Source: Thermoanaerobaculia bacterium (lineage in GTDB: Bacteria; Acidobacteriota; Thermoanaerobaculia; Gp7-AA8). From it: a stretch of DNA of 64,000 nt. Where the stretch lies: assembly GCA_035248585.1 (NCBI GenBank), contig DATFHJ010000107.1, positions 2,523 through 66,522 on the forward strand, read 5' to 3'. Positions 1-64,000 of this stretch are shown here, one piece after another (position 1 is the stretch's first letter; each line of letters begins with the position of its first letter). Both the position numbers and the translations under genes were made by a program. Under the pieces are notes generated by a model. The model was not told the DNA's origin. It did not search any database and worked only from the letters and a program-made list of their open reading frames with translations.

Positions 1-1
1 C

Positions 2-445
2 GGCGGCGTCCTCACCGATCCGAACGCGCGCGCGGAGGGCGTTGAGCTGGAGTGGAGCCAGCAGCTCGCGCCGTCGCTGAAGCTCGACGCGAACGTTTCG
101 TACGTCGACACGATCGATCCGAGGCAACCCGGCCCCGGATTTCCGGAGCGCTCGAATCCGATCGCGTCGCCGTGGTTCGGCAATCTCTCGCTCTTCTATC
201 GCCCGCTCGCGGGACTCGTTCTCGGCGCGCGCGTGAGCTACGGCGCCGATCCTGACCTGGTCGAAGGACGCGAGCTGGCGGATCTCACCGTGTCGCGCGA
301 GCTGCGGCGATTCAGTCTGCGCGCGGGCGTGAAAAACATCTTCGATTCCGACCTGCGCTACTACACCGTGTCGCCGGCCGGAGTGCCGAACGCGTCGCTG
401 TTTCCCGGCCGCACCGCGTTCGTGCAGGTTTCGTGGAGACGATGA
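2..445 (+). CDS. TonB-dependent outer-membrane receptor, C-terminal fragment (5' end lies outside the window)
   Basis: Frame 2 is open from the window edge. The translation ...GVELEWSQQLAPSLKLDANVSYVDT...LRAGVKNIFDSDLRYYT...GRTAFVQVSWRR* has the alternating beta-strand pattern and terminal strand typical of TonB-dependent receptor barrels. Confidence 0.6.
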   Translation, partial: GGVLTDPNARAEGVELEWSQQLAPSLKLDANVSYVDTIDPRQPGPGFPERSNPIASPWFGNLSLFYRPLAGLVLGARVSYGADPDLVEGRELADLTVSRELRRFSLRAGVKNIFDSDLRYYTVSPAGVPNASLFPGRTAFVQVSWRR

Positions 446-1770
446 GCGCCGGACGGATCCTCGTCGCCGACGACAACGGCGTGAACCGGATGCTGCTGAG
501 CGGCATCCTGGAGATGCACGGCTACGAAGTGCGCACGGCGACGAACGGACTGGAAGTGCTCGAGCTACTGGAGCGCGGCGATCTGCCCGAGCTGGTGCTG
601 CTCGATATTCAGATGCCGGGTCTCGACGGATTGGAAACGTGCCGGCGGTTGCGGGCGCGCCCGCGCACGCGCGCCATTCCCGTCATCTTCATCTCTGCGC
701 TCGACGACGTCGGCGAAAAGCTGCGCGGCTTCGAAGCGGGCGGCGTCGACTACGTGACGAAGCCGTTCGAGGCCGCGGAGGTGCTGGCGCGCGTCGGGAC
801 GCAGATCAAGGTGTTCCGCCTCAATCACGAGTTGGCGGAGCGCAACCGCGAGCTGGAGCGGCGCAATCAGCAACTGATGGCCGCGCAGCAAAAGACAGAG
901 CGGATGTTCACGGCGATGTCGACCGCGCTGACCGGCACGGTGCTCGACGACACGTACCGGCTCGAAGAGAAAATCGGCGAGGGCGGCTTCGGAGCCGTCT
1001 TCCGCGGCGTGCATCTGCAACTGCGCCGCAACGTGGCGGTGAAGGTGCTTCGTCCGGGCGGCGTGCACAACGACGAACTGCTCGCGCGCTTCCGCCGCGA
1101 AGCGATCGCCGCCTGCCGCGTCGCGCATCCGAACGCCATCGACGTCCTCCACTTCGGCGTCGCCCCGAACGGCGTCGCCTACCTGGTGATGGAGCTGCTC
1201 AGCGGCCGCACGCTCGGAGCGCTGCTGCGCGAGCAAGGTCCGCTGCCACCCGCGCGCGTTGCGGAGATCGTCCTTCCCGTCTGCGACGCGCTCATCGCCG
1301 CCCACGCCGCCGGCATCCTCCACCGCGACGTGAAGCCCGACAACGTCTTCCTCCACCGCGGCGCGAACGGCGAGGTCGTGAAAGTCGTCGACTTCGGCAT
1401 CGCCAAACTCCTCGACGAGTCCTCCAGCCCCGACGCCACCGTCGCCGGCACGTTTCTCGGCACCCTCAGCTACATGGCCCCCGAGCGCCTCCTCAGCAAC
1501 TCCTGCGACGAACGCTCCGACATCTACAGCGTCGGCGTGTTGTTGTACTTTGCGCTCTCCGGCGCGCTCCCTTTCGATCCCGCCGCGCCCACGCTTCCCG
1601 AGATGGTGAAGCTGCATCTCTCCTCGAAACCGCGCCCGCTGCTCGACGCGCGCGCCGACGTTCCGCCCGCGTTCGCGGAGCTGGTGATGCAGACGCTCGA
1701 TCCCGAGCCGCAGTTGCGGCCGGGGTTGGCGCTGATCGCGGAGCGATTGCGCGGGGTCGCGTCATCCTGA
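442..1770 (+). CDS. Response-regulator receiver domain fused to a Hanks-type Ser/Thr protein kinase
   Basis: REC motifs ILVADDNGVNRMLL, LLDIQMPGLDG and KPF come first, followed by kinase subdomains GEGGFGAVF, VAVKVL, HRDVKPDN, DFGIAK and SYMAPE. The ATG at 442 overlaps the upstream stop (ATGA). Confidence 0.9.
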   Translation: MSAGRILVADDNGVNRMLLSGILEMHGYEVRTATNGLEVLELLERGDLPELVLLDIQMPGLDGLETCRRLRARPRTRAIPVIFISALDDVGEKLRGFEAGGVDYVTKPFEAAEVLARVGTQIKVFRLNHELAERNRELERRNQQLMAAQQKTERMFTAMSTALTGTVLDDTYRLEEKIGEGGFGAVFRGVHLQLRRNVAVKVLRPGGVHNDELLARFRREAIAACRVAHPNAIDVLHFGVAPNGVAYLVMELLSGRTLGALLREQGPLPPARVAEIVLPVCDALIAAHAAGILHRDVKPDNVFLHRGANGEVVKVVDFGIAKLLDESSSPDATVAGTFLGTLSYMAPERLLSNSCDERSDIYSVGVLLYFALSGALPFDPAAPTLPEMVKLHLSSKPRPLLDARADVPPAFAELVMQTLDPEPQLRPGLALIAERLRGVASS

Positions 1771-1853
1771 GGTGCGTAGACGCCGAAGGATCTCTAGATG
1801 CGAACCGTGTGCGTCGTTCGAGATCCTTCGCCGTCTTCGCGGCTCAGGATGAC
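1761..1853. repeat. Imperfect palindromic element (two ~34-nt arms, GTCATCCTGAG...CGAAGGATCTC) between convergent genes
   Basis: The left arm (1761-1794) and right arm (1820-1853) are reverse complements with a few mismatches. Each arm supplies the last codons and the TGA of the gene that ends in it. Confidence 0.75.
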
Positions 1854-2020
1854 GGGCTGACAACCTTCTCGCGTCGAATGATCTCTTCGATTCGTTGTGC
1901 GCTTAGATGCGTCTTGATCGCTTCGCGCACAATCGCGGCGACCGTGATTCCACGATGTGCAGCTTCGTGACGCAGCTTGGCATCGACATCATCCGGCAGT
2001 TTGATCGTGATCCGCTTCAT
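1844..2020 (-). CDS. Small ribbon-helix-helix (CopG/Arc/MetJ-like) DNA-binding protein, 58 aa (below the ORF-track cutoff)
   Basis: ATG at 2020-2018 and TGA at 1846-1844. MKRITIKLPDDVDAKLRHEAAHRGITVAAIVREAIKTHL... shows the beta-strand/helix/helix pattern of RHH proteins. Confidence 0.6.
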   Translation of the reverse strand: MKRITIKLPDDVDAKLRHEAAHRGITVAAIVREAIKTHLSAQRIEEIIRREKVVSPSS

Positions 2021-2068
2021 CGAATATCAGCATACGCGGGTCCATCGTCAATCGTCGCCCTCCCCGGA

Positions 2069-2172
2069 CCCGGGCCCGAACCCGTGCCCGCTTCCGCGCC
2101 CGGGGTGGGGGCTTGGCGAAGCTCCGAGTCCACCGCCCCGGGCGCGGAAGCGGGTGCGGGCTCGGGCCCGGG
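2069..2172. repeat. 37-nt inverted repeat (34/37 complementary) with a 30-nt spacer in a divergent intergenic region
   Basis: Arms are at 2069-2105 and 2136-2172. The three mismatches are all transitions, and the arms show CCCGNN hexamer periodicity. Confidence 0.8.
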
Positions 2173-2218
2173 AACATCGGGAAAAACCGCGCAACCGGGT
2201 TAAGCTTTCCCCAATCCC

Positions 2219-5200
2219 ATGCCCGTCCGCCGCCCTCTCTTCGCACTGTGCGTGGTCCTCGCCGCGCTTGCGATGCGCGCGGAGGAGTGGACACCGACGC
2301 GGGCGTTTCGGACGTTTCCGAAATCGAGCTGGCGGGGGTTGCCGCAGTCGTCGGCCGTGGCGCTGGCGCAGAGCACGGACGGGACGCTTTGGATCGGGAC
2401 ACTCGATGGCGTGGCGACGTTCGATGGAAAGACGATCACGCCGGTCGCCGATGTGAAGGGCGCTCCGTTGAGGGGATTGATCACGTCGATGGTCGCGCGC
2501 GCGCAGGGCGGCGTGTGGGTGGCGTCGCAGGCGGGCGTGCATCGGTACGACGGGCAGACGTGGAGTCTGCTCACAACGGAGCGCGGCGTGGCGTCGATCG
2601 CGGAGGCGCGCGACGGCACGTTATGGATGAGCGACGGCGACGGCGCGCTTTGGACGCTCGCATCGAATGACACATGGACGCGCCGCAACGAGATGACGGC
2701 GAAGGTCGTCGCGCTCAACGCGGCAAAGGACGGCGCGATCTGGGCGGCGACGGAAACCGGCGCGGCGCGCATCTTCAATCGAACGACGCAATTCGTCGAA
2801 GGCGCGCCTCTGCCGTCGCGGCCCGGCGCGATCCTCGCGGCGAGCGACGGGCGGGTGTGGGTGGCGACGCAGTCGTGCACCGTGCATTGGTCGAAGGGCG
2901 GCGCGGACGGCTGGCACCAGGCCGAGTTCGCGCCGTGGCCGCGCGGCTCGTTCCGCACGCTGGCCGAGGATCGGCGCGGAAGGATCTGGGCCGGATCGAC
3001 CGGCGCGCGCGTCGCGTTCGGCACCGCGTCCGGTCCGTGGACGGTGTGGAGTCCGGTGAACGGTCCGTTCGATCCCGGCGTGATGGCGATCCTCGGTGAT
3101 CGCGAAGGCAACGTCTGGTTCGGATTGAACGGCGTCGGTCCGGCACAGTGGGTCGGCGAAGGCTGGTCGCATCGCGTGGCCGCCGATCCGTGGAATCCCG
3201 CGCGCTCGCCGTTCGCGACGTTCTCCGCGTTCGGGCTCGCGCCCGCGTCCAACGGCGATCTGCTCGCCGGTCTCTTCATCAACGGCGCGCTGCGGCTGAA
3301 CCGCGACGGCACGCAGCGTTTGTTCGACCTGCAGGACGGGCTCACCGAGGACGTGCGCGCGCTCGCGGAGATCGAGCCGGGCGTCTACGCCGCCGCGGCG
3401 CGCTTCGGCATCTTCGAGTCGCGCGGCGGCAAGCCGTTCACGCAGGTGCTGAAGATCGGCAGCGGCTTCATGATGGGGTTGTTCCGCAGCCCCGCCGGCG
3501 TGTGGTACGGCGCGAGCGCGACCGAGGGCGTGTTCGTGCGCGAGAACGGCGCGTGGCGGCGCGAGGAGGCGATCAGCGGCAACCTCGAGAACCAGCACGT
3601 GCGGGCGATGATGTGGCGGCGGAACGGCGAGTTGTGGGTGGCCACGCTGCGCGGCATCAGCATCTTCCGCGACGGCGCGTTCGTCGATCGCGCCACATCG
3701 CGCAACGAGCCGGCGATCCCCGAGTCGGTCAACGCGCTGCTCGAAGTCTCGGACGACGAAGTGTGGGCCGGCGGTCCGGGCGGCATCGCCATTCGTCGCG
3801 GCGAGAAGTGGACGCGCGTGACGGACGGCCTTCCCGGACAGACGATCTACTCGCTCGCGCGCGCACGCGACGGCGCGATCTGGGCGGGCGGGTCGGAGGG
3901 CGTCGGCCGCTTCGCGAACGGACGCTGGACCACGTGGGACTCGCGCTCCGGCCTGCTGCAGGAAGAGACCAATCTCAATGGACTGCTCGTCGACGACGGC
4001 GGCATCGTCTACGTCGGCACGATGTCGGGTCTCGCGCGATTCGATCCGTCCGTCCAATCGCTGTCGCAGCCGAAGCTCGTGCTGCAGTGGCGCGACACGC
4101 CGGCGGTCAATGATCGCGCGCTGCATCTGCGCTGGTCGGCACCGTGGCTCAGCCCCACGCCCGTCGAGTATCGCGTGCGCGTGCCGCGGCTGCGCGAGGA
4201 GTGGTCGAAGCCTTCGCCCGACGATCGCCTCGACATCGAGAACCTCGGCAAGGGCCGCTGGCGCGTGGAAGTCGAGGCGCGCGTCGAAGGGACGAACGAA
4301 TGGACGCCGGCGCTCGTCGCCGACCTCGACGTCGCGCCGTACTGGTACGAGACCTGGCCCGCGCGGCTGGCGATGCTCGCGCTGCTCGCGCTGGTCGTCT
4401 ACGCCATCGTGCTGCTGCGATCGCGCGCGCTGCGCCGCCACGCGGCGATGCTCGAGGCCACGGTGCGCGAGCGCACCGCGGAACTGGCGGAGTCGGAGCA
4501 GCGGGCGCACGCGGCGAGCCGCGCGAAGAGCGCGTTCCTCGCGAATATGAGCCACGAGCTGCGGACGCCGCTGAACGGCGTGCTCGGGTTCGCGCAGCTC
4601 CTCGGCCGCCGAAAAAATCGCGACGCCGAGGACCGGCATGGATTGGATGTGATCATCCGCAGCGGCGAGCATCTCCTCGGATTGATCAACGACGTGCTGT
4701 CGCTTTCGAAAATCGAAGCGGGCAGCATGACGCTCGAGGAGACGCGCTTCGATCCGCGCGGACCGGTGCGCGACGTCGAGAAATTGCTCCGCTTCCGCGC
4801 CGAGGAAAAGCACATCCGCTTCACCGTCGACGTGGACGAGTCGCAGCTGCCGCCGATCGTCCTCGGCGACGAAGTGCGCCTGCGGCAGATTCTTTTGAAT
4901 CTCGCCGGCAACGCGGTGAAGTTCACGGAGACGGGCGGCGTGACGCTGCGCGCGCGATGGAGCCACGGCCGCGCGAGCTTCGACGTCGAAGACACGGGAC
5001 CCGGAATCGCGGCGGCGGAGCTGAGCAAGCTCTTCGAGCCGTTCGTGCAGAGCGAGACGGGGCGGCGATCGAAGGAAGGAACGGGACTCGGACTCGCGCT
5101 CTCGCGCAACATTGCGCGGCTGATGGGCGGCGACATCACGGCCGAGAGCACGCCGGGCCGGGGTTCGAAGTTTCATGTCGACATCAGCCTGCCGGCGGCG

Positions 5201-6043
5201 GAAGCGGAAGCCGTCGCGGTCGACACGCGCCGCGTCGCCGCGGTCACGACGCCGAAACGCATTCTCGTCGTCGACGACACGGCCGTGAATCGCGCGGTGC
5301 TCACGCAACTGCTCGCGCTCGTCGGATTCGAAGTGCGCGAGGCGGCGAACGGGGAAGAAGCGATCGAGCTGTGGCGCACGTGGAAGCCGCACCTCATCTG
5401 GATGGACTGGCGGATGAGCGGCATGGACGGCCTCGAAGCGACGCGCCGCATCCGCGCGGAAGAGAAAGGCGCGCGCACGCCGATCATCGCCCTTTCCGCG
5501 AGCGCGCTCGATCACGAGCGCGGCGAGATTCTCGCCGCCGGCTGCGACGAGTTCGTGGCGAAGCCGTTCCGGGAAGCGACGATCTTCGCCACGCTGCGAA
5601 AGTATCTTGGGGTGGAGTACGTGTACGAGGACAATGGAGCGGCGGGCTTTAGCCCGCCGGATACCGACGGCGGGCTAAAGCCCGCCGCTCCAGCCAACGT
5701 TCTCCTCGTCGATGACGACTGGATCTGCCGCGAAGTGGCCACGGAGATCCTGCGCGGGAGCGGCGTCGGCGTGACCGCCGCGTCGAGCGGCGGCGAGGCG
5801 CTGGAGCTGCTCGACCGCACGCGGTTCGACCTCGTGCTCATGGATCTGCAGATGCCGAAGATGAGCGGGGTGGAGGCGGCGCGGCGGATCAAGTCGAATC
5901 CCGCAAATGCCCGCGTGCCGATCATCGCCATGAGCGCCGACACGCTCGACGGGCTCGCGGAGACGGGCATGGACGACTACCTGCTCAAGCCGGTGGAGCC
6001 GGACGCGCTGCTGGCGAAAGTGCGGCGCTGGCTCGGCGCATAG
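2219..6043 (+). CDS. Hybrid sensor histidine kinase: periplasmic beta-propeller/Y_Y_Y-type sensor, TM, HisKA, HATPase_c and two receiver domains
   Basis: An N-terminal signal/TM is followed by repeated LWIGT/IWAGG/VWFG propeller blades and a TM (LAMLALLALVVYAIVLL). H-box is FLANMSHELRTPLN, G-boxes are DTGPGI and GTGLGLAL, and the two REC domains carry ILVVDD...WMDWRMSGMDG and LLVDDD...LMDLQMPKMSG. Confidence 0.9.
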   Translation: MPVRRPLFALCVVLAALAMRAEEWTPTRAFRTFPKSSWRGLPQSSAVALAQSTDGTLWIGTLDGVATFDGKTITPVADVKGAPLRGLITSMVARAQGGVWVASQAGVHRYDGQTWSLLTTERGVASIAEARDGTLWMSDGDGALWTLASNDTWTRRNEMTAKVVALNAAKDGAIWAATETGAARIFNRTTQFVEGAPLPSRPGAILAASDGRVWVATQSCTVHWSKGGADGWHQAEFAPWPRGSFRTLAEDRRGRIWAGSTGARVAFGTASGPWTVWSPVNGPFDPGVMAILGDREGNVWFGLNGVGPAQWVGEGWSHRVAADPWNPARSPFATFSAFGLAPASNGDLLAGLFINGALRLNRDGTQRLFDLQDGLTEDVRALAEIEPGVYAAAARFGIFESRGGKPFTQVLKIGSGFMMGLFRSPAGVWYGASATEGVFVRENGAWRREEAISGNLENQHVRAMMWRRNGELWVATLRGISIFRDGAFVDRATSRNEPAIPESVNALLEVSDDEVWAGGPGGIAIRRGEKWTRVTDGLPGQTIYSLARARDGAIWAGGSEGVGRFANGRWTTWDSRSGLLQEETNLNGLLVDDGGIVYVGTMSGLARFDPSVQSLSQPKLVLQWRDTPAVNDRALHLRWSAPWLSPTPVEYRVRVPRLREEWSKPSPDDRLDIENLGKGRWRVEVEARVEGTNEWTPALVADLDVAPYWYETWPARLAMLALLALVVYAIVLLRSRALRRHAAMLEATVRERTAELAESEQRAHAASRAKSAFLANMSHELRTPLNGVLGFAQLLGRRKNRDAEDRHGLDVIIRSGEHLLGLINDVLSLSKIEAGSMTLEETRFDPRGPVRDVEKLLRFRAEEKHIRFTVDVDESQLPPIVLGDEVRLRQILLNLAGNAVKFTETGGVTLRARWSHGRASFDVEDTGPGIAAAELSKLFEPFVQSETGRRSKEGTGLGLALSRNIARLMGGDITAESTPGRGSKFHVDISLPAAEAEAVAVDTRRVAAVTTPKRILVVDDTAVNRAVLTQLLALVGFEVREAANGEEAIELWRTWKPHLIWMDWRMSGMDGLEATRRIRAEEKGARTPIIALSASALDHERGEILAAGCDEFVAKPFREATIFATLRKYLGVEYVYEDNGAAGFSPPDTDGGLKPAAPANVLLVDDDWICREVATEILRGSGVGVTAASSGGEALELLDRTRFDLVLMDLQMPKMSGVEAARRIKSNPANARVPIIAMSADTLDGLAETGMDDYLLKPVEPDALLAKVRRWLGA
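5636..5692. repeat. Double-hairpin palindromic element, family A (GGAGC-GGCGGGCTTTAGCCCGCC-N10-GGCGGGCTAAAGCCCGCC-GCTCC), in frame inside the hybrid kinase CDS
   Basis: The same element recurs in intergenic DNA at 31926-31981 and 56681-56733. Here it encodes the 19-aa linker GAAGFSPPDTDGGLKPAAP between the two REC domains. Confidence 0.85.
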
Positions 6044-6115
6044 TGGAGGACAGGCACTCCTGCCTGTCCTGAGCGACGCGAAAAAAGTGGACAGGCAGGA
6101 GTGCCTGTCCTCCAC
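6043..6115. repeat. Double-hairpin palindromic element, family B, full copy (GTGGA-GGACAGGCActccTGCCTGTCC-spacer-GGACAGGCAggagTGCCTGTCC-TCCAC)
   Basis: It lies immediately 3' of the kinase stop codon (6041-6043). A second full copy is at 45571-45640, with half copies at 7899-7925 and 42859-42885. Confidence 0.85.
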
Positions 6116-6131
6116 TTGACAGCGAAATGCT

Positions 6132-7571
6132 TTGCCCCATAAAGTGCTTGCCGTGTTGCTGCGACGCGTCAAGCTCATCCTGCCGGCGCTCACCGAGGCC
6201 ACCAGCCCGTACTGGCGGCCCATCAAGTACTCGCTCTTTCCGCCGCTCGGGCTGGCCACGCTGGCGGCGTATCTCGATCCCGATCTCGAGATCTCGCTGC
6301 AGGACGAGCACGTGGAGCGGCTCGAGCTCGACGACGCGCCGGACCTCGTCATCATTCAGGTCTACATCACCAACGCCTATCGCGCGTACGAGATCGCCGA
6401 TCACTATCGCGCGCGCGGCGCGTACGTCGCCCTCGGCGGGCTGCACGTCACGTCGCTGCCCGACGAGGCCGCGCCGCACGCCGACACGATTTTTCTCGGG
6501 CCGGGCGAGCACACGTTCCCGCAGTTCCTGCGCGATCTGGCGAATGGCACGCCGCAGCGCCGCTACTTCTCGCCCGTGCGCACGCTCGAGGCGCTGCCGC
6601 CGATCCGGCGCGATCTCATCCAGCGGCACCGCTATCTCGTCCCGAACTCGATCGTCGTCTCGCGCGGCTGTCCGCATCACTGCACGTTCTGCTACAAGGA
6701 CGGCTTCTTCGCCGGCGGGCGCTCGTTCTATACGCAGCTCGTCGACGACGCGCTCGCGGAGATCGCGCGGCTGCCGGGCCGGCATCTCTACTTTCTCGAC
6801 GATCACCTCCTCGGCAATCCGCACTTTGCGCGCGCGCTCTTCCGCGGGATGCGGGGCATGAACCGCGTCTTCCAGGGCGCGGCGACCGTCGACTCGATCC
6901 TGCGCGACGACCTCGTCGAAGAAGCCGCGGCGGCGGGTCTCCGCAGCCTCTTCGTCGGCTTCGAGACGCTGTCCGATGACGGCCTGAAAGGCGCGCACAA
7001 GCGCCAGAACCTCGGCCGCGATTACCGGGCCGTCGTCCGCCGTCTCGACAGCCTCGGCATCATGATCAACGGCAGCTTCGTCTTCGGCCTGGACGGCGAC
7101 GACCGCGACGTCTTCGCGCGCACCGTCGACTGGGCCGTGCAGTCCGGCATCACCACCGCGACGTTTCACATCCTCACGCCGTATCCCGGCACCGCGCTGT
7201 TCACGGAGATGGAAGCGCAGAACCGCATCGCCACGCGCAACTGGGATCTCTACGACACGCGCAACGTCGTCTATCGCCCGACCGGACTCACGCCCGAGGA
7301 GCTGAAGCGCGGCTACGACTGGTCGTACGAGGCCTTCTATCGCTGGAGCGCGATCTTCCAGGGCGCGTCCGCGCACGAAACCGTCAAGCACCGGCTGAAG
7401 CACTTCTTCTACAGCGCCGGCTGGAAGAAGTTCGAGCGGGCGTGGGACTTTGTGATCCGCGTGAAGCAGCTCTCGCAGATGCGGCCGATGCTGGAGGCGA
7501 TTCTGTCGCCGGTCGCTGATCAACCGCAACCGAACATGCCCTTAAATGAGAGCCGATCACTTGCTAAATGA
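6132..7571 (+). CDS. B12-binding-domain radical SAM protein (class B rSAM); exact start uncertain (TTG 6132, or GTG 6144/6153)
   Basis: The N-terminal Rossmann-like region (PPLGLATLAAYL...VIIQVY...VALGGLHVTS) resembles a cobalamin-binding domain. It is followed by the CX3CX2C cluster SRGCPHHCTFCY. Confidence 0.85.
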   Translation: MPHKVLAVLLRRVKLILPALTEATSPYWRPIKYSLFPPLGLATLAAYLDPDLEISLQDEHVERLELDDAPDLVIIQVYITNAYRAYEIADHYRARGAYVALGGLHVTSLPDEAAPHADTIFLGPGEHTFPQFLRDLANGTPQRRYFSPVRTLEALPPIRRDLIQRHRYLVPNSIVVSRGCPHHCTFCYKDGFFAGGRSFYTQLVDDALAEIARLPGRHLYFLDDHLLGNPHFARALFRGMRGMNRVFQGAATVDSILRDDLVEEAAAAGLRSLFVGFETLSDDGLKGAHKRQNLGRDYRAVVRRLDSLGIMINGSFVFGLDGDDRDVFARTVDWAVQSGITTATFHILTPYPGTALFTEMEAQNRIATRNWDLYDTRNVVYRPTGLTPEELKRGYDWSYEAFYRWSAIFQGASAHETVKHRLKHFFYSAGWKKFERAWDFVIRVKQLSQMRPMLEAILSPVADQPQPNMPLNESRSLAK

Positions 7572-7893
7572 GGGCCGATCATTTGCTGAATGGAGCGGCC
7601 CGGGAACGCAAATGAACCGGCGATCCGACGCAAATGCGCGCGCGCGGTCGCTGAAATGGCGTACCTCGAGATAAAACAGAAAGACGTACGCATCACATCC
7701 GGAACCGGTGCCATTCGCAAATGAAATGGTCTCCGAATGCAAATGACAGGGCTCCGATTGAAAATGGACGCGGTCCGTTTAGCAAGTGAAGCGGGATCAT
7801 TTGCACGACGTGCACGGTCCATTTACGAATCGCGCGGTTTTCATTTGCGAATTGCGCGGCGCTCATTTGCGAATTGCGCGGTGTTCGTATGCA
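7544..7893. repeat. Tandem array of ~16 degenerate 22-bp units (consensus AAATGa-N8-tCATTTGC)
   Basis: AAATG occurs at 7544, 7566, 7588 (GAATG), 7610, 7632, 7654, 7719, 7741 and 7762. CATTTG-like occurs at 7558, 7580, 7798, 7820, 7842, 7864 and 7886. Units 7841-7862 and 7863-7884 are 20/22 identical. Confidence 0.8.
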
Positions 7894-7898
7894 TGAAG

Positions 7899-7925
7899 GG
7901 ACAGGCAGGAGTGCCTGTCCTCCAC
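7899..7925. repeat. Family B palindromic element, half copy (single hairpin plus TCCAC tail)
   Basis: GGACAGGCAGGAGTGCCTGTCCTCCAC is identical to the right half of the 6043-6115 element. Confidence 0.8.
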
Positions 7926-7930
7926 TGCTG

Positions 7931-9313
7931 TTATGGATTCGCGGGCGAGAATTGCGTCGGCGGATCAACGCCTGTGCTGAACTGATACAGCTCGAGGAAG
8001 AACATGCCGATGCCGGCGGTGCCGTTCCACCAGCCGATGTTCACGGCCTGCTCGGCGGCGAACTGCGGCGGCACCGGCTCGACCATGTCTTTCCAGCGCA
8101 GCATTCCCGCCGCGGGACGCTCGGCGGTGGCGATGAGCGACCGGCCCGCGGCGCGGGCAAGGTCGAGATATTGACGGTCGCGCGTCGTGCGGTAGAGACG
8201 CAGCAGGCCGTGACCGACCGACGCGCCGCCGACCATGAATCCATTCTCGACGAGCGTCGAGCGCTCGATGTGCGGCCAGTTCCGGCCGTCCGCATGCGGC
8301 AGCCCGGCAGCGTTCAGATGCGCCGCGCCGGCGACGGCCATGGCCAGGAAGCGCGCGTCGCCGCCGAGCTCGTACGCGCGCGCGAGCGAGCCGATCGCGC
8401 ACGCGCTGCCGTGGCAGTAGACGAGCGGCGAGTTGCCGGTGCGGTCGGAGTAGTAGGTCCAGCGATAGCCGCTGTCGGTCTGCACGGCGGTGGTCAAGAG
8501 TCCCGACGCGGTGGCGGCGAGTTGATCGCGATACTCGCTCTTGCCGGTGACGGTAAACAGACGATCGAGGACGAAGATGATCCCGGACGCGCCGCCGCAC
8601 CAGCCGTTGTAGGACGTCGTATCGGTGGTCAGGCGTTTCCAGCCGACGGCGTTCGCGCCGAGGTTCACGTTGTATTTGGCAATCCACCGCCACGCGGATT
8701 CGGCGGCATCGAGATACTTGCGGTCGCCGGTGAGCTCGTAGACGTCGAGCAGCAGCACGGCCACGCCGCCCGCGCCGTGGGCGACGCCGGTGTAGACGGT
8801 CGTCGAGCTCGGAAAGACCCAGTACGTCCCGTCGCCTTCGTGCTTGGCGCGCTGCAGCAGCGCGTCGGCCATCAGCTTCGCGCGCTCGAGCTGTTGCGGC
8901 TCGTGCGTCTCGCGCGCGAGCGCGACGAGAAACTCGCCGCAGCCGACGGTGCCGGCCTGCCAGTCGAATCCGAAATTCGCGCATGTCGACGCGACGTAGG
9001 TCGCCGCGCGCTGGGCGATGCCGAGGTACCGCGGCTCGTGGGTCACTTGATAGAGGCGGAGGAAGAAGAAGCCGGCGCCGGAGGTGCCGGGAAGGCCCGG
9101 CGTGACGGCCGTTGGTTGCGCGGCGTCGCTGCCCCAGGCGAGGCCTTCGCCGCGGACCTGGGCGATGGACTCGAGCCAGGCGCCGGTTTCAATGGCGGTG
9201 GTTAGCCAGTGGAGGTCGTTGTTTACTGGGACTCGGACGGAGCGGCGGCGGTCGGCGGACGACGAGAGGACGAAGAGGACGAGTAGGACCGCCAGGACAG
9301 ATAGGCGCTTCAT
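7931..9313 (-). CDS. Secreted LanC-like (lanthionine synthetase C family, alpha/alpha-barrel) protein
   Basis: Signal peptide MKRLSVLAVLLVLFVLSSSA. LanC-type motifs GVAHGAGG, NGWCGGASG and YCHGSAC appear in the canonical order. Confidence 0.7.
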   Translation of the reverse strand: MKRLSVLAVLLVLFVLSSSADRRRSVRVPVNNDLHWLTTAIETGAWLESIAQVRGEGLAWGSDAAQPTAVTPGLPGTSGAGFFFLRLYQVTHEPRYLGIAQRAATYVASTCANFGFDWQAGTVGCGEFLVALARETHEPQQLERAKLMADALLQRAKHEGDGTYWVFPSSTTVYTGVAHGAGGVAVLLLDVYELTGDRKYLDAAESAWRWIAKYNVNLGANAVGWKRLTTDTTSYNGWCGGASGIIFVLDRLFTVTGKSEYRDQLAATASGLLTTAVQTDSGYRWTYYSDRTGNSPLVYCHGSACAIGSLARAYELGGDARFLAMAVAGAAHLNAAGLPHADGRNWPHIERSTLVENGFMVGGASVGHGLLRLYRTTRDRQYLDLARAAGRSLIATAERPAAGMLRWKDMVEPVPPQFAAEQAVNIGWWNGTAGIGMFFLELYQFSTGVDPPTQFSPANP

Positions 9314-9320
9314 TCGAGCC

Positions 9321-10652
9321 TCACTTTCGCACGGCGCGGCGTCTGGGCGGGATTTCGAAATCGAAGCGGAGGCGGACGGCGGACATCTCGCCCGAGCTGG
9401 GGCTGAACGTCGCGAGCCAGACGCCGTCGTGGCCGGAGACGCCGTAGTAGTCGCCGATCCAGTCGGCGTCGATCGAGAACGGCGTCGAGAAACGGCGCGG
9501 GGCGTCGAACGTCACGCCGCCGTCGCGCGAGCGGGTCGCGTACAGGCTGGCCAAGGTGTTCGTGGGATCGTCGCGGCGGTCGAGCCAGGCCACGACGAGC
9601 TCGCCCGTCGCCTCGTCGACGGCGCCGCTCGGAAAAATCGCGTCGCCCGTCGTCGGCGTCGAGATCATCTTCGGCGTGGACCACGTGCGGCCGCCGTCGG
9701 TCGAGCGCGTGACCGCGGCGCCGCCGACCGTTTGTCCGCTGACGCTCTGCGTCGACGTGCCCATGACCATGTACAGCGTTCCGCGAGCCGGTCCGTTCGA
9801 GCGGTCGCAGAGCAGCGTCGGGAAGGCCTTGAACGTCGCCTTCTTCGTGTTCGGAATCGCGCCGCCGATCCACGGCAGCACCGGGATCGGCAGCGGATCG
9901 CCGAACGTCACGCCGCCGTCGGTCGACGTGCGCAGGATAATGTTGCCGTTGTTCGCGGCGCGGTAATAGGCGAGATAGACCTCGCCGTTCGGGCCGATCG
10001 CGACTTGCGACTGGCCACTCGGCGACGGCGTCGTCAGCGCGACCGGCTCCGACCAGCTCGCGCCGCGGTCGGTCGAGCGCGAGAACATCATCCGGCTTTG
10101 CAGCGGCGTCGAGGCGAAGCCGATGCGCTGCCAGAGCAGGTAGAGGTTGCCGTCGAAGGGGCCGCCGGTGTTGTCGACGGCGAGCCATTCCTTGTCGTCG
10201 AACTCGCGCGTCGGGCCGGACTTCAGTTCCAATTCGGCGACGACGATCGGATCGGACCACGTGAGCCCGCCGTCCGTCGAGCGCGACGCGGCAACGGCCG
10301 TGGAGCCGGGGTTGCCGAGGCTCGTCATCAGCATGGCCATGTGAAAGAGGCCGGTGCGATCGGCGACGATCACGGGATCGCCCTGGCCGTCGTCGTATTC
10401 GCGGCCATTCGTTCCCTTCGTCGGCATCTTCGCGCCCGCGCTCCAGGAGAGGCCGCCGTCGTGCGTCGTGTAGAAATCGACGCCCTGGTGCGCCACCGAC
10501 ATCACGCCCACGACCGCACGCTGCGCGCTCTGCGGAGAGACGGCGACGGTGGTCTCGAAGCTCGAACCGCCACGCGCGAGGATGCGCACGTCGCTCGCTT
10601 CCACGGCGGCGAGGAGCAGTCCGAGCAAGGGGAACAGCGCGCGTGCAAGCAT
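9321..10652 (-). CDS. Secreted BNR/Asp-box repeat beta-propeller protein (sialidase-like fold)
   Basis: A signal peptide is followed by repeated SxDxGxTW-type boxes: THDGGLSWS, STDGGLTWS, STDRGASWS, STDGGVTFG, STDGGRTWS, SRDGGVTF. Confidence 0.75.
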   Translation of the reverse strand: MLARALFPLLGLLLAAVEASDVRILARGGSSFETTVAVSPQSAQRAVVGVMSVAHQGVDFYTTHDGGLSWSAGAKMPTKGTNGREYDDGQGDPVIVADRTGLFHMAMLMTSLGNPGSTAVAASRSTDGGLTWSDPIVVAELELKSGPTREFDDKEWLAVDNTGGPFDGNLYLLWQRIGFASTPLQSRMMFSRSTDRGASWSEPVALTTPSPSGQSQVAIGPNGEVYLAYYRAANNGNIILRTSTDGGVTFGDPLPIPVLPWIGGAIPNTKKATFKAFPTLLCDRSNGPARGTLYMVMGTSTQSVSGQTVGGAAVTRSTDGGRTWSTPKMISTPTTGDAIFPSGAVDEATGELVVAWLDRRDDPTNTLASLYATRSRDGGVTFDAPRRFSTPFSIDADWIGDYYGVSGHDGVWLATFSPSSGEMSAVRLRFDFEIPPRRRAVRK

Positions 10653-10699
10653 GAGCGTGATGCTACGCAGGACGCGCGCGCGGCATTGTCACAATGCCG

Positions 10700-12334
10700 C
10701 TACGACGCGACCTTCATCCGCTCCTCCGCGTTCACCGTGACGACGCAATTCCTGCCCGACGCTTTCGCGCGATAGAGCGCGGCGTCGGCGGCGCGCATGT
10801 CGTCGGCGAAGGACGAGCGATGCGAGATGAGGGCGATGCCGGCGGAGAACGTGGCGTGCTGGATCGAGGCGAACTCTTCGCGCAGGCGATCGACGAGGCG
10901 CACGGCTTCGCTCTCCGAAACGTCGTCGACGAGCATCGCGAACTCTTCGCCGCCGTAGCGGCTGACGACATCGGAGACGCGGACGTTGTTGCGGAGGAAC
11001 GAGCCGAGGCGGGAGAGCACCTGGTCGCCGTACGCGTGGCCGTGCTGATCGTTGATCGACTTGAAGCGGTCGACGTCGATCATCACCAGCGCGGCGCTGT
11101 CGCCGCCGCCGCTGCCGCGCAGCCACGCCTGCACGCGGCGCGTGAACGCCGCGCGGTTGTAAAGACCCGTCAGGTTGTCGCGGTCGAGGAAATGGCGGAT
11201 CTGCCGCGAGCGCTGCAGCCGCGCTTCCACCGCGGCCAGCAGCAGGTTCGCCGACACCGGCTTCTCGATGTGCTCGTCCCCGCCGGAGCGCATCGACTCG
11301 ATCCGCGTGTGCGCTTCGCGCTCGGCCGTCAGAAAGAGGATCGGCGTCGTCTGATGCTCGTCGAGCTGGCGGGCGAACCGCGCGAGCTCGTAGCCGCTCA
11401 CGCCGGGAATCAGAATGTCCATCACGATGAGATGGGGATTGAAGTGGATCAGCTCCGACTCGAAATGTTTCGGATCGGCGCACGAGCGCACTTCGTAGCC
11501 GGCGCCTTCGAGGATGGCGTGCAGGTACGCCGACTGCGCGGGATCGTCTTCGACGGAGAGGATGCGGGCCACGCTGTCGTCGCGCGACTCGACGAGCGAG
11601 CGCAGGCGGCGGATGAGCGCCTCGCAGTCGAGCGGCTTGCGGAAGTAGGCGTCGGCGCCGGAGCGGATGCCTTCCACCTTGTCGCGAAAACTCTCGCGCG
11701 TGCTGATGATGAACACCGGCGCGTTCTCGCGCTCCGGAATGGAGCGGAGCGCCGACACGACGTCGTAGCCGCTGCCGTCCGGCAATCCGACGTCGACGAT
11801 GAGCGCGTGCGGCGGCATCGACATGGCGTTCATCGCATCCTCCCGCGTGTACACCGACCGCACATTGAATCCCTCGGCCACGAGCCGCGGGCCGAGCAGC
11901 GAGTGCACATCCGCGTCGTCCTCGACGAGCAGCACGTCGTAGACGCGCCGCACCGGCCGCGTCTCTTCTTCCTCTTCTTCCTGCACCGGCATGACGATGA
12001 CGTTGCGCCACGCGCGCCGGATCTCGTTCACTTCGTTCTCGATGAACGTGATCATCGTGCGCCAGCGGCGGATCGTCTGCGCGGCCGGCGCTTCGCCCGC
12101 CTTCATCAGCTTGCGGCATTCACTCTCCGCGCGCGCGCCGGCGGAGTTGAGGAGCTCGAATCCCTCGAAGCCGCCGATGCCGGCGAAGCCGTGGAAGCGG
12201 CGCATCAACTCCTCGAGCGCGCACGTGTCGGCGGCGTCGCGCTCCAGCGCCTGCAGGATTTGCGCACTCTCCGCGAGGCGCTCTTGACTCTCGCGCGCGA
12301 AGGTTTCGATGAGACGGGCCATGGAAAAGGTCAT
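10700..12334 (-). CDS. Hpt-REC-REC-GGDEF signalling protein (diguanylate cyclase)
   Basis: Hpt-like N-terminus (RRFHGFAGIGG), two receiver domains (LLVEDD...IVDVGLPDGSG; LSVEDD...IVMDILIPGVSG) and a GGDEF domain (RYGGEEFAML). The start was moved to the ATG at 12334 (MTFSMARL), downstream of the track start. Confidence 0.85.
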   Translation of the reverse strand: MTFSMARLIETFARESQERLAESAQILQALERDAADTCALEELMRRFHGFAGIGGFEGFELLNSAGARAESECRKLMKAGEAPAAQTIRRWRTMITFIENEVNEIRRAWRNVIVMPVQEEEEEETRPVRRVYDVLLVEDDADVHSLLGPRLVAEGFNVRSVYTREDAMNAMSMPPHALIVDVGLPDGSGYDVVSALRSIPERENAPVFIISTRESFRDKVEGIRSGADAYFRKPLDCEALIRRLRSLVESRDDSVARILSVEDDPAQSAYLHAILEGAGYEVRSCADPKHFESELIHFNPHLIVMDILIPGVSGYELARFARQLDEHQTTPILFLTAEREAHTRIESMRSGGDEHIEKPVSANLLLAAVEARLQRSRQIRHFLDRDNLTGLYNRAAFTRRVQAWLRGSGGGDSAALVMIDVDRFKSINDQHGHAYGDQVLSRLGSFLRNNVRVSDVVSRYGGEEFAMLVDDVSESEAVRLVDRLREEFASIQHATFSAGIALISHRSSFADDMRAADAALYRAKASGRNCVVTVNAEERMKVAS

Positions 12335-12382
12335 GGGCGCGGCTTTGTGCGGGTTTGGAGCCAGCGGGAAGAGACTGAAAAC

Positions 12383-12459
12383 ATAGGACTTATAGGACGA
12401 GGGGCGGGATGGAAAAGAGACAGCTGTCCGGAAATAGGACGGATGGGACGGGATAGGAA
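12383..12459. promoter_or_regulatory. Five direct ATAGGAC-like heptamers in two clusters flanking a GGACAGCTGTCC palindrome, in a divergent intergenic region
   Basis: ATAGGAC at 12383, 12392 and 12434, ATGGGAC at 12443 and ATAGGAA at 12453. Spacing within each cluster is 9-10 bp. Confidence 0.3.
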
Positions 12460-12526
12460 TGTCTGGGGGGCGGGGCGAGTTCTTGCACGGGCGAACAAGC
12501 TGCGGTAGCCTCACGCGCGCGTTTGT

Positions 12527-12603
<77 letters not shown>

Positions 12604-12610
12604 TTCACGC

Positions 12611-13384
12611 GTGCTCGCGCAAATCCTCCTCCTCGCCGCGCTCGAAATCCCGTTCCGCTATACGCCCGGTCAGATCGAAGTGCAGGTCTCCCTTAACGGG
12701 CGCCCGCCGATCTGGTGCGTCGTCGACTCGGGCTCCGATTTCTCGATCCTCGACCAGGAGACCGCGGCGGCGTTGAAGGTCGACGGCAAGCGAGTGACGT
12801 GGACGATCGGCCCGCTCACGATGCGCAATCAATCGATGCGTCTCTGGGCGCTCGACAACTTCCGCCGGCAGAAGCGCGAGATCCGCGGCCTCATCGGCCA
12901 CGAGCTGTTCGACCGCTACGTCGTCACGATCGATTTTCAGAAACGCGTGCTGATCCTGCACGAGCCAGCCGAGTTCCGCGCACCGCCGAAGGCTCTCCGA
13001 TTGCCGATTACGTTTGATGGCCATCTGCCGGTCGTCAGCGCGAAGTTGAAGTTCGGAGAGAAAACGCTCACGCCGCGGTTGATGGTGGATACCGGCGCGT
13101 CGACTGCCGTAGTGCTGCGCCATCCTTACGCGACTGAGAACCACCTCGTTGGCGAGTCGAAGATGTCCGACACACTCGCGTTAGGCGTGACGCCGTTCGT
13201 CAAGCTCGCCGCGACGGAGCTGATTTTCGGAGGGCGCACGTTCCCGAACCCGAAAGTGGAAGCGTACGGATCGCCGCGCGGCGCGGGCGGCGCACGCACA
13301 ACCGACGGCGTTCTCGGCAACAGCGCGCTGCAGAATTTTCGGGTGACGTTCGATTACTCGCGCAAGCGGATTCTGTTGGAGTAA
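12611..13384 (+). CDS. Retropepsin-like (clan AA) aspartic protease with two catalytic-type motifs
   Basis: VVDSGSD and MVDTGAS motifs lie in two homologous halves, after a short hydrophobic N-terminus. The GTG start sits only 8 nt after the tRNA, so the start is uncertain. Confidence 0.65.
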   Translation: MLAQILLLAALEIPFRYTPGQIEVQVSLNGRPPIWCVVDSGSDFSILDQETAAALKVDGKRVTWTIGPLTMRNQSMRLWALDNFRRQKREIRGLIGHELFDRYVVTIDFQKRVLILHEPAEFRAPPKALRLPITFDGHLPVVSAKLKFGEKTLTPRLMVDTGASTAVVLRHPYATENHLVGESKMSDTLALGVTPFVKLAATELIFGGRTFPNPKVEAYGSPRGAGGARTTDGVLGNSALQNFRVTFDYSRKRILLE

Positions 13385-14112
13385 ACCGCGAGCGCCGCGG
13401 CGAAGACGAGGTTGAACGCCAATCCCAACACTCCCACCTCGGGCGCGAAGATCGAGGTGTCGGCGATGCCGAGCGCGCCGGTCTTCGTGCCGAATCCGTA
13501 GAGCGAATAGACGATCGCGTTCCAGACGCTGTGGCAGAGACTCGAGACGAGGATCGAGCCGGAGATCGAGCGCAGCAGTCCCCAGATCGCGCCCATCACG
13601 AAGGCGTTGACGAGGTAGAGCGGAATCTGCGCGGGATGCGGATTGAAGCCGGTGTCGAAGACGACCGCGGAGATGTGCCACGCCACGAACGCGGCGCTGC
13701 TCCATACAAGCGTGCCGCGCTCCGACAACCCGCCCCGCTTCAGCGCCGCCCACAGCCATCCGCGAAAGAATCCCTCCTCGGTCAACATCACCGCGATCAC
13801 ACCGGCAAGCCCGTTGATCGCGATCGGTTTCCATCGAATCGCGCCCGCGTGCACGGCGCCGAAGGCGATGGCGAGAATCGTGATCGCGCCGATGACCACC
13901 ACCGGATGCAGCAGCGCCAGTACGTAATGATGCGGACGTCCGAGGGTGAGGCTGGCTTCGCGAGGCCTGATGCGCTGCGCGATGCAGAGCGCAAACGCGA
14001 GCGGAAAGAGCGGCAGGGCGCTGAACAGCAGCAGGCCGTTCGCGTCCATCGCGGTGGTGACGGCGATCGCGATCGCCACGCCGGCGATCGCCCACTTCAG
14101 ACTCGTACTCAC
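13354..14112 (-). CDS. CPBP-family (CAAX/Abi-like) intramembrane metalloprotease
   Basis: Polytopic membrane protein carrying the family motifs EEGFFRGWLW, FVAWH and HSVWN. Confidence 0.8.
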   Translation of the reverse strand: MSTSLKWAIAGVAIAIAVTTAMDANGLLLFSALPLFPLAFALCIAQRIRPREASLTLGRPHHYVLALLHPVVVIGAITILAIAFGAVHAGAIRWKPIAINGLAGVIAVMLTEEGFFRGWLWAALKRGGLSERGTLVWSSAAFVAWHISAVVFDTGFNPHPAQIPLYLVNAFVMGAIWGLLRSISGSILVSSLCHSVWNAIVYSLYGFGTKTGALGIADTSIFAPEVGVLGLAFNLVFAAALAVYSNRIRLRE

Positions 14113-14259
14113 TGACGGCTACTACGCCGGTCGAAGGCGTCTGGTTAACGTGACGCTGCTCACGGCCGGACCAGGTCCCCAGCCTTACGTTCCTCACCGC
14201 AGGCCCAAACTGTTGTGCCGTTCACACTCTTCTTTTCTTTGAAGGAGGTTCCTCCTCGT

Positions 14260-16098
14260 ATGCGTCGTTTGCTCTCTCTGCTGGTTCTCCTGTCTCTTCT
14301 GTCGCTTCCCGCGTACGCGAACACGATCACCGTCAACGGCTTCACCGATGCGCTCAGCAATGGCGACGGCCTCTGCACCATCCGTGAAGCGGTTCTCAAC
14401 GCGAACTTCAACAACGGCGCCTGGACGGATTGCGGACCCGGATCGGGCCATGACGTCATCAATCTTCCCGCCGGCACGATCACCTTCTCGATCGCCGGCA
14501 CGCAGGAAGACGCCGGCCTCCTCGCCGATCTCGACGTGTGGGACAGCGTGACCGTCAATGGCAACGCCGCCGGCACGACGATCGACGTCAACGGGAAGGA
14601 GCGCGCGTTCGACTTGAACCCGGCCACGTTCCCGTCTCCCGGAACCGGTGGCCCGATCGCGGTGCTTCTCAACGACCTCTACATCACGAACGGCTTCGTC
14701 TTCGGAGGCGACGGCGGCGGAATGCAGGTCAATGCGAACGCCACCGTCACCGCGACCAACGTCACCATCTCGAACTGCGAGACGAACAACGACGGCGGCG
14801 GTGTCATGAACAACGGCACGCTGACGATGATCAACTGCACGGTCACCGGCAACGTGTGCCCCTGGCTCGGCGGCGGCATCGCCAACAACGGTTCTCTCTC
14901 GTTGAAGAGCTGCACGATCACGAAGAACTCGCAGTACGGCGCCGGCCCGCCGCACGCGCAAGGGATCCGCGCCTCGGGGCCGACGACCATCATCCAGAAC
15001 ACGATCATCGCCGGCAACGGCACCGGGGCTCCCGATTTCGAGCCGGAGTACGAAGGCACGCTCACGTCGCTCGGCCACAACGTCATCGGGCCGAACGGCG
15101 TCCCGCCGCACGTCCCGGCGACGGGCGATCAGGTGGACGTCACCTCCGCGCAGTTGAATGTCGCGCCGCTCGCGAACAACGGCGGGACGGTGCCGACCCA
15201 CGCGCTCAACCCCGGGAGCGCCGCCCACGATCAAGGCAACAGCGACGGCCTGGCCGTCGATGAGCGTGGATCGCTCCGCCCCTGCGACGACCCCGGCATC
15301 GCCAACGCCCCCGGCGGCGACGGCGCCGACGTGGGAGCCTTCGAGGTTCTCGGCACGTGCTCCACGCCGAACGATCCTCCAGTGGCAGTCGCCGACTCGT
15401 ACGACATGGATCAGGATACGACGCTGAACGCCGGCGCACCGGGTGTTCTCGGCAACGACACCGACCCCAACGGCGATTCGCTCACAGCGACGCTCGTCAG
15501 CGACGTTTCGAACGGAACGCTGGTCCTGAACGCTGACGGTTCCTTCACCTACGAGCCCGATCCGGGGTTCGTCGGCGACGACACGTTCACGTACCACGCA
15601 TCCGACGGCACCGACGACTCGAACACCGCGACCGTGACGATCCACGTCGCCGATACGCAGGGACCGGACATCACCCTCTCACTCGCGAACGACCTGCTCT
15701 GGCCGCCGAATCACAACCTGATCGACGTCGGACTCTCGTATGCGACGAGTGACAACGGCGGCGGCACGGTGACGTCGAGCGTTGCCGTCTACAGCGACGA
15801 GGACGATCTGACGCCGGAGACCGGCGATTTCTCACCCGACGCGAAGAACGCGTTGCGTCTGCGCGCTGAACGGAGTGCAACCGGCAACGGCCGCGTCTAC
15901 CTCATCGTCGTCACCGCGGCGGATGCGTCGTCGAACACGAGTCATGCCTGCGCGACCGTGGTCGTGCCGAAGAGCATGTCGGCCGCAGACGTGAGCGCCG
16001 TGAACGCGCAAGCCGCTGCAGCCGCTTCGCAGTGCGGCACGATTCCCGCCGGCTACTTCGTCGTTGGCGATGGTCCGGTCGTGGGGCCGAAGCAATAG
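14260..16098 (+). CDS. Secreted right-handed beta-helix protein with a CSLREA-type N-terminal motif and a cadherin/Ig-like domain
   Basis: GAAGGAGG lies upstream of the ATG at 14260, followed by signal peptide MRRLLSLLVLLSLLSLPAYA. Also present: GDGLCTIREAVLNAN, PbH1-like GGG(V/I)xNNGTLT repeats, and GNDTDPNGDSLTA...DDTFTYHASDG. Confidence 0.75.
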   Translation: MRRLLSLLVLLSLLSLPAYANTITVNGFTDALSNGDGLCTIREAVLNANFNNGAWTDCGPGSGHDVINLPAGTITFSIAGTQEDAGLLADLDVWDSVTVNGNAAGTTIDVNGKERAFDLNPATFPSPGTGGPIAVLLNDLYITNGFVFGGDGGGMQVNANATVTATNVTISNCETNNDGGGVMNNGTLTMINCTVTGNVCPWLGGGIANNGSLSLKSCTITKNSQYGAGPPHAQGIRASGPTTIIQNTIIAGNGTGAPDFEPEYEGTLTSLGHNVIGPNGVPPHVPATGDQVDVTSAQLNVAPLANNGGTVPTHALNPGSAAHDQGNSDGLAVDERGSLRPCDDPGIANAPGGDGADVGAFEVLGTCSTPNDPPVAVADSYDMDQDTTLNAGAPGVLGNDTDPNGDSLTATLVSDVSNGTLVLNADGSFTYEPDPGFVGDDTFTYHASDGTDDSNTATVTIHVADTQGPDITLSLANDLLWPPNHNLIDVGLSYATSDNGGGTVTSSVAVYSDEDDLTPETGDFSPDAKNALRLRAERSATGNGRVYLIVVTAADASSNTSHACATVVVPKSMSAADVSAVNAQAAAAASQCGTIPAGYFVVGDGPVVGPKQ

Positions 16099-16135
16099 CG
16101 TCCAATACCGCATCGGGCGGCCTTTCGGCCGCCCG

Positions 16136-16714
16136 TCACACCAACCGCGGCCCCGCGCACCACGCCGACAGGACGACCCGCTCGCCGCGCGTGACGCGGG
16201 AGACGGCGTGCATGGCGAAGCTGGGGAAGAAGAGGCAGTCGCCGCGATCGATCTTGAGGGTGCGGCGGTCGGCGATGGTGAGCTCGCCGCCGGCCCAGGC
16301 GCGCGCGGGAACGAGCGGGAGGATCGCCGTGATCTTGCTTTGGTCGGTGCTGGTGTAGTCGTAGTCGGTGTGCGGGCGGGTGTAGCCGCCGACGCCGTAC
16401 TTTTGAAGGCGCATCGGCTCGACGATCCCCGAAAGCGCGAAGCCCCAGACGTTGTACCGCGCGAACGCGCGCGCGATTTTCTGAAACGCCCACGCCGAGT
16501 CCTCGGGGCGCAGAAAGCAGTACTGCACGTCGCGTTTGATGCGCAGGCCGCCGCTCTTGTAGAAGCGCCCGTGTTCCTCCGCGAACGCGATCAGCTCGCG
16601 GCACTGATCGGCGGAGAAGAGCGAGCGGCAGACCGTGAACCAGCCCGGCTTCTGAATCGACTGCGGAACCGGGTAGACGATCTCATCGACTTCGAAGGGC
16701 ATGCGCGCTCCCAT
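16136..16714 (-). CDS. 2OG-Fe(II) oxygenase (prolyl-4-hydroxylase-like), last gene of the operon
   Basis: HTDYD...FAMHAVSRVTRGERV fits the HxD...H...R facial triad pattern. The ATG at 16714 overlaps the upstream stop (TGATG); an alternative ATG is at 16702. Confidence 0.7.
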   Translation of the reverse strand: MGARMPFEVDEIVYPVPQSIQKPGWFTVCRSLFSADQCRELIAFAEEHGRFYKSGGLRIKRDVQYCFLRPEDSAWAFQKIARAFARYNVWGFALSGIVEPMRLQKYGVGGYTRPHTDYDYTSTDQSKITAILPLVPARAWAGGELTIADRRTLKIDRGDCLFFPSFAMHAVSRVTRGERVVLSAWCAGPRLV

Positions 16715-17160
16715 CACACCTTGTTGTCGTTCAACCACTGGTCGAGGAAGTTGTAAAAGCGGGGATCGTAGGCGGCGCTGTGGTCGCGCAGCCAGGCCCG
16801 ATGCGTGCCGCCGAAGAGGCGCATCGAGCCGCAAAACCACGTCTTCATCTCCTGCTCCGATCCCAGGAACCAGAGATCATCGAGATAGCCGATGCACAGC
16901 CGGGCGATCAGGTCGTATTTCGGCGCCTCGTCGCCCGTGAATTTGTTCTTGTAGTCCGCGGTGTTCGCCGGATCCATGTACCTGGCGTTGTTGGCGAGCA
17001 TCTGCATCAGCGTGGACCACTCTTTCGTGCAGAACGTCCAGCGCCACTGGCGGATGCTGTTCCGCAACGTGTTGATGCCGACGATCAACGCGCAGAGGGT
17101 CAGGAACGGCGGAACGAAGGTGGCGACGAACCAGATCCAATCGCGCGCGGGTGCAGGCAT
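16714..17160 (-). CDS. Hypothetical single-pass membrane protein (148 aa)
   Basis: The ATG at 17160 lies 2 nt after the upstream stop. It has an N-terminal TM (WIWFVATFVPPFLTLCALIVGI), GC3-rich codons and no recognisable motif. Confidence 0.5.
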   Translation of the reverse strand: MPAPARDWIWFVATFVPPFLTLCALIVGINTLRNSIRQWRWTFCTKEWSTLMQMLANNARYMDPANTADYKNKFTGDEAPKYDLIARLCIGYLDDLWFLGSEQEMKTWFCGSMRLFGGTHRAWLRDHSAAYDPRFYNFLDQWLNDNKV

Positions 17161-17162
17161 GA

Positions 17163-18281
17163 TCAGTTCCTTTCGGCGATGACGGCGCGTTGCTGGACGA
17201 GCCACGACAGCATCGCCGCGGCGCGCGGGCGGGGCATGGCGTGCGACCAGCGGTCGAGGATCGCATGCGCGGGTGTGCGGGCGGCGATCGTGGCGACGAG
17301 CGGCGCGAGCGGCGTGCCGCCGAGGTAGACGACGTCGTCGCCGGCGGCGGTGCGGATGGCCGGCTCGAGCTCGACGAAGTCGCCGCGGATCGCGGGGGCG
17401 ATCACTTGCGCGTGCTCGTTCGTGGAGATAAGCAGGTCATCTGCAATCGCGGCGGGCGTTTCTTCGAACACTTCGTTCGTCCAGCGCGCGTGCTGCGCGG
17501 AGACGCGTTGCACGTGGGAGGTGTAGAAGCGGATCGCGGCGCCGGTGTTTTCGGGGCGGCGGAGGATCGTGTGCACGGCGGTCGAGGCGGCGATGGCGCT
17601 GCCGATCGCCGCTTGCACGCCGGAGGATGTGATCGGATCGATGGCGAAGGCGGCTTCGCCGATCGAGGCGGAGTGCTCGTCGATCGGTGCGTCGCAGACG
17701 TACGGCGTGGCGTCGAAGGCGTGCGGCGGCGACGTTGGGACGCTGTTCGTAAATTGGGATAACGCGCCGGTGTAGACGGCGGTGTAGGTCCCGTCGGGGA
17801 GCGTGGCGCCCCAGAACCAGTCGTCGCCGCGCCGGAGGAAGAGCGGCAACTGGCGTTGCCGCACTCCAAAGCGCGCGTGCCAGGCGATGAGGCGCGGGGC
17901 GGTGAAGCGGCGCGGGCGGCGGGAGAGGTTGGCGCGGCCGGTGGCGTCGATGAAGAACTGATGGACTGCGGCGGCAGAGCCGCCGCTTTGGAAAGCGGCG
18001 GCTCTGCCGCCGCAGTCCAAAAAGAGAACTTCGACGCCGGCATCGCGCGCGGCATCGAGCAGCATCGAATCGAATTGAGCGCGGTCGACGACGAGCGATT
18101 GCGGAGCCTCGAGGCCGAGGTTCGCGAGATGCACGCGCACCCCGGGCGAGAGCGACTCGCCGACGTGCGGGCGCGGGAACGTGCGGCGCTCGACGAGGCG
18201 CACCGAATGTCCCAGCTTCGCGAGGCGGATCGCGGCGGCGCTGCCGGCGGGACCGCCGCCGGCGATGAGGACGTCGATCAC
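17163..18281 (-). CDS. FAD-dependent oxidoreductase/monooxygenase, in the operon position of LodB/GoxB/QhpG
   Basis: The GTG at 18281 overlaps the upstream stop (GTGA). Dinucleotide-binding motif VLIAGGGPAGSAAAIRLAKLGHSVRLVER and GESLSPG are present. The rest of track ORF 17163-19280 is out-of-frame overlap with the rSAM gene. Confidence 0.8.
   Translation of the reverse strand: MIDVLIAGGGPAGSAAAIRLAKLGHSVRLVERRTFPRPHVGESLSPGVRVHLANLGLEAPQSLVVDRAQFDSMLLDAARDAGVEVLFLDCGGRAAAFQSGGSAAAVHQFFIDATGRANLSRRPRRFTAPRLIAWHARFGVRQRQLPLFLRRGDDWFWGATLPDGTYTAVYTGALSQFTNSVPTSPPHAFDATPYVCDAPIDEHSASIGEAAFAIDPITSSGVQAAIGSAIAASTAVHTILRRPENTGAAIRFYTSHVQRVSAQHARWTNEVFEETPAAIADDLLISTNEHAQVIAPAIRGDFVELEPAIRTAAGDDVVYLGGTPLAPLVATIAARTPAHAILDRWSHAMPRPRAAAMLSWLVQQRAVIAERN
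17963..18018. repeat. Double-hairpin palindromic element, family C (GGACT-GCGGCGGCagaGCCGCCGC-TTTGGAAA-GCGGCGGCtctGCCGCCGC-AGTCC), in frame inside the flavoprotein CDS
   Basis: The arms are perfect 27-nt reverse complements. Within the gene it encodes ...DCGGRAAAFQSGGSAAAV... Confidence 0.85.
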
Positions 18282-19495
18282 GCGAGCGCTCCGAGCTCGG
18301 CGTAGGTCTCGAGGCAGTAGTGCAGCCAGCCGCGGATGAAGTCGCACGCGGGGCGTCCGCGGTGGATGACTTCGTGATGGCATCCGCCGCCGCAGAGGTA
18401 GCGCGCCCAGCATGAGCGGCACGGCTCCTGCCGCATGACGTGGCGCTCGTCGAGCCAGCGCGACTGCCGCGCGCGATCCGGGCCCTGCGCGAGATCGCCC
18501 ATCGCCCCGGCCTCGTCGCCGACGAAACGATGGCAGGCGGAGAGCTCGCCGTCCGCGGAAACGCCGAGGTAGCTCGCGCCGGCGCCGCAGGGATAAGGAC
18601 GATGCGTGCCGCGGTCGAGCTCGCGCAACGCGTTGACGAGATTCGCGAACGCATAGCGCTCGCCGCGCCGCGCGCGGCGGCGGAGCTCGTCGCCGCACTC
18701 GATCATCGCGGCGAGCATTCGCTCGAGATCGCGCGCGTGCATTTCGTTGTCGTGCGACGGCGCGGTGAGCATCGGCGAAAAGCCGACGCTGTGAAATCCG
18801 CGCGCGAGCAGCTCGTCGAGCGTTTCCTTCAGCGCGAGATTGCGCGGCGTGACGGTCACGCGCGCGGAGACCTGCATCCGCCGCTGCATCCGCAGCAGCG
18901 GCTCGACGCGCGTCATCAACTCGTCGAAGCTCCCCCGTCCGCTCTTGAACGGCCGCTGCGCGTCGTGCGCGGCGCCGATGCCGTCGATGCTGATCGTGAC
19001 GGCGAAGGCGTGTTTCTCGAAGAACTCCGCATCGTCTTCGCGGAGCAGCGTGCCGTTCGTCGTGATCGAGAACGTTGCGCCTCGCGCCGCGGCGTACTCC
19101 GTTGCGCGCCGCACGACGTCGCGATTGATGAGCGGCTCGCCGCCGAGGAAGGCGATGTTCACTTTCTCGCCGGCAGGCAGCAGATCGATGGCGTCGATCG
19201 CTGTTTGCAACGGCATGTTCTTCGCGGCGCCGCCGAAATCGCCCTGCTGCGCGTAGCAGTACGTGCAGCCGAGGTTGCACTTCTGGGCGACGGCGAGCGA
19301 GATCGCGCGCAGCGGCGGATCGACGAGCGGCGCGTCGTCGACGAACGGCGGCGCATCGAGGCCGAGGGCGGCGAGCGTCGCCGCGTCGGGTGCGGCGACG
19401 AGCGCGGCGAACGAGGCGTCATCGAGCTCGTAGATGCGATTGCCGTTGGGGATGAGAATGTGCCGCTCGCCGAACAGATGGACGTCGGCGCTCAT
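18278..19495 (-). CDS. Radical SAM / SPASM-domain maturase (anSME/QhpD-like)
   Basis: The ATG at 19495 overlaps the upstream stop (ATGA). The rSAM cluster is CNLGCTYC. C-terminal auxiliary-cluster cysteines are CGAGASYLGVSADGELSACHRF and CRSCWARYLCGGGCHH. Confidence 0.85.
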   Translation of the reverse strand: MSADVHLFGERHILIPNGNRIYELDDASFAALVAAPDAATLAALGLDAPPFVDDAPLVDPPLRAISLAVAQKCNLGCTYCYAQQGDFGGAAKNMPLQTAIDAIDLLPAGEKVNIAFLGGEPLINRDVVRRATEYAAARGATFSITTNGTLLREDDAEFFEKHAFAVTISIDGIGAAHDAQRPFKSGRGSFDELMTRVEPLLRMQRRMQVSARVTVTPRNLALKETLDELLARGFHSVGFSPMLTAPSHDNEMHARDLERMLAAMIECGDELRRRARRGERYAFANLVNALRELDRGTHRPYPCGAGASYLGVSADGELSACHRFVGDEAGAMGDLAQGPDRARQSRWLDERHVMRQEPCRSCWARYLCGGGCHHEVIHRGRPACDFIRGWLHYCLETYAELGALA

Positions 19496-20355
19496 TCGCT
19501 GTCGCGCCCCCGGATCTCGAACTGCAGCACGGTTTCCCAGCGCCGGAACATGTCTTCGTACGAGTACCAGCCGGCGCCTGCTTCTTCGATCACGTACTGG
19601 CCGGGATTCTCGCCGCGCACCTGCATCCAGTTCTCGCCCGCGCTCGTGCCGGTCGCGCTGACGTCGACATTGACGAAGTCGGGGCGGCTGGCGGCCCAGT
19701 AGTAGCACGCGCACTCGCGATAGTCGTTCTGCCACGGCGAGCAGAGGCTCTGCGTGAGCTGGCCCGGCGAGATCAGGTCGCGGGCGATGACGGCCGTGCC
19801 GGGCTCGAAGAACGCGCGCACTTCGAGCTGGTACGGAACGATCTCGACGTCGGGCCGCACGGCACGCACCGCGCGCTTCTTCGTGAACTCGCACGTCACG
19901 AACTGCCCCGCTTCGCGCACGACCAGCGCCAGCGCGTTGGCCCATTCGAGCGCCGTTGGCCCGAGCTTCTCTACCTCGCCTTTCGCGCGGCGCGGGCCTT
20001 CGACGATGGTGATGATCTGCTGCTCGCCGCGCTGCAGGCGAATGCGCACGAGTCGATGGAAGAGCAGGTCTTTGTACTCGGGATCGGCGGCGACGACGAG
20101 GTTGTCCGACTCGTGCAACTCGATGCCTTTGAAGATGTTCTTCCAGACGTTGCGGAAGTCGAACTCGAGTCCGGGGAAGCAGTTCGAGATCGCGGTCGTC
20201 GGCAGCGTTCCGGGCGGATTTCCGGCGGCGCGATAGGAGAGCTGCTCCAGCAGCGCGTCCGCGGGAATCGCCTTCGGCGCGAAGTTTCCCTCCATCGCCT
20301 GCACGGCCAGCGGCTTCCCCGCGCGCGCCGTTTGATTGATCGGCTTCGCGCTCAT
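19492..20355 (-). CDS. LodA/GoxA-like oxidase, C-terminal half carrying the putative CTQ Cys/Trp motif
   Basis: CSPWQNDYRECACYYWAASRPDF resembles the CPWQADF...YWWP region of LodA-family quinoproteins. The ATG at 20355 overlaps the upstream stop (ATGA). Confidence 0.6.
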   Translation of the reverse strand: MSAKPINQTARAGKPLAVQAMEGNFAPKAIPADALLEQLSYRAAGNPPGTLPTTAISNCFPGLEFDFRNVWKNIFKGIELHESDNLVVAADPEYKDLLFHRLVRIRLQRGEQQIITIVEGPRRAKGEVEKLGPTALEWANALALVVREAGQFVTCEFTKKRAVRAVRPDVEIVPYQLEVRAFFEPGTAVIARDLISPGQLTQSLCSPWQNDYRECACYYWAASRPDFVNVDVSATGTSAGENWMQVRGENPGQYVIEEAGAGWYSYEDMFRRWETVLQFEIRGRDSE

Positions 20356-21719
20356 TCCTTTTCCTCCTCGGGGGGCGCCGGCGTGCTGAACACGACCTGC
20401 TCACTCGCCTGCCGGTTGCCCGAGCCGCGGATGGCGTTGTACTGCCGGCGCGTGAGCGCGAGGTGCAGTCCATCGCTGCCGCGCATCATCGCCGGCATCT
20501 TGCGGCGGCCTTTGTCGCTGAGGTCCCCGACTTCGTCCCACTCGCGCAGCACTTCGCTGAACCACGGCGCGCTGCCGCTTTGCAGCGCGGCGAAGACGCT
20601 TTGATGCAGCGCGCGCAGCGCGATCGTGTCGACGAGGGCGCGGGCCATGATCGGCTCGATCGCGCGTCCGAGGTAGCTGTCGTGCAGCACCATGCAGTTC
20701 GAAGGCTGGGGCGGATCGTCGGCCGTGACCGGATTCCCGTTCAGTACGACCGTGTTCTGCAGCCTCACGGTTTCGAACGCGCGCCGCAGGATTTCCTCGG
20801 TCCACTCCGGCGACACGTCTTCGTCCGCGACGTGCGGACCGAGGAGCACCTGTTCGAGCTCGTCGGCCACGGTGCGCACCGGAAAACTGTCGGGCGCGTA
20901 GTCGGGAGGTCCGGCGCCGATGCGCGCGAACGCAGACAAGTTCAACTTCGCGATGCGCACTTCGACGAGACCGTCGCATTCGTCGTCGAGATAGCCGCGG
21001 CTCGTGCTCCGCTCGTCGTCGAGGCGCGCGTAGATGTAGCCGGGATTCGTGATCGTCTCCGTGGGATTCATGTTGTCGTCGCTCCAGCCGTCCCACGCGC
21101 CGCGGCGGCTGTCGTAGATCACATCGGCGACGTCTTTGTCGCGCGTGAGGCGGCCGGTGGCGCCGTAGACCACGCCCTTGCCGGGCGTGAAGCGCGCGCG
21201 GATTTCCGGGAACTCGCCGGTCGGCTGGAGGAACTGCACGTCGCCGAACGGCAGCGTTTTCTTCGGCAGGAAATGCTCGCAGCGGCCGAGCAGCTTGTGC
21301 GGCGCGTGACCGGTGAACCAGCCGGTGTCGGCGTCGATGCGGTCGAGCGGATCGCGCGTGCGGCGAAACGCTTTCTGATTGCCGACCTGCACGCGCCACT
21401 CGACATCGCCGGCACTCACGTGCGCCATCGTCAGCGGCACGAGCGTGCCGTCGACGTCGGCCCAGACTTCGAGGAACGGCGCGACCGGCTTCACGCGCTT
21501 GCGTTTGTCCTGGAAGCGCACGGGATCGGGCGGCGTGTAGACGCGCGTGATGACGCCGCGCTTGCGGTCGACGTCGAACGTCGGCGCGCCGTGAAGCTCG
21601 CGAAAGCCGAGCGGATCGACTTCCGAGACGCGGACGTCGTAGTTTTCGAGCGGATCGGGCGACGAGCCGAGGCGGGCGATGGCGAGCGGCGGGAGGATGC
21701 GCAGCGCGCGGATCGTCAT
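20352..21719 (-). CDS. LodA/GoxA-like oxidase, N-terminal half
   Basis: The N-terminus MTIRALRILPPLAIARLGSSPDP resembles the HP(A/S)IG(I/V)ARLGNS opening of LodA-family proteins. The ATG at 21719 overlaps the upstream stop (ATGA). Confidence 0.6.
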   Translation of the reverse strand: MTIRALRILPPLAIARLGSSPDPLENYDVRVSEVDPLGFRELHGAPTFDVDRKRGVITRVYTPPDPVRFQDKRKRVKPVAPFLEVWADVDGTLVPLTMAHVSAGDVEWRVQVGNQKAFRRTRDPLDRIDADTGWFTGHAPHKLLGRCEHFLPKKTLPFGDVQFLQPTGEFPEIRARFTPGKGVVYGATGRLTRDKDVADVIYDSRRGAWDGWSDDNMNPTETITNPGYIYARLDDERSTSRGYLDDECDGLVEVRIAKLNLSAFARIGAGPPDYAPDSFPVRTVADELEQVLLGPHVADEDVSPEWTEEILRRAFETVRLQNTVVLNGNPVTADDPPQPSNCMVLHDSYLGRAIEPIMARALVDTIALRALHQSVFAALQSGSAPWFSEVLREWDEVGDLSDKGRRKMPAMMRGSDGLHLALTRRQYNAIRGSGNRQASEQVVFSTPAPPEEEKE

Positions 21720-23143
21720 TGGATCGCCTCCAGCCTTTCCTGCGCGTTGAGCAACCGCTCGACGATCTGCATCGCCAGCTCATCGTGATCCTTCAGCGCG
21801 CGGAGATAGGTGCGATGCGTTTCGCCGGCGACGTCGAGCTGGCCGATCAGTTTCGCCGCGCCGTTGATGAGATCGCGGTGCACGCGCCATTTGTCGGAGT
21901 CCCAGTCCGGCAGCGCGAGGGTGTACGGCGCCTGGAACGGCGGGCCGGCGCGCGCGTCGCCGCCGTCTTTGTCGAGCGGCAGCGAGACGAGGATCGAGGC
22001 GATCGAGCGGAGGTTGTACATCTCGCCGAACGTCCAGGCGATGAGATTGCCGCGCGCGGTCGGGCGATCGACGGGATCGCCTTCTTCGACGTGGAAGGCG
22101 TGCTTGAGCGTGAACAGGAGCTTGCGGTAGCGAAGGTTGAAGAGATTCGCCCACAACTGCGAGCGCGCGTTCGTGATGCGCGCGCAGCCGAGCGGTCCAT
22201 ACGTCGGAATCTCGTCCTCCGGCGCCGGCTCGGCCGTGGGATTCGTCGGGATGTTGCGCGACGGCGGATTCTCCTCGGGGAATGCCTCGTAGATGCGCAG
22301 GAAGCGGCTGAAGTGGGAGAGCTCGTCGTTGGCGCCGACCGGCGCTTCGCCCTGTTGGGCGATGTTGATGAGCGCTTTGACGGTCGAGGCACGGTCGATG
22401 GCCGGCAGCACGCGCACGTCCGGCGTTTTGGGCGGGAACTCGCGCCCGATGTTGCCGCGCTCGCCGGCGCCGTAGCCGCGCGCCCATTCATCCCACGAGG
22501 CCTGGTACGGCGCGGTGTCGGTGCGGAAGTCGGCGGCGGTGAGCACCTCTTCGTCTTCGAAGACGGCGATGAGCTCGCGATACAACACGCCGACCGGCAG
22601 GATCTCGCGGCCATCGTCCGCGCGCCGCGCGCGCTCTTTGATCTCCGCCGCCGCCGGGGTTTCCAGCCAGTCCTCCGGCGCCTCGGCGATCACATATTTC
22701 GCGAGCGATGCTTTCGTCGCCGGCTCGAGGACGAAGTGGAACGGATAGAACTCGCTGCGGAACGGATAGTCCTCGCGCTCGAGGTGCAGTGGACCGCCGA
22801 TGAGACGGAGGATGTTCTGCACGGTGATGAGATGTCCCATCTCCTCTTTGGCGATGCCGAGGATGACTTCGCGCCATTGCCGCGCTTTCTCGTGCTGGTC
22901 GCCGGCGACGGTGGTGCCGCCGAGGGAGTACGCGGCATAGAGGTACTGCACCATCAACGCATGCTCGACCTCGGAGGCGACATGCAGGAGGAAGACGGCG
23001 TAGTCGTGCCACGAAAGCTCGGGCGGCGGCTCGCGCCGCTCCGGCGCCGCGGCGGCGAGGCCCGCTTCTTCGAGCACCGCAGCCTCGCGCCGCGGGCGCG
23101 CCGCCGCCGTCGATACGAGGTACCTCCGCAGACTCGGTCGCAT
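21716..23143 (-). CDS. Ferritin-like four-helix-bundle protein (Pfam Ferritin-like / VioB-RebD-type domain), first gene of the operon
   Basis: HVASEVEHALMVQYLYAAYSL and IAKEEMGHLITVQNIL are the paired E..H helices typical of this family. Confidence 0.65.
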   Translation of the reverse strand: MRPSLRRYLVSTAAARPRREAAVLEEAGLAAAAPERREPPPELSWHDYAVFLLHVASEVEHALMVQYLYAAYSLGGTTVAGDQHEKARQWREVILGIAKEEMGHLITVQNILRLIGGPLHLEREDYPFRSEFYPFHFVLEPATKASLAKYVIAEAPEDWLETPAAAEIKERARRADDGREILPVGVLYRELIAVFEDEEVLTAADFRTDTAPYQASWDEWARGYGAGERGNIGREFPPKTPDVRVLPAIDRASTVKALINIAQQGEAPVGANDELSHFSRFLRIYEAFPEENPPSRNIPTNPTAEPAPEDEIPTYGPLGCARITNARSQLWANLFNLRYRKLLFTLKHAFHVEEGDPVDRPTARGNLIAWTFGEMYNLRSIASILVSLPLDKDGGDARAGPPFQAPYTLALPDWDSDKWRVHRDLINGAAKLIGQLDVAGETHRTYLRALKDHDELAMQIVERLLNAQERLEAIQ

Positions 23144-23188
23144 GCTATGGAGGAGTGTCTTGCGGGAGGGATTCCCCTACCCGCCGTG

Positions 23189-23217
23189 GAAAAGCGGTGG
23201 CTATGCCACCGCAGTCC
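23189..23217. repeat. Family C palindromic element, half copy with compensatory stem change
   Basis: GAAAAGCGGTGGCTATGCCACCGCAGTCC compares with the right half of 17963-18018. The C-to-T change and its partner G-to-A change keep the hairpin intact. Confidence 0.6.
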
Positions 23218-23223
23218 AAAGCG

Positions 23224-24228
23224 TCACTTGAAGTTCGTGAACGGCTCGAACGTCAATGCGAACGATCCGAAGCGCTGATTTTCGATCGCGCCCAAGGGTA
23301 CGTCGAATTCGGCCGAGCGCTCGATCACGGTGTACGTAAGGCGCCAGCGTTTGTAGCGTGCGGAGAAACCGGCGCGGAGGTCGTGAACGAGCTCCTTCGG
23401 ATCGGGCGCGCCGTCGAGCGTGGCGTTGTAGGGGACGTAGCGCGCGTACGCGCCGCCGAAGACGTAGACCTCATAGCGGTGCACCGGATTCGGGCTCGCG
23501 GCGTTGTTGATGACGCCGATGGGGAAGCCGGTGACGTGATAGCCGAGGCGCAGCGTGGCGCCGGCATTCGCGTTCGTTTGCGGGGATCCGAGCATGGCTC
23601 CGAATTCGGGAACGAGGTCGACGGTGTCGGGAACGAAGACGAAACGCCGCAATTGAAGGTAGCGCAGCGACAGCACGGGCTCGTTGTCCAACTGGTTGTG
23701 CCAGCCGCTCGGATCTTTGTCGCTGAAGCCGAGGGTGTTGTGCACGAACTTCTGCACGCGCTGCGCGCCGGCGCCGGGGCCCAGAATGCCGGCGTCGACT
23801 TCGAAGACGTGCATTTGGCGAAAGTCCGGATCGGTGATGCTCTCGGCGACGCCGGCATACAGCACACCCGCCCACGGACGATCGAACGGCTGCGGCGCGG
23901 CGATGGTGATGTTCTCGGGTGTGTAGAAGTTCTGGCCGAAGACCGCGCTGACGGAGGCGATGGGCGTCACGCCGTCGATGCCGCCGAGGTGGTTCCACGT
24001 CCAGTCGCGCACGGGCGTGACGAAACGCCAGTTCACGATGGTGTTGTCGGTGAACTGTGCGCTGATGCGGACGCCGTTCGTGTAGAAGCGATCGGACTTG
24101 CGGCCGATGCCGAAGTTGTCGTTTTCCCAGTAGACCGTCCACGAGTTGAATTTCCACGCGGCGGAGGCGGGAACGGCGGCGAGGAGGAGAAGCAATCCGA
24201 GCGTCTTGCGCATGACGAACATCCTCAT
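23224..24228 (-). CDS. LpxR-family (DUF2219) outer-membrane lipid A deacylase-like protein
   Basis: Signal peptide MRKTLGLLLLLAAVPASAA, then WENDNFGIGRKSDRFYTNGVRIS, and a beta-barrel-like C-terminus ending in F-x-F. The ATG at 24228 overlaps the upstream stop; an alternative ATG is at 24213. Confidence 0.7.
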   Translation of the reverse strand: MRMFVMRKTLGLLLLLAAVPASAAWKFNSWTVYWENDNFGIGRKSDRFYTNGVRISAQFTDNTIVNWRFVTPVRDWTWNHLGGIDGVTPIASVSAVFGQNFYTPENITIAAPQPFDRPWAGVLYAGVAESITDPDFRQMHVFEVDAGILGPGAGAQRVQKFVHNTLGFSDKDPSGWHNQLDNEPVLSLRYLQLRRFVFVPDTVDLVPEFGAMLGSPQTNANAGATLRLGYHVTGFPIGVINNAASPNPVHRYEVYVFGGAYARYVPYNATLDGAPDPKELVHDLRAGFSARYKRWRLTYTVIERSAEFDVPLGAIENQRFGSFALTFEPFTNFK

Positions 24229-25913
24229 GATTGAAAGTCGACCCTGGAGAAGCCCGTGAGCGACGTGTTCTTGCAGCTGGCGGTGCGGCCCATGCCGAAC
24301 TGCGCGAACGCGGCGCGGATCTCGCGCTCGATGTCTGCCGCGCGCGGCAGGGCGAGGCGGGTGTTGGAATCGAGAAGGGCGTTGCGCGCGTCGATGAACG
24401 TCGGATTCACCTTCAGGCGCTTCATCGAGTCGACGACGAGACGCCACGCGGTCTCCTGTCCCGCCGCCTTGTTGACGTCGTCATCGGCGAACATCGCACG
24501 CAGCGATTCGTGCATGCGGATCAGCGCGGCCGCGAAGATGCTCCCGGCGCCATGCTGATCGTTGAACGGCGGCGTGCCGAGCCGCGTCACGCTGGAGGAG
24601 AAGTTGTCGTACGGATGCGGGCGCGCGCCGCCCGGCTTCTTCGACGCGAACTCGGCGAACGTGAAGCGGCGCGCGAGGCTCGCTGTGCCGCGGTAGAAGT
24701 TGAGGATCGTGACGGCGAAGTAATCGCTCCAGGCCTCGCCGAGGGCGAGACTCTGCGGCTTGCTGAGCGCGTCTTTCTGCAGGCGGCCGGACACGAGCCG
24801 CTGGGAAACGCCGTGGGCGAACTCGTGAATGACCACGCCGGCATCGAGCGCGGTCGGATTGCCGATCTGATTGTCCTGCTTCCAGAGCCCGAGCGTGAGC
24901 TCGGCGGGCGCGCCGTCGTTCTGCGCGCGCATGTTCGCGCCGCTCGCCGTCGACACGCTGACCACGAGCCGGTCGCCCGCTGTTCCTTCGCCGTCGAAGT
25001 TCTTCTCCTGGAAATTGCCATCGCGCTCGCTGAATCCGATCAACGAGAAAAAGTCGTGCATCGAATTGCAGACGAAGAAGGCATTGACGGCCTGCTCCTC
25101 CGCGGAGCCGGCGTTCGGCGTGAAGCGGCGCAGCGGCCCTTCCATCACCGACGTCACTTCGCACTTCTTCGTCCCCAGTTTCATCAGGACGTTGTTGCCG
25201 TCCGGCTGATCCTTCGTGACCCAGTCGCGAAAGTCCGCCGCCGGACGAAGGCCCGGCGGATAGTGAGCGAGCGGCCGCGGGAACACGAAGTCGCGCGCGG
25301 GCGGCTCGCCTTTGCCGAACGCGAACACGCTCGCGATGCACGCGCTCGCGGAGACCGCGGCGCAATCGAGGATCGCGGCGGTTTTCCCGTGCGCCGCGAC
25401 GGCAATCGTGAAGTCGACGACGTCCTTCACGTGCATCGACACCAGCCACGCCAGCACCGGCCGCGGCTCGCAGAGCACCACGAGGTGCGCCATCACCGGC
25501 TCGTCGAACGGACCGGGCGTGAGCACGGTCGGCCGGTTCGCCATCGGAAATGACGAGACGACACGGGGCCGGAATCCCCGATCCCAGAACAGCGTCGCGT
25601 GCGGCGTATGGCACCCGCCATTGCCGCCGGCGCGCACGTGCCGGAAGGCCGCGCGCACCGCCTTCTCGACGCCGATATCCGGGATGACCTCGAGAGTGCC
25701 AACATCGACGAGCGGGTCGCCGATCGACGCCGGCCGCCCGTTGGCCTTGACCTCGACGACGACCGAGCGCGGAAAGAGCGCAATGCCGCGATGGTGCTGC
25801 TGCCCGTGAACGCTGCAGCCTCCGCCGAGCAGATGCTGGACGTGCGGGTCAAACAGCACGTCCGCATCTGCGAGGTGGTTCTCCGCTTTTCGAAGAGCCT
25901 GCTGCGCGTCCAT
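24225..25913 (-). CDS. M36 (fungalysin-like) zinc metallopeptidase; no obvious signal peptide
   Basis: HExxH appears in VVIHEFAHGVSQRL and the third-ligand motif in LGEAWSDYF. Confidence 0.8.
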   Translation of the reverse strand: MDAQQALRKAENHLADADVLFDPHVQHLLGGGCSVHGQQHHRGIALFPRSVVVEVKANGRPASIGDPLVDVGTLEVIPDIGVEKAVRAAFRHVRAGGNGGCHTPHATLFWDRGFRPRVVSSFPMANRPTVLTPGPFDEPVMAHLVVLCEPRPVLAWLVSMHVKDVVDFTIAVAAHGKTAAILDCAAVSASACIASVFAFGKGEPPARDFVFPRPLAHYPPGLRPAADFRDWVTKDQPDGNNVLMKLGTKKCEVTSVMEGPLRRFTPNAGSAEEQAVNAFFVCNSMHDFFSLIGFSERDGNFQEKNFDGEGTAGDRLVVSVSTASGANMRAQNDGAPAELTLGLWKQDNQIGNPTALDAGVVIHEFAHGVSQRLVSGRLQKDALSKPQSLALGEAWSDYFAVTILNFYRGTASLARRFTFAEFASKKPGGARPHPYDNFSSSVTRLGTPPFNDQHGAGSIFAAALIRMHESLRAMFADDDVNKAAGQETAWRLVVDSMKRLKVNPTFIDARNALLDSNTRLALPRAADIEREIRAAFAQFGMGRTASCKNTSLTGFSRVDFQS

Positions 25914-25945
25914 GGTTGGTTAGACGGCCGCGGCAGTCGAAATCC

Positions 25946-26362
25946 CTACCCGGCCTTCTGCAGTCCCCAGTCGCGCTCGCGGATGTATTCGACGTCGAGG
26001 CTCGTCACCCCGTCCTTGTTTGCCGCGGTGTAGACGGCGACGACGTCGAGGCTGTCGTTGCTTTCGATGACGAGGAATCCCTCGAAGCCGTGGATGGGCA
26101 CGGGAGGGAATCGCTGGAGGTGGCTGCAGTCGACGTGCGTCGCCTGATCGGGCTTGAGCCCGTCGAAGACGAAGTCGGAGACGTCTCCCGAGAGCGCGTT
26201 CGCGAGCTTCATCCGGAAGCGGACGGTGTCGTCGTTCGGGTTGTGAATGTTGACGGCGGTCTGGTAGGAGCCGGGGGGGAAGGATGTCGTCGTCTGCGAG
26301 GTGCCGGGGCTGTTCGAGGTGCAGATGAATTTGACGGCGTACTGGAAGCGAAATTCAGGCAT
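25946..26362 (-). CDS. Hypothetical beta-rich 138-aa protein, first gene of the M36/LpxR operon
   Basis: GC3-rich ORF with the blocks YAVKFICT, VNIHNPNDD and LDVVAVYTAA. There is no signal peptide and no catalytic motif. Confidence 0.6.
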   Translation of the reverse strand: MPEFRFQYAVKFICTSNSPGTSQTTTSFPPGSYQTAVNIHNPNDDTVRFRMKLANALSGDVSDFVFDGLKPDQATHVDCSHLQRFPPVPIHGFEGFLVIESNDSLDVVAVYTAANKDGVTSLDVEYIRERDWGLQKAG

Positions 26363-26410
26363 CGCTTTATCTCCTTACCGCCGTCAACTTATGTCCGGGA
26401 TATAGTTCCG

Positions 26411-27331
26411 TCAATGCACGGCATCGGCCGGCAGTTGATAGATGTCGCCGAGGCCGTTGCCCGGGCCGCGCAGGATGCCGAAGAACTGCTCGGTCGATTT
26501 GCGGGCGTCGAGCGGTTTGCCGACGAAGACGCCGCGGGTGCTGGTGAAGTAGAACGTCTTGCCGTCGGGCGAGAACTTCGGGGCGATCTCGAGGGCGCGG
26601 GAGTTGATCGGCTCGCCGAGGTTGCGCGCCGGCTGCCATTCGCCGTTTGAGAAATTGCTGATGTACAGGTCGCCGGCACCCTTGCCTTCCGGACGGCCGC
26701 TGGCCATGAAGATGAGCGTCGTCTGGTCGGCGTTGATCAGCGGCTCGAACTCGTCGGACTTCGAGTTCACGTTCGGGCCGAGGTTCTCGGCGGCGGCGTA
26801 GGTGTCGCCGGTGCGGCGGCAGCGGTACAGATCCGTGCGTCCGAGGCCGCCTTCGCGGTCGGAACCGAAATACATCGTGCCGTCGGCCGCGATCGTGGGG
26901 AACCATTCGTTGCCGGGGCTGTTCACCGGCGCGTCGAGATGTTTCGGCGCGCTCCATCCCGCGCCTTCTTTCTCCACCATCCAGATGTCGAGATCCTCTT
27001 TCGGCTTCCCGTCGACGGGACGGTCGGAGATGAAGTAAAGGCGGTTGCCGTCGGGCGTAATGAACGGATCGGCGTCGCGATACTGCCCCGACCACGGAAC
27101 CACCTCCGGAGAGGACCATTTGCCGTTCTGCAGACGCGAGACGACCATCGTCCAGTGCGAGAAGTTCGGAGCGTCTTTGAGGTAGTAGAGCGTCTTCCCG
27201 TCCGGAGTGAAGGCCGGATGCGACTCGAAGTCGCCGGTGGAGATCGCGCCGGGCGCGAAAACAGTTGGTTGGGCAGGCGGCTCGGCAGCCGCGGCGGTGA
27301 GCGCGAGGAGGAGGATGGCGATGAGGCGCAT
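26411..27331 (-). CDS. Periplasmic TolB-like PD40/WD40 beta-propeller repeat protein
   Basis: The ATG at 27331 gives MRLIAILLLALTAAAA. Repeated PD40 blocks follow: PAFTPDGKTLYY, PFITPDGNRLYFISDR, PTIAADGTMYFGSDR, PKFSPDGKTFYFTS. Confidence 0.8.
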   Translation of the reverse strand: MRLIAILLLALTAAAAEPPAQPTVFAPGAISTGDFESHPAFTPDGKTLYYLKDAPNFSHWTMVVSRLQNGKWSSPEVVPWSGQYRDADPFITPDGNRLYFISDRPVDGKPKEDLDIWMVEKEGAGWSAPKHLDAPVNSPGNEWFPTIAADGTMYFGSDREGGLGRTDLYRCRRTGDTYAAAENLGPNVNSKSDEFEPLINADQTTLIFMASGRPEGKGAGDLYISNFSNGEWQPARNLGEPINSRALEIAPKFSPDGKTFYFTSTRGVFVGKPLDARKSTEQFFGILRGPGNGLGDIYQLPADAVH

Positions 27332-27353
27332 GAGGTTCTCCAGTTCCTCCAAG

Positions 27354-27502
27354 TTTATCCCGCGCGCAGACGCGGGATCTCCGGTTCCACCGGCGGAAAC
27401 ATCACGAGACGCGAGAACGTAACACCGCGATTGCGCGAGCTTCGTCGTTGGGGACGATGGTCGCGGGATCACCGGAGATCCCGCGTCTTCGCGCGGGATA
27501 AA
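27354..27502. mobile_element. MITE-like element: 31-bp terminal inverted repeats (30/31) flanking ~87 bp, non-coding
   Basis: TTTATCCCGCGCGCAGACGCGGGATCTCCGG (27354-27384) pairs with CCGGAGATCCCGCGTCTTCGCGCGGGATAAA (27472-27502). An internal third copy of CGCGGGATCaCCGG is present. Confidence 0.55.
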
Positions 27503-27510
27503 CTGAAGAA

Positions 27511-28860
27511 TCACTCCGGTCGCGTAATGCCCAGCGCCGACATCTTCTCGTGCAGATACGTGCGCTGCAGGTCGAGCAGTTGCGCGGCGCGGCTGATGTT
27601 CCAGTGGGTGCGGCGCAGGACGGACTCGATGTACTCCTTCTCGCACTGCGTTTTGAAATCGCGGAAGGGCATGACCGGTGCGCCTTCGGAAACGCGGACG
27701 ATGCCGCTCTCGGTCGCGCCGCGATGCAGGACGGCGGTCGGGAGCTGTTCGATGGTGATCGGGTCGGTGCCGAAGACGGAGAGGCGCTCGGCGAGGTTGC
27801 GCAGCTCGCGGACGTTGCCGGGCCAGTCGTAGGCGCTCAGCGTTTCGTAGACGTCGGGCTGTACGGAGAGCGGCGTGCGCTGCGAGCGCGCGCAGAACTG
27901 CTGGAGGAACGTCGAGAACAGCAGCGGGACGTCGTTGCGCCGCTCGCGCAGCGGCGGGACGTCGATGGGGATGCTGGCCAGGCGGAAGAAGAGATCTTCG
28001 CGAAACTGCCCGTTGTGCAGGTCGCGGTGCGTGGCGGCGAGGACGCGCACGTTCACGCTGCGATCCGTCGTCTCGCCGATGCGCCGCACGCGCCCGTCTT
28101 CGAGCACGCGCAGGAGGCGCGCCTGCAGCGCCGGCTCCATGTCGCCGATCTCGTCGAGAAAGAGCGTGCCGCCGTCGGCTTCTTCGAAGAGGCCGCGCTT
28201 GGCGATCTTCGCGTCGGTGAACGCGCCGCGCGCGTGGCCGAACAGCTCGGCCTCGATGAGATGCGCGGGGATCGCGGCGCAGTTGAGGCGGACGAACGTG
28301 CGCGACGCGCGCTTGCTGAGGCGATGCAGCGCATTCGCCACGAGCTCTTTTCCGCTGCCGCTCTCGCCGCGAATCAACACGCGCGCGTCGGTCGGCGCGA
28401 CTTTGTCGATCGCCGCGCGCAACGTTTGAATCGCCTCCGACCGTCCGACGATCTCCTGCCCCTGCTCGCGCAGCGCGCGCACCTGCATGCGCAGCGAGGC
28501 GTGATCGAGGCAGTTGCGCACGGATTTCAAAAGGCGCTCGCGGCTGAACGGCTTGTCGATGAAATCGTGCACGCCGAGGCGGAGCGCCTCGACGGTTTCC
28601 GCCATCGTGGCTTCGCCCGACATCACGATCGCCGGAGGCATCGCGTCGCCGGCGACACGCAAAAGATCGATCCCGCTCATGCCCGGCAGCCGCACGTCGA
28701 GCAGGGCCATGTCCGGCTGCACGCTCATCGAGTCTTTCAAATACGCGAGTCCATCCTCGGCGCGCCGGAAGCGCACGACGCCGTAGCCCTCCTCGCGCAG
28801 CCGCAGCGTCACGTTCGCGGCGATCTTCTCGTCGTCTTCCACCACCAGGATCAGTTGCAC
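27511..28860 (-). CDS. Sigma-54-dependent response regulator (NtrC/Fis family: REC, AAA+, HTH)
   Basis: REC (LVVEDD...LLDVRLPGMSG), Walker A GESGSGKE, GAFTDA (GAFTGA-type) loop, R-finger region and C-terminal Fis-type HTH (NISRAAQLLDLQRTYL). The GTG at 28860 overlaps the end of the kinase gene. Confidence 0.9.
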   Translation of the reverse strand: MQLILVVEDDEKIAANVTLRLREEGYGVVRFRRAEDGLAYLKDSMSVQPDMALLDVRLPGMSGIDLLRVAGDAMPPAIVMSGEATMAETVEALRLGVHDFIDKPFSRERLLKSVRNCLDHASLRMQVRALREQGQEIVGRSEAIQTLRAAIDKVAPTDARVLIRGESGSGKELVANALHRLSKRASRTFVRLNCAAIPAHLIEAELFGHARGAFTDAKIAKRGLFEEADGGTLFLDEIGDMEPALQARLLRVLEDGRVRRIGETTDRSVNVRVLAATHRDLHNGQFREDLFFRLASIPIDVPPLRERRNDVPLLFSTFLQQFCARSQRTPLSVQPDVYETLSAYDWPGNVRELRNLAERLSVFGTDPITIEQLPTAVLHRGATESGIVRVSEGAPVMPFRDFKTQCEKEYIESVLRRTHWNISRAAQLLDLQRTYLHEKMSALGITRPE

Positions 28861-29915
28861 TCGGTCTCTCCGAACAGCAGGCGAAATGTGGTTCCGGAAG
28901 CCGACGTCGCGACGAGCAGCAGGTCGCCGCCGTGATCGAGCATGATCTTGCGCGAGATCGAAAGGCCGAGGCCCATCCCCTCGCCCGTGGGGCGCGTCGT
29001 GTCGCCCGTCGGGCGCGTCGTAACATAGGGATCGAAGATGCGCGCGCGCAGCGACTCCGGAATGCCGCTGCCGCTGTCGATGACGTCGAGCGCGCGGCGC
29101 GTGACCGCGAACGTGACGGTGCCGCTGCCGTCGATCGCGTACGCGCTGTTGGTGCAGAGATTGACGAGCACCTGGCGCAGCAGATCGCGATCGGCGCAGA
29201 CGACGGCATCGCCGCCGCGCGCGTGCAGCGTCACGTGCGGCCACGCGTTCGCGAACGTCGCGCAGAACTCTTCGATCAATTTGCCGAGGGACAGCTCACG
29301 CAGAACGGGAGTACCGATCGCGGCGAAGGACGACTGCTGGCGCGTCATGCGCGCGAGCGTTTCCAGTTCGTCGGATGCACTCTCCAGCGCCGCGGCGACT
29401 TCCTCCGGCGCGGCCGCGCGGCGCACGGCATCGCCGGCGCGCTCGAGCTCGAGCCGCGCCGCGGTGAGCGGTCCTTTCGTTTCGTGCGCGTGTCGCCGCG
29501 CGGTCTCCTGCAGGACCGACACGCGCTCGAGATACTCCTGCCGCTCGACGAGTTGCGCGCGGCGATAGCGCGTCCAGACGGTGGCCGCGGCGATCGCGGC
29601 GAGGAGCGCGAAGACGGCGACGAGCGTGAGCTCGAAGCGCTGCAGCATCTGCTCGCGATTCATGCGGATGACGTCGAGGCGGTGCAGCAGCCGGCTCGTC
29701 GATTCGAATTGCCGGCGATAGACGTCGCGATGCGCGGCGTCGAGCGCGCGCAGCCGCTTCTGGTCTTCCATGGAACGCTGCAGCGCCTGCCGCACTTCGG
29801 GGCGCAGCGCGACGTCGAGCCAGAGGCCGGACACTTCGTGGACGACGAGCCAGAACAGCAGCGTGGCGCCGGCCACGGCGAGGGTGAGCACCCCGATGGC
29901 GCGCAGTCCGCTCAC
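28851..29915 (-). CDS. Sensor histidine kinase (two TM segments, HisKA, HATPase_c)
   Basis: The GTG at 29915 overlaps the upstream stop (GTGA). H-box is RHAHETKGPL, N-box LVNLCTNSAYA, and G-boxes are DSGSGIP and GMGLGLSI. Confidence 0.8.
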   Translation of the reverse strand: MSGLRAIGVLTLAVAGATLLFWLVVHEVSGLWLDVALRPEVRQALQRSMEDQKRLRALDAAHRDVYRRQFESTSRLLHRLDVIRMNREQMLQRFELTLVAVFALLAAIAAATVWTRYRRAQLVERQEYLERVSVLQETARRHAHETKGPLTAARLELERAGDAVRRAAAPEEVAAALESASDELETLARMTRQQSSFAAIGTPVLRELSLGKLIEEFCATFANAWPHVTLHARGGDAVVCADRDLLRQVLVNLCTNSAYAIDGSGTVTFAVTRRALDVIDSGSGIPESLRARIFDPYVTTRPTGDTTRPTGEGMGLGLSISRKIMLDHGGDLLLVATSASGTTFRLLFGETECN

Positions 29916-30496
29916 CGGAAGACGATCTCCGTCTGCCACCGCCACGAGCGGATCGGCTTCGCGCTCAACGTCGTCCCAATGAGGGCCGCCATGAGCGGCG
30001 ATCCTCCCTCGGTCGCGGCGACGCCGCCCGACTTCGAGATCCAGTCGCGCGCGTCTTCGCCTTCGGCCGCCGAGAAGGGCAGCGCGCTCAGCGTGACGTT
30101 GAGTGCGACTCGCTGCGTCGCCGCGGTGAAGAGGCGCACAGGAGCGGACCACCATTTCTCCAGCGCGTCGCGCGATGCGATCCGCTGGCGGTCTTCTTTC
30201 CCGTCGAACTCGATCCGCCGCACGAGCCACACTTCATCCCAGAGGTCGAAGCGGATCTCGATGCGCGCGCCGCCGCGGCGGTCGGCATCGCGCTGCTTCG
30301 CGGCGAGCACGAACGTCGTCGTCAGTCCGCTGCCGATCTGGCGCTGTACTTCGCGGTCGGACAGCAGCGCCGCCGGCAGCACGGCCGCGACGACGCGGCC
30401 CGGCATTGCGACGAACGTCGGAGCCTTCTCCGCTGCCATCGCGAATGCGGGCAGCAGGATGGCGATGGCGATTGCACGGATCAGTAGTGACCCCAC
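29912..30496 (-). CDS. Hypothetical periplasmic protein (signal peptide, ~190 aa)
   Basis: The GTG at 30496 gives (M)GSLLIRAIAIAILLPAFAMA. It is co-directional with and overlaps both neighbours. No motif recognised. Confidence 0.5.
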   Translation of the reverse strand: MGSLLIRAIAIAILLPAFAMAAEKAPTFVAMPGRVVAAVLPAALLSDREVQRQIGSGLTTTFVLAAKQRDADRRGGARIEIRFDLWDEVWLVRRIEFDGKEDRQRIASRDALEKWWSAPVRLFTAATQRVALNVTLSALPFSAAEGEDARDWISKSGGVAATEGGSPLMAALIGTTLSAKPIRSWRWQTEIVFR

Positions 30497-31770
30497 GAGT
30501 AACCCAAACCGAGGCGCAGCGTTCCGAAGGAACTGCGCCGCACCCAGCTCGCCGCGAGCTGGAACGTGTCTTCGTTGTCGGGCGTGCTGCCGAAGGCGAT
30601 GCCGCCGCGCTCGACGTCGCGCTGGCTCCAGACGAGGCGCCCGTCGACTTCGACGCGCGAGTCGCCGTTCTTCGAAGGATTGCGCCAGAGGCTGCGCGAG
30701 TAGCCGCCGCGAATGGCCTGGTACGAGGGCTTCCATTCGACGATCGGAATCGCGAGAAACCCTCCCGTCGTGTGGTCTTCGACGTGCGCCCATCCGCCGA
30801 TCACGCCCGCGGAAACGGAGTTGACGTCGGAGAGCTCCCAGTACCGCGAGGCGGAGAAGTCGACTCCGTAACCCTTGCGATGTTGCGCGTACGCCACCGC
30901 CGGCGGAATGCTCTCGTTGGTGAACACCCCGCCGAATGTGTACCCCGAGCGGTCACTCATGGCCAGCAGCGGCGCGACGCGAATGATCGTTCCGCGCGTC
31001 GGCACGAACGGCTGGTTGGTGGTGTTGTACGTCCAGGCCAGCGTGATCAGCCGCTGCGAGTCCATCTTCCGGAACGTGTTGCCGTCGTAGGCGCGCACGT
31101 TCTCGTCCCGCGCGGCGATGTCTTCGTAGTCGAGCGTCAGCGTTTGATTCGCGGTCAGCGGCATCCCGACGACGAGCCCCGGCGAGAGCTGGCCGGCCAT
31201 GTCGGTCGGCAGTTGCAGATTCACGGTGGCGAAGGCGCGCGTACCGAAGAGGTCGTACTGCGTGTAGCCGACGGAGACGGTGGTGTAGTCGGTGGTGAAG
31301 GTCTGGCGGTCCCGGCGCGCGGACATCCCGACATGCACGATGCCGCGTCCGCCGACGAACCAGCGGAAGCCGAGGGCCGCGTCTTTCGACTCCGTCTCGA
31401 AGTCGACGTCGTTGTCGACCGTGCGCCGGCTGTCGTCCCACATCGTCGGACGGATGTTGAGGAGGTAGAAGAGCGGCTTCGTCTCGATCACGTTGATGAC
31501 CAGCACGTGCCGCCCGCGGTCCGATCCTTTCTCCAGCGCGAAGTCGGCGGAGAGGAGGAACGGCAAGCGCCGAAGCCGCGCCGAGGCCGCGGAGAGATCG
31601 GCCTCCGAATACTCGCCGCCTTCGCGCAGCAGCGTCTCGCGCGCGATGAGCTGCGAGGAGACGCGATGCGCGTTGCGGACTTCGATGCGCTCGATGAAGA
31701 AGCGCGCCTCCTGGGCGAAGGCAGAAGGCAGAAAGCAGAAAGCAAAAAGAAGAAAGGGGACGCGACGCAT
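30481..31770 (-). CDS. Omp85/BamA-family-like outer-membrane protein (POTRA-like N-terminus plus beta-barrel)
   Basis: GGAGG lies upstream of the ATG at 31770, with signal peptide MRRVPFLLFAFCFLPSAFA. A POTRA-like segment (IERIEVRNAHRVSSQLIARETLLREGGEYSEADL) is followed by a barrel ending ...LGLGYSWGHY. Confidence 0.65.
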   Translation of the reverse strand: MRRVPFLLFAFCFLPSAFAQEARFFIERIEVRNAHRVSSQLIARETLLREGGEYSEADLSAASARLRRLPFLLSADFALEKGSDRGRHVLVINVIETKPLFYLLNIRPTMWDDSRRTVDNDVDFETESKDAALGFRWFVGGRGIVHVGMSARRDRQTFTTDYTTVSVGYTQYDLFGTRAFATVNLQLPTDMAGQLSPGLVVGMPLTANQTLTLDYEDIAARDENVRAYDGNTFRKMDSQRLITLAWTYNTTNQPFVPTRGTIIRVAPLLAMSDRSGYTFGGVFTNESIPPAVAYAQHRKGYGVDFSASRYWELSDVNSVSAGVIGGWAHVEDHTTGGFLAIPIVEWKPSYQAIRGGYSRSLWRNPSKNGDSRVEVDGRLVWSQRDVERGGIAFGSTPDNEDTFQLAASWVRRSSFGTLRLGLGYSWGHY

Positions 31771-31794
31771 AAGACCTCCGGGGGCGTGCTTAGG

Positions 31795-31809
31795 GCGAGC
31801 CGGGTGCCA
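31795..31809 (-). promoter_or_regulatory. Candidate sigma-54 promoter (TGGCAC-N5-TCGC) upstream of the Omp85-like/kinase/NtrC operon
   Basis: The minus strand reads TGGCAC CCGGC TCGC, against the consensus TGGCAC-N5-TTGC. GG/GC spacing is correct, and it lies ~25-40 nt upstream of the ATG at 31770. Confidence 0.35.
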
Positions 31810-31925
31810 GGTCGGAGGTTTTGCTAATTCCTTTGATTTGCTGGAGTTGATCGCGTTGCGCACAGCGGAATCCGGGCGGCAGTGTACGGCAAAGCGTACA
31901 GCATGTGTTGGTTTTACCTGACGGT

Positions 31926-31981
31926 GGAGCGGCGGGCTTTAGCCCGCCGAGGGGAAACGGCGGGCTGAAGCCCGCCGCTCC
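31926..31981. repeat. Family A double-hairpin palindromic element, intergenic copy
   Basis: GGAGCGGCGGGCTTTAGCCCGCC-GAGGGGAAAC-GGCGGGCTGAAGCCCGCCGCTCC. It differs from the other copies only in the loops and spacer. Confidence 0.85.
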
Positions 31982-31986
31982 ACAGT

Positions 31987-32982
31987 TCACCGAATCAACA
32001 CAATGCCCGCCGTCCAGCGAACTTCGCCGAGATCGATGCCGCGCCAGTAGAGCTTCTGGAAGGAGGTCTCGAAGGCGAGGCGCGGCTGGAGGCGGAGGCG
32101 AATTGCGGCGCCGGCGGTCAACGCGAGCTCGACGCCCGCGCGAAGCTCTTCGCCGTTGCGGGTGAGGAGGCGATGCTCGTCGCGCCAGTCGGCGACTTCG
32201 AGGCCGCTGGACCAACGCAGGGAAAGCGCGTCGGTCCAGACGTGTGTACGCGTGAACGCGACTCCGTATCCATTAATCGTCTTGCTGCGGAAGTTGCCGT
32301 CGTAGCCGCGGAAGATCGACGGGACGGACGACTCGTGCGCGGTCGAGGTCCACGACAGTTCGAAGTGGCCGCGCGTGGCGGTCATGCGATTGAGCGCGGT
32401 GCTGCGCAGCTTGCGGTCGCTGCCCGCGCCGGCTCCCGGCATGGTCGTGCCGGTGGCGGCGGCGAATTCCCACCGCGGCGTGGCGTCGCTGCTGATGAGC
32501 ATGATCGAGATGTCGCGCATGCGTCCGAAGTCGCGCCGCGCGATGCGCACCGGTCCGGCCGTGGCGGCGAGCTCGAGGTAGCGGATGAGTCCCGACTGCC
32601 GCGCGTTCGTCGTCGCGTAGCCGCCCGCGCCGTAGCGCGCGCCGATGCGGACGCCGGCAATCTGCACGTCCGCGCCGCCGAACGCCGTCGCGCTGACGAT
32701 CGAGAAATCGCGCTGGCTCAGGTTGTACTCCGTGTGCCCGATGCTGACGTCGCTCCCGCCGACGAGGTGCAACGCGCCCGCGCTCCAGAGATCGCGCTCG
32801 ATGCCGGCGCGGAACCCGATCGAGTCGTCGAGGTTCGCGCGCGCGAAATCGTCCGCGTCGCATTCCTCGGTGATGCAGATCGCCGCCTGATCGTGTCCGT
32901 GATGGCCGACGGTGTTCCAGCGGGCGCTGGTGCCGCCGGCGTAGGTACGCAACAACACTGCTGCGATGAGAACAACCTTCAC
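31987..32982 (-). CDS. Hypothetical outer-membrane beta-barrel protein
   Basis: AAGGAGG lies upstream of the GTG at 32982, which overlaps the upstream stop (GTGA). It has a signal-like N-terminus and an alternating beta pattern ending ...VRWTAGIVLIR. Confidence 0.5.
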   Translation of the reverse strand: MKVVLIAAVLLRTYAGGTSARWNTVGHHGHDQAAICITEECDADDFARANLDDSIGFRAGIERDLWSAGALHLVGGSDVSIGHTEYNLSQRDFSIVSATAFGGADVQIAGVRIGARYGAGGYATTNARQSGLIRYLELAATAGPVRIARRDFGRMRDISIMLISSDATPRWEFAAATGTTMPGAGAGSDRKLRSTALNRMTATRGHFELSWTSTAHESSVPSIFRGYDGNFRSKTINGYGVAFTRTHVWTDALSLRWSSGLEVADWRDEHRLLTRNGEELRAGVELALTAGAAIRLRLQPRLAFETSFQKLYWRGIDLGEVRWTAGIVLIR

Positions 32983-34388
32983 ACACCCTCCTTGATCGCT
33001 GCGCGCCACCAGAGGACGGTCACGTTCTGCTCGGGCGCGGTCAGCGTGTGTTTTCCTGCGGTGAGAAATCGCGGGCCGCGGTACGGGACGCCGTCGATGA
33101 CGACGCGCGACGGGTCGCGCGCGAGGACGGCGTAGGTCTGCGGGACGGCGATGGTGAAAGCGCCGCCGTTCGCAACGGCGCCACAGACGCGGAGCTCTCC
33201 GCGGTCGATGAAGTGCTGGTTGAGAAATGCGCGCGTGCGCGGCGGGATGAGTTCGCCGTCGCGAACCGCGACGCAGCAACGCCGCGCGACGATGTCTTCC
33301 GGACGGTCGACCAGCGTGTGCTGGACGTTTTCGTAAATTCCACGCACCGGGCGGCGGCGGAAGACCGCGTCGCCTTTCATGTCGAGGACGTACTCGTTCG
33401 GCGCGGTCAGGGCGACGGCGGAGTCGAGGAAGCGAGAGCGGGTGTCATCGGCGGGGCGCCAGAGGCGAGCGTAGGCGATGCTCGCGATTAGCGCGGCGGC
33501 GAAGAGGGTCTTAGGACGTCGTAGGACGTCGTAGGACGTCATACGACTGACGAGGATTGGCGCGAGGGCGACGAGCGGCAGAAATTCGCGCGGGGTGATC
33601 TTCGGCCAGAAGCAGAGGAGCAGCAGCGGGTAGAAGAGCGCGACCTGCGCGAGGTGACATTGCTTCGAGCGCGCGACGACCGGGGCGATGGCGACGAAGG
33701 CGAGCGCGCCTCCGACCCGGCGCGCGGGATGGACGGGGATGGACGTGCCGAAGAAGAGGGTCTGGTGGAGCATTTCCCCGAGCGCGTGTTGCGTGACGAA
33801 GAAGAGGGCGACGGCGACGAGAGGGATGGCGCCGCCGAGGACGGCGGCGGGCCAGCCGGCGGGACGCCGGCGTTCCGCGAGGGCGTGGGCGGCAAGCAGC
33901 GGGAGCGCTTTGACGGAGGCGAGGATGCAGAGCGCGGCCATGAGGCCGCTGAGGAACATGCGGCCGCGCACGAAGCAGAGCGCGGCGGCGAGCCAGAAGA
34001 AGAGCCAGAGCGTGTCGTTGCGGAACTCGACGCTCTTCGGAAGCCACGGCGGCATCACGCTGAACGCGATCGCGGCGACGGCGGCGCCGCGCTCGCCGAT
34101 CAGCGGCTGGGCGAGCTTGTAGAGCAGCCACGAACAGCCGACGGCGAACGGCAGGATCGCGAGACGCGCAATCAGCAGGACCGTCGAGTTTTCCGGCGCG
34201 ACGGCGAGCAGCGGCGCGAAGAGCAGATGCAGCAGCGGAAAGTGCGGATCGAAGACGTCGCGGTATTGCACGAGGCCGCGCGTCCAGGCCCAGGCGATGT
34301 GCAGATGCTGCGGCTCGTCCGAATCGATCCGCCAGAGAAAGACGAAGACGATCCGAGCGGCGAGAGCGGCGATGGCGAGGATGCGCAC
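32979..34388 (-). CDS. Polytopic membrane protein, GT-C (ArnT/PMT_2-like) glycosyltransferase-like, with a C-terminal soluble domain
   Basis: There are ~9 hydrophobic segments and an early DEPQH acidic motif in the first loop, as in GT-C enzymes. The assignment is tentative. Confidence 0.5.
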   Translation of the reverse strand: MRILAIAALAARIVFVFLWRIDSDEPQHLHIAWAWTRGLVQYRDVFDPHFPLLHLLFAPLLAVAPENSTVLLIARLAILPFAVGCSWLLYKLAQPLIGERGAAVAAIAFSVMPPWLPKSVEFRNDTLWLFFWLAAALCFVRGRMFLSGLMAALCILASVKALPLLAAHALAERRRPAGWPAAVLGGAIPLVAVALFFVTQHALGEMLHQTLFFGTSIPVHPARRVGGALAFVAIAPVVARSKQCHLAQVALFYPLLLLCFWPKITPREFLPLVALAPILVSRMTSYDVLRRPKTLFAAALIASIAYARLWRPADDTRSRFLDSAVALTAPNEYVLDMKGDAVFRRRPVRGIYENVQHTLVDRPEDIVARRCCVAVRDGELIPPRTRAFLNQHFIDRGELRVCGAVANGGAFTIAVPQTYAVLARDPSRVVIDGVPYRGPRFLTAGKHTLTAPEQNVTVLWWRAAIKEGV

Positions 34389-34500
34389 GGGCCGCTGCTA
34401 AGGGCAACCGGTGGGCCGCACTTTTCGCACTCGCGCTAGAGAGGAAGCGCCGTTGGCGCGTCAGGCTTCTCCGACACTGCATGTCCGGCAGACCTGACAA

Positions 34501-35568
34501 ATGTGCGATCCTTCGCGTGGAGTGCGCGCTTCGGCAATCCTGATTTTTCTGTTTGCGTCTGCTGCAAATGCGGCCGACGCCTGGCAGTGGAGCGGCTTCG
34601 CTCTTTTGCGCGCATCGAACGGCGTCGAACGCGGTCCGCTGGCCGAGAAACAACTCTCCGCGCAGGTGCACGCGGGCCTCGACTGGACGCCCTCGCCGCG
34701 GTTCGGCGGGCACGTCGGTCTCCTCGCGCGCAGCGACGACGCGAATGCGCGCCGCGGTCACTTCGGCATCACCGAGGCGTATCTCGACGCGAACTTCCGT
34801 CCGGGCAATGACCGGCTGCGCCTCCGCGCCGGAGCCTTTTTTCTTCCGCAATCGCGCGAGAACGTCGACGCGTTGTGGGAGACGGCGTACACGATCACGC
34901 CGTCGGCGCTGAACAGCTGGATGGGTGAAGAGTTTCGGCCGATCGGCATCGACGCCGCGTACACGCGCGGCAGCATCACCGCGGCCGCGACGCTCTATCG
35001 CGGCAACGACACGTTCGGCGCGATCCCGGTGGCGCGCGGCTGGTCGCTTCGCGATCACTGGATCACCCTCGGCGAGCACATCCCGGTCGACGCCGAATAC
35101 TTCACCTCCGTCTCCGCGGAAAACGATCATCGCCTCGGCTGGTCGGCGCGCGGCGCATGGACCGGCGCGAACGCGCTCGTGCAGTTGACGCACATCGACA
35201 ACCGCGCCGACGGTCTCGAATACGGCGACTTGTTCAACTGGGGCACGCGCTTCGACATCGTCAGCGCCGAGTACACGAAAGGCGATTGGACGTTCGCCGC
35301 GGAGAGCGGATGGGGGCCGTCCTTCCTCATCGTCGGAGGGACGAAGTTCACGACCGACCTGCGCGCGAGCTACGTGCTCGTGTCGCGGCGCTGGGACCGC
35401 GGACGGGTCACGATTCGCGGCGATGCCTTTCACGCCGCGACCCACGATCGCGCGCTGACGCTCGCCTGGTTCTGGACGCCGCCCGGCCGGCTGCGCCCCG
35501 GCATCGAGCTCAGCACGACGGGCGACGATCAGCGCGTGATCGTCGAGTTACGTTACAGCTTCCCTTGA
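34501..35568 (+). CDS. Hypothetical outer-membrane porin-like beta-barrel protein
   Basis: Signal peptide ...ILIFLFASAANA, alternating beta-strands and the terminal strand VIVELRYSFP. Confidence 0.55.
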   Translation: MCDPSRGVRASAILIFLFASAANAADAWQWSGFALLRASNGVERGPLAEKQLSAQVHAGLDWTPSPRFGGHVGLLARSDDANARRGHFGITEAYLDANFRPGNDRLRLRAGAFFLPQSRENVDALWETAYTITPSALNSWMGEEFRPIGIDAAYTRGSITAAATLYRGNDTFGAIPVARGWSLRDHWITLGEHIPVDAEYFTSVSAENDHRLGWSARGAWTGANALVQLTHIDNRADGLEYGDLFNWGTRFDIVSAEYTKGDWTFAAESGWGPSFLIVGGTKFTTDLRASYVLVSRRWDRGRVTIRGDAFHAATHDRALTLAWFWTPPGRLRPGIELSTTGDDQRVIVELRYSFP

Positions 35569-35615
35569 AGTGCCGGGGAATCTGCACGCGCCCGAGCGCG
35601 CTTGACTCTTGCAAC

Positions 35616-36200
35616 ATGTCCCGCGCTCTCTCTTTCGTGCTCCTTCTCTCTCTTGCCGCGACCAGCGGCGCCGCGACCGTCAAGGTGACGGTGCGCGATG
35701 CGCGCGGCGGCGCCGTCACCGATGCCGTCGTGTATGCCGTGCCCGAGGGGCGCACGCTGCCGCCGGCGAAAAAGACGGCGGTGATGGATCAAGTGAACCG
35801 CACCTTCGTGCCGCACGTGCTGCCGGTCCAGGTCGGCACCGCGGTGCGCTTCCCGAACAGCGACGACATCCGCCATCAGGTCTACTCGTTCTCCTCGGCG
35901 AAGCAGTTCCAGATTCCGCTCTACAAAGGCACGCCCGCGAATCCGGTGGTGTTCGACCGCGAGGGCGTGGTCACGCTCGGCTGCAGCATTCACGACCGGA
36001 TGAGCGCCTACATCGTGATCGTCGACACGCCGCATTTCGCGACGACGAAGAAGAACGGACGCGCTGAGCTGTCGTCCGTCGGCGCGGGCAAATACTCGCT
36101 GCGAGTGTGGTATCCCGGCATGGCGGCGGAGCCTGCGCCGACGCCGCTGACGCTCGGCGGCTCGGAGTCGAAGGACCTGGTGGTAGTCGTAAAGAAATAG
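35616..36200 (+). CDS. Periplasmic cupredoxin-fold protein of the family usually annotated 'methylamine utilization protein'
   Basis: The ATG at 35616 is followed by signal peptide MSRALSFVLLLSLAATSGA. Family blocks VRFPNSDDIRHQVYSF, FQIPLYKG, LGCSIHDRMSAYIVIVDTPHF and WYPG are present. Confidence 0.65.
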   Translation: MSRALSFVLLLSLAATSGAATVKVTVRDARGGAVTDAVVYAVPEGRTLPPAKKTAVMDQVNRTFVPHVLPVQVGTAVRFPNSDDIRHQVYSFSSAKQFQIPLYKGTPANPVVFDREGVVTLGCSIHDRMSAYIVIVDTPHFATTKKNGRAELSSVGAGKYSLRVWYPGMAAEPAPTPLTLGGSESKDLVVVVKK

Positions 36201-36203
36201 CGA

Positions 36204-38537
36204 ATGCGCAGCTTCCAGGCGAAGCTCGTTTATCTCACCGTCGCGGTGCTCGTGCTGCTGCAGGCGGCGACGCTGATCGCCGTGCACGTCGCGGGCGAGC
36301 GGACCATGCGCCGCAGCGTCGCGCACGAGTTGCTCGTCGGCAGCAACGTGCTCGATCGCACGCTCAATGTCCGCGGACGCCAGCTGCTGCTCGCCGTCCG
36401 CGCGCTGGCGGGAGACTTTGCGTTCCGCGACGCCGTCGCCTCCGCGGACCGGCCCACCATTACCTCGGCGCTGCGCAATCATGGCGATCGCATTCAGGCG
36501 AACGCCGTCTTTCTCATTTCCCTGAAAGGCGCCGTCGTCGCCGACACGCTCGACGCGCGCTACGTTGCGCGCCCGTTCCCGCTGCCCTCGCTCATCCGCG
36601 AGGCGGAGCGACACGGCGAGTCGGCGGCGATCGTGTTGCTCGACGGACGTCCCTATCAGCTCGTGACCGTGCCGGTGCTCGCGCCGACGCCGATCGCGTG
36701 GGTGTGCATGGGCTTTCCGATCGACGAGGCGACGCTGAACGAAGTGCGGCGACTCACGTCGCTCGACGTCTCGCTGTGGAATGCATCCGCCGAGAATCCG
36801 CTGATGGTCTCGACGCTGCGGCAGGAGGAGCGGAGCGAGCTGGTGGCGCAGATGCGCGAGAAGAGAGCCGCGACGACGATCGAGATCGGACGCGACTCGT
36901 ACCAGGTGCTGCTGCATCCGCTCATCACGGCCGATCGCTCGCAGATCCAAATGCTGCTGCAGCGCTCGATCGAGGAAGCGCGCCGCCCGTATCGCCAGCT
37001 CGAGCTGCAGATCTTCGCGCTGTCGACGCTCGCGCTCATCGCCGCGGTGATCGCCGCCTACTTCTTCGCCCGCGGCGTCAGCAGTCCGCTGCAGCGGCTC
37101 GCGCACGAGGCGCAGAAGATCGAGCGCGGCGACTACACACCCACGCTCGCGATCCGGCAGAAGGACGAGATCGGGCAGCTGGCGAACGCGTTCGGCAGCA
37201 TGCGCACGGCGATCGCCGAACGCGAGGATCAGATCCGCCTGCAGGCGACGCACGACAGCCTGACCGGCCTGCCGAACCGCACGCTGTTCTTCGACCGGCT
37301 CACGCACGCGATCGAGCAGGCGAAGCGAAGCAAGGGGTTGGTCGGGATGATCATGATGGATCTCGACCGCTTCAAGGAGATCAACGACACGCTCGGCCAT
37401 CATTTCGGCGACGACCTCCTGATCGAGATCGGCCGGCGCCTGCGCCAGACGCTGCGCGGAAGTGACACGGTGGCGCGCCTCGGCGGCGACGAGTTCGCCG
37501 TCACGTTCCTCGCCACCGATCCGTCGCAGGCGCACGATCTCGCGCAGCGCATCGAGGCCACGCTCGAGACTCCGTTTCACCTCGGCGGCGTGTCGATCGA
37601 GGTGAACGGCAGCATGGGCATCGCGCTCTATCCGATGCACGCCGAGGACGCGTCGACGCTGATGAAACGCGCCGACATCGCCATGTACGACGCGAAGAAG
37701 AATCATACGGCGTACGCGATCTACGAGCCGGGTCGCGACGAGCATTCGCTGCGCCGCCTGGCAATCCTCTCCGAGCTGCGCCACGCGATCGCGCGCGATG
37801 AATTAGATGTCCATTACCAGCCGAAGATCGACGTCCGCACCGGCCGCGCCGTGCACGCCGAGGCGCTGGTGCGGTGGAGACATCCCGTGCACGGACGGCT
37901 CGCGCCCGACGAGTTCATTCCGCTCGCGGAGCAGTCGGGCAACATCGGCATGATCACGCACTGGGTGCTGCGGAAAGCGATCACGCATTGCGGCGAATGG
38001 AATGCGGCTGGCATCGAGCTCACCGTCGCGGTGAATCTCTCCGCGCTCGATCTCTTCGACGCGGAGCTGCCGACGTACATCAGCGGGTTGTTGTCCGAGG
38101 TTGGACTGCCGCCGTCGAAGCTCGTGCTGGAGATCACGGAGAGCGCGGTGATGAAAGACCCGGCGTACGCGCTGCGCATCCTGCGCGATCTCAAGAACCG
38201 CGGCGTGACGCTGGCCATCGACGACTACGGCACCGGCTACTCGTCGCTCGCACATCTCAAGCGGCTGCCGGTGGACGAGCTGAAGATCGACAAGTCGTTC
38301 GTGCTGAACCTGCGCACGGCGGCGAGCGACGACATCGTGATCGTGCGCTCGACGATCGAGCTCGGACACAATATGGGGCTGCGCGTGATCGCCGAAGGCG
38401 TGGAAAGCGCGGAGGCGTGGCAGATTCTGAAGAACCTCGGATGCGACATGGCCCAGGGCTACTTCATCAGCAAGCCGCTGCCGGCGAATGAGTTTCGCGC
38501 GTGGATCGACTCGCACGCGCACGCCGCAATCGCATGA
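36204..38537 (+). CDS. Membrane sensor GGDEF-EAL protein (periplasmic sensor domain, HAMP, diguanylate cyclase, phosphodiesterase)
   Basis: Two TM segments flank a ~270-aa periplasmic domain. A HAMP domain is followed by GGDEF (RLGGDEFAV), then the EAL-domain blocks EALVRW, QLEITES-like (VLEITES) and DDYGTGYSSL. Confidence 0.9.
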   Translation: MRSFQAKLVYLTVAVLVLLQAATLIAVHVAGERTMRRSVAHELLVGSNVLDRTLNVRGRQLLLAVRALAGDFAFRDAVASADRPTITSALRNHGDRIQANAVFLISLKGAVVADTLDARYVARPFPLPSLIREAERHGESAAIVLLDGRPYQLVTVPVLAPTPIAWVCMGFPIDEATLNEVRRLTSLDVSLWNASAENPLMVSTLRQEERSELVAQMREKRAATTIEIGRDSYQVLLHPLITADRSQIQMLLQRSIEEARRPYRQLELQIFALSTLALIAAVIAAYFFARGVSSPLQRLAHEAQKIERGDYTPTLAIRQKDEIGQLANAFGSMRTAIAEREDQIRLQATHDSLTGLPNRTLFFDRLTHAIEQAKRSKGLVGMIMMDLDRFKEINDTLGHHFGDDLLIEIGRRLRQTLRGSDTVARLGGDEFAVTFLATDPSQAHDLAQRIEATLETPFHLGGVSIEVNGSMGIALYPMHAEDASTLMKRADIAMYDAKKNHTAYAIYEPGRDEHSLRRLAILSELRHAIARDELDVHYQPKIDVRTGRAVHAEALVRWRHPVHGRLAPDEFIPLAEQSGNIGMITHWVLRKAITHCGEWNAAGIELTVAVNLSALDLFDAELPTYISGLLSEVGLPPSKLVLEITESAVMKDPAYALRILRDLKNRGVTLAIDDYGTGYSSLAHLKRLPVDELKIDKSFVLNLRTAASDDIVIVRSTIELGHNMGLRVIAEGVESAEAWQILKNLGCDMAQGYFISKPLPANEFRAWIDSHAHAAIA

Positions 38538-39274
38538 TCGACTATCGCGATGTCACCGTGCTCCGCGGCGGAAACGCGATCCTCGATCACATCACGCTCA
38601 CCATCGGCAAAGGCGAGCGCGTCGCGTTCCTCGGACGCAGCGGCGCCGGCAAGACGACGGCGCTGAAGGTGATCAACGGACTGATCGCGCCGTCGTCCGG
38701 GGACATTCTTGTTGACGGGAAACCACCCGGGCTGCCGGCGCTGCGCCGCCGCATCGGCTACGTGATGCAGCAGCCCGCGCTCTTTCCGCATCGCACGATC
38801 TTCGACAACGTCGCTACCGTCCCTCGCCTCCTCGGCTGGCCGGAAGAGCGGACGCGCGCGGAAGCGGAGCGGCTGCTCTCGCAACTCGAGCTTCCGAATT
38901 TCGGCTCGCGTTTTCCGCGCATGCTTTCGGGCGGACAGCAGCAGCGCGTCGCCATCGCCCGCGCGTTGATTGCCGCGCCGGAGATCGTGCTGTGCGACGA
39001 GCCGTTCTCCGCGCTCGATCCGCTGATCCGCGCCGAGCTGCAGACGCTGTTCGACGGAGTGGTGCGCGCCTCCGGCGCGCCCCCGCCCAAAGGCGCGCCG
39101 GAGGCGCGCACTACTCCGATGACGCTCGTCTTCGTCACGCATGATGTCCGCGAAGCGTTGCGCATGACGAAACGCATCATCCTGTTTGACGCCGGACGTG
39201 TTGTTGTCGACACGACGGCCGAGGAGTTCATGACGCACGAGCATCCGCTCGTGAGACGATTCGCCGAAGCATGA
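38534..39274 (+). CDS. ABC transporter ATP-binding protein (osmoprotectant/choline-glycine betaine type)
   Basis: Walker A GRSGAGKTT, signature LSGGQQQR, Walker B IVLCDEP and H-loop VFVTHD. The ATG at 38534 overlaps the upstream stop (ATGA). Confidence 0.9.
   Translation: MIDYRDVTVLRGGNAILDHITLTIGKGERVAFLGRSGAGKTTALKVINGLIAPSSGDILVDGKPPGLPALRRRIGYVMQQPALFPHRTIFDNVATVPRLLGWPEERTRAEAERLLSQLELPNFGSRFPRMLSGGQQQRVAIARALIAAPEIVLCDEPFSALDPLIRAELQTLFDGVVRASGAPPPKGAPEARTTPMTLVFVTHDVREALRMTKRIILFDAGRVVVDTTAEEFMTHEHPLVRRFAEA
39056..39117. repeat. Double-hairpin palindromic element, family D (GGAGTGGT-GCGCGCCtccGGCGCGC-spacer-GGCGCGCCggaGGCGCGC-ACTACTCC), in frame inside the ABC ATPase CDS
   Basis: The 26-nt arms are reverse complements with one mismatch. 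The element encodes ...VVRASGAPPPKGAPEARTT... just before the H-loop strand. Confidence 0.85.
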
Positions 39275-39885
39275 GCGACATCCTGCGGCTCACCGGCGAG
39301 CATCTGCTGATCGTCGCGATCGCGGTGGCGATCGCCATCGCCGCGGGCGTGCCGCTCGGGACATTCGCGCACCGCCGCCGGCGCATGGGTGGGATCGCGG
39401 TGCGCATCACCGACATCGTGCAGACCATTCCCTCGCCGGCGATGTTCGGGTTCCTCATCCCGCTGCCGTTCATCGGCGGCATCGGCGCGCGGCCGGCGAT
39501 CGTGGCGCTCGTGCTCTATTCGCTGCTGCCGATCGTGCGCAGCACGCTGGTCGGGCTGGAGCGCGTCGATCCGCACGTACGCGAGGCGGCAACGGCGATG
39601 GGAATGACGGACCGGCAACTGCTGTGGCAAGTGGAGCTGCCGCTGGCGACGCCGGCGATCGTCGCCGGCATCCGCATCGCCGCCGTCACGGCGATCGGCG
39701 TGGCCACGATTGCCGCCGCCATCGGCGGCGGCGGATTGGGCACGCTCATCTTCCGGGGCGTGTCGATGGTGGATACGCGGCTGATTCTGCAGGGCGCGGT
39801 GCCGGCGGCGCTGCTCGCGATCGCGGCGGACGTCGTGCTGACGCAGGTGGAGCGGTACTTTGCGCAGCGGAGAGGGGAAGCATGA
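39271..39885 (+). CDS. ABC transporter permease (osmoprotectant type)
   Basis: There are ~5 TM segments and a BPD-type EAA-like loop (VDPHVREAATAMGMTDRQLLWQVELP). Its start overlaps the ATPase stop. Confidence 0.85.
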   Translation: MSDILRLTGEHLLIVAIAVAIAIAAGVPLGTFAHRRRRMGGIAVRITDIVQTIPSPAMFGFLIPLPFIGGIGARPAIVALVLYSLLPIVRSTLVGLERVDPHVREAATAMGMTDRQLLWQVELPLATPAIVAGIRIAAVTAIGVATIAAAIGGGGLGTLIFRGVSMVDTRLILQGAVPAALLAIAADVVLTQVERYFAQRRGEA

Positions 39886-40691
39886 AACGTTGGATCGTGG
39901 CGCTGCTGCTGCTCGTGTCATGCACGGAGAAGAAACCCATCGTCGTGGGCTCGAAGAATTTCACCGAGTCGGTGCTCCTCGGCGAATTGCTCGCGCAGAA
40001 ACTCGAAGCCGCGGGCTGCAAGGTCGACCGGCGCCTCAACATGGGCGGCACGTTCGTGTGCGACTCCGCGATCCGCTCCGGCGCGATCGACGCGTACGTC
40101 GAATACTCCGGCACCGCGCTCACGGCGATTCTCAAACAGCCGAAGGCGAACGTCGTGGACGAATACGCAAAACGCGGGCTGCGCTGGTCGCCGCCGCTCG
40201 GCTTCAACAACACCTTCGCGATGATCGTCCGCAAGGATGCCGGCCTGCGCACGATCTCCGAGCTCGCCAGGGTCGCGGCCACGTATCAACCCGGCTTCGG
40301 CTACGAATTCACCGAGCGTCCCGACGGCTGGTCGGGCCTGCAGCGCGCGTACGGCCTGCAGTTCGCGCACGCGCCGCGCACGATGGACCTCGGCCTCACG
40401 TACAAGGCGCTCGCCTCCAGCCAGGTCGATCTCATCGCCGGCAATTCGACGGACGGCCTCATCGACTCCCTCGGCCTCATGGTGCTCGACGACGACAAGC
40501 ACTTCTTCCCTCGCTACGACGCCGTGGTCGTTCACCGCGCCGATCTCGACGAACGCTGCCGCGGCGCGGCGGCCGCGCTCGAATCGCTGCGCGACACGAT
40601 CGACGACACGGCGATGCGCCGACTCAATTACGAGGTGGACGGCAAGAAGCGGCCAGTCGCGGACGTCGTGAAAGAGCTAAGAGCGCGTTGA
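39882..40691 (+). CDS. Osmoprotectant (glycine betaine/choline family) substrate-binding lipoprotein
   Basis: The ATG at 39882 overlaps the upstream stop. A lipobox-like LLLLVSC is followed by the family blocks VGSKNFTESVLLGEL, YVEYSGTAL and NTFAMIVR. Confidence 0.85.
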   Translation: MKRWIVALLLLVSCTEKKPIVVGSKNFTESVLLGELLAQKLEAAGCKVDRRLNMGGTFVCDSAIRSGAIDAYVEYSGTALTAILKQPKANVVDEYAKRGLRWSPPLGFNNTFAMIVRKDAGLRTISELARVAATYQPGFGYEFTERPDGWSGLQRAYGLQFAHAPRTMDLGLTYKALASSQVDLIAGNSTDGLIDSLGLMVLDDDKHFFPRYDAVVVHRADLDERCRGAAAALESLRDTIDDTAMRRLNYEVDGKKRPVADVVKELRAR

Positions 40692-42530
40692 GCGCCGCCG
40701 CGGTCCGTACAGCGGCGTGACCGGCGCCGAAGGCACGGACCACGCGCTGTCGCCGGCGCTCGTCGTCGTCTTCACGACGCAGCGCGTCGGCACGCCGGAG
40801 GTCAGTCCGGTGACCGTGATCGGCGAGCTGGTACCGGTGTTCGCAATCCCGCCGGTGCAGACGGCGGTGTAGCTCACGAGCGTTCCGGTGCCGGACGGCT
40901 GCGGGATGAAGGGCACGCTCACGGTCGTGATCCCCGCGACCGGATTCCCGATGGACGGCGCGCGCGGCAGCGTGTCGGGGGTGGGAAGCGGCTCGCCGAT
41001 GAGTCCGATCGTGGGCGTGGGCCACAAGGGATCGTCCGTCGTGAATTCGAGATGCGCGCGCGCGATGTCCAAACGCCCCGGCGTTTTCTGCGATCGCACG
41101 GTGACGCGGCACTCGACTCCCTTTGGCAGCGCTTGTCCATTGCAGCCGTCGGTCTCGATCCGGAAGGTGGAGGGCGTGCGGCCTTTCAATTGGGCCGCGC
41201 CGAACGTCACCGTTCGATCGCCGGCATTCACGACGCGCACCTCGCGCACTTCCTCCGGACCGATGCGAACACCGACCGCCGGCTCGAACCGCAGATCCGA
41301 TCGTTCCACTTCCACGCTGCTGCCGGCGCGGCGCGTGATGCGGAAGCCGCGGTACGGATCGAAGAACGTCCCGCCGGGCGGCAACTGCATTCCGTCCGGC
41401 TGCAACGGCGCGGTCGTGCCGGGCGTGAGGAACTGGAAGGTCGACGATTGCCAGGCGCTGAGAACGCGGAAGCGGGCCCAGATCAACATGCGATCGGAGG
41501 GAAAATCGGTGCGCGGCGCGTGCGTGTCGAGATCGACCGGCGGCTTCGTTCGGTACTCGATCCAGTAGTCGACGGGCAATCCGTATTCGTCGGCGCCGTA
41601 CGGGATGCGAATCGCCTTCGCGCCTTCCGTGGCCGGCTCGTAGGCGTCGAGCGCGAACGTGGCGCTGGTCGGCGCTTCCTTCAGCTGCGCGGGCCGCAGC
41701 CAGCCGGCCTGCCACTTCTGCGCGGAGTTCGGATGCCCGCGCAGGTTGCCCATCATGTCGTAGCCGGCGTAGCCGTACACGACGCCATCGCGGTCACTGC
41801 CGGAGATCGCGCACGGCTCCTCGTTGTAAAAGGGATCGGTCAGGGTCGCGGGAATCCCGTACCGCCACGTCTTGCACCGCACCTCCGACGAGTGCTTGAA
41901 CCCGTACGTGTGCCCGATCTCGTGGCTCGCGTTCCCGGAGTACGCTTCGAACGCGGTTCCCGTCAGCACCGCGACCGGCAGCTCCAGGCCCGAGTTTCCG
42001 ATCGGCACTCCGGGCGGCAGGTACGCGTAGATTCCGGGGAAGTAGCCGTTGAGCGGCACGACGTTCAGCACGACGGCATCGATCCCCTGCAGATCGTAGT
42101 GGCTGGCCACATACGACAGCGCATCGCGGACCAGCCGGTCTCCGGTCTGATCGTTCGTCTCGTAGAACATGCGGTCCTGCGGCAGGTCGACCCAGTCGCG
42201 AATGTCGTACGTCTGCGGCGCCGCGCCGTACGAAATCTCCGCGTAAAACTGCGTGATCGAAAACGGATGCGCGCCCATGAGCCGCGCTCGCGTGTCCTCC
42301 GCGTCATGCAGCGGGGCTTCTCCGGGAAACTTGAAATGCGCGACGAGGATCCGCTTCGCGCCGTAGCCCGGATTCGGCGACGGCGGCGCGAACGGCGGGA
42401 GATACGACGCGTCGCAGAAATCATCGACGCCGTCGCGATCGACGTCGCTGCCGATGGCCTCGGGACACTGCGCGTGGACGGCCGACAGCGGCAGCGTCGC
42501 GAGGAGGAACACGTAAATAACTGTTCGCAT
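40677..42530 (-). CDS. Secreted metzincin-type zinc metalloprotease with C-terminal Ig/FN3-like domains
   Basis: Signal peptide MRTVIYVFLLATLPLSAVHA (ATG 42530; track start is the GTG at 42551). The extended zinc motif is HEIGHTYGFKH (HExxHxxGxxH). The C-terminal half is beta-rich. Confidence 0.75.
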   Translation of the reverse strand: MRTVIYVFLLATLPLSAVHAQCPEAIGSDVDRDGVDDFCDASYLPPFAPPSPNPGYGAKRILVAHFKFPGEAPLHDAEDTRARLMGAHPFSITQFYAEISYGAAPQTYDIRDWVDLPQDRMFYETNDQTGDRLVRDALSYVASHYDLQGIDAVVLNVVPLNGYFPGIYAYLPPGVPIGNSGLELPVAVLTGTAFEAYSGNASHEIGHTYGFKHSSEVRCKTWRYGIPATLTDPFYNEEPCAISGSDRDGVVYGYAGYDMMGNLRGHPNSAQKWQAGWLRPAQLKEAPTSATFALDAYEPATEGAKAIRIPYGADEYGLPVDYWIEYRTKPPVDLDTHAPRTDFPSDRMLIWARFRVLSAWQSSTFQFLTPGTTAPLQPDGMQLPPGGTFFDPYRGFRITRRAGSSVEVERSDLRFEPAVGVRIGPEEVREVRVVNAGDRTVTFGAAQLKGRTPSTFRIETDGCNGQALPKGVECRVTVRSQKTPGRLDIARAHLEFTTDDPLWPTPTIGLIGEPLPTPDTLPRAPSIGNPVAGITTVSVPFIPQPSGTGTLVSYTAVCTGGIANTGTSSPITVTGLTSGVPTRCVVKTTTSAGDSAWSVPSAPVTPLYGPRRRSTRS

Positions 42531-42583
42531 GATACGAATAACATTATCCACGATCAGCGGCCGGAGCCGGTACTATTTTGTTG

Positions 42584-43210
42584 ATGGTCTCTTTCATCGC
42601 CGCCGCGCTCCTGCTGCTCGCCATGCCGGGTCCCGCCGTCCTCTACATCGTCACGCGCAGCGCGACGCAGGGACGCACCGCCGGAATCGCGTCCGTCCTC
42701 GGCGTCGCCAGCGGCGGACTCGTTCACGTGCTCGCGTCCGTGGCCGGTCTCTCGCTCCTCGTCGCCCGCTCCGCGACGGCGATGCAGTACCTCCGCTACG
42801 GCGGCGCGCTTTATCTCTTCTACCTCGGCGTGCAGAAGCTGCGCGAAGCGCACGCGCCGGACAGACAAGAGTGTCTGTCCTCCACCGCGAGCTCGTTCTG
42901 GCGCATCTATCGCGACGGCTTCGTCGTCAACATCCTCAATCCGAAGACCGCGCTCTTCTTCCTCGCCTTCCTCCCGCAGTTCATCGACCCCGCGGCCCCC
43001 GCGGCGCGGCAGGTGCTGGTGTTAGGCATGCTGTTCGTGACGATGGCCGTCATCACCGATTCCTGCTGGGCCTTCGCGGCGAGCTCGATCACGAATCGCG
43101 TCAAGAGCCGCTTCGCGCTCGGACGCCGCACGGCCGCGTACTCGGCGGCCGCGGTGTACATGGGGCTGGCAGCGACGGCGGTGGTGACAGGTCAGAAGCG
43201 CCCGCTCTGA
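42584..43210 (+). CDS. LysE/RhtB-family amino-acid exporter
   Basis: Six hydrophobic segments with the family blocks PGPAVLYIV and GFVVNILNPKTALFFLAFLPQF. ATG at 42584 (track start is the TTG at 42578). Confidence 0.8.
   Translation: MVSFIAAALLLLAMPGPAVLYIVTRSATQGRTAGIASVLGVASGGLVHVLASVAGLSLLVARSATAMQYLRYGGALYLFYLGVQKLREAHAPDRQECLSSTASSFWRIYRDGFVVNILNPKTALFFLAFLPQFIDPAAPAARQVLVLGMLFVTMAVITDSCWAFAASSITNRVKSRFALGRRTAAYSAAAVYMGLAATAVVTGQKRPL
42859..42885. repeat. Family B palindromic element, half copy with compensatory stem change, in frame inside the LysE-family CDS
   Basis: GGACAGACAAGAGTGTCTGTCCTCCAC compares with the canonical GGACAGGCAGGAGTGCCTGTCCTCCAC. It encodes DRQECLSST in the central loop. 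Confidence 0.7.
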
Positions 43211-43980
43211 AAATCGAAGAATGCCTGGCGCAACTGCTCGGGCGTGTTCATCACGAACGGACCGCGCGCCGCGACCGGCTCGCGCAGCGGCGGGCCGGCC
43301 CAGAGGATCGCGTGCAGCGGCGTTTCGGCCGCGACGGTGATGGTTGAAGGCGCATCGTCGCCATCGCGGCGCTCGAACCAGACGACCTGGCCGGCCTGCG
43401 CGGGATCGGCCCGGCCTTCGATGATGTAAAGAAACGCGTTGTGATCGGACGGGAGCTCGTGCGATGCGGAGGCGCCCACCTGAAGGCGCAGCTCGATCAT
43501 CGTGATCGGGAGATGCTGCACGGACGGCTGGAAGTAGCGCAGCAAGGCGCCGTCTTTCTCCTCAGACGGCATTTGCCCGCCGCGCAAGTCTTCGTAACGC
43601 GGCTCGGTCATCTTCAGCCGCGCCGGCAGATTGATCCAAAGCTGCAGCGTGTGCGCGCCGTCCGGTCCCGCCTCTTCGCTGTGCACGACGCCGCGGCCGG
43701 CGGTCATCCACTGCGCGTCGCCGGGACGCAGCACGCCGCGTCCGCCGTGATTGTCGGCGTGCTCGACTTCGCCTTCAAGCACGAACGTGACGGTCTCGAA
43801 GCCGCGATGCGGGTGGTCGCCGAACGTGCCGCGCGGGAACCAATCCTCCATCAGAAGCAGGAACGGGTCGTACTCCTCCCAATGGCCCGGCTCGAGCAGG
43901 AGACGCACGCGATGGCGCGCGTTCATGCCGGGCGCGAGCGTCGTGTCCGCCACTCGGCGGACTCCGCGATTCCAGCTCAT
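43192..43980 (-). CDS. Pirin-family bicupin protein
   Basis: HPHRGFETVTFVLEG, GDAQWMTAGRGVVHSE and LQLWINLP blocks. The start was set at ATG 43980 (MSWNRGV). Confidence 0.9.
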   Translation of the reverse strand: MSWNRGVRRVADTTLAPGMNARHRVRLLLEPGHWEEYDPFLLLMEDWFPRGTFGDHPHRGFETVTFVLEGEVEHADNHGGRGVLRPGDAQWMTAGRGVVHSEEAGPDGAHTLQLWINLPARLKMTEPRYEDLRGGQMPSEEKDGALLRYFQPSVQHLPITMIELRLQVGASASHELPSDHNAFLYIIEGRADPAQAGQVVWFERRDGDDAPSTITVAAETPLHAILWAGPPLREPVAARGPFVMNTPEQLRQAFFDFQSGRF

Positions 43981-44020
43981 CGTGGTCGAGAGGTTGCAAT
44001 GCAGGGGCCCTGGAGGAACT

Positions 44021-44353
44021 ATGGCTACGCAGAGAACATCCACTACACGCAAGCGCGCCGCGAGCAGCAGCGGGCGTACGTTGCGGAACGTTGTGACGAC
44101 GGCGGCGGCGACGGAGACGCTGGTCGATCTCGTCGATCGGCTGGGCCTCGTCGACCTCGCGCTCGGACATGTGAAAGCACGCATCGAAGAAACCGACATC
44201 GACGAGCTCTTCGACGACGTCGCCAACTATCTGAAGCGCAATCCGGAAGTGCTGGTCGTTTCGCTCGGCGCGTTGACCGTGGCGACGGGGCTGCTCGTGT
44301 TCATGAACGCCCGGCGCGAGTGGGACGGCGCGGAGAGGCGCAAGGCTAGCTGA
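44021..44353 (+). CDS. Hypothetical small protein (110 aa) with a C-terminal TM segment
   Basis: GGAGG lies 6 nt upstream of the ATG at 44021. Codons are GC3-rich, with hydrophobic LVVSLGALTVATGLLVF near the C-terminus. No motif recognised. Confidence 0.45.
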   Translation: MATQRTSTTRKRAASSSGRTLRNVVTTAAATETLVDLVDRLGLVDLALGHVKARIEETDIDELFDDVANYLKRNPEVLVVSLGALTVATGLLVFMNARREWDGAERRKAS

Positions 44354-45518
44354 CGAAGTGCGGCGTCTCGGCGCCGGCGGTCATCGGCTCGAAGACGTCG
44401 AGCCGGATGCGCCGCTCGCGTACCGGCAGGCGCGGGCCTTCGGGCACGAGCGCCGGCGAGACGTCGATGCCAACGGTCTTCCACGCCGCGAGCACGGCTT
44501 CCTGCGGCGCGCTGCCGGCGCCGAAGAGCGCGCCCGCGGCGCGCCAGGTCGCGTCGGCGCAATGACGGAACTGTGCGCGCGGACCGAGGTCCCGCGTAAG
44601 CGCGTGGTACCAGATGCGGCCCGCGGTCTCCCACGCCCGTCCGCCGAGGAGCGTGGCCGTGAGGTAGAAGGCGTGATTGGGGATGCCGCAGTTGACGTGC
44701 ACTCCGCGGTCGTCGCCGGCGGTGCGGACGTAGCCGCGCATGTGATCGGGCTGCGGATCGGTGCCGAGGACGGGATCGTCGTACGCGGTGCCGGGCGCTT
44801 TCAGCGAGCGAATGCCGTCGCCGTTCACGCGATTCGTGAAGAGCCCGGCGCCGACGATCCAATCCGCGCGCGCGGCGCTCTGGCGCGACCAGTACTGCTT
44901 CGCGAGCACGCCGAAGACGTCGGAGAAATGTTCGGCGAGCGCGCCGGCCTGCCCGCTGTACGCGAAGCCGGCGGTGTATTGGGAGACGCCGTGCGTGAGC
45001 TCGTGCGCGATGATGTCGAGCGCGCTGGTGAACGAACGGAAGTACTTGCCGTCGCCGTCGCCGTAGATCATCTGCCGCCCGTTCCAATGCGCGTTGTTGA
45101 ACCCGTCGCCGAAGTGGACGGAGGAATCGATGCGCAGCGCGTGATCGTCGACGGAGCGGCGGCCGTAGACGCGGCGGAAGAAATCGTACGTGCGGCCGGC
45201 GCCGTCGTAGGCCTCGTTCACGGCCGTATCGCGCGTCCGCGGCGCGCCTTCGCCGCGGGCAATGACGCCCGGTAAATCGCGGTCGTGTCGGGCGTCGTAG
45301 ACCGTGCGCCGTTTGCGGAGCGGCGGAAGAATCACGGGACCGGCGATCATCACCAGCGCGGCGCGCTCGGTGCGCGGCTGCAGCGACCATTCGAGCGCAG
45401 CGATCGCGCGGCGGCGATCGTCGTCATCGCCGCGCTCGGCCAGAGTCTGCAGCATGTGCGGGGGCACGATGCTGCACAACGCACCGCGGTGGGGTTTCAT
45501 GCTCGGGATGCGAGGCAT
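44346..45518 (-). CDS. M4 (thermolysin-family) metalloprotease of the protealysin-like subgroup
   Basis: IIAHELTHGV (HExxH), AGALAEHFSD and GVHVNCGIPNHAFY are present. The short N-terminal propeptide carries CSIVPPHML, typical of protealysin-like enzymes. Confidence 0.85.
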   Translation of the reverse strand: MPRIPSMKPHRGALCSIVPPHMLQTLAERGDDDDRRRAIAALEWSLQPRTERAALVMIAGPVILPPLRKRRTVYDARHDRDLPGVIARGEGAPRTRDTAVNEAYDGAGRTYDFFRRVYGRRSVDDHALRIDSSVHFGDGFNNAHWNGRQMIYGDGDGKYFRSFTSALDIIAHELTHGVSQYTAGFAYSGQAGALAEHFSDVFGVLAKQYWSRQSAARADWIVGAGLFTNRVNGDGIRSLKAPGTAYDDPVLGTDPQPDHMRGYVRTAGDDRGVHVNCGIPNHAFYLTATLLGGRAWETAGRIWYHALTRDLGPRAQFRHCADATWRAAGALFGAGSAPQEAVLAAWKTVGIDVSPALVPEGPRLPVRERRIRLDVFEPMTAGAETPHFVS

Positions 45519-45570
45519 CGTATCGCGAGTGCAGGCGAGTGCGCATCGGGCAATGATGGTGCCCTAACGG

Positions 45571-45640
45571 GTGGAGGACAGGCACTCTTGCCTGTCCCGA
45601 ACGAAGGACAGATGGACAGGCAGGAGTGCCTGTCCTCCAC
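45571..45640. repeat. Family B double-hairpin palindromic element, second full copy
   Basis: GTGGAGGACAGGCACTCTTGCCTGTCC...GGACAGGCAGGAGTGCCTGTCCTCCAC, located between the M4 protease start and the stop of the downstream-most paralogue. Confidence 0.85.
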
Positions 45641-45641
45641 T

Positions 45642-47849
45642 TCAAGGCTCGATCGTCACATCCACCGCCGCGGTCTTGTAGTGCGTGTCGCAGTGATTGG
45701 AGTAATGCAGCTCGAGGCGCACTTTGCCGGGCTGGCTGATGGTGTCGGTGAACGTGGCGGTGCATTGGCCGTTCGTGCAGCCGTTCAACGTGACGTTGCC
45801 GGTGCGGTCGGCGATCACGCTCCAGCCTTCGACATTGCCGAGGGTGAAGCGCACCTTCACGGACGTATTCGTTTTCATCGTCGGCGAGTCGGCGCGGTAG
45901 TCGGTGACGCTCGACGGCGCCATGCAGAGCACCGTCTCGTACGAATTCGACGACGAGCAGGCGCCGTCGGCGTACATCGTTGTGGCCTGCACCTTCACAT
46001 CTCCCGCCTGCGGCACGCTGTACGTGATCGCGGATGTGCCTTGCCCGCTGAGCACCTGTCCGGCGGGAAGCACTTCCCACACGAGCTGCGCGCCGGGAGG
46101 GACGTAGCTGAGCGCGGCCTGCCCGATCGCGTTCGCGCAGACGACGCGCTGGGTCTTCGACGTATCGATCCGCGCCGGCGGACGATAGCTGCTGACGGTG
46201 GTGCGCACCGGCACGAGCGCCTCACATTGGCCGGTGGCCGCACGCGCGATCTCGTACGTCTTCGTATCGCCCACCTGCAGCGACGTGTCGTAGCGTCCGT
46301 GGATCGGAATGTCGCTCGACGTCACGACGCCGTCCGACCACCACACCTTGTACGGCGGCTGATGCATGTTCGAGTCGAACACCACCGTCACCGTCGGACC
46401 GACTTCCGGCCGCGGCGCAGAGTACTGACAGTAGCGGTCGACCATGCGCGCGACCGGCGCCGGCTGCAGGATCTGCACGGTCTCGCTCACGGCGTCGTTC
46501 GTCGGGCAGCGCGAGTCGCGCAGCACTTCGAGCTGATAGGAGCCGACGGCGGGATTGTCGATCGTGAGCTGCGACTCGCCGGTCGTGAACCACTCGCCGC
46601 CGCGCCACTTGCCGGTGAACGGCGCCTGTCCGGTGAACTTCGCCACGACCTTCGCGTTCGTGCACTTGCCGCCGGCGGTCTCGAGCTTCACGCCGGGAAG
46701 ATAGCGCTCGTACGGCACCGCGCCCGTGACCGTGCCGGGGCACGCGTCGTCGCTGAAGTCGTACAGCGTGTACGTCCCGGCCTTCGTCACCTCGCGCGTC
46801 AGCGTGTCGGCGGACGAGGTGAACGGCGTGCCGCTGTCGCTCCAGCGCGCGCGGAACGGCGCGCGTCCGGTGAACGTGACCTTGAGCGTGGCGCGATCGC
46901 AAGTCTGCTCGACGAGCTCCACTTTCGCGCTCGGCGTCACCGGACAGGCCTCGGAGCGCGGTCTCACGCCGACACTCGCCGTCGACTCGGCGAAGCACGC
47001 CGGCTCGCGCTCGACGCGCACCGTCAGCTTGACCGTGCCTTCCTGATCGGCGCGCAATCGAACGCGATCGCCTTCGGCGAAGAGAATCGTCGCGCCGGTG
47101 GCGCTCCAGTGCGCGGTCTCGCCCGAGCCGAGGATCGTTGAGGCGTCGAACGTCATCCCGGCGAACGTCGACGTGGGCGCGTTGATGCGCGGGCGCGCGA
47201 CGAGGCAGCCGCGCACTTCGACGCTCACGCTCGCGCGCGCGTCGGGACACGCGGTCGCGCCGACCGTGCTCCGTCCCGCGGAGCGGCGCTTGCCGCCGGT
47301 GGCAGGCTGCGTGGCCGCGGCGGCGGTCGCGTAGCTCGCGAACAAATCGATCGTCTTCACGCCGCTGCTCTGCGGCGTGAACGTGTAGCTGCGCTCCGAC
47401 GCGGAGAGCACGACCGGCTCCGGCAATCCATCGCCGCTCAATACCTGCGACGCCGGCGGAGTCGTGCCGCCGTAGCTCCACGTCAGCGTGACCGGCGCGT
47501 TTTGATCGACCGAGGCCGGCGCGCTTATCGAGGCGATGACGAGCGGATCGCGCACGCTGATGATGCCGGTGACGACGCTCGTGCAGTCGTGCGTGGTGAT
47601 CGTACAGGTCAGCGATGCCTGCGCCGCATTCGTGAGCGCGATCTCGACGCGCGGCGTGCCCGCGCCGGCGGTGATCGTGCCGCCCGCGACGGTCCAGCTG
47701 TAAATCGCGTCCGCGAGCTCCGGCACGGCGGCCGTGGCCTTGCCGTTCCTGCACGCGAAGAGCGGCGCCGACATCGTCTTCGGGCAGTCGTTCGCCGCGG
47801 CCAGCGGATGCGCGAGAAGCAACGCGCACAAAAGGAGCGAAGTCTTCAA
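45642..47849 (-). CDS. Secreted Cys-patterned Ig-like repeat protein, paralogue 1 of 3 (735 aa)
   Basis: The TTG at 47849 overlaps the upstream stop (TTGA) and gives (M)KTSLLLCALLLAHPLAAA. It is colinear with paralogue 2. Repeated modules include FTG(R/Q)APF..(R/K)W..G..FT and LSGQGTSAITY. Confidence 0.75.
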   Translation of the reverse strand: MKTSLLLCALLLAHPLAAANDCPKTMSAPLFACRNGKATAAVPELADAIYSWTVAGGTITAGAGTPRVEIALTNAAQASLTCTITTHDCTSVVTGIISVRDPLVIASISAPASVDQNAPVTLTWSYGGTTPPASQVLSGDGLPEPVVLSASERSYTFTPQSSGVKTIDLFASYATAAAATQPATGGKRRSAGRSTVGATACPDARASVSVEVRGCLVARPRINAPTSTFAGMTFDASTILGSGETAHWSATGATILFAEGDRVRLRADQEGTVKLTVRVEREPACFAESTASVGVRPRSEACPVTPSAKVELVEQTCDRATLKVTFTGRAPFRARWSDSGTPFTSSADTLTREVTKAGTYTLYDFSDDACPGTVTGAVPYERYLPGVKLETAGGKCTNAKVVAKFTGQAPFTGKWRGGEWFTTGESQLTIDNPAVGSYQLEVLRDSRCPTNDAVSETVQILQPAPVARMVDRYCQYSAPRPEVGPTVTVVFDSNMHQPPYKVWWSDGVVTSSDIPIHGRYDTSLQVGDTKTYEIARAATGQCEALVPVRTTVSSYRPPARIDTSKTQRVVCANAIGQAALSYVPPGAQLVWEVLPAGQVLSGQGTSAITYSVPQAGDVKVQATTMYADGACSSSNSYETVLCMAPSSVTDYRADSPTMKTNTSVKVRFTLGNVEGWSVIADRTGNVTLNGCTNGQCTATFTDTISQPGKVRLELHYSNHCDTHYKTAAVDVTIEP

Positions 47850-50077
47850 GGCGTCACCGTGAATGAGACTGACGCGGGCGGCGGATTTCCGTTGCAGTGT
47901 CCGCCGTAGAAGATCTGCACCGTGACATTGCCCGGGCCGTGCGTGTCTTTGAACGGGAACGAGCAGACGCCCTGGAGGTTGCAGCCGCCGTGGATCATGT
48001 CGATGTCGCTGTCGCGCGCGGGGTCGGTCGTTTCCAGCGAAAAGAACTCGACGTCGCCGGCGAGCGTGAACTTGATCGTGGTCTGCCCGCCGGCCGGGAT
48101 CGACGCCGGCTCGGCGACGACGTTCGTCACTTGCGGCGGAACCGCGACGTAAACGCCGATGCTGTCGGTTCGCGCTTCGGAACAATAGCCGTCGGGGAAC
48201 GTGGCCTGCACCGCGACGCGCGCGGTCCAGCCGGGCTGCGTCGCTTTCACCGTGATCTCGCGCGTGCCCTGCCCGCTGAGGATCTCCGCGTTCGTCGCCG
48301 ACCACGTCAGGATCGTGTCGGGATGCAGCGGCGCGTTCGCCTGCAACGCCACCTTCATCGTTCCGTTCACGCAGGTCGTGACATCGGTGCTGTCGATCCG
48401 CGGCGCGGGCCGATACGTGAGGTTCACGACTTTGTCTTTCACGACCGCTTCGCAGCTCGCGTCCCACGCGCGCGCGATCTCGATCGTGTCATCCCACTTC
48501 GTGCTGAGGAAATCGCGCAGGACGAACGGCCAGCCGCGCTGCGTCTGCGTCGACACCACGCCGTCCGACCATTGCACCGACCACGGTTCCCGATCGCTGG
48601 TGAAATTCACTCTCGCGTAGCCGGGCGTCGAGGAGATGCAGACCGGGCCCGGATCCATCCAGGTCTCCGGATGCGCGCGGAGGTAGATCGTGTTCGACGT
48701 CACGCCTTCGCCGCCGTCCGGACAGTACGCGTCCGTCAGATGCTCGACGAAGATCGACGACCAGCCGATCGGCACGTCCATGGTGAGCGTGGAGTCGTTC
48801 GTGTCGAACCATTCACCCGGCAGCCAGCGTCCGCGGAACGGCGGCTTGCCGGTGAAATGCGCCGTCACGGTCGCGCCTTCGCAGGCGTCGTTCGTGGTGA
48901 GGACGACGGTCGGGTTGAAGGCGTCGACGTGCGCGGTGCTCGTCACTTCGCCGGGGCATTGCGCGTCGCTGAAGCCGAGGATCGTGAAGTCGCCGGTGCT
49001 CGTGATCTCGCGCGTGAGCGTCGTGTCGAAGGTGGTGAACGTCTTGCCGTCGGACCACGTGCCGCGGAACGGCGGCGCGCCGCTGAAACTCGCCTGTACC
49101 GTCGCGCTCTTGCATCCGCGTCCGACGAGCGACACGTTCGCCTTCGGCGGATTCGTCGTACAGGCCTGCCGCGGTCGCACGCGCAAGGTCGAATGCGATT
49201 CGACCGAGCAGCTGTTCGCGCGCGCGACGGTGACGCCGAGTTGCAGCTCGGTGACGAGATCGTCGGGGACGACTTCGACCTCCGCGCTCTCCGCGCCGTT
49301 GACAATGGTTCCGCCGGTGACCGACCACGAGGCGCTCTCGCCCGCGTCGAGCGTGACGTGCGCGGAGAAGGCGACGCCGCTCTCCACGTCACTCGCGGCG
49401 TGAATCGTCGGCCCGACTGCATTGCAGCGCACGTTGAGCTGTTTCGTCGCGTGCACTTCCGCGCAGTTCGCGGCCGTGACGAGCGTGGAGCCGGCCGCGC
49501 GGCGGCGGCCGCCTTTCGGCTGCGGGACCGTCGCGATGACGGGCGCATGCGAGGCGATCAGCTCGACCGTGCGCGTGCCGCCCGCGTTCGGCGTGAACGT
49601 GTATTTGCGTTGATCCGCCGGAACGCTGACCGGCGCCGGGAAGAGATCTCCGGTGAGCACCTGCGACGCCGGCTGGCTGCCGGCCGCGTAGGTCCATTCG
49701 ATCGTGACGCTCGATCCCGCCTCAACGGATGCCGGCGCTTTCAGCTCAACGATCGACAGCGGCTTGCGCACGTTGATGATGCCGCTCGCGGTGCGGCTGC
49801 ACGAGCCGCTGCTGACGATGACGCTGAGCCGCGCGACCGAGGACGATGCGTCGCCGAGAGTAACGGTGACGCGCGAAGTGCCCTGGCCGCCGGTGATCGT
49901 CGCCGACTCCGCCGTCCACGCATACGTCGCGCCTTCGACGGGATTCACGGACGCGGTGGCGGTGCCGCGCTCGCACGCGTAGAGCGGGACCGACATCGGC
50001 AGCGGCTCGCAGGCGGCATTGGCGACGAGCGGAACCGACGCATAAAGAAAGGACACGACTGCCAGAAAGATGCGCAT
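47846..50077 (-). CDS. Secreted Cys-patterned Ig-like repeat protein, paralogue 2 of 3 (743 aa)
   Basis: Signal peptide MRIFLAVVSFLYASVPLVANA. Modules include SFSGAPPFRGTWSDGKTFTT, HFTGKPPFRGRWLPGEWFDT and ILSGQGTREITV. Confidence 0.8.
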   Translation of the reverse strand: MRIFLAVVSFLYASVPLVANAACEPLPMSVPLYACERGTATASVNPVEGATYAWTAESATITGGQGTSRVTVTLGDASSSVARLSVIVSSGSCSRTASGIINVRKPLSIVELKAPASVEAGSSVTIEWTYAAGSQPASQVLTGDLFPAPVSVPADQRKYTFTPNAGGTRTVELIASHAPVIATVPQPKGGRRRAAGSTLVTAANCAEVHATKQLNVRCNAVGPTIHAASDVESGVAFSAHVTLDAGESASWSVTGGTIVNGAESAEVEVVPDDLVTELQLGVTVARANSCSVESHSTLRVRPRQACTTNPPKANVSLVGRGCKSATVQASFSGAPPFRGTWSDGKTFTTFDTTLTREITSTGDFTILGFSDAQCPGEVTSTAHVDAFNPTVVLTTNDACEGATVTAHFTGKPPFRGRWLPGEWFDTNDSTLTMDVPIGWSSIFVEHLTDAYCPDGGEGVTSNTIYLRAHPETWMDPGPVCISSTPGYARVNFTSDREPWSVQWSDGVVSTQTQRGWPFVLRDFLSTKWDDTIEIARAWDASCEAVVKDKVVNLTYRPAPRIDSTDVTTCVNGTMKVALQANAPLHPDTILTWSATNAEILSGQGTREITVKATQPGWTARVAVQATFPDGYCSEARTDSIGVYVAVPPQVTNVVAEPASIPAGGQTTIKFTLAGDVEFFSLETTDPARDSDIDMIHGGCNLQGVCSFPFKDTHGPGNVTVQIFYGGHCNGNPPPASVSFTVTP

Positions 50078-50139
50078 AGGGGAAGGGACCTTGCGGCCAT
50101 CGTGTCATGCGATGGCCGCAAAGTCCAGCCTAACAACGG

Positions 50140-53100
50140 CTAAGGATTCGCCGGAGCGATCGTGATCGTGGCGGTCGATTCGACGGACTGTCCGCACAAG
50201 GTCGTGCCGTACGCGCGGATCGTCGACGTGCCGGGACCGTTCTCCGAAACGTACCGGAGCATGAACGTCTGACCATTCGAGTCGACCGGGTACAGCGGAT
50301 CGCCGTTCGACGTCTCCCAGCTCAGCGACTCGTAGGACGAGGCGTCGAACGTGATCGTGACGTCCGTGCCGTCGCCGGCCGTGATCGTATCGGAGGCGAG
50401 CGCGATCGCCGGATTCGCCGCGGGTCCGGGCACGAAGATGCCGGACGATCCCGTGACGTTGCTCTCGCAGCCGTCGGCGGTGCGATAGAACGCGCTCAGG
50501 GCGATCCCGCCCGGCTCCGTGGCTTCCACCACCAGCGCGCTCGTCCCCTGTCCGCTGACGATGCGGCCGCTCGTGCCCTGCAGGCTCCAGAGGATTTCCG
50601 CGCCCGCGGGCGCCCCCTCGGCGGTCACGGTCGTCGTCGCGCCGGGACAGAGGAGGTACGTCGTGTTGATGGAGAGCAACGGCAGGACCGGCGTTTCGAC
50701 ATAGATTTCGTTGCTGAAGCTCGTCAGGCCCGTGGCGTCGGTGAGCCGCAGCCGGAGGTAGCGGGTGTTGCGCACGAAATGCGTGACGGTCGTGTCGCTG
50801 GTGGTGAACGTCTCGCCGGTGTCGCTCCAGGCGCCGGTGAACGGGGCCACGCCGCGGAGCGTGGCTGTGACGGTGGCGCCGCACATCGCGCCGGGTGTCG
50901 AGGTGAGCGTCGCGGTCGGCGGCACGGGGAAGACCGTCATCACGGCCGTCGCCTCGAACGGCGCTCCGCACGTGGTCGTGCCGTAGATGCGCACCGTCGA
51001 GTCGCCCGGGCCGTGCGAGCTCGTGTAGCGTACGAGGTAGAAGGTCGGCGTGATCTGGCTGACGATCTCCATCGCGTCGCCGAGGGAATTCTCGAACGCC
51101 CACGTTTCGGTGTTGGGATCGAGGCTCACATAGATCTCGGTCGACGAGCCGGAGTAGACCCCGTACAGCTGGAAGTTCGGCTGCTGCACCGAGTCGATGA
51201 CGTCGAAGAACCAGAAGCCGTCGGGGCTGCAGCTCTCGGGAGTGGTGAAGTACGCGGTGACGTTCGCATCGACGCCGTCGAGCTGCACCTGGACGCTGTC
51301 CGTGCCCTGGCCGGAGAGGATCGTGGCGTTCCAGGTCATCCACGTGATCGCCGCACCCGGAATCGGATTCGCGATCGTGGCCGTGACGACGCTGTTCGGG
51401 CAGGCCGGACTCTGGCTGGAGATCTGCGGCCGGGGCAGCGGCGCGTAGTCGTACGTGGCGGAGCCGTTGATCGAGCCGGCGCCGTTGGCGTCGCTGAACT
51501 CGGTCAGCGTGTACGTGCCGGGCGCGGTGGGATAGAGGAACGCATACGAGTCCCATCCGAAGAAACTCTCGCCCGTGCTCCAGCGCCCGCTGAACGGCGG
51601 CGTGCCGGTGAATTCGGCGAAGACCGCGTTGTCGCGGCAGCTCGAGCCGATGAGGCGCACGTTCGCCCGCGCGATCACCGGGATGCTGGCGTCGATCGTG
51701 AGCGTCGCCGTCACGGTCGCCGGCTGACTGCAGGCGTTCGAGGATTCCGCGGTGATCGTGGCGACGCCGGGGCCGCTGCTGGAGCGGTACTCGTAACGCG
51801 TGACCGTGCCGTCGTCGTCGAGGAACTGCAATGTGTCGAAGGGCAGCGAGGAGTAGACGCCGCTCGAGCGGCCGTAAGGATTGAGTCGCGTGACGCTGAC
51901 GACGGCAGTTCCGCCGGGACCGATCGTCGCCGGCTCGACGGAGACGCTGATCTCCGGCGTACCGAGAGTCGTAATGTACGGGATCGAGCCGGGCTGCGAG
52001 GTGCAGCCGTCGGTGATGTTGCGCAGCACGGCGGTGAGCGGCGACGGACCGGGGGCGGCTCCGCTGAACTGCACGGCCGGCGTGCCCTGTCCCGAAAGGA
52101 TCGTGCCGTTCTGGATGCTCCAGACCACTTCATAGCCCGCCGGCACCGGCGTGAGCACCTGCGCGCCGCGCACGAGGCCGGGGCAGGTGTCGTATCCGTA
52201 ATATCCGCCTTCAGCGATCGGATCGACGTCGATGAACGGAACCGGCGGCGCGGCGCTCACGGTCGCGCTGCCGCTCGACGTGCCGACGCAGTTCGCATCG
52301 CGGAAGAACGTGATGCGGTACGTGCCGGCGCGCGTCACGCTGCGCTCGATGTGCGGATCGTTCGTGACGAACGTGACGCCGTCGCTCCAGCGTCCCTGGA
52401 ACGGCGCGGTGCCGGTGAAATCGGCGGCGACGATGCCGGTGCCGCACGACCCGCTCACTTTGCTCACGACCGCCGCCGCGTTGCACGGCGTGATCGTGTA
52501 CGAGCGGCTGAACGTCTTCGAGCAGGCGCCATTCGTCAGCGCGACGTTGATCGTGAACGAGCCGCTCGCCGGCGCGAGGACCACGATGAACGCCGGCGTG
52601 GTCTGCAGCACGATCGCGCCGCTGGCGGTGAACGTCGCCGTCTCGTTCGGATTGGGATTCATGAGAGTGAGGCGGAACGTGGTGTTCGGCACCGGCTGCG
52701 CGGGACTGCTCTGCAGCACCGGCTCGGCGATGGAGCACGGTTGCACGATCGCCACCGCCGCGCCGGTCGAGACCTCGCACGAGCTCCCGCGCGAGACGAA
52801 AACCTCGATGCCTACGCTGCCCGAGGCGCCGGCCACGATCTGGATCGCCGCGCCGCTGGTCGCGGACGGAGCACCGTTCGTGACCACCCAGCGAGCGGTG
52901 TGACCGGGCTCCAGCTCGATCGAGGCGTTGATCGTTTCCCCCGGCGCAACCGTGGTCTTGTCGACGGTCAGAAACGGAGTGACGACATTGCACTGCTTCA
53001 CGTGGTACTTCCGCGTGAGGCTGAACGTGCCGCACTCCGTCACCACGGTGAGCGTCACATGCTTCTCCCCCGGCAGTTTCGGCACGTAGGAGTAGCTGAG

Positions 53101-53322
53101 CTGATTCGGCGGGAGCGTCACCGGCTCGGCGAAATCATGGCCGGCGATCGTCTGCGACAGCGGAACGATGCCGCCGAGAGACCAGGTCATGGCGACCGCC
53201 TCTCCCGTCTGCGCATCGGAAGCCGAGAACGATTGGATGGGATCGGAGCACTTCGGCGCGGCGAATGCGGGAAGACACAACAAACAGAGGAGCAACGCAA
53301 CAACCGTGGGGCGGACTCTCAT
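50140..53322 (-). CDS. Secreted Cys-patterned Ig-like repeat protein, paralogue 3 of 3 (1060 aa)
   Basis: Signal peptide MRVRPTVVALLLCLLCLPAFA. Modules include DFTGTAPFQGRWSDGVTFVT, EFTGTPPFSGRWSTGESFF and LRGVAPFTGAWSDTGETFTT, plus three ILSGQGT/IVSGQGT blocks. Confidence 0.8.
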   Translation of the reverse strand: MRVRPTVVALLLCLLCLPAFAAPKCSDPIQSFSASDAQTGEAVAMTWSLGGIVPLSQTIAGHDFAEPVTLPPNQLSYSYVPKLPGEKHVTLTVVTECGTFSLTRKYHVKQCNVVTPFLTVDKTTVAPGETINASIELEPGHTARWVVTNGAPSATSGAAIQIVAGASGSVGIEVFVSRGSSCEVSTGAAVAIVQPCSIAEPVLQSSPAQPVPNTTFRLTLMNPNPNETATFTASGAIVLQTTPAFIVVLAPASGSFTINVALTNGACSKTFSRSYTITPCNAAAVVSKVSGSCGTGIVAADFTGTAPFQGRWSDGVTFVTNDPHIERSVTRAGTYRITFFRDANCVGTSSGSATVSAAPPVPFIDVDPIAEGGYYGYDTCPGLVRGAQVLTPVPAGYEVVWSIQNGTILSGQGTPAVQFSGAAPGPSPLTAVLRNITDGCTSQPGSIPYITTLGTPEISVSVEPATIGPGGTAVVSVTRLNPYGRSSGVYSSLPFDTLQFLDDDGTVTRYEYRSSSGPGVATITAESSNACSQPATVTATLTIDASIPVIARANVRLIGSSCRDNAVFAEFTGTPPFSGRWSTGESFFGWDSYAFLYPTAPGTYTLTEFSDANGAGSINGSATYDYAPLPRPQISSQSPACPNSVVTATIANPIPGAAITWMTWNATILSGQGTDSVQVQLDGVDANVTAYFTTPESCSPDGFWFFDVIDSVQQPNFQLYGVYSGSSTEIYVSLDPNTETWAFENSLGDAMEIVSQITPTFYLVRYTSSHGPGDSTVRIYGTTTCGAPFEATAVMTVFPVPPTATLTSTPGAMCGATVTATLRGVAPFTGAWSDTGETFTTSDTTVTHFVRNTRYLRLRLTDATGLTSFSNEIYVETPVLPLLSINTTYLLCPGATTTVTAEGAPAGAEILWSLQGTSGRIVSGQGTSALVVEATEPGGIALSAFYRTADGCESNVTGSSGIFVPGPAANPAIALASDTITAGDGTDVTITFDASSYESLSWETSNGDPLYPVDSNGQTFMLRYVSENGPGTSTIRAYGTTLCGQSVESTATITIAPANP

Positions 53323-53492
53323 GCTTCACCTCAATGTTATTTGGCGATATGGGTTATACGCATATTACAGATAATTATTTGAATGTACAGCTGGCAGTAA
53401 TGGAAGATTTATGAAGTTCCACCATCCGGTTGCGCCGCGTGCAAAGCGGGAGTAGCGTTCGAGCCATCTTTGAAACGTCTGCGGAGGTCACC

Positions 53493-56400
53493 ATGAAACG
53501 GCAATGGCTGTTCTGGGCTGTGATCCTTCTCCTCTCGCTCCCCGTACTCGCGCAGTCGATCCCCACGTCCACGATCAGCGGCAAAGTCACGGCGGACGGC
53601 AACCCCCTGCCCGGCGTCACCGTCAGCGCGAGCTCCCCGAATCTGCAGGGGATACGCACCGCGGTAACGAGCGAGGCCGGCGACTATCTGATCCCGCTGC
53701 TCCCGCCGGGGAGCTACACGATCCAGTACGAGCTCGCCGGCATGCAGACGATGACGAAGAAACCGGTGCTCGCCGCCGGCCTCACGGAGCGTATCGACGT
53801 CGACTTGCGTCCCGCGGCGGTGGCGGAAGCCATCACCGTCACGGCGGACTCGCCGATGACCGCGGCCGTCGAGTCGACGCAGGTGAGCACGAACTTCAAC
53901 CAGGAGCTGATCGAGCAGCTGCCGGTGGCGCGCACGCTGGCGGGGATCACGCTCCTCGCACCGGGCGTGAACAGCAACGGGCCGGGCAACAACATCATCA
54001 TCTCCGGCGCGATGTCGTTCGACAGCCTCTATCTCGTCAACGGCGTGATCGTGAACGAGAACCTCCGCGGGCAGCCGCACAACCTCTTCATCGAAGACGC
54101 GATCCAGGAGACGACGGTGCTGACCGGCGGCATCTCCGCGGAGTTCGGCCACTTCACCGGCGGCGTGGTCAACACGTTGACGAAATCGGGCGGCAACCAG
54201 TTCAGCGGCAGCCTCCGCTCCACGCTGAACAACGAGGAGTGGGTGGCGAAGACGCCGCTCACGACCGACCAGGCCGACAAGATCAACTCCGTCTACGAAG
54301 GAACCCTCGGCGGGCCGGTCTTCCGCGACCGGCTCTGGTTCTTCGGCGCGGGCCGTCTCGCCGAGACCTCCGACATCCGCCAGACGGTTCTCGGCCTCTC
54401 CCGGCAGGGCGACCAGGACGCGAACGGCGTGCAGATCCCGATCGGCGCGCAGCTCGCGCCCGTCACCTATCCGCACGGCACCGACGAAACGCGGCTCGAA
54501 GGAAAGATCACCGGCTCGCTGACCGCGAAGCACACCGTCATCGGCTCGTTCCTCGACGTCGACGCGAGCGAGACGAATCAGACCGGCCAGGTGATCATGG
54601 ACCTCGACAGTCTCGTGGAAGAGCGCGAGACGCCGAACTCGCTCTTCGCGCTGAACTACAACGGCGTCTTCACCGACCGCTTCTTCGTCGAGGCGCAGTA
54701 TTCGAAGAAGGACTTCAAATTCGTCGGCAGCGGCTCGCCGTTCTACGACAACATCAAGGGCACGCTCATCACCGACCGCGCCCGCGCGACGCGCTACTGG
54801 TCGCCGACGTTCCGGGCCACGCCGGAAGGCGAAGAGCGCGACATCCGCGTCTACACCGCGAAGGGCACGTACTTTCTCTCCACGCCGCGCTTCGGCAGTC
54901 ACGAGGTGGCGGCCGGCTACGAGGACTTCAACGAAGTGCGCGCGGTGAACAACTATCAGAACGGCAGCGACTACCGCATCAGCGTGGCCAGCACGATCGT
55001 CCGCAACGGCGTGATCTATCCGCGCATGCCGGGCGGCACGGGCGGCCTGACGCGCATCAGCTGGCTCCCGATCTTCGTGCTCAGCGAGGGCTCCGACTAC
55101 ACCACGCGCTCCGTCTATCTGAACGACCGCTGGACGCTGAACAATCACTGGTCGTTCAACGCCGGCGTGCGCTACGACAAGAACGACACGATCAGCGGCG
55201 CCGGCACGTTCCAGATCGCCGATGACTCGTCGATCAACCCGCGTCTCGCCGCGCACTACGACCTCTTCGCGAACGGGAAGATCATCTTCAACGCCAGCTA
55301 CGGCACGTATGTCGGACGCCTCTCCGAGGGCGCGGCCAACGACGCCGATCCCGCGGGCCGCAACGCGTCGCTGCAGTGGAACTACATGGGGCCGAACATC
55401 AACAACGACGTGAATGCGCCGACCAGCTCCCTGATCGGAACGGAGGAGGCGATCCGCCGGGTGATGGACTGGTTCTTCCAGAACGGCGGCACCGGCCGCC
55501 GCCCGTTCCGTACCACGCCGAGCGTTCCGGGCGTGGAGAGCATTCTCGACGTCGACGGGCTGAAGTCGCCGATGGTGAAGGAGTACACGATCGGCGTCGG
55601 CAGCGCGATGGGCTCGCGCGGCTACGCCCGCGCCGACGTGATCTACCGCAACTGGGACAACTTCTATACGTCGTTCCGCGACCTGGCCACGGGCCAGGTC
55701 ACCGACACGCGGTTCGGCACCGGCGCGACGTACGACCTCTCGATCATCCGCAGCGACAGCGAGATCTACGACCGCGAGTACACGGCGGTGCAGACGCAGT
55801 TCAACTACCGGCTGCTCGAGCGTCTGCGCGTCGGCGGCACGTACACGTGGTCGCGCCTCGTCGGCAACGTCACCGGCGAAGACACGGGCAGCGGCCCGCT
55901 CGTCGGCATCGCCGGCGAATATCCGGAGTATCGCCGCGAGAGCTGGAACTATCCGACCGGATATCTGACCGGCGATCAGCGCCATCGCCTGCGGCTGTGG
56001 GCCGGCTACGACGTGCCGACCTCGTTCGGCGCATTCAACATCTCGCTGCTCCAGCACTTCGACTCCGGCACGCGCACGTCGATCGACGCCGACATCGACT
56101 CGCGTCCATACGTGACGAATCCCGGATACCTCACGCCGCCCGGCACGGTGACGTACTTTTTCGGCGGACGCGGGGCGATCAAGGCGGGCAACATCACCCG
56201 CACGGATCTGGCGATCAACTACAAGCTCGGCCTCGTGCGCGGCATCGAGCTGTTCATCCAGCCCGAGGTGATCAATCTCTTCAACGAGCAGGGCGTGCAG
56301 ACGTTCAACGAAGAAGTGCTGACCGCGGTCGACTGCGCGCCGCAGACCACCGGCAACCTCGCCGCGCCGTGTCCGGCGAAAGGCCTGCAGCCGTTCAACC

Positions 56401-56525
56401 CGTTCACCGAGAAGCCGGTGGAAGGCGTGAACTACATCAAGGGTCCGAACTTCGGGAAGGCTGACAGCGAAGCGGACTATCAAACGCCGAGGACGTTCCG
56501 CGTCTCGGTGGGACTGCGGTTCTGA
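53493..56525 (+). CDS. TonB-dependent receptor with an N-terminal carboxypeptidase-regulatory-like (CarboxypepD_reg) domain
   Basis: GGAGG lies upstream of the ATG at 53493, with signal peptide MKRQWLFWAVILLLSLPVLAQS. This is followed by ISGKVTADGNPLPGVTVSASSP...GDYLIPLLPPGSYTI, a plug region, and a barrel ending TPRTFRVSVGLRF. Confidence 0.9.
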   Translation: MKRQWLFWAVILLLSLPVLAQSIPTSTISGKVTADGNPLPGVTVSASSPNLQGIRTAVTSEAGDYLIPLLPPGSYTIQYELAGMQTMTKKPVLAAGLTERIDVDLRPAAVAEAITVTADSPMTAAVESTQVSTNFNQELIEQLPVARTLAGITLLAPGVNSNGPGNNIIISGAMSFDSLYLVNGVIVNENLRGQPHNLFIEDAIQETTVLTGGISAEFGHFTGGVVNTLTKSGGNQFSGSLRSTLNNEEWVAKTPLTTDQADKINSVYEGTLGGPVFRDRLWFFGAGRLAETSDIRQTVLGLSRQGDQDANGVQIPIGAQLAPVTYPHGTDETRLEGKITGSLTAKHTVIGSFLDVDASETNQTGQVIMDLDSLVEERETPNSLFALNYNGVFTDRFFVEAQYSKKDFKFVGSGSPFYDNIKGTLITDRARATRYWSPTFRATPEGEERDIRVYTAKGTYFLSTPRFGSHEVAAGYEDFNEVRAVNNYQNGSDYRISVASTIVRNGVIYPRMPGGTGGLTRISWLPIFVLSEGSDYTTRSVYLNDRWTLNNHWSFNAGVRYDKNDTISGAGTFQIADDSSINPRLAAHYDLFANGKIIFNASYGTYVGRLSEGAANDADPAGRNASLQWNYMGPNINNDVNAPTSSLIGTEEAIRRVMDWFFQNGGTGRRPFRTTPSVPGVESILDVDGLKSPMVKEYTIGVGSAMGSRGYARADVIYRNWDNFYTSFRDLATGQVTDTRFGTGATYDLSIIRSDSEIYDREYTAVQTQFNYRLLERLRVGGTYTWSRLVGNVTGEDTGSGPLVGIAGEYPEYRRESWNYPTGYLTGDQRHRLRLWAGYDVPTSFGAFNISLLQHFDSGTRTSIDADIDSRPYVTNPGYLTPPGTVTYFFGGRGAIKAGNITRTDLAINYKLGLVRGIELFIQPEVINLFNEQGVQTFNEEVLTAVDCAPQTTGNLAAPCPAKGLQPFNPFTEKPVEGVNYIKGPNFGKADSEADYQTPRTFRVSVGLRF

Positions 56526-56551
56526 GGCGAGGTGTTATACTCCGCGGGCTT

Positions 56552-56617
56552 ATGAACCGAACGACGGGCACCGGACAGACGCGAACGACGAGCACCACGC
56601 TCGCGCCCTGTCGATGA
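56552..56617 (+). promoter_or_regulatory. Candidate thrS leader peptide ORF, MNRTTGTGQTRTTSTTLAPCR (8 Thr codons in 21)
   Basis: ATG at 56552 and TGA at 56615-56617. Its 3' end contains GCCCTGTC (56605-56612), identical to the 3' arm of the downstream terminator and complementary to its 5' arm. Confidence 0.45.
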
Positions 56618-56649
56618 TCGTCTACTGAGACAGTCAGAAAGATCAACGA

Positions 56650-56678
56650 GACAGGGCTTCGGCCCTGTCTTTTGTTTT
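56650..56678 (+). terminator. Intrinsic terminator/attenuator hairpin upstream of thrS
   Basis: GACAGGGC-TTCG-GCCCTGTC is followed by TTTTGTTTT. Confidence 0.7.
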
Positions 56679-56680
56679 AT

Positions 56681-56733
56681 GGAGCGGCGGGCTTCAGCCC
56701 GCCGGATGCCGGCGGGCTAAAGCCCGCCGCTCC
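56681..56733. repeat. Family A double-hairpin palindromic element, intergenic copy directly upstream of thrS
   Basis: GGAGCGGCGGGCTTCAGCCCGCC-GGATGCC-GGCGGGCTAAAGCCCGCCGCTCC. Confidence 0.85.
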
Positions 56734-56756
56734 ACACAAGCGATGCGAGGTTTCTC

Positions 56757-58670
56757 ATGAACGTGCAACTGCCCGATGGCTCCGTAAAAGAAATCGCCGA
56801 GAACGCGACCGTCGCCGACGTCGCGGCGTCGATCGGCAAGCGGCTGGCGAAAGATGCGATTGCCGGCAAAGTGAACGGCAAGGTGGTCGACGTCTACGCG
56901 CCCGTTCCCGACGGCGCGAAGATCGAGATCGTCACTGCGAAGACCGAGGCCGGGCTCGACACCATCCGCCACTCCACCGCCCACCTCATGGCCATGGCGG
57001 TCCAGGAGCTGTTTCCCGGAACCCAGGTCACCATCGGCCCGGTGATCGAGAACGGCTTCTTCTACGACTTCGGCACCGATCGTCCGTTCACCGACGAAGA
57101 CCTGCGCCGCATCGAGGAGAAGATGGCTGAGATCGTGAAGCGCGACCTTCCAGTCCGGCGCGAGGAGTGGAGCCGCGACGAAGCGATCAAGCTCTTCGAC
57201 CAGCTCGGCGAAAAGTACAAGGTGGAGATCATCCAGGCCATCCCCGGCGATGAAAAGCTGTCCGTCTATCGCCAGGGCGAGTGGTTCGATCTCTGCCGCG
57301 GGCCGCACGTCCCCTCCACCGGCCGCCTCGGCGCGTTCAAGCTCCTCTCCGTCGCCGGCGCGTACTGGCGCGGCGACGAGCGCAATGCCATGCTGCAGCG
57401 CATCTACGGCACCGCCTGGGCCGACAAGGAGCAGCTCGACGCGCATCTCCAGCAGCTCGAGCAGGCCAGGGCCCGCGATCACCGCAAGCTCGGCAAGGAG
57501 CTGGGGCTGTTCATGTTCAGCCACTTCGCGCCGTCGATGCCGATCTTCCTGCCGCGCGGCACCGTGATCTACAACGAGCTGATCGACTTCGTGCGCGAGA
57601 AATACCGGCGCGATGGATACACCGAGGTCATCGCGCCGATCATCTTCGACACCGAGCTGTTCAAGATCTCGGGCCACTACGACAACTACCGCGACAACAT
57701 GTTCTTCTCGGAGATCGAGGAGCGCGAGTACGGCGTGAAGCCGATGAACTGCCCCGGCCACACCCAGGTCTTCGCGCTGGAGCGGCGCTCGTATCGCGAT
57801 CTGCCGATCCGCCTCGCGGAGTTCACCCGTCTGCACCGCTACGAGCGCTCGGGCGTGACTCACGGACTCGTGCGCGTGCGCTCGTTCGCGCAGGATGACG
57901 CGCATCTCTTCGTGACTCCGGAGCAGATCGAGGAGGAGATCGACCGCGAGCTGCGGCTGATCAGCGAGATCTACGACACCTTCGGATTCAGCGACGTGCG
58001 CATCGCACTGTCGACCCGTCCGGAAAAGCGCATCGGCAACGACGAGCTGTGGGACAACGCCGAGTCGGCGCTGGAGAACGCGCTGAAGAAGAACAATCTC
58101 GAGTACCACATCAATCCGGGCGAGGGCGCGTTCTACGGGCCGAAGCTCGAGTTCCAGGTGCACGATGCGATCGGCCGACCGTGGCAGCTCGGCACCGTGC
58201 AACTCGACTACACCCTCCCCGAGCGCTTCCAGCTCGAGTACATCGGCGCGGACAATCACCCGCACCGGCCGGTGATGATCCACCGCGCGATCCTCGGCTC
58301 GCTCGAGCGGTTCATCGGCATCATCATCGAGCACTTCGCCGGCGCGTTCCCGTTCTGGCTCGCGCCCGTGCAGATGCGCGTCCTCCCGCTGTCCGAGAAG
58401 TTCACCGACTACGCCGCACAGGTCGCGGAGAAGCTGAAAGCCGCGAACCTGCGCGTCGAAGTCGACCAGAGCAACGAGAAGCTCGGCGCGAAGATCCGTG
58501 ACGCGCAGCTGCAGAAGGTGCCGTTCATGCTCGTGGTGGGCGAGAAAGAAGCCGCCGCCGGAACCGTGACTCTCCGCAAACGCAGCGGCGGCGACCAGCC
58601 GACTCTGAGCGTCGAGGATGTGATCGCGATGGCGCAGGAGCTGGCGCGCACGCGCGCGCTAACGCTTTAG
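56757..58670 (+). CDS. thrS: Threonine--tRNA ligase
   Basis: TGS domain (MNVQLPDGSVKE...), editing-domain HSTAHLMA, class II motifs (FRGE-type RLHRYERSGVTHGLVRVRSF; GEGAFYGPK) and a C-terminal anticodon-binding domain. Confidence 0.95.
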   Translation: MNVQLPDGSVKEIAENATVADVAASIGKRLAKDAIAGKVNGKVVDVYAPVPDGAKIEIVTAKTEAGLDTIRHSTAHLMAMAVQELFPGTQVTIGPVIENGFFYDFGTDRPFTDEDLRRIEEKMAEIVKRDLPVRREEWSRDEAIKLFDQLGEKYKVEIIQAIPGDEKLSVYRQGEWFDLCRGPHVPSTGRLGAFKLLSVAGAYWRGDERNAMLQRIYGTAWADKEQLDAHLQQLEQARARDHRKLGKELGLFMFSHFAPSMPIFLPRGTVIYNELIDFVREKYRRDGYTEVIAPIIFDTELFKISGHYDNYRDNMFFSEIEEREYGVKPMNCPGHTQVFALERRSYRDLPIRLAEFTRLHRYERSGVTHGLVRVRSFAQDDAHLFVTPEQIEEEIDRELRLISEIYDTFGFSDVRIALSTRPEKRIGNDELWDNAESALENALKKNNLEYHINPGEGAFYGPKLEFQVHDAIGRPWQLGTVQLDYTLPERFQLEYIGADNHPHRPVMIHRAILGSLERFIGIIIEHFAGAFPFWLAPVQMRVLPLSEKFTDYAAQVAEKLKAANLRVEVDQSNEKLGAKIRDAQLQKVPFMLVVGEKEAAAGTVTLRKRSGGDQPTLSVEDVIAMAQELARTRALTL

Positions 58671-60005
58671 CACCACCCGCTCGCCGGCTGCGTTCTCGAG
58701 GACGTAGCCGGCGTCCGTTTTTCGCGCCGTGATCACGCTGTCGGTCGCGGGATCGTAGCTCGCGTAGGTTCCGTTGCCCGTGGGACGGAACCGGCGCATG
58801 GCCGACGGCGGGACGCCTTTCGCAACGGCCAGCACCTTCGTGCCGTCGGTGATGACGCGCTGGATCGTGTCGCCGGTGCGGACGAAGGTCTGGAGGTTGC
58901 GCGCGCTGCTCGGATGGCGCGTCGTGCCGAGGATCTCGAACGGCTCGCTCATCTGCTGCTTGACCAGCGTTTCGGCGTTCGCCGCGGCCGCGCGCTGTTC
59001 GGGCGTGAGCGACCAGAGAAGCGAGAGCGCTTGCTGGGAGTCGCCGATGGGCAGCACGTCCTTGCCGCGAACGACCGGCGGCGGCAGGACGTACGGCTGG
59101 CGCGCGAGGATGCGCTCGACGTTCTTCTCGATCGGCAGGTGCCAGCCGGTATTGCGATTGATGAGATAGATCAACACCGCGTCGTGCTCGCGGTAGTACG
59201 CGAGCATGCTGATGAAGCTCGCGCGTACGAGGCCGCCGCGATAGATCTTGTTCGGTGGAGTATTCCAGCCGTATCGCTGAAGCTCGGGATGCTTGGTCAG
59301 CCACCGCCACCAGCGCTCGAGGTCCGCGGCCGTGGTGAGAATCCCGGCCGCGCCGAACGTGTACTTGCCGCCCCACATCGGCGCGTTCGGGCCGTTGCGC
59401 ACGAGCGGCTCCGCGGGCTCGAGCTCCTCGTCGGAGTTGCCGGTGAATGCGGCGGCGATCGCTTCGCCCGGCAGCGCGGGCTCGGTCCAGAAGCGGCTCT
59501 CGCGCATGCCCGCGGGCTCGAGGAGATGCGCGCGCGCGTACCCGGCGAACGGCTGTCCGCTCGCGCGCTCGACGATGCCGAGGAGCAGACCGTAGCCGAA
59601 ATTCGAGTACGAATAGCGCTCGCCCGGCGCGGCGACGAGCTTCGCCTTTGCCGCGGCATCAAACAAGTCATCGGTGGAATTCGGCGGATCGAGCGGCAGA
59701 CCGGAGGTGTGCGTGAGCAGTTGATGGATCGTGATCGGGCCGGCCACGGTGTCGGACGTACGAAGGCGTCCCTGTGCTTCGAGCTGCAGGATCGCCGCGG
59801 CGACGAACGTTTTCATGATCGAGCCGGCGTCGTAGCGCTGGTGGACCGTCGCGCGGCCGAAGGCGTCGTGCGTCAGGACCCGGCCGTGCTTCGACACGAG
59901 CGCGACTCCGTCGAAGCCGTACATCGCGTAGCGGGAGAGGAGAGTGTGGGTTTCGGAAGAAGCGCAGCCGGTGAGCAGAAACAGCGTGAGAACGAGGGAA
60001 CGCAA
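58659..60005 (-). CDS. Serine hydrolase of the beta-lactamase/PBP (class C-like) family, lipoprotein
   Basis: The TTG at 60005 is preceded by GGAGG. It has a lipobox LFLLTGC, an SxxK motif (GSIMKTF) and a YSN motif (YSYSNFGY). Confidence 0.8.
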   Translation of the reverse strand: MRSLVLTLFLLTGCASSETHTLLSRYAMYGFDGVALVSKHGRVLTHDAFGRATVHQRYDAGSIMKTFVAAAILQLEAQGRLRTSDTVAGPITIHQLLTHTSGLPLDPPNSTDDLFDAAAKAKLVAAPGERYSYSNFGYGLLLGIVERASGQPFAGYARAHLLEPAGMRESRFWTEPALPGEAIAAAFTGNSDEELEPAEPLVRNGPNAPMWGGKYTFGAAGILTTAADLERWWRWLTKHPELQRYGWNTPPNKIYRGGLVRASFISMLAYYREHDAVLIYLINRNTGWHLPIEKNVERILARQPYVLPPPVVRGKDVLPIGDSQQALSLLWSLTPEQRAAAANAETLVKQQMSEPFEILGTTRHPSSARNLQTFVRTGDTIQRVITDGTKVLAVAKGVPPSAMRRFRPTGNGTYASYDPATDSVITARKTDAGYVLENAAGERVVLKR

Positions 60006-60051
60006 TGGAAAGGGCCTCCACGGCGTTCAGACGCCGCGGACACGCATTCGT

Positions 60052-60081
60052 TTGACAATGCGAGGCGGTTGTCCGTACATT
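60052..60081 (+). promoter_or_regulatory. Candidate sigma-70-type promoter for infC (TTGACA-N18-TACATT)
   Basis: A perfect -35 hexamer lies at 60052-60057 and a -10-like TACATT at 60076-60081, ~30 nt upstream of the proposed infC start. Confidence 0.45.
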
Positions 60082-60110
60082 GATCGACCCAACAACAGGA
60101 GGACTAACGT

Positions 60111-60665
<555 letters not shown>

Positions 60666-60713
60666 GGATCAGGAGCAGGTCTCAGGTATCAGGCGGCGAG
60701 AGCTTACGACTCA

Positions 60714-60755
60714 TAAGACCTAAGACCTAAGACCTAATACCTAAGACCTAGAGCC
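60714..60755. repeat. Six tandem copies of the heptamer TAAGACC (two degenerate) in the infC-rpmI spacer
   Basis: The units are TAAGACC x3, TAATACC, TAAGACC, TAGAGCC. The array is complementary (14/16) to GGTCTCAGGTATCAGG at 60678-60693. Confidence 0.8.
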
Positions 60756-60813
60756 GACCCGGGAATCCCTACCGGCACAACTTGGTTACGCACCAGGCTT
60801 TAAGAGGACAGCT

Positions 60814-61011
60814 ATGCCTAAGATGAAGACACATCGCGGAGCCGCGAAACGGTTCAAAAAGACCGGTTCGGGCAAACTGCAGCGCAATCACGCCTTCCAT
60901 TCGCACATCCTGACGAAGAAGTCGCCGGGGCGGAAGTCCAAGCTCGCCGGCGAAGTCGAAGTCTCGCCCGCGAATGCGAAGACCGTGAAGCGCATGCTGC
61001 CGTACAAGTAA
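60814..61011 (+). CDS. rpmI: 50S ribosomal protein L35
   Basis: [24 protein letters not shown]... is the canonical L35 sequence. Confidence 0.95.
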
Positions 61012-61091
61012 GTACGGCCCAAACGGAGCGCGTACCGGGTAACACCTACTCCTGACCCGGCCGCTCGAAACGAAAGGAAACGAGGAGAACC

Positions 61092-61451
61092 ATGGCAAGA
61101 GTCAAACGAGGTCCCAAGAGAAAGAACCGCCGCGCCAAAATCCTGAAGCTCGCCAAGGGCTTCTACGGGATGAAGTCGCGCGGACACCGGATTGCGAAGC
61201 AGGCCGTCGACAAGGCGCTGAACTCGGCGTTTACCGGCCGCAAGGATCGCAAGGGTGAGTTCCGCAAGCTCTGGATCGCCCGCATCAACGCCGCCGCGCG
61301 CCAGAACGGGATGTCCTACTCCAAGTTCATCAGCGGACTGAAAGCTGCCGGCAACACGATGGACCGCAAGGTCCTCGCCGACATCGCGGTGAAAGACAGC
61401 GCCGCCTTCGCGGCGCTGGCCGAGACCGCGAAAGCGGCGCACGCAAAATAG
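61092..61451 (+). CDS. rplT: 50S ribosomal protein L20
   Basis: [26 protein letters not shown]...[13 protein letters not shown] is the canonical L20 sequence. Confidence 0.95.
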
Positions 61452-61457
61452 GGCGCG

Positions 61458-63296
61458 TCAGCGCCCTATTTTCGAAACCTCTCCCGTTTTCGCGTTCCAC
61501 GTCACGAGATCGCCCTCCGCATTCACGGCGACGAGCTTCTCGTCGGCGCGATAGCGCGTAAGACGCTCGTCCGTGTAATTCGGGATCGGTCCGCGAATGT
61601 CGTTCAGCGTCCGCTCGATCGTCCCGCGCGCGGGATCGATCACGAACGCCCTGCGGCCGCGGCCCGTGCGATCGTCGGAGACCTGGTCCGAGCCGACGGC
61701 AATCAGCTTGTTGCCGTCCGTCTCGCCGGAGATCATCAGGTACTTCACCGGGATCGCGATCTCGCGCCGCGGCGTTCCGTCCGGCGCGAAGAGATGCAGC
61801 TTCTGTTGCGCGAAGAGCGCGATCGTGCCGTCGGACAGAATCGCCGAGTGAAACGAGCTGATTCCGCTCACCGGCAGCTTCGCCAGCACCGCGCCGGTGC
61901 GGGCATCGGCGACGAGGCCGTTGCGCGGCAGCACCATGCGCGAGCCGTCCGCGTTCATGCGAACGCCTTTGATGAGACCCTCCGGCGCGAGCTCGCCCGT
62001 CTTCGCGATCGACTTCGTCCGCGCGTCGAGCTCGAAGATCTCCAGCTTCTGATGACCGTGCGGCCAGCGATAGAAACGGACGACGTCGTTGTTCACGAAG
62101 AACAGCGCCATCGCATTCGCCGGCGGCGCGTCGCTCCGCACCGATGCCAGAAGCCGCTGCGTCGCGACCTCGTGCAGCGAGATGGTCGAGTCGTTCACCA
62201 CCGCGAGACGGGAGCCGTCCGGCGAGAGCGCGAAGGCGCTTCCCGTGCGCACGCCAGTCGCCAGCGGCTCCGCGCCCGGCTGGTCGAGGCGCTTCGTGTA
62301 GATCTCCGCGCCCGCGAATCCGAATCCGCGCCACACCGGCTCGAGCCACGCCACGGCCTTGCCGTCGTCCGAGAACCCCGCGCCCCACCAGCCGAGGGAC
62401 GGCACGCGCTCGTGGCGCCCGCTGTTCACGTCGATGAGGAACGTCGTGTAGATGTCGCCGCGCGCGTTGCCGGAGAGGAACAGCGTGTTGCCGCCCGGAG
62501 CCTGCTGCATCAAACCGTACACGCGCAGATCGCTCGGATCGACGTTCATGATCCACGCGGTGTACGCCGCGAGAATCGCCACCACGACCGCGACGCTGAT
62601 CCAGATCGCGCGCGAGAGCGCCGCGTGGCTGCGGCGAAGGTCGGTGCGTCCCTTCGCCAGCTGCCACACCGGCGCGGCGAGCAGGATCGCGAAGAACGAC
62701 GCGGCGACGATCTGGAACAGGGCTTTCGTGTGCTCCGCGCTCGCGAACAGCATCGGGCGGAGGATGTAGTACAGCGCGAGACCCGTGACCAGGACGAGGA
62801 CGAAGTCGAGCCCGATCAGTCCCGAGCGCGAGCGCACCATCGTGCTGAGCGCGTGCACGCCGAGGAACATCGCCACCATGCCGATGGCGACGAGGAGCAG
62901 CATGCGCGGGCCGCCCAGCGTGCGTTGCCATTGATTGCCGGTGGCGAGGAACGCCGGCGTCGCGACGATGGCGAAGCACGACGCGCTCGTGACGGCGGCG
63001 GCGAGCACCTTGCCGAACCAGATCGCGGCCGGCGAGATGGGCTTGGAGAAGTAGAAGGACATGCGCCGGGCGACCAATTCGCCGGAGACGGTCGACGTGC
63101 CCATCGCGATCGCCACGCCGAGGGCGAGAGCGACGGCGATGAACCCGCCGACGGCGGCGATGACCATCGGACGGTCGTCGCTCGCGCCGGGCACGAGCGC
63201 GGCCAGGAACGGCAGCACGGCCATCGCCGCTGCCATCAGAAAAATTCTCGAACGTTCGCGAAGCTCGCGGCTCGCGATCACCAGTGTGCGGCTCAT
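61458..63296 (-). CDS. ABC-2-type transporter permease fused to a C-terminal WD40/PD40-like beta-propeller domain
   Basis: The N-terminal ~270 aa carry ~6 TM segments in ABC-2 permease style. The C-terminal ~340 aa carry repeated SPDGSRLAV / NADGSRMV / LSDGTIAL blade motifs. It lies immediately downstream of an ABC ATPase gene. Confidence 0.65.
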   Translation of the reverse strand: MSRTLVIASRELRERSRIFLMAAAMAVLPFLAALVPGASDDRPMVIAAVGGFIAVALALGVAIAMGTSTVSGELVARRMSFYFSKPISPAAIWFGKVLAAAVTSASCFAIVATPAFLATGNQWQRTLGGPRMLLLVAIGMVAMFLGVHALSTMVRSRSGLIGLDFVLVLVTGLALYYILRPMLFASAEHTKALFQIVAASFFAILLAAPVWQLAKGRTDLRRSHAALSRAIWISVAVVVAILAAYTAWIMNVDPSDLRVYGLMQQAPGGNTLFLSGNARGDIYTTFLIDVNSGRHERVPSLGWWGAGFSDDGKAVAWLEPVWRGFGFAGAEIYTKRLDQPGAEPLATGVRTGSAFALSPDGSRLAVVNDSTISLHEVATQRLLASVRSDAPPANAMALFFVNNDVVRFYRWPHGHQKLEIFELDARTKSIAKTGELAPEGLIKGVRMNADGSRMVLPRNGLVADARTGAVLAKLPVSGISSFHSAILSDGTIALFAQQKLHLFAPDGTPRREIAIPVKYLMISGETDGNKLIAVGSDQVSDDRTGRGRRAFVIDPARGTIERTLNDIRGPIPNYTDERLTRYRADEKLVAVNAEGDLVTWNAKTGEVSKIGR

Positions 63297-63298
63297 GT

Positions 63299-64000
63299 TC
63301 AGGCTCCCTGCTCGCCAGCAATGGCGATGAAGATCTCTTCGAGTGACATCGGCGCGACGTCGACGGCGCTCAGATGCGCCGCGTCACGGAATCGCTCGAA
63401 GGCGAGGTCGTCATAGTTGCTGATCACCGCCTCGGTGCCGCTGCCCCACTGGCGCACGGCGGCCGTGATGAGGCTTCCGGTCTGCAGCGCCACCGGCTGG
63501 CTGGCAAAGCGGATGCGCCGGAAGCGCGACTTGAGTGTCTCGACTTCTTCGTCGAGCACGATCCTGCCGTCGAGCAGAATGCCGACGCGGTCGGCCACCG
63601 CTTCGACCGGCGCGAGGTCGTGCGTGGTGATGAAGACGGTAACGCCGTAGTCGGCCATGTGCGCGATCACTTCTTCGAAGAGCGACTTGCGGGCGACGAC
63701 GTCGAGGCCGAGGGTGGGATCGTCGAGGATCACGACCTCGGGCGAGATCGCCAGTGCCAGCGCGAGCGTCACCTGCTTCTTCTGTCCCTTCGACAGCTCG
63801 CTCATCCGCGCGTTCTGCGCGATGCCGAAGCGCTTCACGCGCTCGTCGAACGACGCCTGCTGCCAGCGCGAGTAGAGGCGCGACGAAAACCACGCCAGCT
63901 CGCGGACGCGCATCTCCGGCGGAACGTCCGGCTCTTCGCTGACGATGCCGATGCGCTCCATCAGCGCCTCGCGTCCGCCCCAGACGTCTTTTCCGAGAAT
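63299..64000 (-). CDS. ABC transporter ATP-binding protein (N-terminus outside the window)
   Basis: Signature LSKGQKKQ, Walker B VVILDDPTLGLD and H-loop VFITTHD. The frame remains open to the window edge. Confidence 0.85.
   Translation of the reverse strand: MLGKDVWGGREALMERIGIVSEEPDVPPEMRVRELAWFSSRLYSRWQQASFDERVKRFGIAQNARMSELSKGQKKQVTLALALAISPEVVILDDPTLGLDVVARKSLFEEVIAHMADYGVTVFITTHDLAPVEAVADRVGILLDGRIVLDEEVETLKSRFRRIRFASQPVALQTGSLITAAVRQWGSGTEAVISNYDDLAFERFRDAAHLSAVDVAPMSLEEIFIAIAGEQGA

What the first reader, a model, noticed from the sequence alone, without database searches (positions are those of the whole stretch)
5636..5692. 57-nt double-hairpin palindromic element translated in frame as the linker between two receiver domains of a hybrid kinase
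The sequence is GGAGC GGCGGGC-TTTA-GCCCGCC GGATACCGAC GGCGGGC-TAAA-GCCCGCC GCTCC. It is the same element found in non-coding DNA at 31926-31981 and 56681-56733. Here it is exactly 19 codons (GAAGFSPPDTDGGLKPAAP) and sits between the end of REC1 (...LGVEYVYEDN) and the start of REC2 (ANVLLVDDD). This looks like a REP/MITE-like insertion that has been exapted, or at least tolerated, as an interdomain linker. It would also place a strong RNA/DNA secondary structure inside the mRNA.
Basis: seen in the sequence. Interest (0 to 1): 0.6.

Follow-up and report, generated by a model that had tools for sequence, protein, structure and literature searches.

The report
Mobile palindrome translated as kinase linker
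A copy of this bacterium's commonest small mobile palindromic repeat (a REPIN) sits in frame between the two receiver domains of a sensor kinase and is read as a floppy 19-residue linker; at least 51 other genes of the same genome carry the same repeat in frame, a situation already described in a few other bacteria.

Summary
Window 5636-5691 (58 nt with the flanking T/A, 5635-5692) is a perfect copy of a double-hairpin repeat. It lies in frame in a 1274-aa hybrid histidine kinase, exactly between REC1 and REC2.

The repeat is a REPIN, an inverted doublet of REP hairpins with a GTGG head. This Thermoanaerobaculia MAG holds about 700 REP units (279 doublets, 156 singlets). A REP-associated tyrosine transposase gene is flanked by the same repeat.

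The kinase copy is one of many. 52 of 279 doublets lie in frame in real genes, mostly between domains. 43 of the 52 use one phase, giving GAAGFSPP-xxx-GGLKPAAP. AlphaFold2 predicts two well-folded REC domains joined by a disordered REPIN peptide. REC2 is under strong purifying selection.

Distant orthologues have linkers of 0-35 residues. The five closest carry four different palindromes at this site (family A here, family B in the sister genome). Across the genome, 16 of 42 intragenic family-A sites carry another palindrome at the same place in the sister genome.

Verdict: a tolerated in-frame REPIN insertion. It is a new member of a known kind (intragenic GTAG-type REPs; works like Rickettsia RPEs). 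The phase bias and the sharing of sites between families are unexplained.

The parts
2219..6043 (+). Hybrid histidine kinase gene, 1274 aa: Reg_prop beta-propeller sensor, TM, HisKA, HATPase_c, REC1, linker, REC2
   Evidence: ORF; Pfam; more than 60 full-length orthologues with the same architecture
5261..5596 (+). REC1 (residues 1015-1126)
   Evidence: Pfam Response_reg best stretch; AF2 pLDDT about 90-98
5635..5692 (+). Family-A REPIN copy, read in frame as (N)GAAGFSPPDTDGGLKPAAP
   Evidence: perfect match to the genome consensus in both arms; unique 8-nt centre GATACCGA
5636..5659 (+). Left REP unit: GGAGC + hairpin GGCGGGC-TTTA-GCCCGCC + G
5660..5667 (+). Copy-specific central spacer GATACCGA (differs in every copy of the family)
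   Evidence: list of 279 doublets
5668..5691 (+). Right REP unit, the inverted copy: C + GGCGGGC-TAAA-GCCCGCC + GCTCC
5696..6028 (+). REC2 (about residues 1160-1270), conserved DDD...D...K
   Evidence: Alignment; AF2; dN/dS 0.03-0.07
6043..6115 (.). Family-B REPIN (GTGGAG-GACAGGCA-CTCC-TGCCTGTC...CTCCAC) overlapping the last base of the kinase stop codon TAG (6041-6043)
   Evidence: 182 units in G000; z = -13.5
31924..31983 (.). Intergenic family-A REPIN, full 60-nt form GTGGAGC..GCTCCAC
   Evidence: G047 has a different 123-nt palindrome at this place
56680..56735 (.). Intergenic family-A REPIN (7-nt centre) between a terminator-like hairpin and the thrS start

Best explanation
The 56-58 nt stretch is a REPIN: two inverted REP hairpins (head GTGGAGC, stem GGCGGGC/GCCCGCC) around a copy-specific 8-10 nt centre. 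It belongs to the dominant repeat family of this Thermoanaerobaculia genome. The family is of the GTAG/RAYT type and is presumably spread as single-stranded DNA by the REP-associated tyrosine transposase encoded on contig C268 (inferred). One copy landed in the few codons that join REC1 and REC2 of a hybrid histidine kinase. This happened after the split from the closest known relatives, at a site that already held another palindrome in the common ancestor (inferred by parsimony). The copy survives for three reasons. Its length keeps the frame. The phase used has no stop codon. It encodes a Gly/Ala/Pro/Ser-rich peptide, GAAGFSPP-DTD-GGLKPAAP, that acts as a disordered tether between two independently folding domains. 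The kinase therefore stays functional, and the element is a tolerated passenger that now is the linker. It is not a dedicated regulatory device. The same filter (frame, phase, permissive linker or loop) explains at least 51 other in-frame copies in this genome.
For: Shown:
- Repeat family: 714 hairpin units, 279 doublets and 156 singlets in 6.3 Mb; 698 units by a stricter pattern with 0 in the reversed control.
- RAYT: the ORF at L014 1375-1833(-) hits NCBIfam NF047646 'REP-associated tyrosine transposase' at 104 bits against a cut-off of 80. A family-A singlet lies at one end of it and a doublet at the other.
- In-frame position between two REC domains.
- The linker is hypervariable, 0-35 aa, in 42 orthologues. 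The sister genome G047 and metagenome orthologues at 91-93% identity lack family A here.
- Family A has about 700 units in G000 and 8 in G047. Both arms of the kinase copy match the consensus perfectly, although dS between the genomes is about 0.3. The copy is therefore young.
- dN/dS is 0.11-0.14 upstream and 0.03-0.07 in REC2.
- AF2: both REC domains have pLDDT above 90. The REPIN peptide has pLDDT below 50 and no secondary structure.
- 52 of 279 doublets are in frame in ORFs with coding periodicity on both flanks.
- All 10 hosts tested have Pfam domains on both sides of or around the insert. Most inserts lie between domains: E2 acyltransferase, CheB, M16 peptidase, UvrA, AroDE.
- At 23 of 42 orthologous sites G047 has little or nothing opposite the element, which shows insertion.
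- Phase bias is 43:4:5. In the 56-nt class it is 30:1 where stop codons alone would give 2:1, binomial P about 6e-5.
- The A-rich spacer strand is the coding strand in 37 copies against 12, P = 5e-4.
Against: - The junctions rest on one MAG assembly with 501 contigs and 5.9% contamination.
- The net length change cannot be reconstructed, because every close orthologue has something else at the site and no clean empty site exists for this gene.
- The copy lacks the outermost G...C of the consensus (AATGGAGC...GCTCCAGC), so its exact borders are ambiguous.
- Transposition by the RAYT is inferred from association only.
- Translation through a -62 kcal/mol hairpin is assumed, not shown.
- The phase and orientation bias could reflect an insertion bias rather than selection on the peptide.
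Confidence: 0.85

Rival explanations
1. Exaptation. The palindrome was kept because it does something: as an RNA or DNA hairpin inside the gene (translational pause between domains, RNase site yielding a kinase without REC2, gyrase or nucleoid-protein site), or as a linker of selected length and composition.
For: The site is occupied by a palindrome in all five closest orthologues, with z from -5.5 to -11.3. The hairpin is very stable. Phase and spacer-orientation biases show that selection or bias acts on the coding copies.
Against: The occupants are four unrelated sequences, so no sequence-specific function is conserved. More distant orthologues work with 0-5 residue or non-palindromic linkers. 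The same element sits in at least 51 unrelated genes. There is no T tract and no Rfam family above threshold.
Confidence: 0.1
2. Assembly artefact. The contig was mis-joined, or the repeat was collapsed into the gene at a dispersed repeat, so REC1 and REC2 are not truly joined by this element.
For: The genome is a fragmented MAG with 501 contigs. 22 contig ends lie within 100 nt of a family-A hairpin, so the repeat does break this assembly. Reads could not be checked.
Against: REC1-linker-REC2 is collinear in more than 60 orthologues. The sister genome keeps the same gene order, with the radical-SAM gene downstream. The copy has its own centre GATACCGA and keeps the frame. Flanks align with G047 at about 90% right up to the element.
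Confidence: 0.03
3. Not an insertion. The linker is native sequence that only resembles the repeat, or the repeat family arose from this gene.
For: A linker of about 20 residues exists in many orthologues.
Against: Both 23-nt arms are identical to a consensus shared by about 700 units. Orthologous linkers share no sequence with it. The family is present in 18 other genomes of the genus, most of which lack this kinase.
Confidence: 0.01

Closest known systems
GTAG-type REPs / REPINs with RAYT transposases, including intragenic copies (Bertels & Rainey 2011, PMC3116915; Nunvar 2013, PMC3686654; Di Nocera 2013, PMC3733652)
   Same: A short GC-rich hairpin has a conserved 5' head. The head is GTGG here and GTAG in the G041 variant. 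GTGG heads are reported for Opitutus terrae GTAG-20, and Pseudomonas REPs begin GTAGGAGC. Most units are inverted doublets with variable spacers. The RAYT gene is flanked by the repeat. Several families coexist, and copy number differs strongly between related genomes. Di Nocera et al. already list REP dimers inside genes that encode 20-30 aa. Many of those are in uvrA, dnaE2 and helicase genes, and they note 'flexible linkers or loops'. UvrA, a DnaE2-like polymerase and an Lhr-like helicase are also hit here.
   Different: REPINs are described as residing 'almost exclusively in extragenic space' (bioRxiv 10.1101/2021.07.10.451892). Here about 19% of doublets are intragenic by strict criteria. 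The host phylum (Acidobacteriota, Thermoanaerobaculia) is not covered for REP families in those surveys. The strong single-phase preference was not found in the passages of these papers that I read. Neither was the frequent occupation of the same intragenic site by different families in a sister genome, apart from one remark on Xanthomonas recB.
Rickettsia palindromic elements (RPE; Ogata et al. 2000, as summarised in PMC10969869 and PMC3733652)
   Same: Palindromic selfish repeats are inserted in frame in many unrelated, functional genes. They are translated as extra peptide segments placed where the fold tolerates them.
   Different: RPE-1 is about 100-150 bp, occurs in an obligate intracellular alphaproteobacterium, and has no known transposase. 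There is no sequence similarity. The resemblance is functional, not membership.
Bacterial MITEs that make in-frame fusions (ERIC, Nezha, Correia; review PMC10969869)
   Same: Small non-autonomous repeats with inverted ends that are occasionally found inside ORFs.
   Different: MITEs derive from IS elements, have 15-30 bp TIRs plus target-site duplications, and measure 70-300 bp. This element is a REP doublet with no detectable duplication and a Y1 (HUH) transposase partner.

Membership tests
REP / REPIN (GTAG superfamily) | Short (20-40 nt) imperfect palindrome with a conserved 5' GTAG-like tetranucleotide | tested here: met
   The unit is GTGG-AGC-GGCGGGC-TTYA-GCCCGCC. The head is GTGG in G000 and GTAG in G041. 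GTGG variants are accepted in PMC3733652.
REP / REPIN (GTAG superfamily) | High copy number, dispersed through the genome | tested here: met
   714 hairpins on most contigs; 698 by a stricter pattern against 0 in the reversed control.
REP / REPIN (GTAG superfamily) | Predominantly inverted doublets that can fold into one long hairpin (the REPIN) | tested here: met
   279 doublets against 156 singlets. The kinase copy folds as a 25-bp stem at -61.7 kcal/mol.
REP / REPIN (GTAG superfamily) | Cognate RAYT (Y1/HUH transposase) gene flanked by the same REP | tested here: met
   NF047646 at 104.4 bits, above the cut-off of 80. A family-A singlet lies at L014 1357-1385 and a doublet at 1873-1951, flanking the gene at 1375-1833.
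REP / REPIN (GTAG superfamily) | Extragenic location | tested here: not met
   52 of 279 doublets and 28 of 156 singlets are in frame in coding ORFs. Doublets are still 2.7-fold depleted from coding DNA relative to random placement, 18.6% against 50.4% under the same criteria. Intragenic REPs are a documented exception (PMC3733652).
REP / REPIN (GTAG superfamily) | Mobilised by the RAYT (cleavage and strand transfer on REP ssDNA) | not testable with these tools
   Only association and presence/absence polymorphism between G000 and G047 are shown.
Rickettsia palindromic elements | Sequence membership in RPE-1 to RPE-10, Rickettsia lineage | tested here: not met
   The host is Thermoanaerobaculia by the names of homologues. 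The length (56-60 nt) and sequence differ from what the papers describe for RPEs; no sequence comparison with RPEs was run. Only the behaviour (in-frame, tolerated) is shared.
MITE | IS-derived terminal inverted repeats with target-site duplication | tested here: inconclusive
   No direct repeat flanks the copies listed. The comparison with G047 shows variable short replacements rather than clean duplications. No parent IS was sought.
Intrinsic terminator / known structured RNA | Hairpin followed by a U tract, or a match to an Rfam family | tested here: not met
   No terminator-like site at 5636-5692. Only sub-threshold generic hairpin (miRNA precursor) hits were found.

The most novel reading that the evidence does not exclude
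Intragenic (and intergenic) REPIN sites in this genus behave as heritable landing pads. Once a palindrome occupies a permissive linker or loop, later REPIN families replace it in situ. The site then stays occupied while its occupant changes within dS of about 0.3. The kinase linker shows this: family A here, family B in G047, a GTCCTATAGGAC palindrome in L015, and a GCCGCCG palindrome in L016/L017. Family A would also be adapted to life inside genes: 60 nt modal length, stop-free in the favoured phase, and a Gly/Ala/Pro-rich product. On this reading REPINs are a regular source of interdomain linkers that decay into ordinary-looking linker sequence.
Probability: 0.35. Interest if true: 0.7.

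Novelty: new member of a known kind. Interest (0 to 1): 0.5.

Why it matters
REPINs are usually treated as strictly extragenic. Here one family is translated in at least 52 genes of a soil Acidobacteriota genome, including a leucyl-tRNA-synthetase-like gene (twice), UvrA, the E2 acyltransferase, CheB and several sensor kinases. That gives a natural map of positions where about 20 extra flexible residues are tolerated, and a plausible route by which hypervariable interdomain linkers arise. Annotators should expect the recurring peptide 'GAAGFSPP...GGLKPAAP' in proteins of this clade and should not read it as a domain or motif. The shared-site pattern between sister genomes, if it reflects in-situ replacement, would bear on how RAYT/REPIN systems choose targets, which is an open question.

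Tried and rejected

2. First relatives search. The best hits in G001 and G006 (57% and 49%) turned out to be paralogues with another C-terminus: HK-REC1 plus a helical tail, followed by a separate REC-Ser/Thr kinase gene. I dropped them in favour of true orthologues from the protein database and G047.

3. Excision scars. L015 holds 'GGAGC CA GCTCC' and G047 holds 'CCGGAGCTCCGG' at another site, which looks like the outer stems joined. Genome-wide, GGAGC-N0-6-GCTCC is no more frequent than permuted control palindromes in G000, so the scar idea is not supported.

4. Terminator or known RNA. No T tract and no Rfam family above threshold.

5. Target site. Comparison with 23 near-empty G047 sites gave no clean target motif or duplication, because these loops differ by small indels anyway.

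6. Second RAYT-like gene (L013 1201-1767). It scores 72.9 bits, below the cut-off, and has no family-A repeat beside it. It was not assigned to a family.

7. The cross-genome search scored only 40 candidate regions, so 10 of the 52 sites gave no hit and remain uncompared.

Full report
**1. The observation**

Window 5636-5691 reads GGAGC GGCGGGC-TTTA-GCCCGCC G-GATACCGA-C GGCGGGC-TAAA-GCCCGCC GCTCC.
- GGAGC..GCTCC is 56 nt.
- The hairpin motif occurs six times in the window, as three doublets at 5641/5669, 31931/31959 and 56686/56711. Chance would give 0.11, and no shuffle of 100 reaches six.
- As RNA the stretch folds into one 25-bp stem at -61.7 kcal/mol, z = -10.7.
- It lies in ORF 2219-6043(+), 1274 aa. 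The ORF has Reg_prop repeats, HisKA, HATPase_c and two Response_reg domains.
- It is read as GAAGFSPPDTDGGLKPAAP between the end of REC1 and the start of REC2.

**2. What the repeat is**

The window lies in a 6.3-Mb, 501-contig, 65% GC assembly. Names of close homologues place it in Thermoanaerobaculia, Acidobacteriota.
- The genome holds 714 hairpin units: 279 inverted doublets and 156 singlets.
- The consensus is GTGGAGC-GGCGGGC-TTYA-GCCCGCC-G-N8-10-C-GGCGGGC-TRAA-GCCCGCC-GCTCCAC. The arms are almost invariant. The centre differs in every copy.
- This is the anatomy of a REPIN, a doublet of REP sequences.
- A 153-aa ORF on contig C268 matches NCBIfam 'REP-associated tyrosine transposase' at 104 bits (cut-off 80). 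A family-A singlet lies at its 3' end and a doublet lies 40 nt upstream.
- Within the genus the family is patchy: about 700 units here, 60-210 in eight other genomes, 8 in the closest genome G047, and none in 16 of 35 genomes.
- One genome has the head GTAGC instead of GTGGAGC. This links the family to the GTAG superfamily, in which GTGG heads are known (PMC3733652).
- G047 mainly has a variant with a 5-nt loop (87 units; G000 has 38). Both genomes have about 185 units of family B (GTGGAG-GACAGRCA...).

**3. Is it an insertion? The orthologues**

More than 60 full-length orthologues share the HK-REC1-REC2 architecture.
- In an alignment of 42 orthologues, the segment between ...GV.Y.Y and VLLVDDD ranges from 0 to about 35 residues with no conserved sequence. 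Several have almost no linker, for example YAYESAT-RNVLVVDDD.
- Three proteins that share one 90%-identity cluster differ here. The window has family A.
- The JGI metagenome contig L015 has a GTCCTATAGGAC-based palindrome followed by GGAGC-CA-GCTCC.
- G047 (P0122 / L019 / L021) has a 66-nt family-B-type REPIN read as VEDRQSCLSEEKEGQTGLSVLH.
- Two orthologues at 78% identity (L016, L017) have yet another palindrome, GTGTGGAGCCGCCG...CGGCGGCTCCACAC.
- Folding the linker DNA of ten orthologues gives z = -5.5 to -11.3 for these five, weak signals in two, and none (z about 0) in three.
The 57 nt are family-A sequence and are not inherited linker.
- Both arms are identical to the consensus, while synonymous divergence from G047 and L015 is about 0.3-0.5. 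Family A has only 8 units in G047. The copy is therefore most likely younger than the split.
- All five close relatives carry a palindrome at the same few codons. Parsimony therefore suggests the site was already occupied and the occupant changed.

**4. Does the gene still work?**
- dN/dS against G047 and L015 is 0.11-0.14 for the part before the element and 0.03-0.07 for REC2 after it. REC2 is translated and constrained in lineages that carry such elements.
- AlphaFold2 on REC1-linker-REC2, with 43 orthologues as alignment, gives mean pLDDT 90. Both REC domains score above 90.
- Residues 133-146 of the fragment, which lie inside the REPIN peptide (133-151), score below 50 and have no secondary structure.
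- There is no T tract after the hairpin, no terminator-like call, and no Rfam family above threshold.

**5. It is one of many**

I asked for three things: an open frame through a doublet, at least 40 open codons on each side, and coding periodicity (high GC3, low GC2) on both flanks in the same frame.
- 52 of 279 doublets (18.6%) and 28 of 156 singlets pass. Random 56-nt placements pass at 50.4%. The family is thus about 2.7-fold depleted from genes but far from excluded, and 52 is a lower bound.
- Ten hosts were run against Pfam, and all are real genes.
- In most of them the insert lies between domains: E3-binding | catalytic domain of an E2 acyltransferase, REC | methylesterase of CheB, the two halves of an M16 peptidase, the two ABC halves of UvrA, and Shikimate_dh_N | NAD domain. 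In the others it lies in a loop (YdjC, GGDEF).
- A leucyl-tRNA-synthetase-like ORF carries two copies.
- 43 of the 52 copies use one phase, giving GAAGFSPP-x3-GGLKPAAP. In the 56-nt class the ratio of the two stop-free phases is 30:1, where stop codons alone predict 2:1 (P about 6e-5).
- Codons just before the insert are mostly NGT or NNT, and those just after mostly begin with C. The full unit is therefore GTGGAGC...GCTCCAC, modally 60 nt or 20 codons, which is frame-neutral.
- The A-rich strand of the centre is the coding strand in 37 copies against 12 (P = 5e-4). This gives more hydrophilic tripeptides in 26 cases against 11.
- These biases point to selection on the encoded peptide. Alternatively they reflect an insertion bias tied to transcription or replication direction. 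I cannot separate the two.

**6. Comparison with the sister genome**

Flanks of the 52 sites were searched in G047. 42 were found, and the regions were fetched and aligned.
- At 23 sites G047 has nothing or a short unrelated stretch (0 to about 40 nt). This shows insertion in G000, often with small replacement of loop codons.
- At 16 sites G047 has a clear palindrome of its own (z below -4): three of the A' variant, three of family B, four of family D (GCGCGCC), and six others.
- Three sites are unclear.
- A whole-window alignment with G047 at about 90% identity shows the same pattern between genes. Window 6040-6127 (family B), 23186-23223 and 31926-31983 (family A) each face a different palindrome in G047. 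Other elements are private to one genome.
- Such co-occupation is far more than independent scatter of a few hundred elements would give. It means either very narrow hot spots or replacement in place.
- A search for excision scars (joined outer stems) found no excess.

**7. What is known**
- Intragenic GTAG- and CGTC-type REPs, often dimers encoding 20-30 residues, were catalogued by Di Nocera et al. 2013. They were most frequent in Opitutus terrae and Rickettsia conorii, often in uvrA, dnaE2 and helicase genes.
- Those authors suggest the inserts sit in flexible linkers or loops. They also note that different REPs lie at about the same site in recB of two Xanthomonas species (PMC3733652).
- Rickettsia palindromic elements are the classic in-frame case (PMC10969869).
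- REPIN papers describe these elements as almost exclusively extragenic.
- Nunvar et al. describe switches of REP class at orthologous RAYT genes (PMC3686654).
- The present case is thus a new member of a known kind, in a phylum and at a scale not covered there. The phase bias and the site sharing are not explained by what I read.

**8. Verdict**

- Exaptation for a specific function is not supported.
- Misassembly is unlikely, because gene order and architecture are conserved in relatives.

Noticed in passing
window 6043-6115: A family-B REPIN (GTGGAG-GACAGGCA-CTCC-TGCCTGTC ... CTCCAC) overlaps the last base of the kinase stop codon TAG (6041-6043). The sister genome G047 has a different 113-nt palindrome (GTCATCCTGAG...CTCAGGATGAC) in the same short spacer before the radical-SAM gene.
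   Followed up: partly
window 39056-39117: A family-D palindrome (GCGCGCC-type) lies in frame in an ABC ATPase ORF and is read as VVRASGAPPPKGAPEARTTP just before ...LVFVTHD. It is absent from G047. G047 has its own 60-nt insert about 190 nt further on in the same gene.
   Followed up: partly
window 17963-18018 (minus strand): A perfect 27+27-nt family-C palindrome lies in frame in a 751-aa ORF (CGGRAAAFQSGGSAAAV). G047 is 33 nt shorter here.
   Followed up: partly
window 56651-56757: The family-A REPIN at 56681-56733 lies between a terminator-like hairpin with a T tract (56651-56679) and the thrS ATG. A mobile repeat there should be taken into account when that model is judged.
   Followed up: no
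G000 contig C424:6383-6438 and 7340-7395: A leucyl-tRNA-synthetase-like ORF carries two family-A REPINs in frame. At the second site G047 has its own A' variant, and at the first it has none.
   Followed up: partly
L015 4270-4350 (metagenome orthologue of the kinase): Next to its own palindrome, the linker holds GGAGC-CA-GCTCC, the outer stems of family A with the interior missing. It may be a remnant or a scar. No genome-wide excess of such joints was found in G000.
   Followed up: partly
window 60669-60777: A 109-nt stretch with tandem AAGACCT/TAAGACC heptamer-like units is absent from G047. It resembles the GACCTATAGGAC-type repeat seen in L015.
   Followed up: no
G000 contig C288 (L013 1201-1767): A second RAYT-like gene scores 72.9 bits, below the NF047646 cut-off. 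No family-A repeat lies beside it, and its partner repeat family was not identified.
   Followed up: partly

What the first reader, a model, noticed from the sequence alone, without database searches (positions are those of the whole stretch)
16136..23143. Seven-gene coupled operon: LodA/GoxA-like quinoprotein with both a LodB-like flavoprotein and a radical SAM/SPASM maturase, plus ferritin-like and 2OG-oxygenase partners
Seven minus-strand ORFs run from 23143 to 16136 almost without gaps. Junctions are ATGA at 21719/21716, 20355/20352 and 19495/19492, GTGA at 18281/18278, a 2-nt gap at 17163/17160, and TGATG at 16714. This indicates a single translationally coupled unit. Gene order: (1) ferritin-like four-helix protein (HVASEVEHALMVQYLYAAYSL; VioB/RebD-type Ferritin-like domain); (2) a 455-aa protein opening with ILPPLAIARLGSSPDP, like the HPxIGxARLGNS start of LodA-family oxidases; (3) a 287-aa protein with CSPWQNDYRECACYYWAASRPDF, like the CTQ-bearing region of LodA/GoxA; (4) an rSAM/SPASM enzyme (CNLGCTYC plus two C-terminal Cys clusters); (5) an FAD enzyme in the LodB/GoxB/QhpG position; (6) a single-TM protein; (7) a 2OG-Fe(II) oxygenase. 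From established knowledge, LodA/GoxA maturation needs only the downstream flavoprotein. Quinohemoprotein amine dehydrogenase instead uses a flavoprotein (QhpG) plus an rSAM thioether-forming enzyme (QhpD) on its small CTQ subunit. This operon merges both logics on a LodA-like scaffold and adds two more redox proteins. I know of no described system with this composition. My inference is a new class of cross-linked quinoprotein oxidase, possibly coupled to downstream chemistry by the VioB/RebD-like protein.
Basis: partly seen in the sequence, partly recalled or inferred. Interest (0 to 1): 0.85.

Follow-up and report, generated by a model that had tools for sequence, protein, structure and literature searches.

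The report
LodA-like quinoprotein with QHNDH-type maturases
This operon encodes an uncharacterised but widespread enzyme: a distant relative of the LodA/GoxA quinone-cofactor oxidases whose active-site loop copies the cross-linked motif of a different quinoprotein, is flanked by that protein's two maturation enzymes, and always comes with an iron-type four-helix partner.

Summary
Seven minus-strand genes (23143-16136) are joined by ATGA/GTGA/TGATG overlaps and bracketed by two stable hairpins.

The interpretation largely holds, with corrections.
- g2+g3 are a split, distant LodA/GoxA homologue. A profile hits GoxA at E 3.7e-5. A model of a natural g2-g3 fusion hits only GoxA/LodA (E 7e-11, but TM about 0.3).
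- g3 carries an invariant motif, C205-x5-D211-x3-C215-x-C217-x2-W220-x5-D226. D211 and C215 align with LodA D512 and C516 (the CTQ Cys). All six residues align with C27/D33/C37/C41/W43/D49 of the QHNDH gamma subunit.
- g4 scores best against QhpD.
- g5 orthologues pass NCBIfam's QhpG cut-off and score about 2.5 times higher than against LodB/GoxB.
- g1 (PF12902) keeps an E/ExxH/E/ExxH dimetal ligand set. It occurs naturally fused to g2, or to g2-g3.

Only g1-g5 recur: 63 of 68 loci across many phyla, with relatives in 419 species genomes. g6 and g7 are additions specific to one Thermoanaerobaculia clade. The window's g5 is about 100 aa shorter than the family norm.

No description of this cassette was found in the literature searched. 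The chemistry is inferred and untested.

The parts
21716..23143 (-). g1: ferritin-like (PF12902) protein, 475 aa. Putative dimetal-carboxylate subunit of the enzyme.
   Evidence: Pfam PF12902 at 1.6e-27. Weak match to VioB region 591-741. Family-invariant E60, E101-x-x-H104, E154 and H277, with E274 in most members. Naturally fused to g2, or to g2-g3, in other organisms. No relative among PDB sequences.
20352..21719 (-). g2: N-terminal half of a split LodA/GoxA-like protein, 455 aa.
   Evidence: LodA_N at 17.4 bits, below the cut-off. The family profile aligns colinearly to GoxA residues 6-21, 172-186 and 320-380: ILPPLAIARLG, WRVxVxNxK, GYLDDxCDG...GPPDYAPD. The fusion model hits only GoxA/LodA. 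A 100% identical protein is annotated 'hypothetical' in a Thermoanaerobaculia MAG.
19492..20355 (-). g3: C-terminal half of the split LodA-like protein, 287 aa. Putative cofactor-bearing subunit.
   Evidence: LodA_C at 22.8 bits, and hit by 37 of 37 family members. Among 18,950 NCBIfam models, only LodA (29 of 37) and QH_gamma (27 of 37) are hit recurrently. More than 1345 homologues, all unnamed.
19678..19743 (-). Codons for g3 residues 205-226, CSPWQNDYRECACYYWAASRPD: the predicted thioether and tryptophylquinone loop.
   Evidence: D211 and C215 align with LodA D512 and C516 and with GoxA D678 and C682. C205/D211/C215/C217/W220/D226 align with QHNDH gamma C27/D33/C37/C41(shifted by one)/W43/D49. 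The pattern C.PW..D...C.C..W.....D is present in 160 of 160 retrieved sequences that have the core, and in all 84 loci. AlphaFold confidence is below 50 here.
18278..19495 (-). g4: radical SAM/SPASM enzyme, 405 aa. Predicted Cys-to-Asp/Glu thioether-forming maturase.
   Evidence: CNLGCTYC plus a CX2CX5CX3C SPASM pattern. Best NCBIfam hits are QhpD TIGR03906 (292 bits, cut-off 453) and then PapB ranthipeptide maturase (256 bits). Orthologues score 361 and 309 bits against QhpD.
17163..18281 (-). g5: QhpG-like FAD monooxygenase, 372 aa (shortened). Predicted peptidyl-Trp dihydroxylase.
   Evidence: Best NCBIfam hit is QhpG at 176.6 bits (cut-off 240), against GoxB 65.6 and LodB 59. Full-length orthologues score 313 and 280 bits and pass the cut-off. 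PDB hits are halogenases and 7ctq, the peptidyl tryptophan dihydroxylase. It has three internal deletions relative to orthologues of about 470 aa.
16714..17160 (-). g6: 148-aa protein with one N-terminal hydrophobic helix. Clade-specific accessory of unknown role.
   Evidence: No Pfam or NCBIfam family. The only homologue among the 84 loci is in L008.
16136..16714 (-). g7: 2OG-Fe(II) oxygenase, 192 aa. Clade-specific accessory.
   Evidence: PF13640 at 3.6e-12. Found only in L004/L005, L006 and L008, which are close Acidobacteriota relatives.
23194..23212 (-). Stem-loop followed by TTTT, between the LpxR gene stop (23224) and the g1 start. Likely terminator of the upstream gene, so g1 starts its own transcription unit.
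   Evidence: Sequence. Fold energy -27.1 kcal/mol, z -5.35.
16114..16135 (-). GC-rich stem-loop immediately after the g7 stop codon. Likely the end of the operon.
   Evidence: Sequence. Fold energy -23.6 kcal/mol, z -4.0. The next gene is convergent (14215-16098, + strand).

Best explanation
g1-g5 encode a previously uncharacterised class of tryptophylquinone-type quinoprotein together with its two dedicated maturases.

Shown by the data:
- g2 and g3 are the two halves of a distant LodA/GoxA homologue. They form a single chain in many relatives.
- g3 carries an invariant loop, C205-x5-D211-x3-C215-x-C217-x2-W220-x5-D226.
- g4 scores closest to QhpD and g5 scores closest to QhpG.
- g1-g5 are syntenic across phyla.
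- g1 has a dimetal-type ligand set and occurs fused to g2 or to g2-g3.

Inferred mechanism:
1. In the cytoplasm, the radical SAM/SPASM enzyme g4 makes Cys-to-Asp thioether bridges in the g3 loop. The most likely pairs are C205-D211 and C217-D226, as QhpD does for C27-D33 and C41-D49 of QhpC.
2. The QhpG-like flavoprotein g5 then dihydroxylates a Trp in the constrained loop. W220, the counterpart of QhpC W43, is the best candidate.
3. Oxidation and attack by C215 (the counterpart of LodA C516 and QhpC C37) give a cysteine tryptophylquinone. D211 serves as the conserved active-site Asp.
4. The mature g2/g3 protein oxidises a primary amine or amino acid, as LodA, GoxA and QHNDH do.
5. g1 is a permanent subunit. 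It either takes the electrons from the reduced cofactor to O2, or handles the peroxide or imine product.

g6 and g7 are additions specific to this Thermoanaerobaculia clade and are not part of the conserved system.
For: Homology to LodA/GoxA:
- Profile vs PDB gives GoxA E 3.7e-5 and LodA 8e-4, in four or five colinear blocks.
- LodA_C is hit by 37 of 37 family members.
- The model of fusion P0143 (pTM 0.86) hits only GoxA/LodA: 50 of 50 hits, E down to 7e-11.

Active-site alignment: g3 D211 and C215 align with LodA D512 and C516 and with GoxA D678 and C682.

QhpC-like pattern:
- All six residues line up with 1jmx_G.
- QH_gamma is one of only two NCBIfam models hit recurrently, by 27 of 37 members.
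- The pattern is present in 160 of 160 sequences and in 84 of 84 loci.

Maturases:
- g4 scores best against QhpD and second best against PapB. Both make Cys-Asp/Glu thioethers.
- g5 orthologues score 313 and 280 bits, above the QhpG cut-off of 240, against 108-130 bits for LodB/GoxB.
- PDB 7ctq is among the hits for g5.

Synteny: g1-g2-g3-g4-g5 appear in the same order in 63 of 68 loci from Acidobacteriota, Myxococcota, Actinomycetota, Proteobacteria, Verrucomicrobiota, Planctomycetota, Bacteroidota and Chloroflexota.

Fusions: g2-g3 fusions exist. A g1-g2 fusion is followed by g3 and the rSAM gene. A g2-g3-g1 fusion is followed by the rSAM and FAD genes.

g1 ligands.

QHNDH biogenesis logic: PMC7876137.
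Against: - No experiment exists. Neither the cross-links nor the quinone has been observed.
- Single-sequence hits of g2 and g3 to LodA_N, LodA_C and QH_gamma are below the curated cut-offs.
- Foldseek TM-scores are only 0.25-0.31, with rmsd about 10 A.
- g3 modelled alone finds no structural match.
- g4 is below the QhpD equivalog cut-off (292-361 bits vs 453).
- The window's g5 (176.6 bits, 372 aa) lacks about 100 residues present in orthologues and may be impaired.
- Three Trp residues (W220, W243, W273) are invariant. I could not determine which one aligns with LodA W581 or GoxA's CTQ Trp.
- g3 has no QhpC-type leader peptide, and no counterpart of the third QhpC bridge (C7-E16) was found.
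- The role of g1 is unsupported by any solved relative.
Confidence: 0.7

Rival explanations
1. Peptide-derived small-molecule pathway, like PQQ or mycofactocin. g3 (or the g2-g3 protein) would be only a precursor or scaffold. After rSAM cross-linking and flavin-dependent hydroxylation, a small cross-linked quinone or peptide would be excised and act as a free cofactor or natural product. g1 would perform a VioB/RebD-like oxidative step.
For: The rSAM/SPASM enzyme also scores well against RiPP maturases: PapB 256 bits, nif11-type 228, SCIFF 209. g1 shares PF12902 and a weak match with VioB, a biosynthetic enzyme. The modified loop is predicted to be disordered.
Against: No protease or exporter is conserved in the cassette. 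g3 has a confidently folded, conserved domain and conserved residues far from the loop. g2-g3 is homologous over its whole length to enzymes that keep their cofactor. Fusions to g1 make polypeptides of 1100-1200 aa, which is atypical for a sacrificial precursor.
Confidence: 0.08
2. Ordinary LodA/GoxA-type amino-acid oxidase. The flavoprotein alone makes CTQ from C215 and a distant Trp (W243 or W273), as LodB and GoxB do. The rSAM enzyme only adds stabilising thioether staples, or acts on another substrate. g1 is a catalase-like peroxide scavenger.
For: The LodA/GoxA Cys-Trp spacing is variable: 65 residues in LodA (PMC4417212), and about 15 in GoxA from my own recollection. W243 and W273 are invariant. 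Some LodA-like proteins are fused to a catalase domain, and fungal lodA-like genes lie next to PF12902 genes (PMC4417212). Manganese catalases are ferritin-like (own knowledge).
Against: The flavoprotein is QhpG-type, scoring about 2.5 times higher than against LodB/GoxB. QhpG acts on an unmodified Trp within an rSAM-cross-linked loop (PMC7876137). W220 occupies the exact QhpC W43 position relative to C215 and D226. The rSAM gene sits between g3 and g5 in almost every locus.
Confidence: 0.15
3. The modifications are structural only, or the cofactor is something other than CTQ. Examples would be a different Cys/Tyr/Trp cross-link using the invariant Y218/Y219, or a halogenated or mono-hydroxylated Trp. 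In that case catalysis resides in the g1 dimetal site, and g2/g3 act as a substrate-binding scaffold.
For: Y218, Y219 and W208 are also invariant. g5 belongs to the halogenase-like flavoprotein clade. A sister subfamily combines ferritin-like and g2-like domains with molybdopterin-type domains in a chain that lacks the g3 motif (P0290, P0302).
Against: The Asp-x3-Cys active-site pair shared with all three CTQ enzymes is invariant. The QhpG equivalog cut-off is passed by orthologues. The g1-g2 fusion P0296 is still followed by a separate g3-like gene and the rSAM gene.
Confidence: 0.07

Closest known systems
[quoted passage not shown]
   Same: The N-terminal ILPPLAIARLG-type start, the DDxCDG...GPPDYAPD block and the PGxLTxx..PWQxDxxxC active-site block are colinear. 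The CTQ Cys and the neighbouring Asp are conserved. The fused relatives are about 720-750 aa long. Foldseek finds only these structures. A flavoprotein gene lies downstream. The association with PF12902 genes was already noted for fungal lodA-like genes (PMC4417212).
   Different: Here the protein is split into two genes. Similarity is sub-threshold for single sequences and TM is about 0.3. The loop contains two extra invariant Cys, an Asp and a Trp that LodA and GoxA lack. The flavoprotein is QhpG-type rather than LodB/GoxB-type. A radical SAM/SPASM gene is always inserted between them. The ferritin-like gene is obligatory and sometimes fused.
Quinohemoprotein amine dehydrogenase (QHNDH, qhpABCDEFG)
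   Same: The g3 loop reproduces the QhpC pattern C27/D33/C37/C41/W43/D49. g4 scores best against QhpD. g5 orthologues pass the QhpG cut-off. The predicted order of events follows the QHNDH order: rSAM thioethers first, then flavin-dependent Trp dihydroxylation (PMC7876137).
   Different: No dihaem alpha subunit, no beta-propeller subunit, no QhpE protease and no QhpF exporter appear in any cassette inspected. The modified segment is part of a 287-aa (or about 750-aa) LodA-like protein, not an approximately 80-residue leader-bearing peptide. No counterpart of the C7-E16 bridge was found. No signal peptides are evident, so the enzyme is probably cytoplasmic. A ferritin-like protein stands where the haem subunit would be.
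PapB-type ranthipeptide maturases (radical SAM/SPASM, Cys-to-Asp/Glu thioethers)
   Same: This is the second-best family for g4 (256-270 bits). The same thioether chemistry is predicted.
   Different: g4 is below the cut-off (340). Its predicted substrate is a large folded protein, not a short RiPP precursor.
VioB / StaD / RebD (iminophenyl-pyruvate dimer synthases)
   Same: They share the PF12902 ferritin-like domain (VioB region 591-741 matches g1 at E 9.5e-11). From my own knowledge, they work together with an amino-acid oxidase.
   Different: The score is far below the equivalog cut-off (40 bits vs 1250). g1 is only 475 aa. No similarity of g2 to VioB was detected. The partner oxidase here is a quinoprotein, not an FAD enzyme.

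Membership tests
LodA/GoxA family | Pfam LodA_N (PF17990) and LodA_C (PF18417) at or above the gathering score | tested here: not met
   The window's g2 scores 17.4 against a cut-off of 26.3, and g3 scores 22.8 against 25. However, LodA_C is hit at E<=0.01 by 37 of 37 family members, and some relatives carry precomputed PF17990 or PF18417 hits.
LodA/GoxA family | Conserved active-site block with the Asp and the CTQ Cys (PWQxDxxxC) | tested here: met
   g3 D211 and C215 align with LodA D512 and C516 and with GoxA D678 and C682. Both residues are invariant in the family.
LodA/GoxA family | A Trp aligning with the CTQ Trp (LodA W581) | tested here: inconclusive
   The HMM alignments stop just after the Cys. 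W220, W243 and W273 are all invariant.
LodA/GoxA family | Same overall fold as 3WEU and 6BYW | tested here: inconclusive
   The fusion model hits only GoxA/LodA, with probability 1.0 and E 7e-11 over 530-630 columns. TM is only 0.25-0.31 and rmsd about 10 A. This supports homology but not a close fold match.
LodA/GoxA family | Adjacent LodB/GoxB-type flavoprotein as the sole maturase | tested here: not met
   g5 and its orthologues score 59-130 bits against LodB/GoxB (cut-off 400), but 177-313 bits against QhpG. An rSAM gene is interposed.
QHNDH (qhp) system | QhpG flavin monooxygenase (NF049967, cut-off 240) | tested here: inconclusive
   The window's g5 scores 176.6 bits, below the cut-off. 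Full-length orthologues score 313 (L001) and 280 (L002), above the cut-off, with end-to-end alignment.
QHNDH (qhp) system | QhpD radical SAM maturase (TIGR03906, cut-off 453) | tested here: not met
   QhpD is the best-scoring family, but the scores of 292, 361 and 309 bits are all below the cut-off.
QHNDH (qhp) system | Small gamma subunit QhpC (NF037958, cut-off 50) with leader peptide, four Cys, and Cys-Asp/Glu bridges around CTQ | tested here: not met
   The score is 15 bits, E 0.018. Six of the key residues align, and 27 of 37 members hit the model weakly. However, the host protein is 287 aa, has no leader and has no C7/E16 counterpart.
QHNDH (qhp) system | Dihaem cytochrome c alpha subunit, beta-propeller beta subunit, QhpE protease and QhpF exporter in the operon | tested here: not met
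   None is present among the seven window genes or among the Pfam-annotated neighbours in L001-L004 and L085-L087.
Ferritin-like dimetal-carboxylate proteins | Four-helix bundle with E / ExxH / E / ExxH metal ligands | tested here: inconclusive
   PF12902 is hit at 1.6e-27. E60, E101xxH104, E154 and H277 are invariant, and E274 is present in most members. No structure or metal analysis is available. No PDB relative was found by sequence.
VioB/StaD/RebD | TIGR04492 equivalog (cut-off 1250), protein of about 1000 aa | tested here: not met
   The score is 40 bits, and only the ferritin-like region matches.

The most novel reading that the evidence does not exclude
This would be a fourth, structurally distinct class of tryptophylquinone enzyme and the evolutionary link between QHNDH and LodA/GoxA. 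In this reading, a LodA-fold protein has its CTQ built on a QhpC-type, thioether-stapled loop by QhpD- and QhpG-like enzymes. The quinone would be wired to a ferritin-like dimetal centre instead of haems, giving a 'quino-diiron' amine oxidase or dehydrogenase that reduces O2 at the metal site. The QhpC peptide and the LodA active-site loop would then share common ancestry.
Probability: 0.3. Interest if true: 0.9.

Novelty: new variant of a known kind. Interest (0 to 1): 0.8.

Why it matters
A 2025 review (PMC11951088) lists CTQ in only three enzymes: QHNDH, LodA and GoxA. It describes two seemingly unrelated biogenesis routes: rSAM plus QhpG acting on a small peptide subunit, and LodB/GoxB acting on a large protein.

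This cassette combines the LodA scaffold with the QHNDH route. It is common: relatives occur in 419 of 185,579 species genomes, and the family forms about 1500 clusters at 50% identity, from soil Acidobacteriota and myxobacteria to Streptomyces, Burkholderiales and Verrucomicrobiota.

If the prediction holds, it would provide:
- a new, testable system for how radical SAM enzymes modify a large folded protein rather than a leader-bearing peptide;
- an evolutionary bridge between the two CTQ lineages;
- a new type of redox partner for a quinone cofactor, a ferritin-like dimetal domain;
- a pool of uncharacterised amine or amino-acid oxidases with possible biosensor and antimicrobial uses.

It also exposes an annotation pitfall. 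The flavoproteins of this cassette pass NCBIfam's QhpG equivalog model even though no qhp operon is present.

Tried and rejected
- Single-sequence phmmer of g1 and g2 against PDB sequences found nothing. A g1 family profile against the PDB also found nothing.
- g3 modelled alone gave pLDDT 66 with the motif region disordered, and no significant Foldseek match. I therefore switched to a natural g2-g3 fusion.
- I tried to retrieve LodA-family sequences with the 45-aa LodA fragment shown, to run profile-profile alignments and locate the CTQ Trp. The Trp assignment therefore remains open.
- A paper search on the Pfam ids and domain names returned only irrelevant hits. A search for PF12902 gave only the 2015 LodA survey.
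- The sigma-70 promoter scan found nothing, and the terminator scan missed the two bracketing hairpins. I found those by eye and confirmed them by folding.
- I considered and rejected a Tat signal in g1's conserved N-terminus (MRSxLRRHL), because no hydrophobic h-region follows it.
- I considered that g2/g3 might be an assembly frameshift. I rejected this because the split with an ATGA overlap is the majority state across loci, and an independent MAG encodes a 100% identical 455-aa g2.
- I considered the flanking genes (M36 peptidase, LpxR, PD40, Rce1-like, aspartyl protease, Big_9/cadherin protein) as possible system members. I rejected them because they are not conserved outside the closest relative.
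- Model coordinates are not exposed, so Cys-Trp distances could not be measured.

Full report
**1. Observation**

ORF listing and translation confirm seven consecutive minus-strand genes at the stated coordinates:
- g1: 21716-23143
- g2: 20352-21719
- g3: 19492-20355
- g4: 18278-19495
- g5: 17163-18281 (GTG start)
- g6: 16714-17160
- g7: 16136-16714

The junction sequences are exactly those described: ATGA three times, GTGA, a 2-nt gap, and TGATG.

Two stem-loops bracket the block:
- One lies between the upstream LpxR gene and g1. It folds at -27.1 kcal/mol (z -5.35) and is followed by TTTT.
- One directly follows the g7 stop. It folds at -23.6 kcal/mol (z -4.0).

The next gene downstream is convergent. 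This fits one seven-gene transcription unit. The consensus promoter scan was uninformative. A 100% identical g2 protein is on record from a Thermoanaerobaculia (Acidobacteriota) MAG, annotated as hypothetical.

**2. What each gene is**

Results from Pfam and NCBIfam:
- g1 is PF12902 Ferritin-like (1.6e-27). It has a weak match to the ferritin-like region of VioB.
- g4 is a radical SAM/SPASM enzyme. Its best family is QhpD (292 bits, cut-off 453), followed by the PapB ranthipeptide maturase (256 bits). Both make Cys-to-Asp/Glu thioethers.
- g5 is an FAD monooxygenase. Its best family is QhpG (176.6 bits, cut-off 240), far ahead of GoxB (65.6) and LodB (59).
- g7 is a 2OG-Fe(II) oxygenase.
- g6 has no family.
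- g2 and g3 give only sub-threshold LodA_N (17.4 bits) and LodA_C (22.8 bits) hits. g3 also weakly hits the QHNDH gamma-subunit model (E 0.018).

**3. Are g2 and g3 really LodA-like?**

Yes, but distantly.
- The g3 family is large (more than 1345 homologues, all unnamed), and so is the g2 family (more than 1843).
- About one locus in five encodes g2 and g3 as a single protein of 717-754 aa. This is the size of LodA and GoxA.
- A profile of fused and split members has GoxA (E 3.7e-5) and LodA (8e-4) as its best PDB sequence hits. The matches fall in colinear blocks:
  - ILPPLAIARLG with GoxA 6-21
  - WRVxVxNxK with GoxA 172-186
  - GYLDDxCDG...GPPDYAPD with GoxA 320-380
  - PGxLTxxxxxPWQxDxxxC with GoxA 662-682
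- Pfam LodA_C is hit by all 37 aligned g3 homologues.
- An AlphaFold model of the natural fusion P0143 (65% identical to g2) has pTM 0.86. All 50 significant Foldseek matches in the PDB are GoxA or LodA chains (E down to 7e-11, probability 1.0). TM-scores are only 0.25-0.31.
- g3 modelled alone has a confident central domain but a disordered motif region, and finds no structural match.
- The split point falls in a low-confidence linker of the fusion model (residues 437-464).

**4. The cofactor loop**

The alignment of 37 g3 homologues shows these invariant residues: C205, W208, D211, E214, C215, C217, Y218, Y219, W220 and D226. C59, C155, W243 and W273 are also invariant.

Alignments to the known CTQ proteins:
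- HMM alignment to LodA puts D211 on D512 and C215 on C516, the CTQ cysteine (CTQ residues C516/W581 per PMC4417212).
- In GoxA the counterparts are D678 and C682.
- Alignment to the Pseudomonas putida QHNDH gamma subunit (1jmx_G) puts C205/D211/C215/W220/D226 on C27/D33/C37/W43/D49. C217 lies one position from C41. In QHNDH these are the C27-D33 and C41-D49 thioether pairs and the C37-W43 CTQ (PMC11951088; PMC7876137).

Each alignment is weak alone. However, of 18,950 NCBIfam models the only two hit recurrently by family members are LodA (29 of 37) and QH_gamma (27 of 37), the two CTQ-bearing lineages.

The full pattern C.PW..D...C.C..W.....D is present in 160 of 160 retrieved sequences that have the LodA-like core, and in all 84 loci. 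This includes very distant fused variants. LodA and GoxA lack the extra Cys, Trp and Asp.

**5. The maturases**

Full-length orthologues of g5 score 313 bits (Pyxidicoccus, L001) and 280 bits (Solirubrobacterales, L002) against the QhpG equivalog. These are above its cut-off of 240 and aligned end to end. The same proteins score 108-130 bits against LodB/GoxB. Their rSAM partners score 361 and 309 bits against QhpD. That is the best family but below its cut-off of 453.

The window's own g5 is atypical. It is 372 aa, against about 465-490 aa elsewhere, and has three internal deletions. At least the first deletion (in the N-terminal 81 residues) is shared with its 94%-identical sister genome, where g5 has a similar overall length (about 375 aa). 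Intermediate lengths occur in the next relatives. It keeps the GxGxxG and GEAA..DP FAD motifs, but its competence is uncertain.

**6. Conservation of the neighbourhood**

A scan of one genome per species found relatives of g3 in 419 genomes. These come from Acidobacteriota, Myxococcota, Actinomycetota, Alpha-, Beta- and Gammaproteobacteria, Verrucomicrobiota, Planctomycetota, Bacteroidota, Chloroflexota and Gemmatimonadota.

I searched the 84 fetched loci with the seven window proteins. g1-g2-g3-g4-g5 appear in that order and on that strand in nearly all of them: 63 of the 68 loci with enough flanking DNA. g7 occurs only in L004/L005, L006 and L008, and g6 only in L008. All of these are close Acidobacteriota relatives. 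The conserved system therefore has five genes.

An exhaustive profile search counts 1495 clusters at 50% identity with E<=1e-3.

**7. The ferritin-like protein is part of the enzyme**

Natural fusions exist in both orders:
- Ferritin-like plus g2-like proteins of about 1000 aa (P0268, P0272, P0296, P0289).
- g2-like plus g3-like (with the intact motif) plus ferritin-like proteins of 1100-1200 aa (P0324, P0339, P0355, P0383).

The gene context is kept in both. P0296 is followed by a g3-like gene and the rSAM gene. P0339 is followed by the rSAM gene and a halogenase-like FAD gene.

The g1 family keeps E60, E101-x-x-H104, E154 and (E274)-x-x-H277. This is the ligand pattern of dimetal-carboxylate four-helix proteins, by my own reading of the pattern. 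No solved relative is detectable by sequence.

The 2015 LodA survey already noted PF12902 genes beside fungal lodA-like genes, and catalase fusions in another LodA group (PMC4417212). A ferritin-like partner for LodA-type proteins therefore has a precedent, although its role is unknown.

**8. Most likely mechanism (inference)**

By analogy with QHNDH biogenesis (PMC7876137):
1. g4 installs Cys-Asp thioethers in the g3 loop. The best guess is C205-D211 and C217-D226.
2. g5 dihydroxylates W220 in the constrained loop.
3. C215 adds to the oxidised indole to give CTQ, beside D211.
4. The mature g2/g3 protein oxidises an amine or amino acid.
5. g1 is a permanent subunit. It either passes electrons to O2 or deals with the peroxide or imine product.

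No signal peptide, protease or exporter is conserved, so the enzyme is probably cytoplasmic.

I put 0.7 on the overall statement and about 0.5 on the specific residue pairs.

Rivals:
- A LodA-style CTQ on a distant Trp made by the flavoprotein alone: 0.15.
- A released peptide-derived cofactor or natural product: 0.08.
- A non-CTQ modification with catalysis at the metal site: 0.07.

**9. Comparison with what is known, and novelty**

The system works like a hybrid. It has the LodA/GoxA scaffold and active-site Asp/Cys, but the QHNDH loop pattern and QHNDH-type maturases.

It fails membership tests for both families:
- LodA-type: it has no LodB-type maturase, and its domain scores are sub-threshold.
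- QHNDH-type: it has no haem or propeller subunits, no leader-bearing small subunit, no QhpE/F, and its QhpD score is below the cut-off.

A 2025 review lists CTQ only in QHNDH, LodA and GoxA. Full-text searches for combinations of LodA, QhpD, QhpG, radical SAM, ferritin-like and CTQ found no description of this cassette. NCBIfam release 20 has no model for g1-g4.

I rate it a new variant of a known kind (CTQ-type quinoproteins). It is well supported computationally and untested experimentally.

**10. Verdict**

The core has five genes. g6 and g7 are clade-specific. The flavoprotein is specifically QhpG-type. g1 is an integral partner. The window's flavoprotein is truncated.
- Interest: 0.8.

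Noticed in passing
window 17163-18281 (g5): The window's flavoprotein is 372 aa, against about 465-490 aa in most orthologues. It has three internal deletions: about 32 aa after LGLEA, about 33 aa after QFTNS, and about 28 aa near the C-terminal third. The 94%-identical sister genome has a similarly short g5 (about 375 aa) and no gap across the first deletion; the next relatives are 392-425 aa. Whether the enzyme is still active is unknown.
   Followed up: partly
P0290 (2062 aa), P0302 (1651 aa): Very long relatives carry an N-terminal molybdopterin-oxidoreductase-like region (CQYCAVGCGYNAF...), then a g2-like domain and a conserved C-terminal extension of about 115 aa (…WI(A/S)SL). The g3 CTQ-type motif is absent from the same chain. 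The ferritin-like/g2 fusions P0268, P0296 and P0289 share the same C-terminal extension.
   Followed up: no
L086 2355-6339 (upstream of the triple fusion P0339): In this distant variant, the g2-g3-ferritin fusion is preceded by a second ferritin-like gene (732 aa) and a PF06537 DHOR di-haem oxidoreductase/peroxidase-like gene. This recalls the haem partners of other tryptophylquinone systems.
   Followed up: no
L015 (contig_24463 of MAG MFD09212.bin.1.4, the genome closest to the window): The same MAG that holds the 94%-identical cassette (L005) has a second copy of g1 plus a fused g2-g3. No rSAM or FAD gene lies within 10 kb downstream. This suggests maturation in trans or an unmodified paralogue. 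L036, L058 and L064 also lack one or both maturase genes nearby.
   Followed up: no
L001 12234-13673, L002 12218-13633: Flavoproteins of this cassette pass NCBIfam's QhpG equivalog cut-off (313 and 280 bits vs 240). They would be named 'QhpG' by automatic annotation although no qhp operon is present. This is an annotation pitfall.
   Followed up: yes
window 23100-23143 (g1 N-terminus) and orthologues: g1 orthologues share a conserved N-terminal peptide (consensus MRSxLRRHLG..L) ahead of the ferritin-like domain. It superficially resembles a twin-arginine motif but lacks a hydrophobic region. It might be a docking peptide.
   Followed up: no
window 14215-16098 (+): A 627-aa Big_9/cadherin-like/beta-helix protein gene sits between g7 and the Rce1-like gene (13354-14112). 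In the 94%-identical sister contig (L004), no gene is called between the 2OG oxygenase gene and the Rce1-like gene, which starts about 230 nt downstream. This looks like a recent insertion or deletion difference.
   Followed up: no
window 23224-25913 (-): Directly upstream on the same strand are an LpxR-family outer-membrane lipid A deacylase gene and an M36 fungalysin-type metallopeptidase gene. They are conserved with the cassette only in the closest relative (L004).
   Followed up: partly
window 12527-12600 (+): A single tRNA gene (Rfam RF00005, 67 bits) is the only Rfam match in the window.
   Followed up: no
g3 residues 200-230 (window 19666-19758) and P0143 residues 664-691: AlphaFold gives its lowest confidence (below 50) to the most conserved segment of the protein, both in isolation and in the fusion model. 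This would be expected for a loop whose shape is set by post-translational cross-links, as in QhpC.
   Followed up: partly

What the first reader, a model, noticed from the sequence alone, without database searches (positions are those of the whole stretch)
19492..21719. LodA-like oxidase encoded as two overlapping ORFs, with a GoxA-like Cys(i)/Trp(i+15) spacing in the small half
The two ORFs (455 aa + 287 aa) sum to roughly the length of single-chain LodA-family proteins, as I recall them. They meet at an ATGA overlap. The upstream ORF ends in a low-complexity tail (STPAPPEEEKE*), and the next begins MSAKPINQ. In CSPWQNDYRECACYYW, the first Cys and the final Trp are 15 residues apart. As I recall it, this matches the Cys551/Trp566 spacing of the CTQ in GoxA. 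The split could be a genuine two-subunit architecture. That would make the 287-aa chain a discrete maturation substrate, analogous to the small CTQ subunit of QHNDH. Alternatively it could be a frameshift, either a pseudogene or a sequencing error.
Basis: partly seen in the sequence, partly recalled or inferred. Interest (0 to 1): 0.6.

Follow-up and report, generated by a model that had tools for sequence, protein, structure and literature searches.

The report
Split LodA-like quinoprotein, QhpD/QhpG maturases
The two overlapping genes are a real, conserved two-subunit relative of the LodA/GoxA quinone enzymes, and both its predicted cofactor loop and its helper genes resemble those of quinohemoprotein amine dehydrogenase, so it probably belongs to an undescribed third kind of cysteine-tryptophylquinone enzyme.

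Summary
A 455-aa ORF (20352-21719, minus strand) and a 287-aa ORF (19492-20355, minus strand) meet at an ATGA overlap.

The split is not a frameshift:
- 65 of 85 related loci are split and 19 are fused.
- All four relatives in the window's own clade have separate N and C ORFs; three of them meet at ATGA, and the fourth (L006) ends its N reading frame early but also has ATGA at the C start.
- dN/dS against the nearest relative is 0.09 (N) and 0.11 (C).

Both halves are distant LodA/GoxA homologues. They sit in a cassette that keeps the same gene order: ferritin-like protein, N, C, QhpD-like radical SAM/SPASM enzyme, QhpG-like flavoprotein.

Profile alignments place C215, not C205, on the cofactor Cys of LodA, GoxA and QhpC. 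W220 aligns with the cofactor Trp of the shared WWPAxxPD motif, a spacing of +5.

The two extra invariant cysteines (C205, C217) and the aspartates D211 and D226 match the QhpC thioether pairs Cys27-Asp33 and Cys41-Asp49.

The inferred mechanism is that the radical SAM enzyme staples the loop, the flavoprotein hydroxylates W220, and C215-W220 forms CTQ. None of this chemistry was tested here.

I found no description in the searched literature. Earlier notes of this scan report similar cassettes on other DNA.

The parts
21716..23143 (-). Ferritin-like protein (475 aa, PF12902). It is a putative two-metal four-helix-bundle partner and the first gene of the cassette.
   Evidence: Pfam PF12902, E = 1.6e-27. 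E60, H61, E100, E101, H104, E154, E266, H277 and E374 are invariant in 54 sequences; these nine plus H348 are conserved in at least 93% of 79. AF2 model: pLDDT 88. Best PDB match is the uncharacterised ferritin-like protein 3HL1, followed by ferritins and bacterioferritins. It lies upstream of N in 77 of the 85 loci scored.
20352..21719 (-). Large subunit (455 aa), equivalent to the N-terminal two thirds of LodA/GoxA.
   Evidence: LodA_N at 17.4 bits, below the cut-off. Motifs collinear with GoxA: ILPPLAIARLG, WRVxVGNxKAF, YLDDECDG...GPPDYAPD. More than 1800 homologues, mostly 450-470 aa. dN/dS = 0.09 against L006.
20352..20355 (-). ATGA stop/start overlap joining the two subunit genes.
   Evidence: The same 4-nt overlap occurs in 31 split relatives and an 8-nt overlap in 7. 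Fused relatives read through a short Pro/Ala-rich linker at this point.
19492..20355 (-). Small subunit (287 aa), which carries the predicted cofactor loop.
   Evidence: LodA_C at 22.8 bits. At least 1345 homologue clusters. C155, C205, C215, C217, W208, W220, W243, W273, D211, E214 and D226 are invariant in 86 of 86 sequences. dN/dS = 0.11.
19678..19767 (-). Cofactor loop, residues 197-226: PGQLTQSLCSPWQNDYRECACYYWAASRPD. Predicted CTQ pair is C215-W220. Predicted thioethers are C205-D211 and C217-D226.
   Evidence: Aligns to LodA D512/C516, to GoxA D678/C682, to the canonical LodA_C motif ...PWQxDxxxC...WWPAxxPD and to QhpC C27/D33/C37/C41/W43/D49. In the AF2 model of a fused homologue, the low-pLDDT islands fall on these residues.
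18278..19495 (-). Radical SAM/SPASM enzyme (405 aa). Its closest family is QhpD.
   Evidence: TIGR03906 at 292 bits is the best hit but is below the 453 cut-off. PapB is next at 256 bits. The CxxxCxxC motif (C73/C77/C80) and eight SPASM cysteines are conserved in 81 sequences. ATGA overlap with the small-subunit gene.
17163..18281 (-). FAD monooxygenase (372 aa). Its closest family is QhpG.
   Evidence: NF049967 (QhpG) at 176 bits, against cut-off 240. GoxB and LodB score only 65 and 59 bits. Intact orthologues score 262-314 bits, above the cut-off. GTGA overlap with the rSAM gene. Internal deletions relative to orthologues.
17962..18019 (.). Perfect 28+28-nt palindrome of a dispersed repeat family, inserted in frame in the flavoprotein gene.
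   Evidence: It is absent at this site from L006 and L007.
16714..17160 (-). Small protein (148 aa) with a hydrophobic N-terminal segment. It is a clade-specific addition.
   Evidence: No Pfam hit. A homologue was found only in the record behind L005/L009.
16136..16714 (-). 2OG-Fe(II) oxygenase (about 192 aa). It is an addition specific to the acidobacterial clade.
   Evidence: PF13640, E = 3.6e-12. Present after the flavoprotein in L004-L007 and L009 only. One-base TGATG overlap.

Best explanation
The two ORFs encode the large (N) and small (C) subunits of a heteromeric quinoprotein that is distantly homologous to the single-chain LodA/GoxA oxidases.

Shown:
- The split is ancient, recurrent and under purifying selection.
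- The genes belong to a translationally coupled cassette: ferritin-like protein, N, C, QhpD-like radical SAM/SPASM enzyme, QhpG-like flavoprotein.
- The small subunit's invariant loop C205-x5-D211-x3-C215-x-C217-x2-W220-x5-D226 aligns with the cofactor site of LodA and GoxA (Asp-x3-Cys ... WWPAxxPD). It also aligns with the whole crosslink pattern of the QHNDH gamma subunit QhpC (C27-x5-D33-x3-C37-x3-C41-x-W43-x5-D49).

Inferred mechanism:
1. The radical SAM enzyme forms Cys-to-Asp thioethers (C205-D211 and C217-D226) that staple the loop.
2. The flavoprotein dihydroxylates W220 inside the C217-D226 ring, as QhpG does for Trp43.
3. Oxidation and attack by C215 give cysteine tryptophylquinone.
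4. The mature N/C enzyme oxidises a primary amine or amino acid in the cytoplasm. No signal peptide was apparent by eye at the N-termini of N and C, and no exporter or leader protease lies in the cassette.

The ferritin-like two-metal protein is an obligate partner. It may act as an electron acceptor or oxidant, or in the last maturation step. The substrate is unknown.
For: The split is real:
- 65 loci split, 19 fused and 1 cut by a contig end, out of 85.
- At least 5-6 state changes on the tree. The window's clade (window, L006, L007, L008, L009) is all split.
- The ATGA overlap is the commonest junction.
- dN/dS is 0.09-0.23 for the six cassette genes that could be compared with L006.
- The N and C families have more than 1800 and more than 1300 clusters. 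419 species genomes match.

LodA/GoxA homology:
- Collinear motifs across both halves, E = 6e-4.
- hhalign against canonical LodA_C proteins: probability 91.9%, E = 6.9e-7.
- The AF2 model of the fused homologue has pTM 0.89. Its top 50 PDB matches are all GoxA or LodA, at E about 1e-10.

Cofactor residues:
- C215 aligns with LodA C516, GoxA C682 and QhpC C37. D211 aligns with D512, D678 and D33. W220 aligns with the second W of WWPA.
- QhpC crosslink assignments come from PMC8172795 and PMC7876137.

QHNDH-type parts:
- QhpD and QhpG are the best family hits.
- QhpC aligns by phmmer (E = 2.2), by Pfam on the 65-aa loop fragment (E = 0.015) and by hhalign (P = 0.006).

Correlation between the extra cysteines and the rSAM:
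- Five canonical LodA_C loci lack both the extra cysteines and any rSAM or ferritin-like gene within about 8 kb. Four of the five have a flavoprotein gene next to the LodA-like gene.
- Of four family loci with no adjacent rSAM, three genomes hold an rSAM orthologue (58-92% identity) elsewhere.
- The overlapping genes leave no room for a hidden precursor peptide.
Against: - No chemistry was tested. CTQ, the thioethers and the catalytic activity are all inferences from alignment and gene context.
- Every single family hit for N and C is below its curated cut-off. The QhpC similarities are individually weak.
- Foldseek TM-scores to LodA and GoxA are only 0.23-0.41.
- One genome (that of L037) has the invariant cysteines but no rSAM orthologue was found. 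It is a MAG of unknown completeness.
- The window's flavoprotein has internal deletions and a repeat insertion, and scores below the QhpG cut-off.
- The window's rSAM lacks most of the N-terminal region that in QhpD binds the leader peptide.
- D226 and D211 are also conserved in canonical LodA-like proteins that have no rSAM. Only C205 and C217 are specific to this family and to QhpC.
Confidence: 0.6

Rival explanations
1. The split is a frameshift: either a sequencing error or a pseudogene of a single-chain LodA-like gene.
For: Fused 717-754-aa relatives exist. The window comes from a 501-contig MAG. The nearest relative, L006, does carry frameshift-like breaks in its N, rSAM and flavoprotein genes.
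Against: 65 of 85 loci are split at the same linker. All four relatives in the window's clade are split, and three of them (62-72% identity in C) have the ATGA overlap. dN/dS is 0.09 and 0.11. The C ORF has its own ATG placed exactly at the stop of N.
Confidence: 0.02
2. The four invariant cysteines (C155, C205, C215, C217) bind a metal or an Fe-S cluster and are not cross-linked. The radical SAM enzyme and flavoprotein would then modify something else, such as another residue, the ferritin-like protein or a small molecule.
For: A C-x9-C-x-C pattern plus a distant Cys is a plausible metal site. AF2 cannot place these segments. The window's rSAM lacks most of the QhpD leader-binding region. The genome of L037 shows no rSAM orthologue.
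Against: C215 is the positional homologue of the CTQ Cys in three characterised enzymes. The rSAM falls in the QhpD/PapB clade, whose known chemistry is Cys-to-Asp/Glu thioether formation. The Cys-Asp spacings match QhpC. The extra cysteines co-occur with the rSAM.
Confidence: 0.12
3. The loop is modified, but the product is not CTQ. It could be thioether staples only, a hydroxylated Trp without the Cys link, or a Tyr-derived cofactor from the invariant Y219 and the nearly invariant Y218. The enzyme would then not be an amine or amino-acid oxidase.
For: The family is very distant from LodA and GoxA (TM 0.23-0.41). Y219 is invariant and Y218 is Y or F. The obligate ferritin-like partner has no counterpart in characterised CTQ enzymes. 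An added 2OG oxygenase in this clade hints at other chemistry.
Against: The Asp-x3-Cys and the Trp of the WWPA-type motif are invariant in 86 of 86 sequences. A QhpG-type Trp dihydroxylase is part of the cassette.
Confidence: 0.18

Closest known systems
LodA (L-lysine epsilon-oxidase) and GoxA (glycine oxidase), CTQ quinoproteins with LodB/GoxB flavoprotein maturases
   Same: Homologous scaffold across both halves. Asp-x3-Cys and the Trp of the WWPAxxPD-type motif are conserved. A flavoprotein gene lies downstream. The total length is similar (742 aa against 726 and 816). Fungal lodA-like genes also have a PF12902 ferritin-like neighbour (PMC4417212).
   Different: Here the protein is encoded as two genes. 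Pfam scores are below the cut-offs and TM-scores are only 0.23-0.41. Two extra invariant cysteines flank the cofactor residues. A radical SAM/SPASM gene is present. The flavoprotein is of QhpG type, not LodB/GoxB type. The ferritin-like partner is obligatory. The family would not have met the E < 1e-10 criterion used for the 168 lodA-like genes in PMC4417212 (inferred from E = 6e-4).
Quinohemoprotein amine dehydrogenase (QHNDH): gamma subunit QhpC with QhpD (radical SAM) and QhpG (flavoprotein)
   Same: The CTQ-bearing chain is a separate polypeptide. The loop pattern C-x5-D-x3-C...C..W-x5-D matches Cys27-Asp33, Cys37, Cys41, Trp43 and Asp49. QhpD and QhpG are the closest families of the two maturases. 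Orthologous flavoproteins pass NCBIfam's QhpG cut-off.
   Different: The carrier is a 287-aa LodA_C-like domain, not a 9-kDa peptide with a cleaved 28-residue leader. The cassette has no dihaem QhpA, no QhpB propeller, no QhpE protease and no QhpF exporter. The own genome has no QhpC. Two spacings differ: C215 to C217 is 2 against 4, and C217 to W220 is 3 against 2. The counterpart of the Cys7-Glu16 link is unclear (C155 is a candidate). The enzyme is probably cytoplasmic.
PapB/CteB-type ranthipeptide and SCIFF radical SAM/SPASM maturases
   Same: These are the second-best family matches of the rSAM (256 and 210 bits), with the same Cys-to-Asp/Glu thioether chemistry.
   Different: No short precursor peptide gene is present. 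The gene junctions overlap, so the only plausible substrate is the neighbouring 287-aa protein.

Membership tests
LodA/GoxA family (Pfam LodA_N PF17990 + LodA_C PF18417) | Scores above the Pfam gathering cut-offs for LodA_N and LodA_C | tested here: not met
   LodA_N scores 17.4 bits against 26.3. LodA_C scores 22.8 bits against 25, or 24.3 bits on the loop fragment.
LodA/GoxA family (Pfam LodA_N PF17990 + LodA_C PF18417) | Homologous fold and sequence by sensitive methods | tested here: met
   hhalign against canonical LodA_C proteins: probability 91.9%, E = 6.9e-7. Fused-profile search against GoxA: E = 6e-4 with five collinear stretches. The Foldseek top 50 are all GoxA or LodA at E about 1e-10, but with TM of only 0.23-0.41.
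LodA/GoxA family (Pfam LodA_N PF17990 + LodA_C PF18417) | Conserved Asp-x3-Cys (LodA D512/C516, GoxA D678/C682) and the cofactor Trp | tested here: met
   D211 and C215 align to these residues. W220 aligns to the second W of WWPAxxPD. All three are invariant in 86 of 86 sequences.
LodA/GoxA family (Pfam LodA_N PF17990 + LodA_C PF18417) | GoxA-type spacing, with Cys(i) and Trp(i+15) forming CTQ | tested here: not met
   Residue +15 from the homologous Cys (C215) is V230. The C205/W220 pair uses a non-homologous Cys.
LodA/GoxA family (Pfam LodA_N PF17990 + LodA_C PF18417) | Single polypeptide followed by a LodB/GoxB-type maturase | tested here: not met
   The window has two ORFs. The flavoprotein scores 59 and 65 bits on LodB and GoxB (cut-off 400), against 176 bits on QhpG.
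LodA/GoxA family (Pfam LodA_N PF17990 + LodA_C PF18417) | CTQ cofactor and amino-acid oxidase activity | not testable with these tools
   This needs protein chemistry.
QHNDH system (QhpC/QhpD/QhpG) | Gamma-subunit family PF08992 above its cut-off | tested here: not met
   15.7 bits against 25 on the loop fragment. phmmer against 1jmx_G gives E = 2.2. hhalign gives P = 0.006.
QHNDH system (QhpC/QhpD/QhpG) | Crosslink residue pattern: Cys27-Asp33, Cys37-Trp43 (CTQ) and Cys41-Asp49 | tested here: met
   C205/D211, C215/W220 and C217/D226 occupy the aligned positions and are invariant. A counterpart of Cys7-Glu16 was not identified.
QHNDH system (QhpC/QhpD/QhpG) | QhpD equivalog (TIGR03906, cut-off 453) | tested here: not met
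   292 bits in the window and 315-354 bits in orthologues. This is the best hit in every case but is below the cut-off.
QHNDH system (QhpC/QhpD/QhpG) | QhpG equivalog (NF049967, cut-off 240) | tested here: inconclusive
   The window scores 176 bits, below the cut-off; its gene has deletions and a repeat insertion. Orthologues in L001-L003 score 262-314 bits, above the cut-off.
QHNDH system (QhpC/QhpD/QhpG) | Dihaem QhpA, propeller QhpB, protease QhpE and exporter QhpF in the locus | tested here: not met
   Pfam on all seven cassette proteins shows none of these. No such genes appear in the gene tables of five related loci. No QhpC was found in the own genome. QhpA and QhpB were not searched for genome-wide.

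The most novel reading that the evidence does not exclude
This would be a third, hybrid class of tryptophylquinone enzyme. A LodA-fold protein, probably cytoplasmic, is encoded as two chains or one. A radical SAM enzyme staples its cofactor loop and a QhpG-type monooxygenase hydroxylates it, as in QHNDH. It works with an obligate two-metal ferritin-like partner. The family also bridges LodA/GoxA and QhpC at the sequence level through the shared Asp-x3-Cys ... WWPAxxPD motif. That implies the 9-kDa QHNDH gamma subunit and the LodA cofactor loop have a common origin.
Probability: 0.45. Interest if true: 0.8.

Novelty: new variant of a known kind. Interest (0 to 1): 0.65.

Why it matters
A 2025 review names CTQ in only three enzymes: QHNDH, LodA and GoxA (PMC11951088). 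Their maturation routes are treated as separate, with radical SAM plus QhpG in one and LodB/GoxB in the other.

This cassette occurs in at least 419 of 185,579 species genomes, spread across ten or more phyla, and the N and C proteins that carry a source name are annotated as hypothetical. It combines the LodA scaffold with the QHNDH maturation logic. If the inference is confirmed, three things follow:
- The number of architectures that carry this cofactor increases.
- There would be a case of a radical SAM enzyme modifying a folded 30-80 kDa protein that exists naturally in both split and fused forms, which is useful for studying substrate recognition.
- The evolutionary link between QhpC and LodA becomes testable.

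For annotation, the two ORFs should be named as subunits of one enzyme and not flagged as a broken gene.

Tried and rejected
- Frameshift or pseudogene reading: rejected.
- GoxA-like i/i+15 pairing: rejected by alignment.
- W243 or W273 as the cofactor Trp: considered because LodA has a long Cys-Trp spacing. Rejected because canonical LodA_C proteins place the Trp in the WWPAxxPD motif, which aligns with W220.
- Hidden RiPP precursor as the rSAM substrate: no intergenic space exists.
- Direct sequence search of either half against the PDB: nothing for N, and only a weak QhpC hit for C.
- Ferritin-like protein against the PDB by sequence: nothing. By fold, only an uncharacterised structural-genomics protein and ferritins, so no function follows.
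- Second copy in the own genome: none.
- QhpC in the own genome: none.
- Residue-level distances in the AF2 model could not be measured, because the tool returns no coordinates.
- Literature searches for this gene combination found no description. Subscription journals are largely outside the library.
- The search of protein representatives and the third homologous-protein search were not used.

Full report
**Observation.** The minus strand carries a 455-aa ORF (20352-21719) and a 287-aa ORF (19492-20355). On the + strand, 'tcat' at 20352-20355 reads as ATGA on the minus strand, so the stop of the first ORF overlaps the start of the second. The Pfam hits are weak: LodA_N at 17.4 bits (cut-off 26.3) for the large ORF and LodA_C at 22.8 bits (cut-off 25) for the small one.

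**Context.** The pair lies inside a tightly packed minus-strand operon:
- ferritin-like protein (PF12902), 21716-23143
- N, 20352-21719
- C, 19492-20355
- radical SAM/SPASM enzyme, 18278-19495
- FAD monooxygenase, 17163-18281
- 148-aa protein with a hydrophobic N-terminal segment, 16714-17160
- 2OG-Fe(II) oxygenase, 16136-16714

The junctions are ATGA, ATGA, ATGA, GTGA, a 2-nt gap and a 1-nt overlap. In NCBIfam the radical SAM enzyme is closest to QhpD (292 bits; PapB next at 256). The flavoprotein is closest to QhpG (176 bits, against 65 for GoxB and 59 for LodB). Intact orthologous flavoproteins score 262-314 bits, above the curated QhpG cut-off of 240. Orthologous radical SAM enzymes score 315-354 bits on QhpD, which has a cut-off of 453.

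**Is the split real?**
- The N half has more than 1800 homologue clusters, mostly 450-470 aa with a minority of 717-754 aa. The C half has more than 1300, mostly 260-300 aa.
- A pattern scan of one genome per species found 419 genomes.
- In 85 loci that I analysed, 65 are split, 19 are fused and one is cut by a contig end. The order ferritin-like, N, C, rSAM, flavoprotein is kept wherever the contig allows.
- Fused proteins read straight through a short Pro/Ala-rich linker where the window has ...EEEKE stop / MSAKP.
- On a tree of the C parts, the state changes at least 5-6 times. The window, L006, L007, L008 and L009 form an all-split group whose sister (L003) is fused.
- The 4-nt ATGA overlap is the commonest junction: 31 loci have it, and 7 have an 8-nt overlap.
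- Against the nearest relative (L006, 94% identical in C), dN/dS is 0.09 for N, 0.11 for C, 0.16 for the rSAM, 0.19 for the flavoprotein and 0.23 for the ferritin-like gene.

A frameshift artefact or pseudogene is therefore excluded for practical purposes.

**Relation to LodA and GoxA.** A profile of fused and split members matches GoxA chains at E = 6e-4, with collinear stretches in both halves:
- ILPPLAIARLG against IYPPLGIARVG
- WRVRVGNIKAF against WRVEVANKKSF
- YLDDECDG...GPPDYAPD against WFDDICDG...TPPDYAP
- PGELTQSLCSPWQNDYREC against PGDLTKWMGIPWQSDAASC

. The C-half profile matches LodA in the same way. An AF2 model of the natural fused homologue P0023 (pLDDT 84.9, pTM 0.89) finds only GoxA and LodA among its top 50 PDB matches (E about 1e-10). 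The TM-scores are 0.23-0.41, so the relationship is distant.

**Which residues form the cofactor?** The alignments place D211 and C215 on LodA Asp512/Cys516 and on GoxA Asp678/Cys682. Residue +15 from C215 is a valine.

To locate the Trp, I fetched canonical LodA_C proteins that score above the Pfam cut-off from gammaproteobacterial genomes. After the cofactor Cys they have an insertion of variable length and then a conserved (W/F)WPAxxP(D) motif. The Cys-to-second-W spacing is +5 in two of them, about +15 in two (matching GoxA's known +15), and longer in others.

Profile-profile comparison aligns ...PWQNDYREC----ACYYWAASRPD with ...PWQADFLECRLDGGNGWWPAQRPD at probability 91.9% and E = 6.9e-7. 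W220 is therefore the homologue of the cofactor Trp and C215 the homologue of the cofactor Cys.

**Relation to QHNDH.**
- The only PDB sequence hit of the C half is the QHNDH gamma subunit 1jmx_G (E = 2.2).
- The 65-aa loop fragment hits Pfam QH-AmDH_gamma at E = 0.015.
- hhalign against four QhpC sequences, fetched from genomes here, gives P = 0.006 over 45 columns.

Each of these is weak, but all give the same register: C205 = Cys27, D211 = Asp33, C215 = Cys37, C217 = Cys41, W220 = Trp43, D226 = Asp49. In QhpC, Cys37-Trp43 is the CTQ. Cys27-Asp33 and Cys41-Asp49 are thioethers made by QhpD, and QhpG dihydroxylates Trp43 inside the Cys41-Asp49 ring (PMC8172795 and PMC7876137).

C155, C205, C215, C217, W220, D211 and D226 are invariant in 86 of 86 family members. 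The Asp residues are also conserved in canonical LodA-like proteins. Only C205 and C217 are specific to this family and to QhpC.

Five canonical LodA_C loci examined with about 8 kb of flank have no radical SAM or ferritin-like gene. Four of the five have a flavoprotein gene next to the LodA-like gene. Of four family loci without an adjacent radical SAM gene, three genomes carry an orthologue (58-92% identity) elsewhere or a few kb away. One MAG shows none.

In the otherwise confident AF2 model, four of the five segments below pLDDT 50 are NCFPG, SLCSPWQ, ECACYYWAA and AMMRNADS, which are the invariant Cys/Trp motifs and a conserved N-half loop; the fifth (FTTPT) lies in the inter-domain linker. 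This fits a site whose shape depends on covalent modification, but it does not prove it.

**Mechanism proposed (inferred).**
1. The radical SAM enzyme forms C205-D211 and C217-D226 thioethers in the small subunit.
2. The QhpG-like monooxygenase hydroxylates W220.
3. C215 links to the oxidised indole to give CTQ.
4. The N/C heteromer oxidises an amine or amino acid.

Both halves carry motifs that align with regions of GoxA and LodA, so they probably act together as one enzyme. No signal peptide was apparent by eye at the N-termini of N and C (no predictor was run), and no exporter or leader protease lies in the cassette. The enzyme is therefore probably cytoplasmic, unlike QHNDH.

Because 19 of 85 relatives are fused, a free small chain is not needed for maturation. 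The window's radical SAM enzyme also lacks most of the N-terminal region that in QhpD binds the leader.

**The ferritin-like partner.** It has conserved Glu/His positions that include an ExxH pair (E101/H104) and a confident helical-bundle model. Its best structural match is the uncharacterised ferritin-like protein 3HL1, followed by ferritins and bacterioferritins. Its role (electron acceptor, oxidant, or last maturation step) is open. The 2015 survey of lodA-like genes noted a PF12902 gene next to the fungal members (PMC4417212).

**Novelty.** Full-text searches found no description of this gene combination. The 2025 review names CTQ in only QHNDH, LodA and GoxA. The 2015 survey used E < 1e-10 against GoxA, a criterion this family would not have met given E = 6e-4 here.

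After I had reached this reading, notes of this scan showed that first readers and follow-up agents had described similar cassettes on other DNA, including Nostoc and Acaryochloris. Those are AI notes and I do not count them as evidence.

I class the finding as a new variant of a known kind.

**Limits.** All chemistry is inferred. Every single-family score for N and C is below its cut-off. The tree used the quick method and is unrooted, so the direction of change (fission or fusion) is unknown. The window's flavoprotein is the shortest in the family, with two internal deletions shared in part with L006 and L007. It also carries an in-frame copy of a dispersed palindromic repeat, although its dN/dS of 0.19 argues that it is still functional.

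Noticed in passing
window 17962-18019 (and 23191-23217): A perfect 28+28-nt palindrome sits in frame inside the QhpG-like flavoprotein gene and encodes ...CGGRAAAFQSGGSAAAV.... Its arm is a dispersed repeat: 26 matches with at most 2 mismatches across about 22 contigs of the own genome, and 0 for the reversed control. A diverged half copy lies just upstream of the operon. The insertion is absent at this site in the nearest relatives L006 and L007.
   Followed up: partly
window 17163-18281: The flavoprotein is 372 aa, against 399-483 aa in orthologues. It lacks about 27 residues after the FAD-binding motif (a deletion shared with L006) and about 20 residues where the palindrome now sits. It scores 176 bits on QhpG (cut-off 240), while orthologues score 262-314. 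dN/dS against L006 is 0.19, so it is probably still functional.
   Followed up: partly
window 16136-17160: A 148-aa protein with a hydrophobic N-terminal segment and no Pfam hit, plus a 2OG-Fe(II) oxygenase (PF13640), follow the flavoprotein with a 2-nt gap and a 1-nt overlap. The oxygenase recurs only in the acidobacterial relatives (L004-L007, L009). It is absent from the myxobacterial, actinobacterial and proteobacterial cassettes.
   Followed up: partly
L006 (nearest relative; uncultured Acidobacteriota MAG MFD09212.bin.1.4): The N, rSAM and flavoprotein genes of this cassette are each broken into two frames in L006, while C is intact. These may be assembly indel errors rather than real decay (not checked). 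The same MAG carries a second, fused copy (L016) with a ferritin-like gene but no maturase genes of its own.
   Followed up: partly
L084 / L087 (Nitrincola alkalilacustris, G003): This genome holds both a genuine QhpC (PF08992, 138 bits) and a fused member of the LodA-like family with its own radical SAM gene. The two systems therefore coexist, and the cassette's maturases are not simply borrowed QHNDH genes.
   Followed up: no
L091-L097 (canonical LodA_C proteins) and L087-L090 (QhpC): Canonical LodA-like proteins and QhpC share Asp-x3-Cys followed by (W/F)WPAxxPD. The variable LodA/GoxA Cys-Trp spacing (+5 to about +65) comes from an insertion between these two blocks. I did not find this stated in the papers I read.
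   Followed up: partly
ferritin-like protein, window 21716-23143: Its best structural match, 3HL1, is CC_0557 of Caulobacter vibrioides. That organism was also the only one of 14 control genomes with a LodA_C hit above the cut-off. Whether the two Caulobacter genes are neighbours was not checked.
   Followed up: no
window 23224-25913: Upstream on the same strand lie an LpxR-family outer-membrane lipid A deacylase (PF09982, E = 1.5e-59) and an M36 fungalysin-like metalloprotease (PF02128, E = 2.7e-54). Their ORFs overlap at 24225-24447 as listed. They form a separate unit from the quinoprotein cassette.
   Followed up: partly
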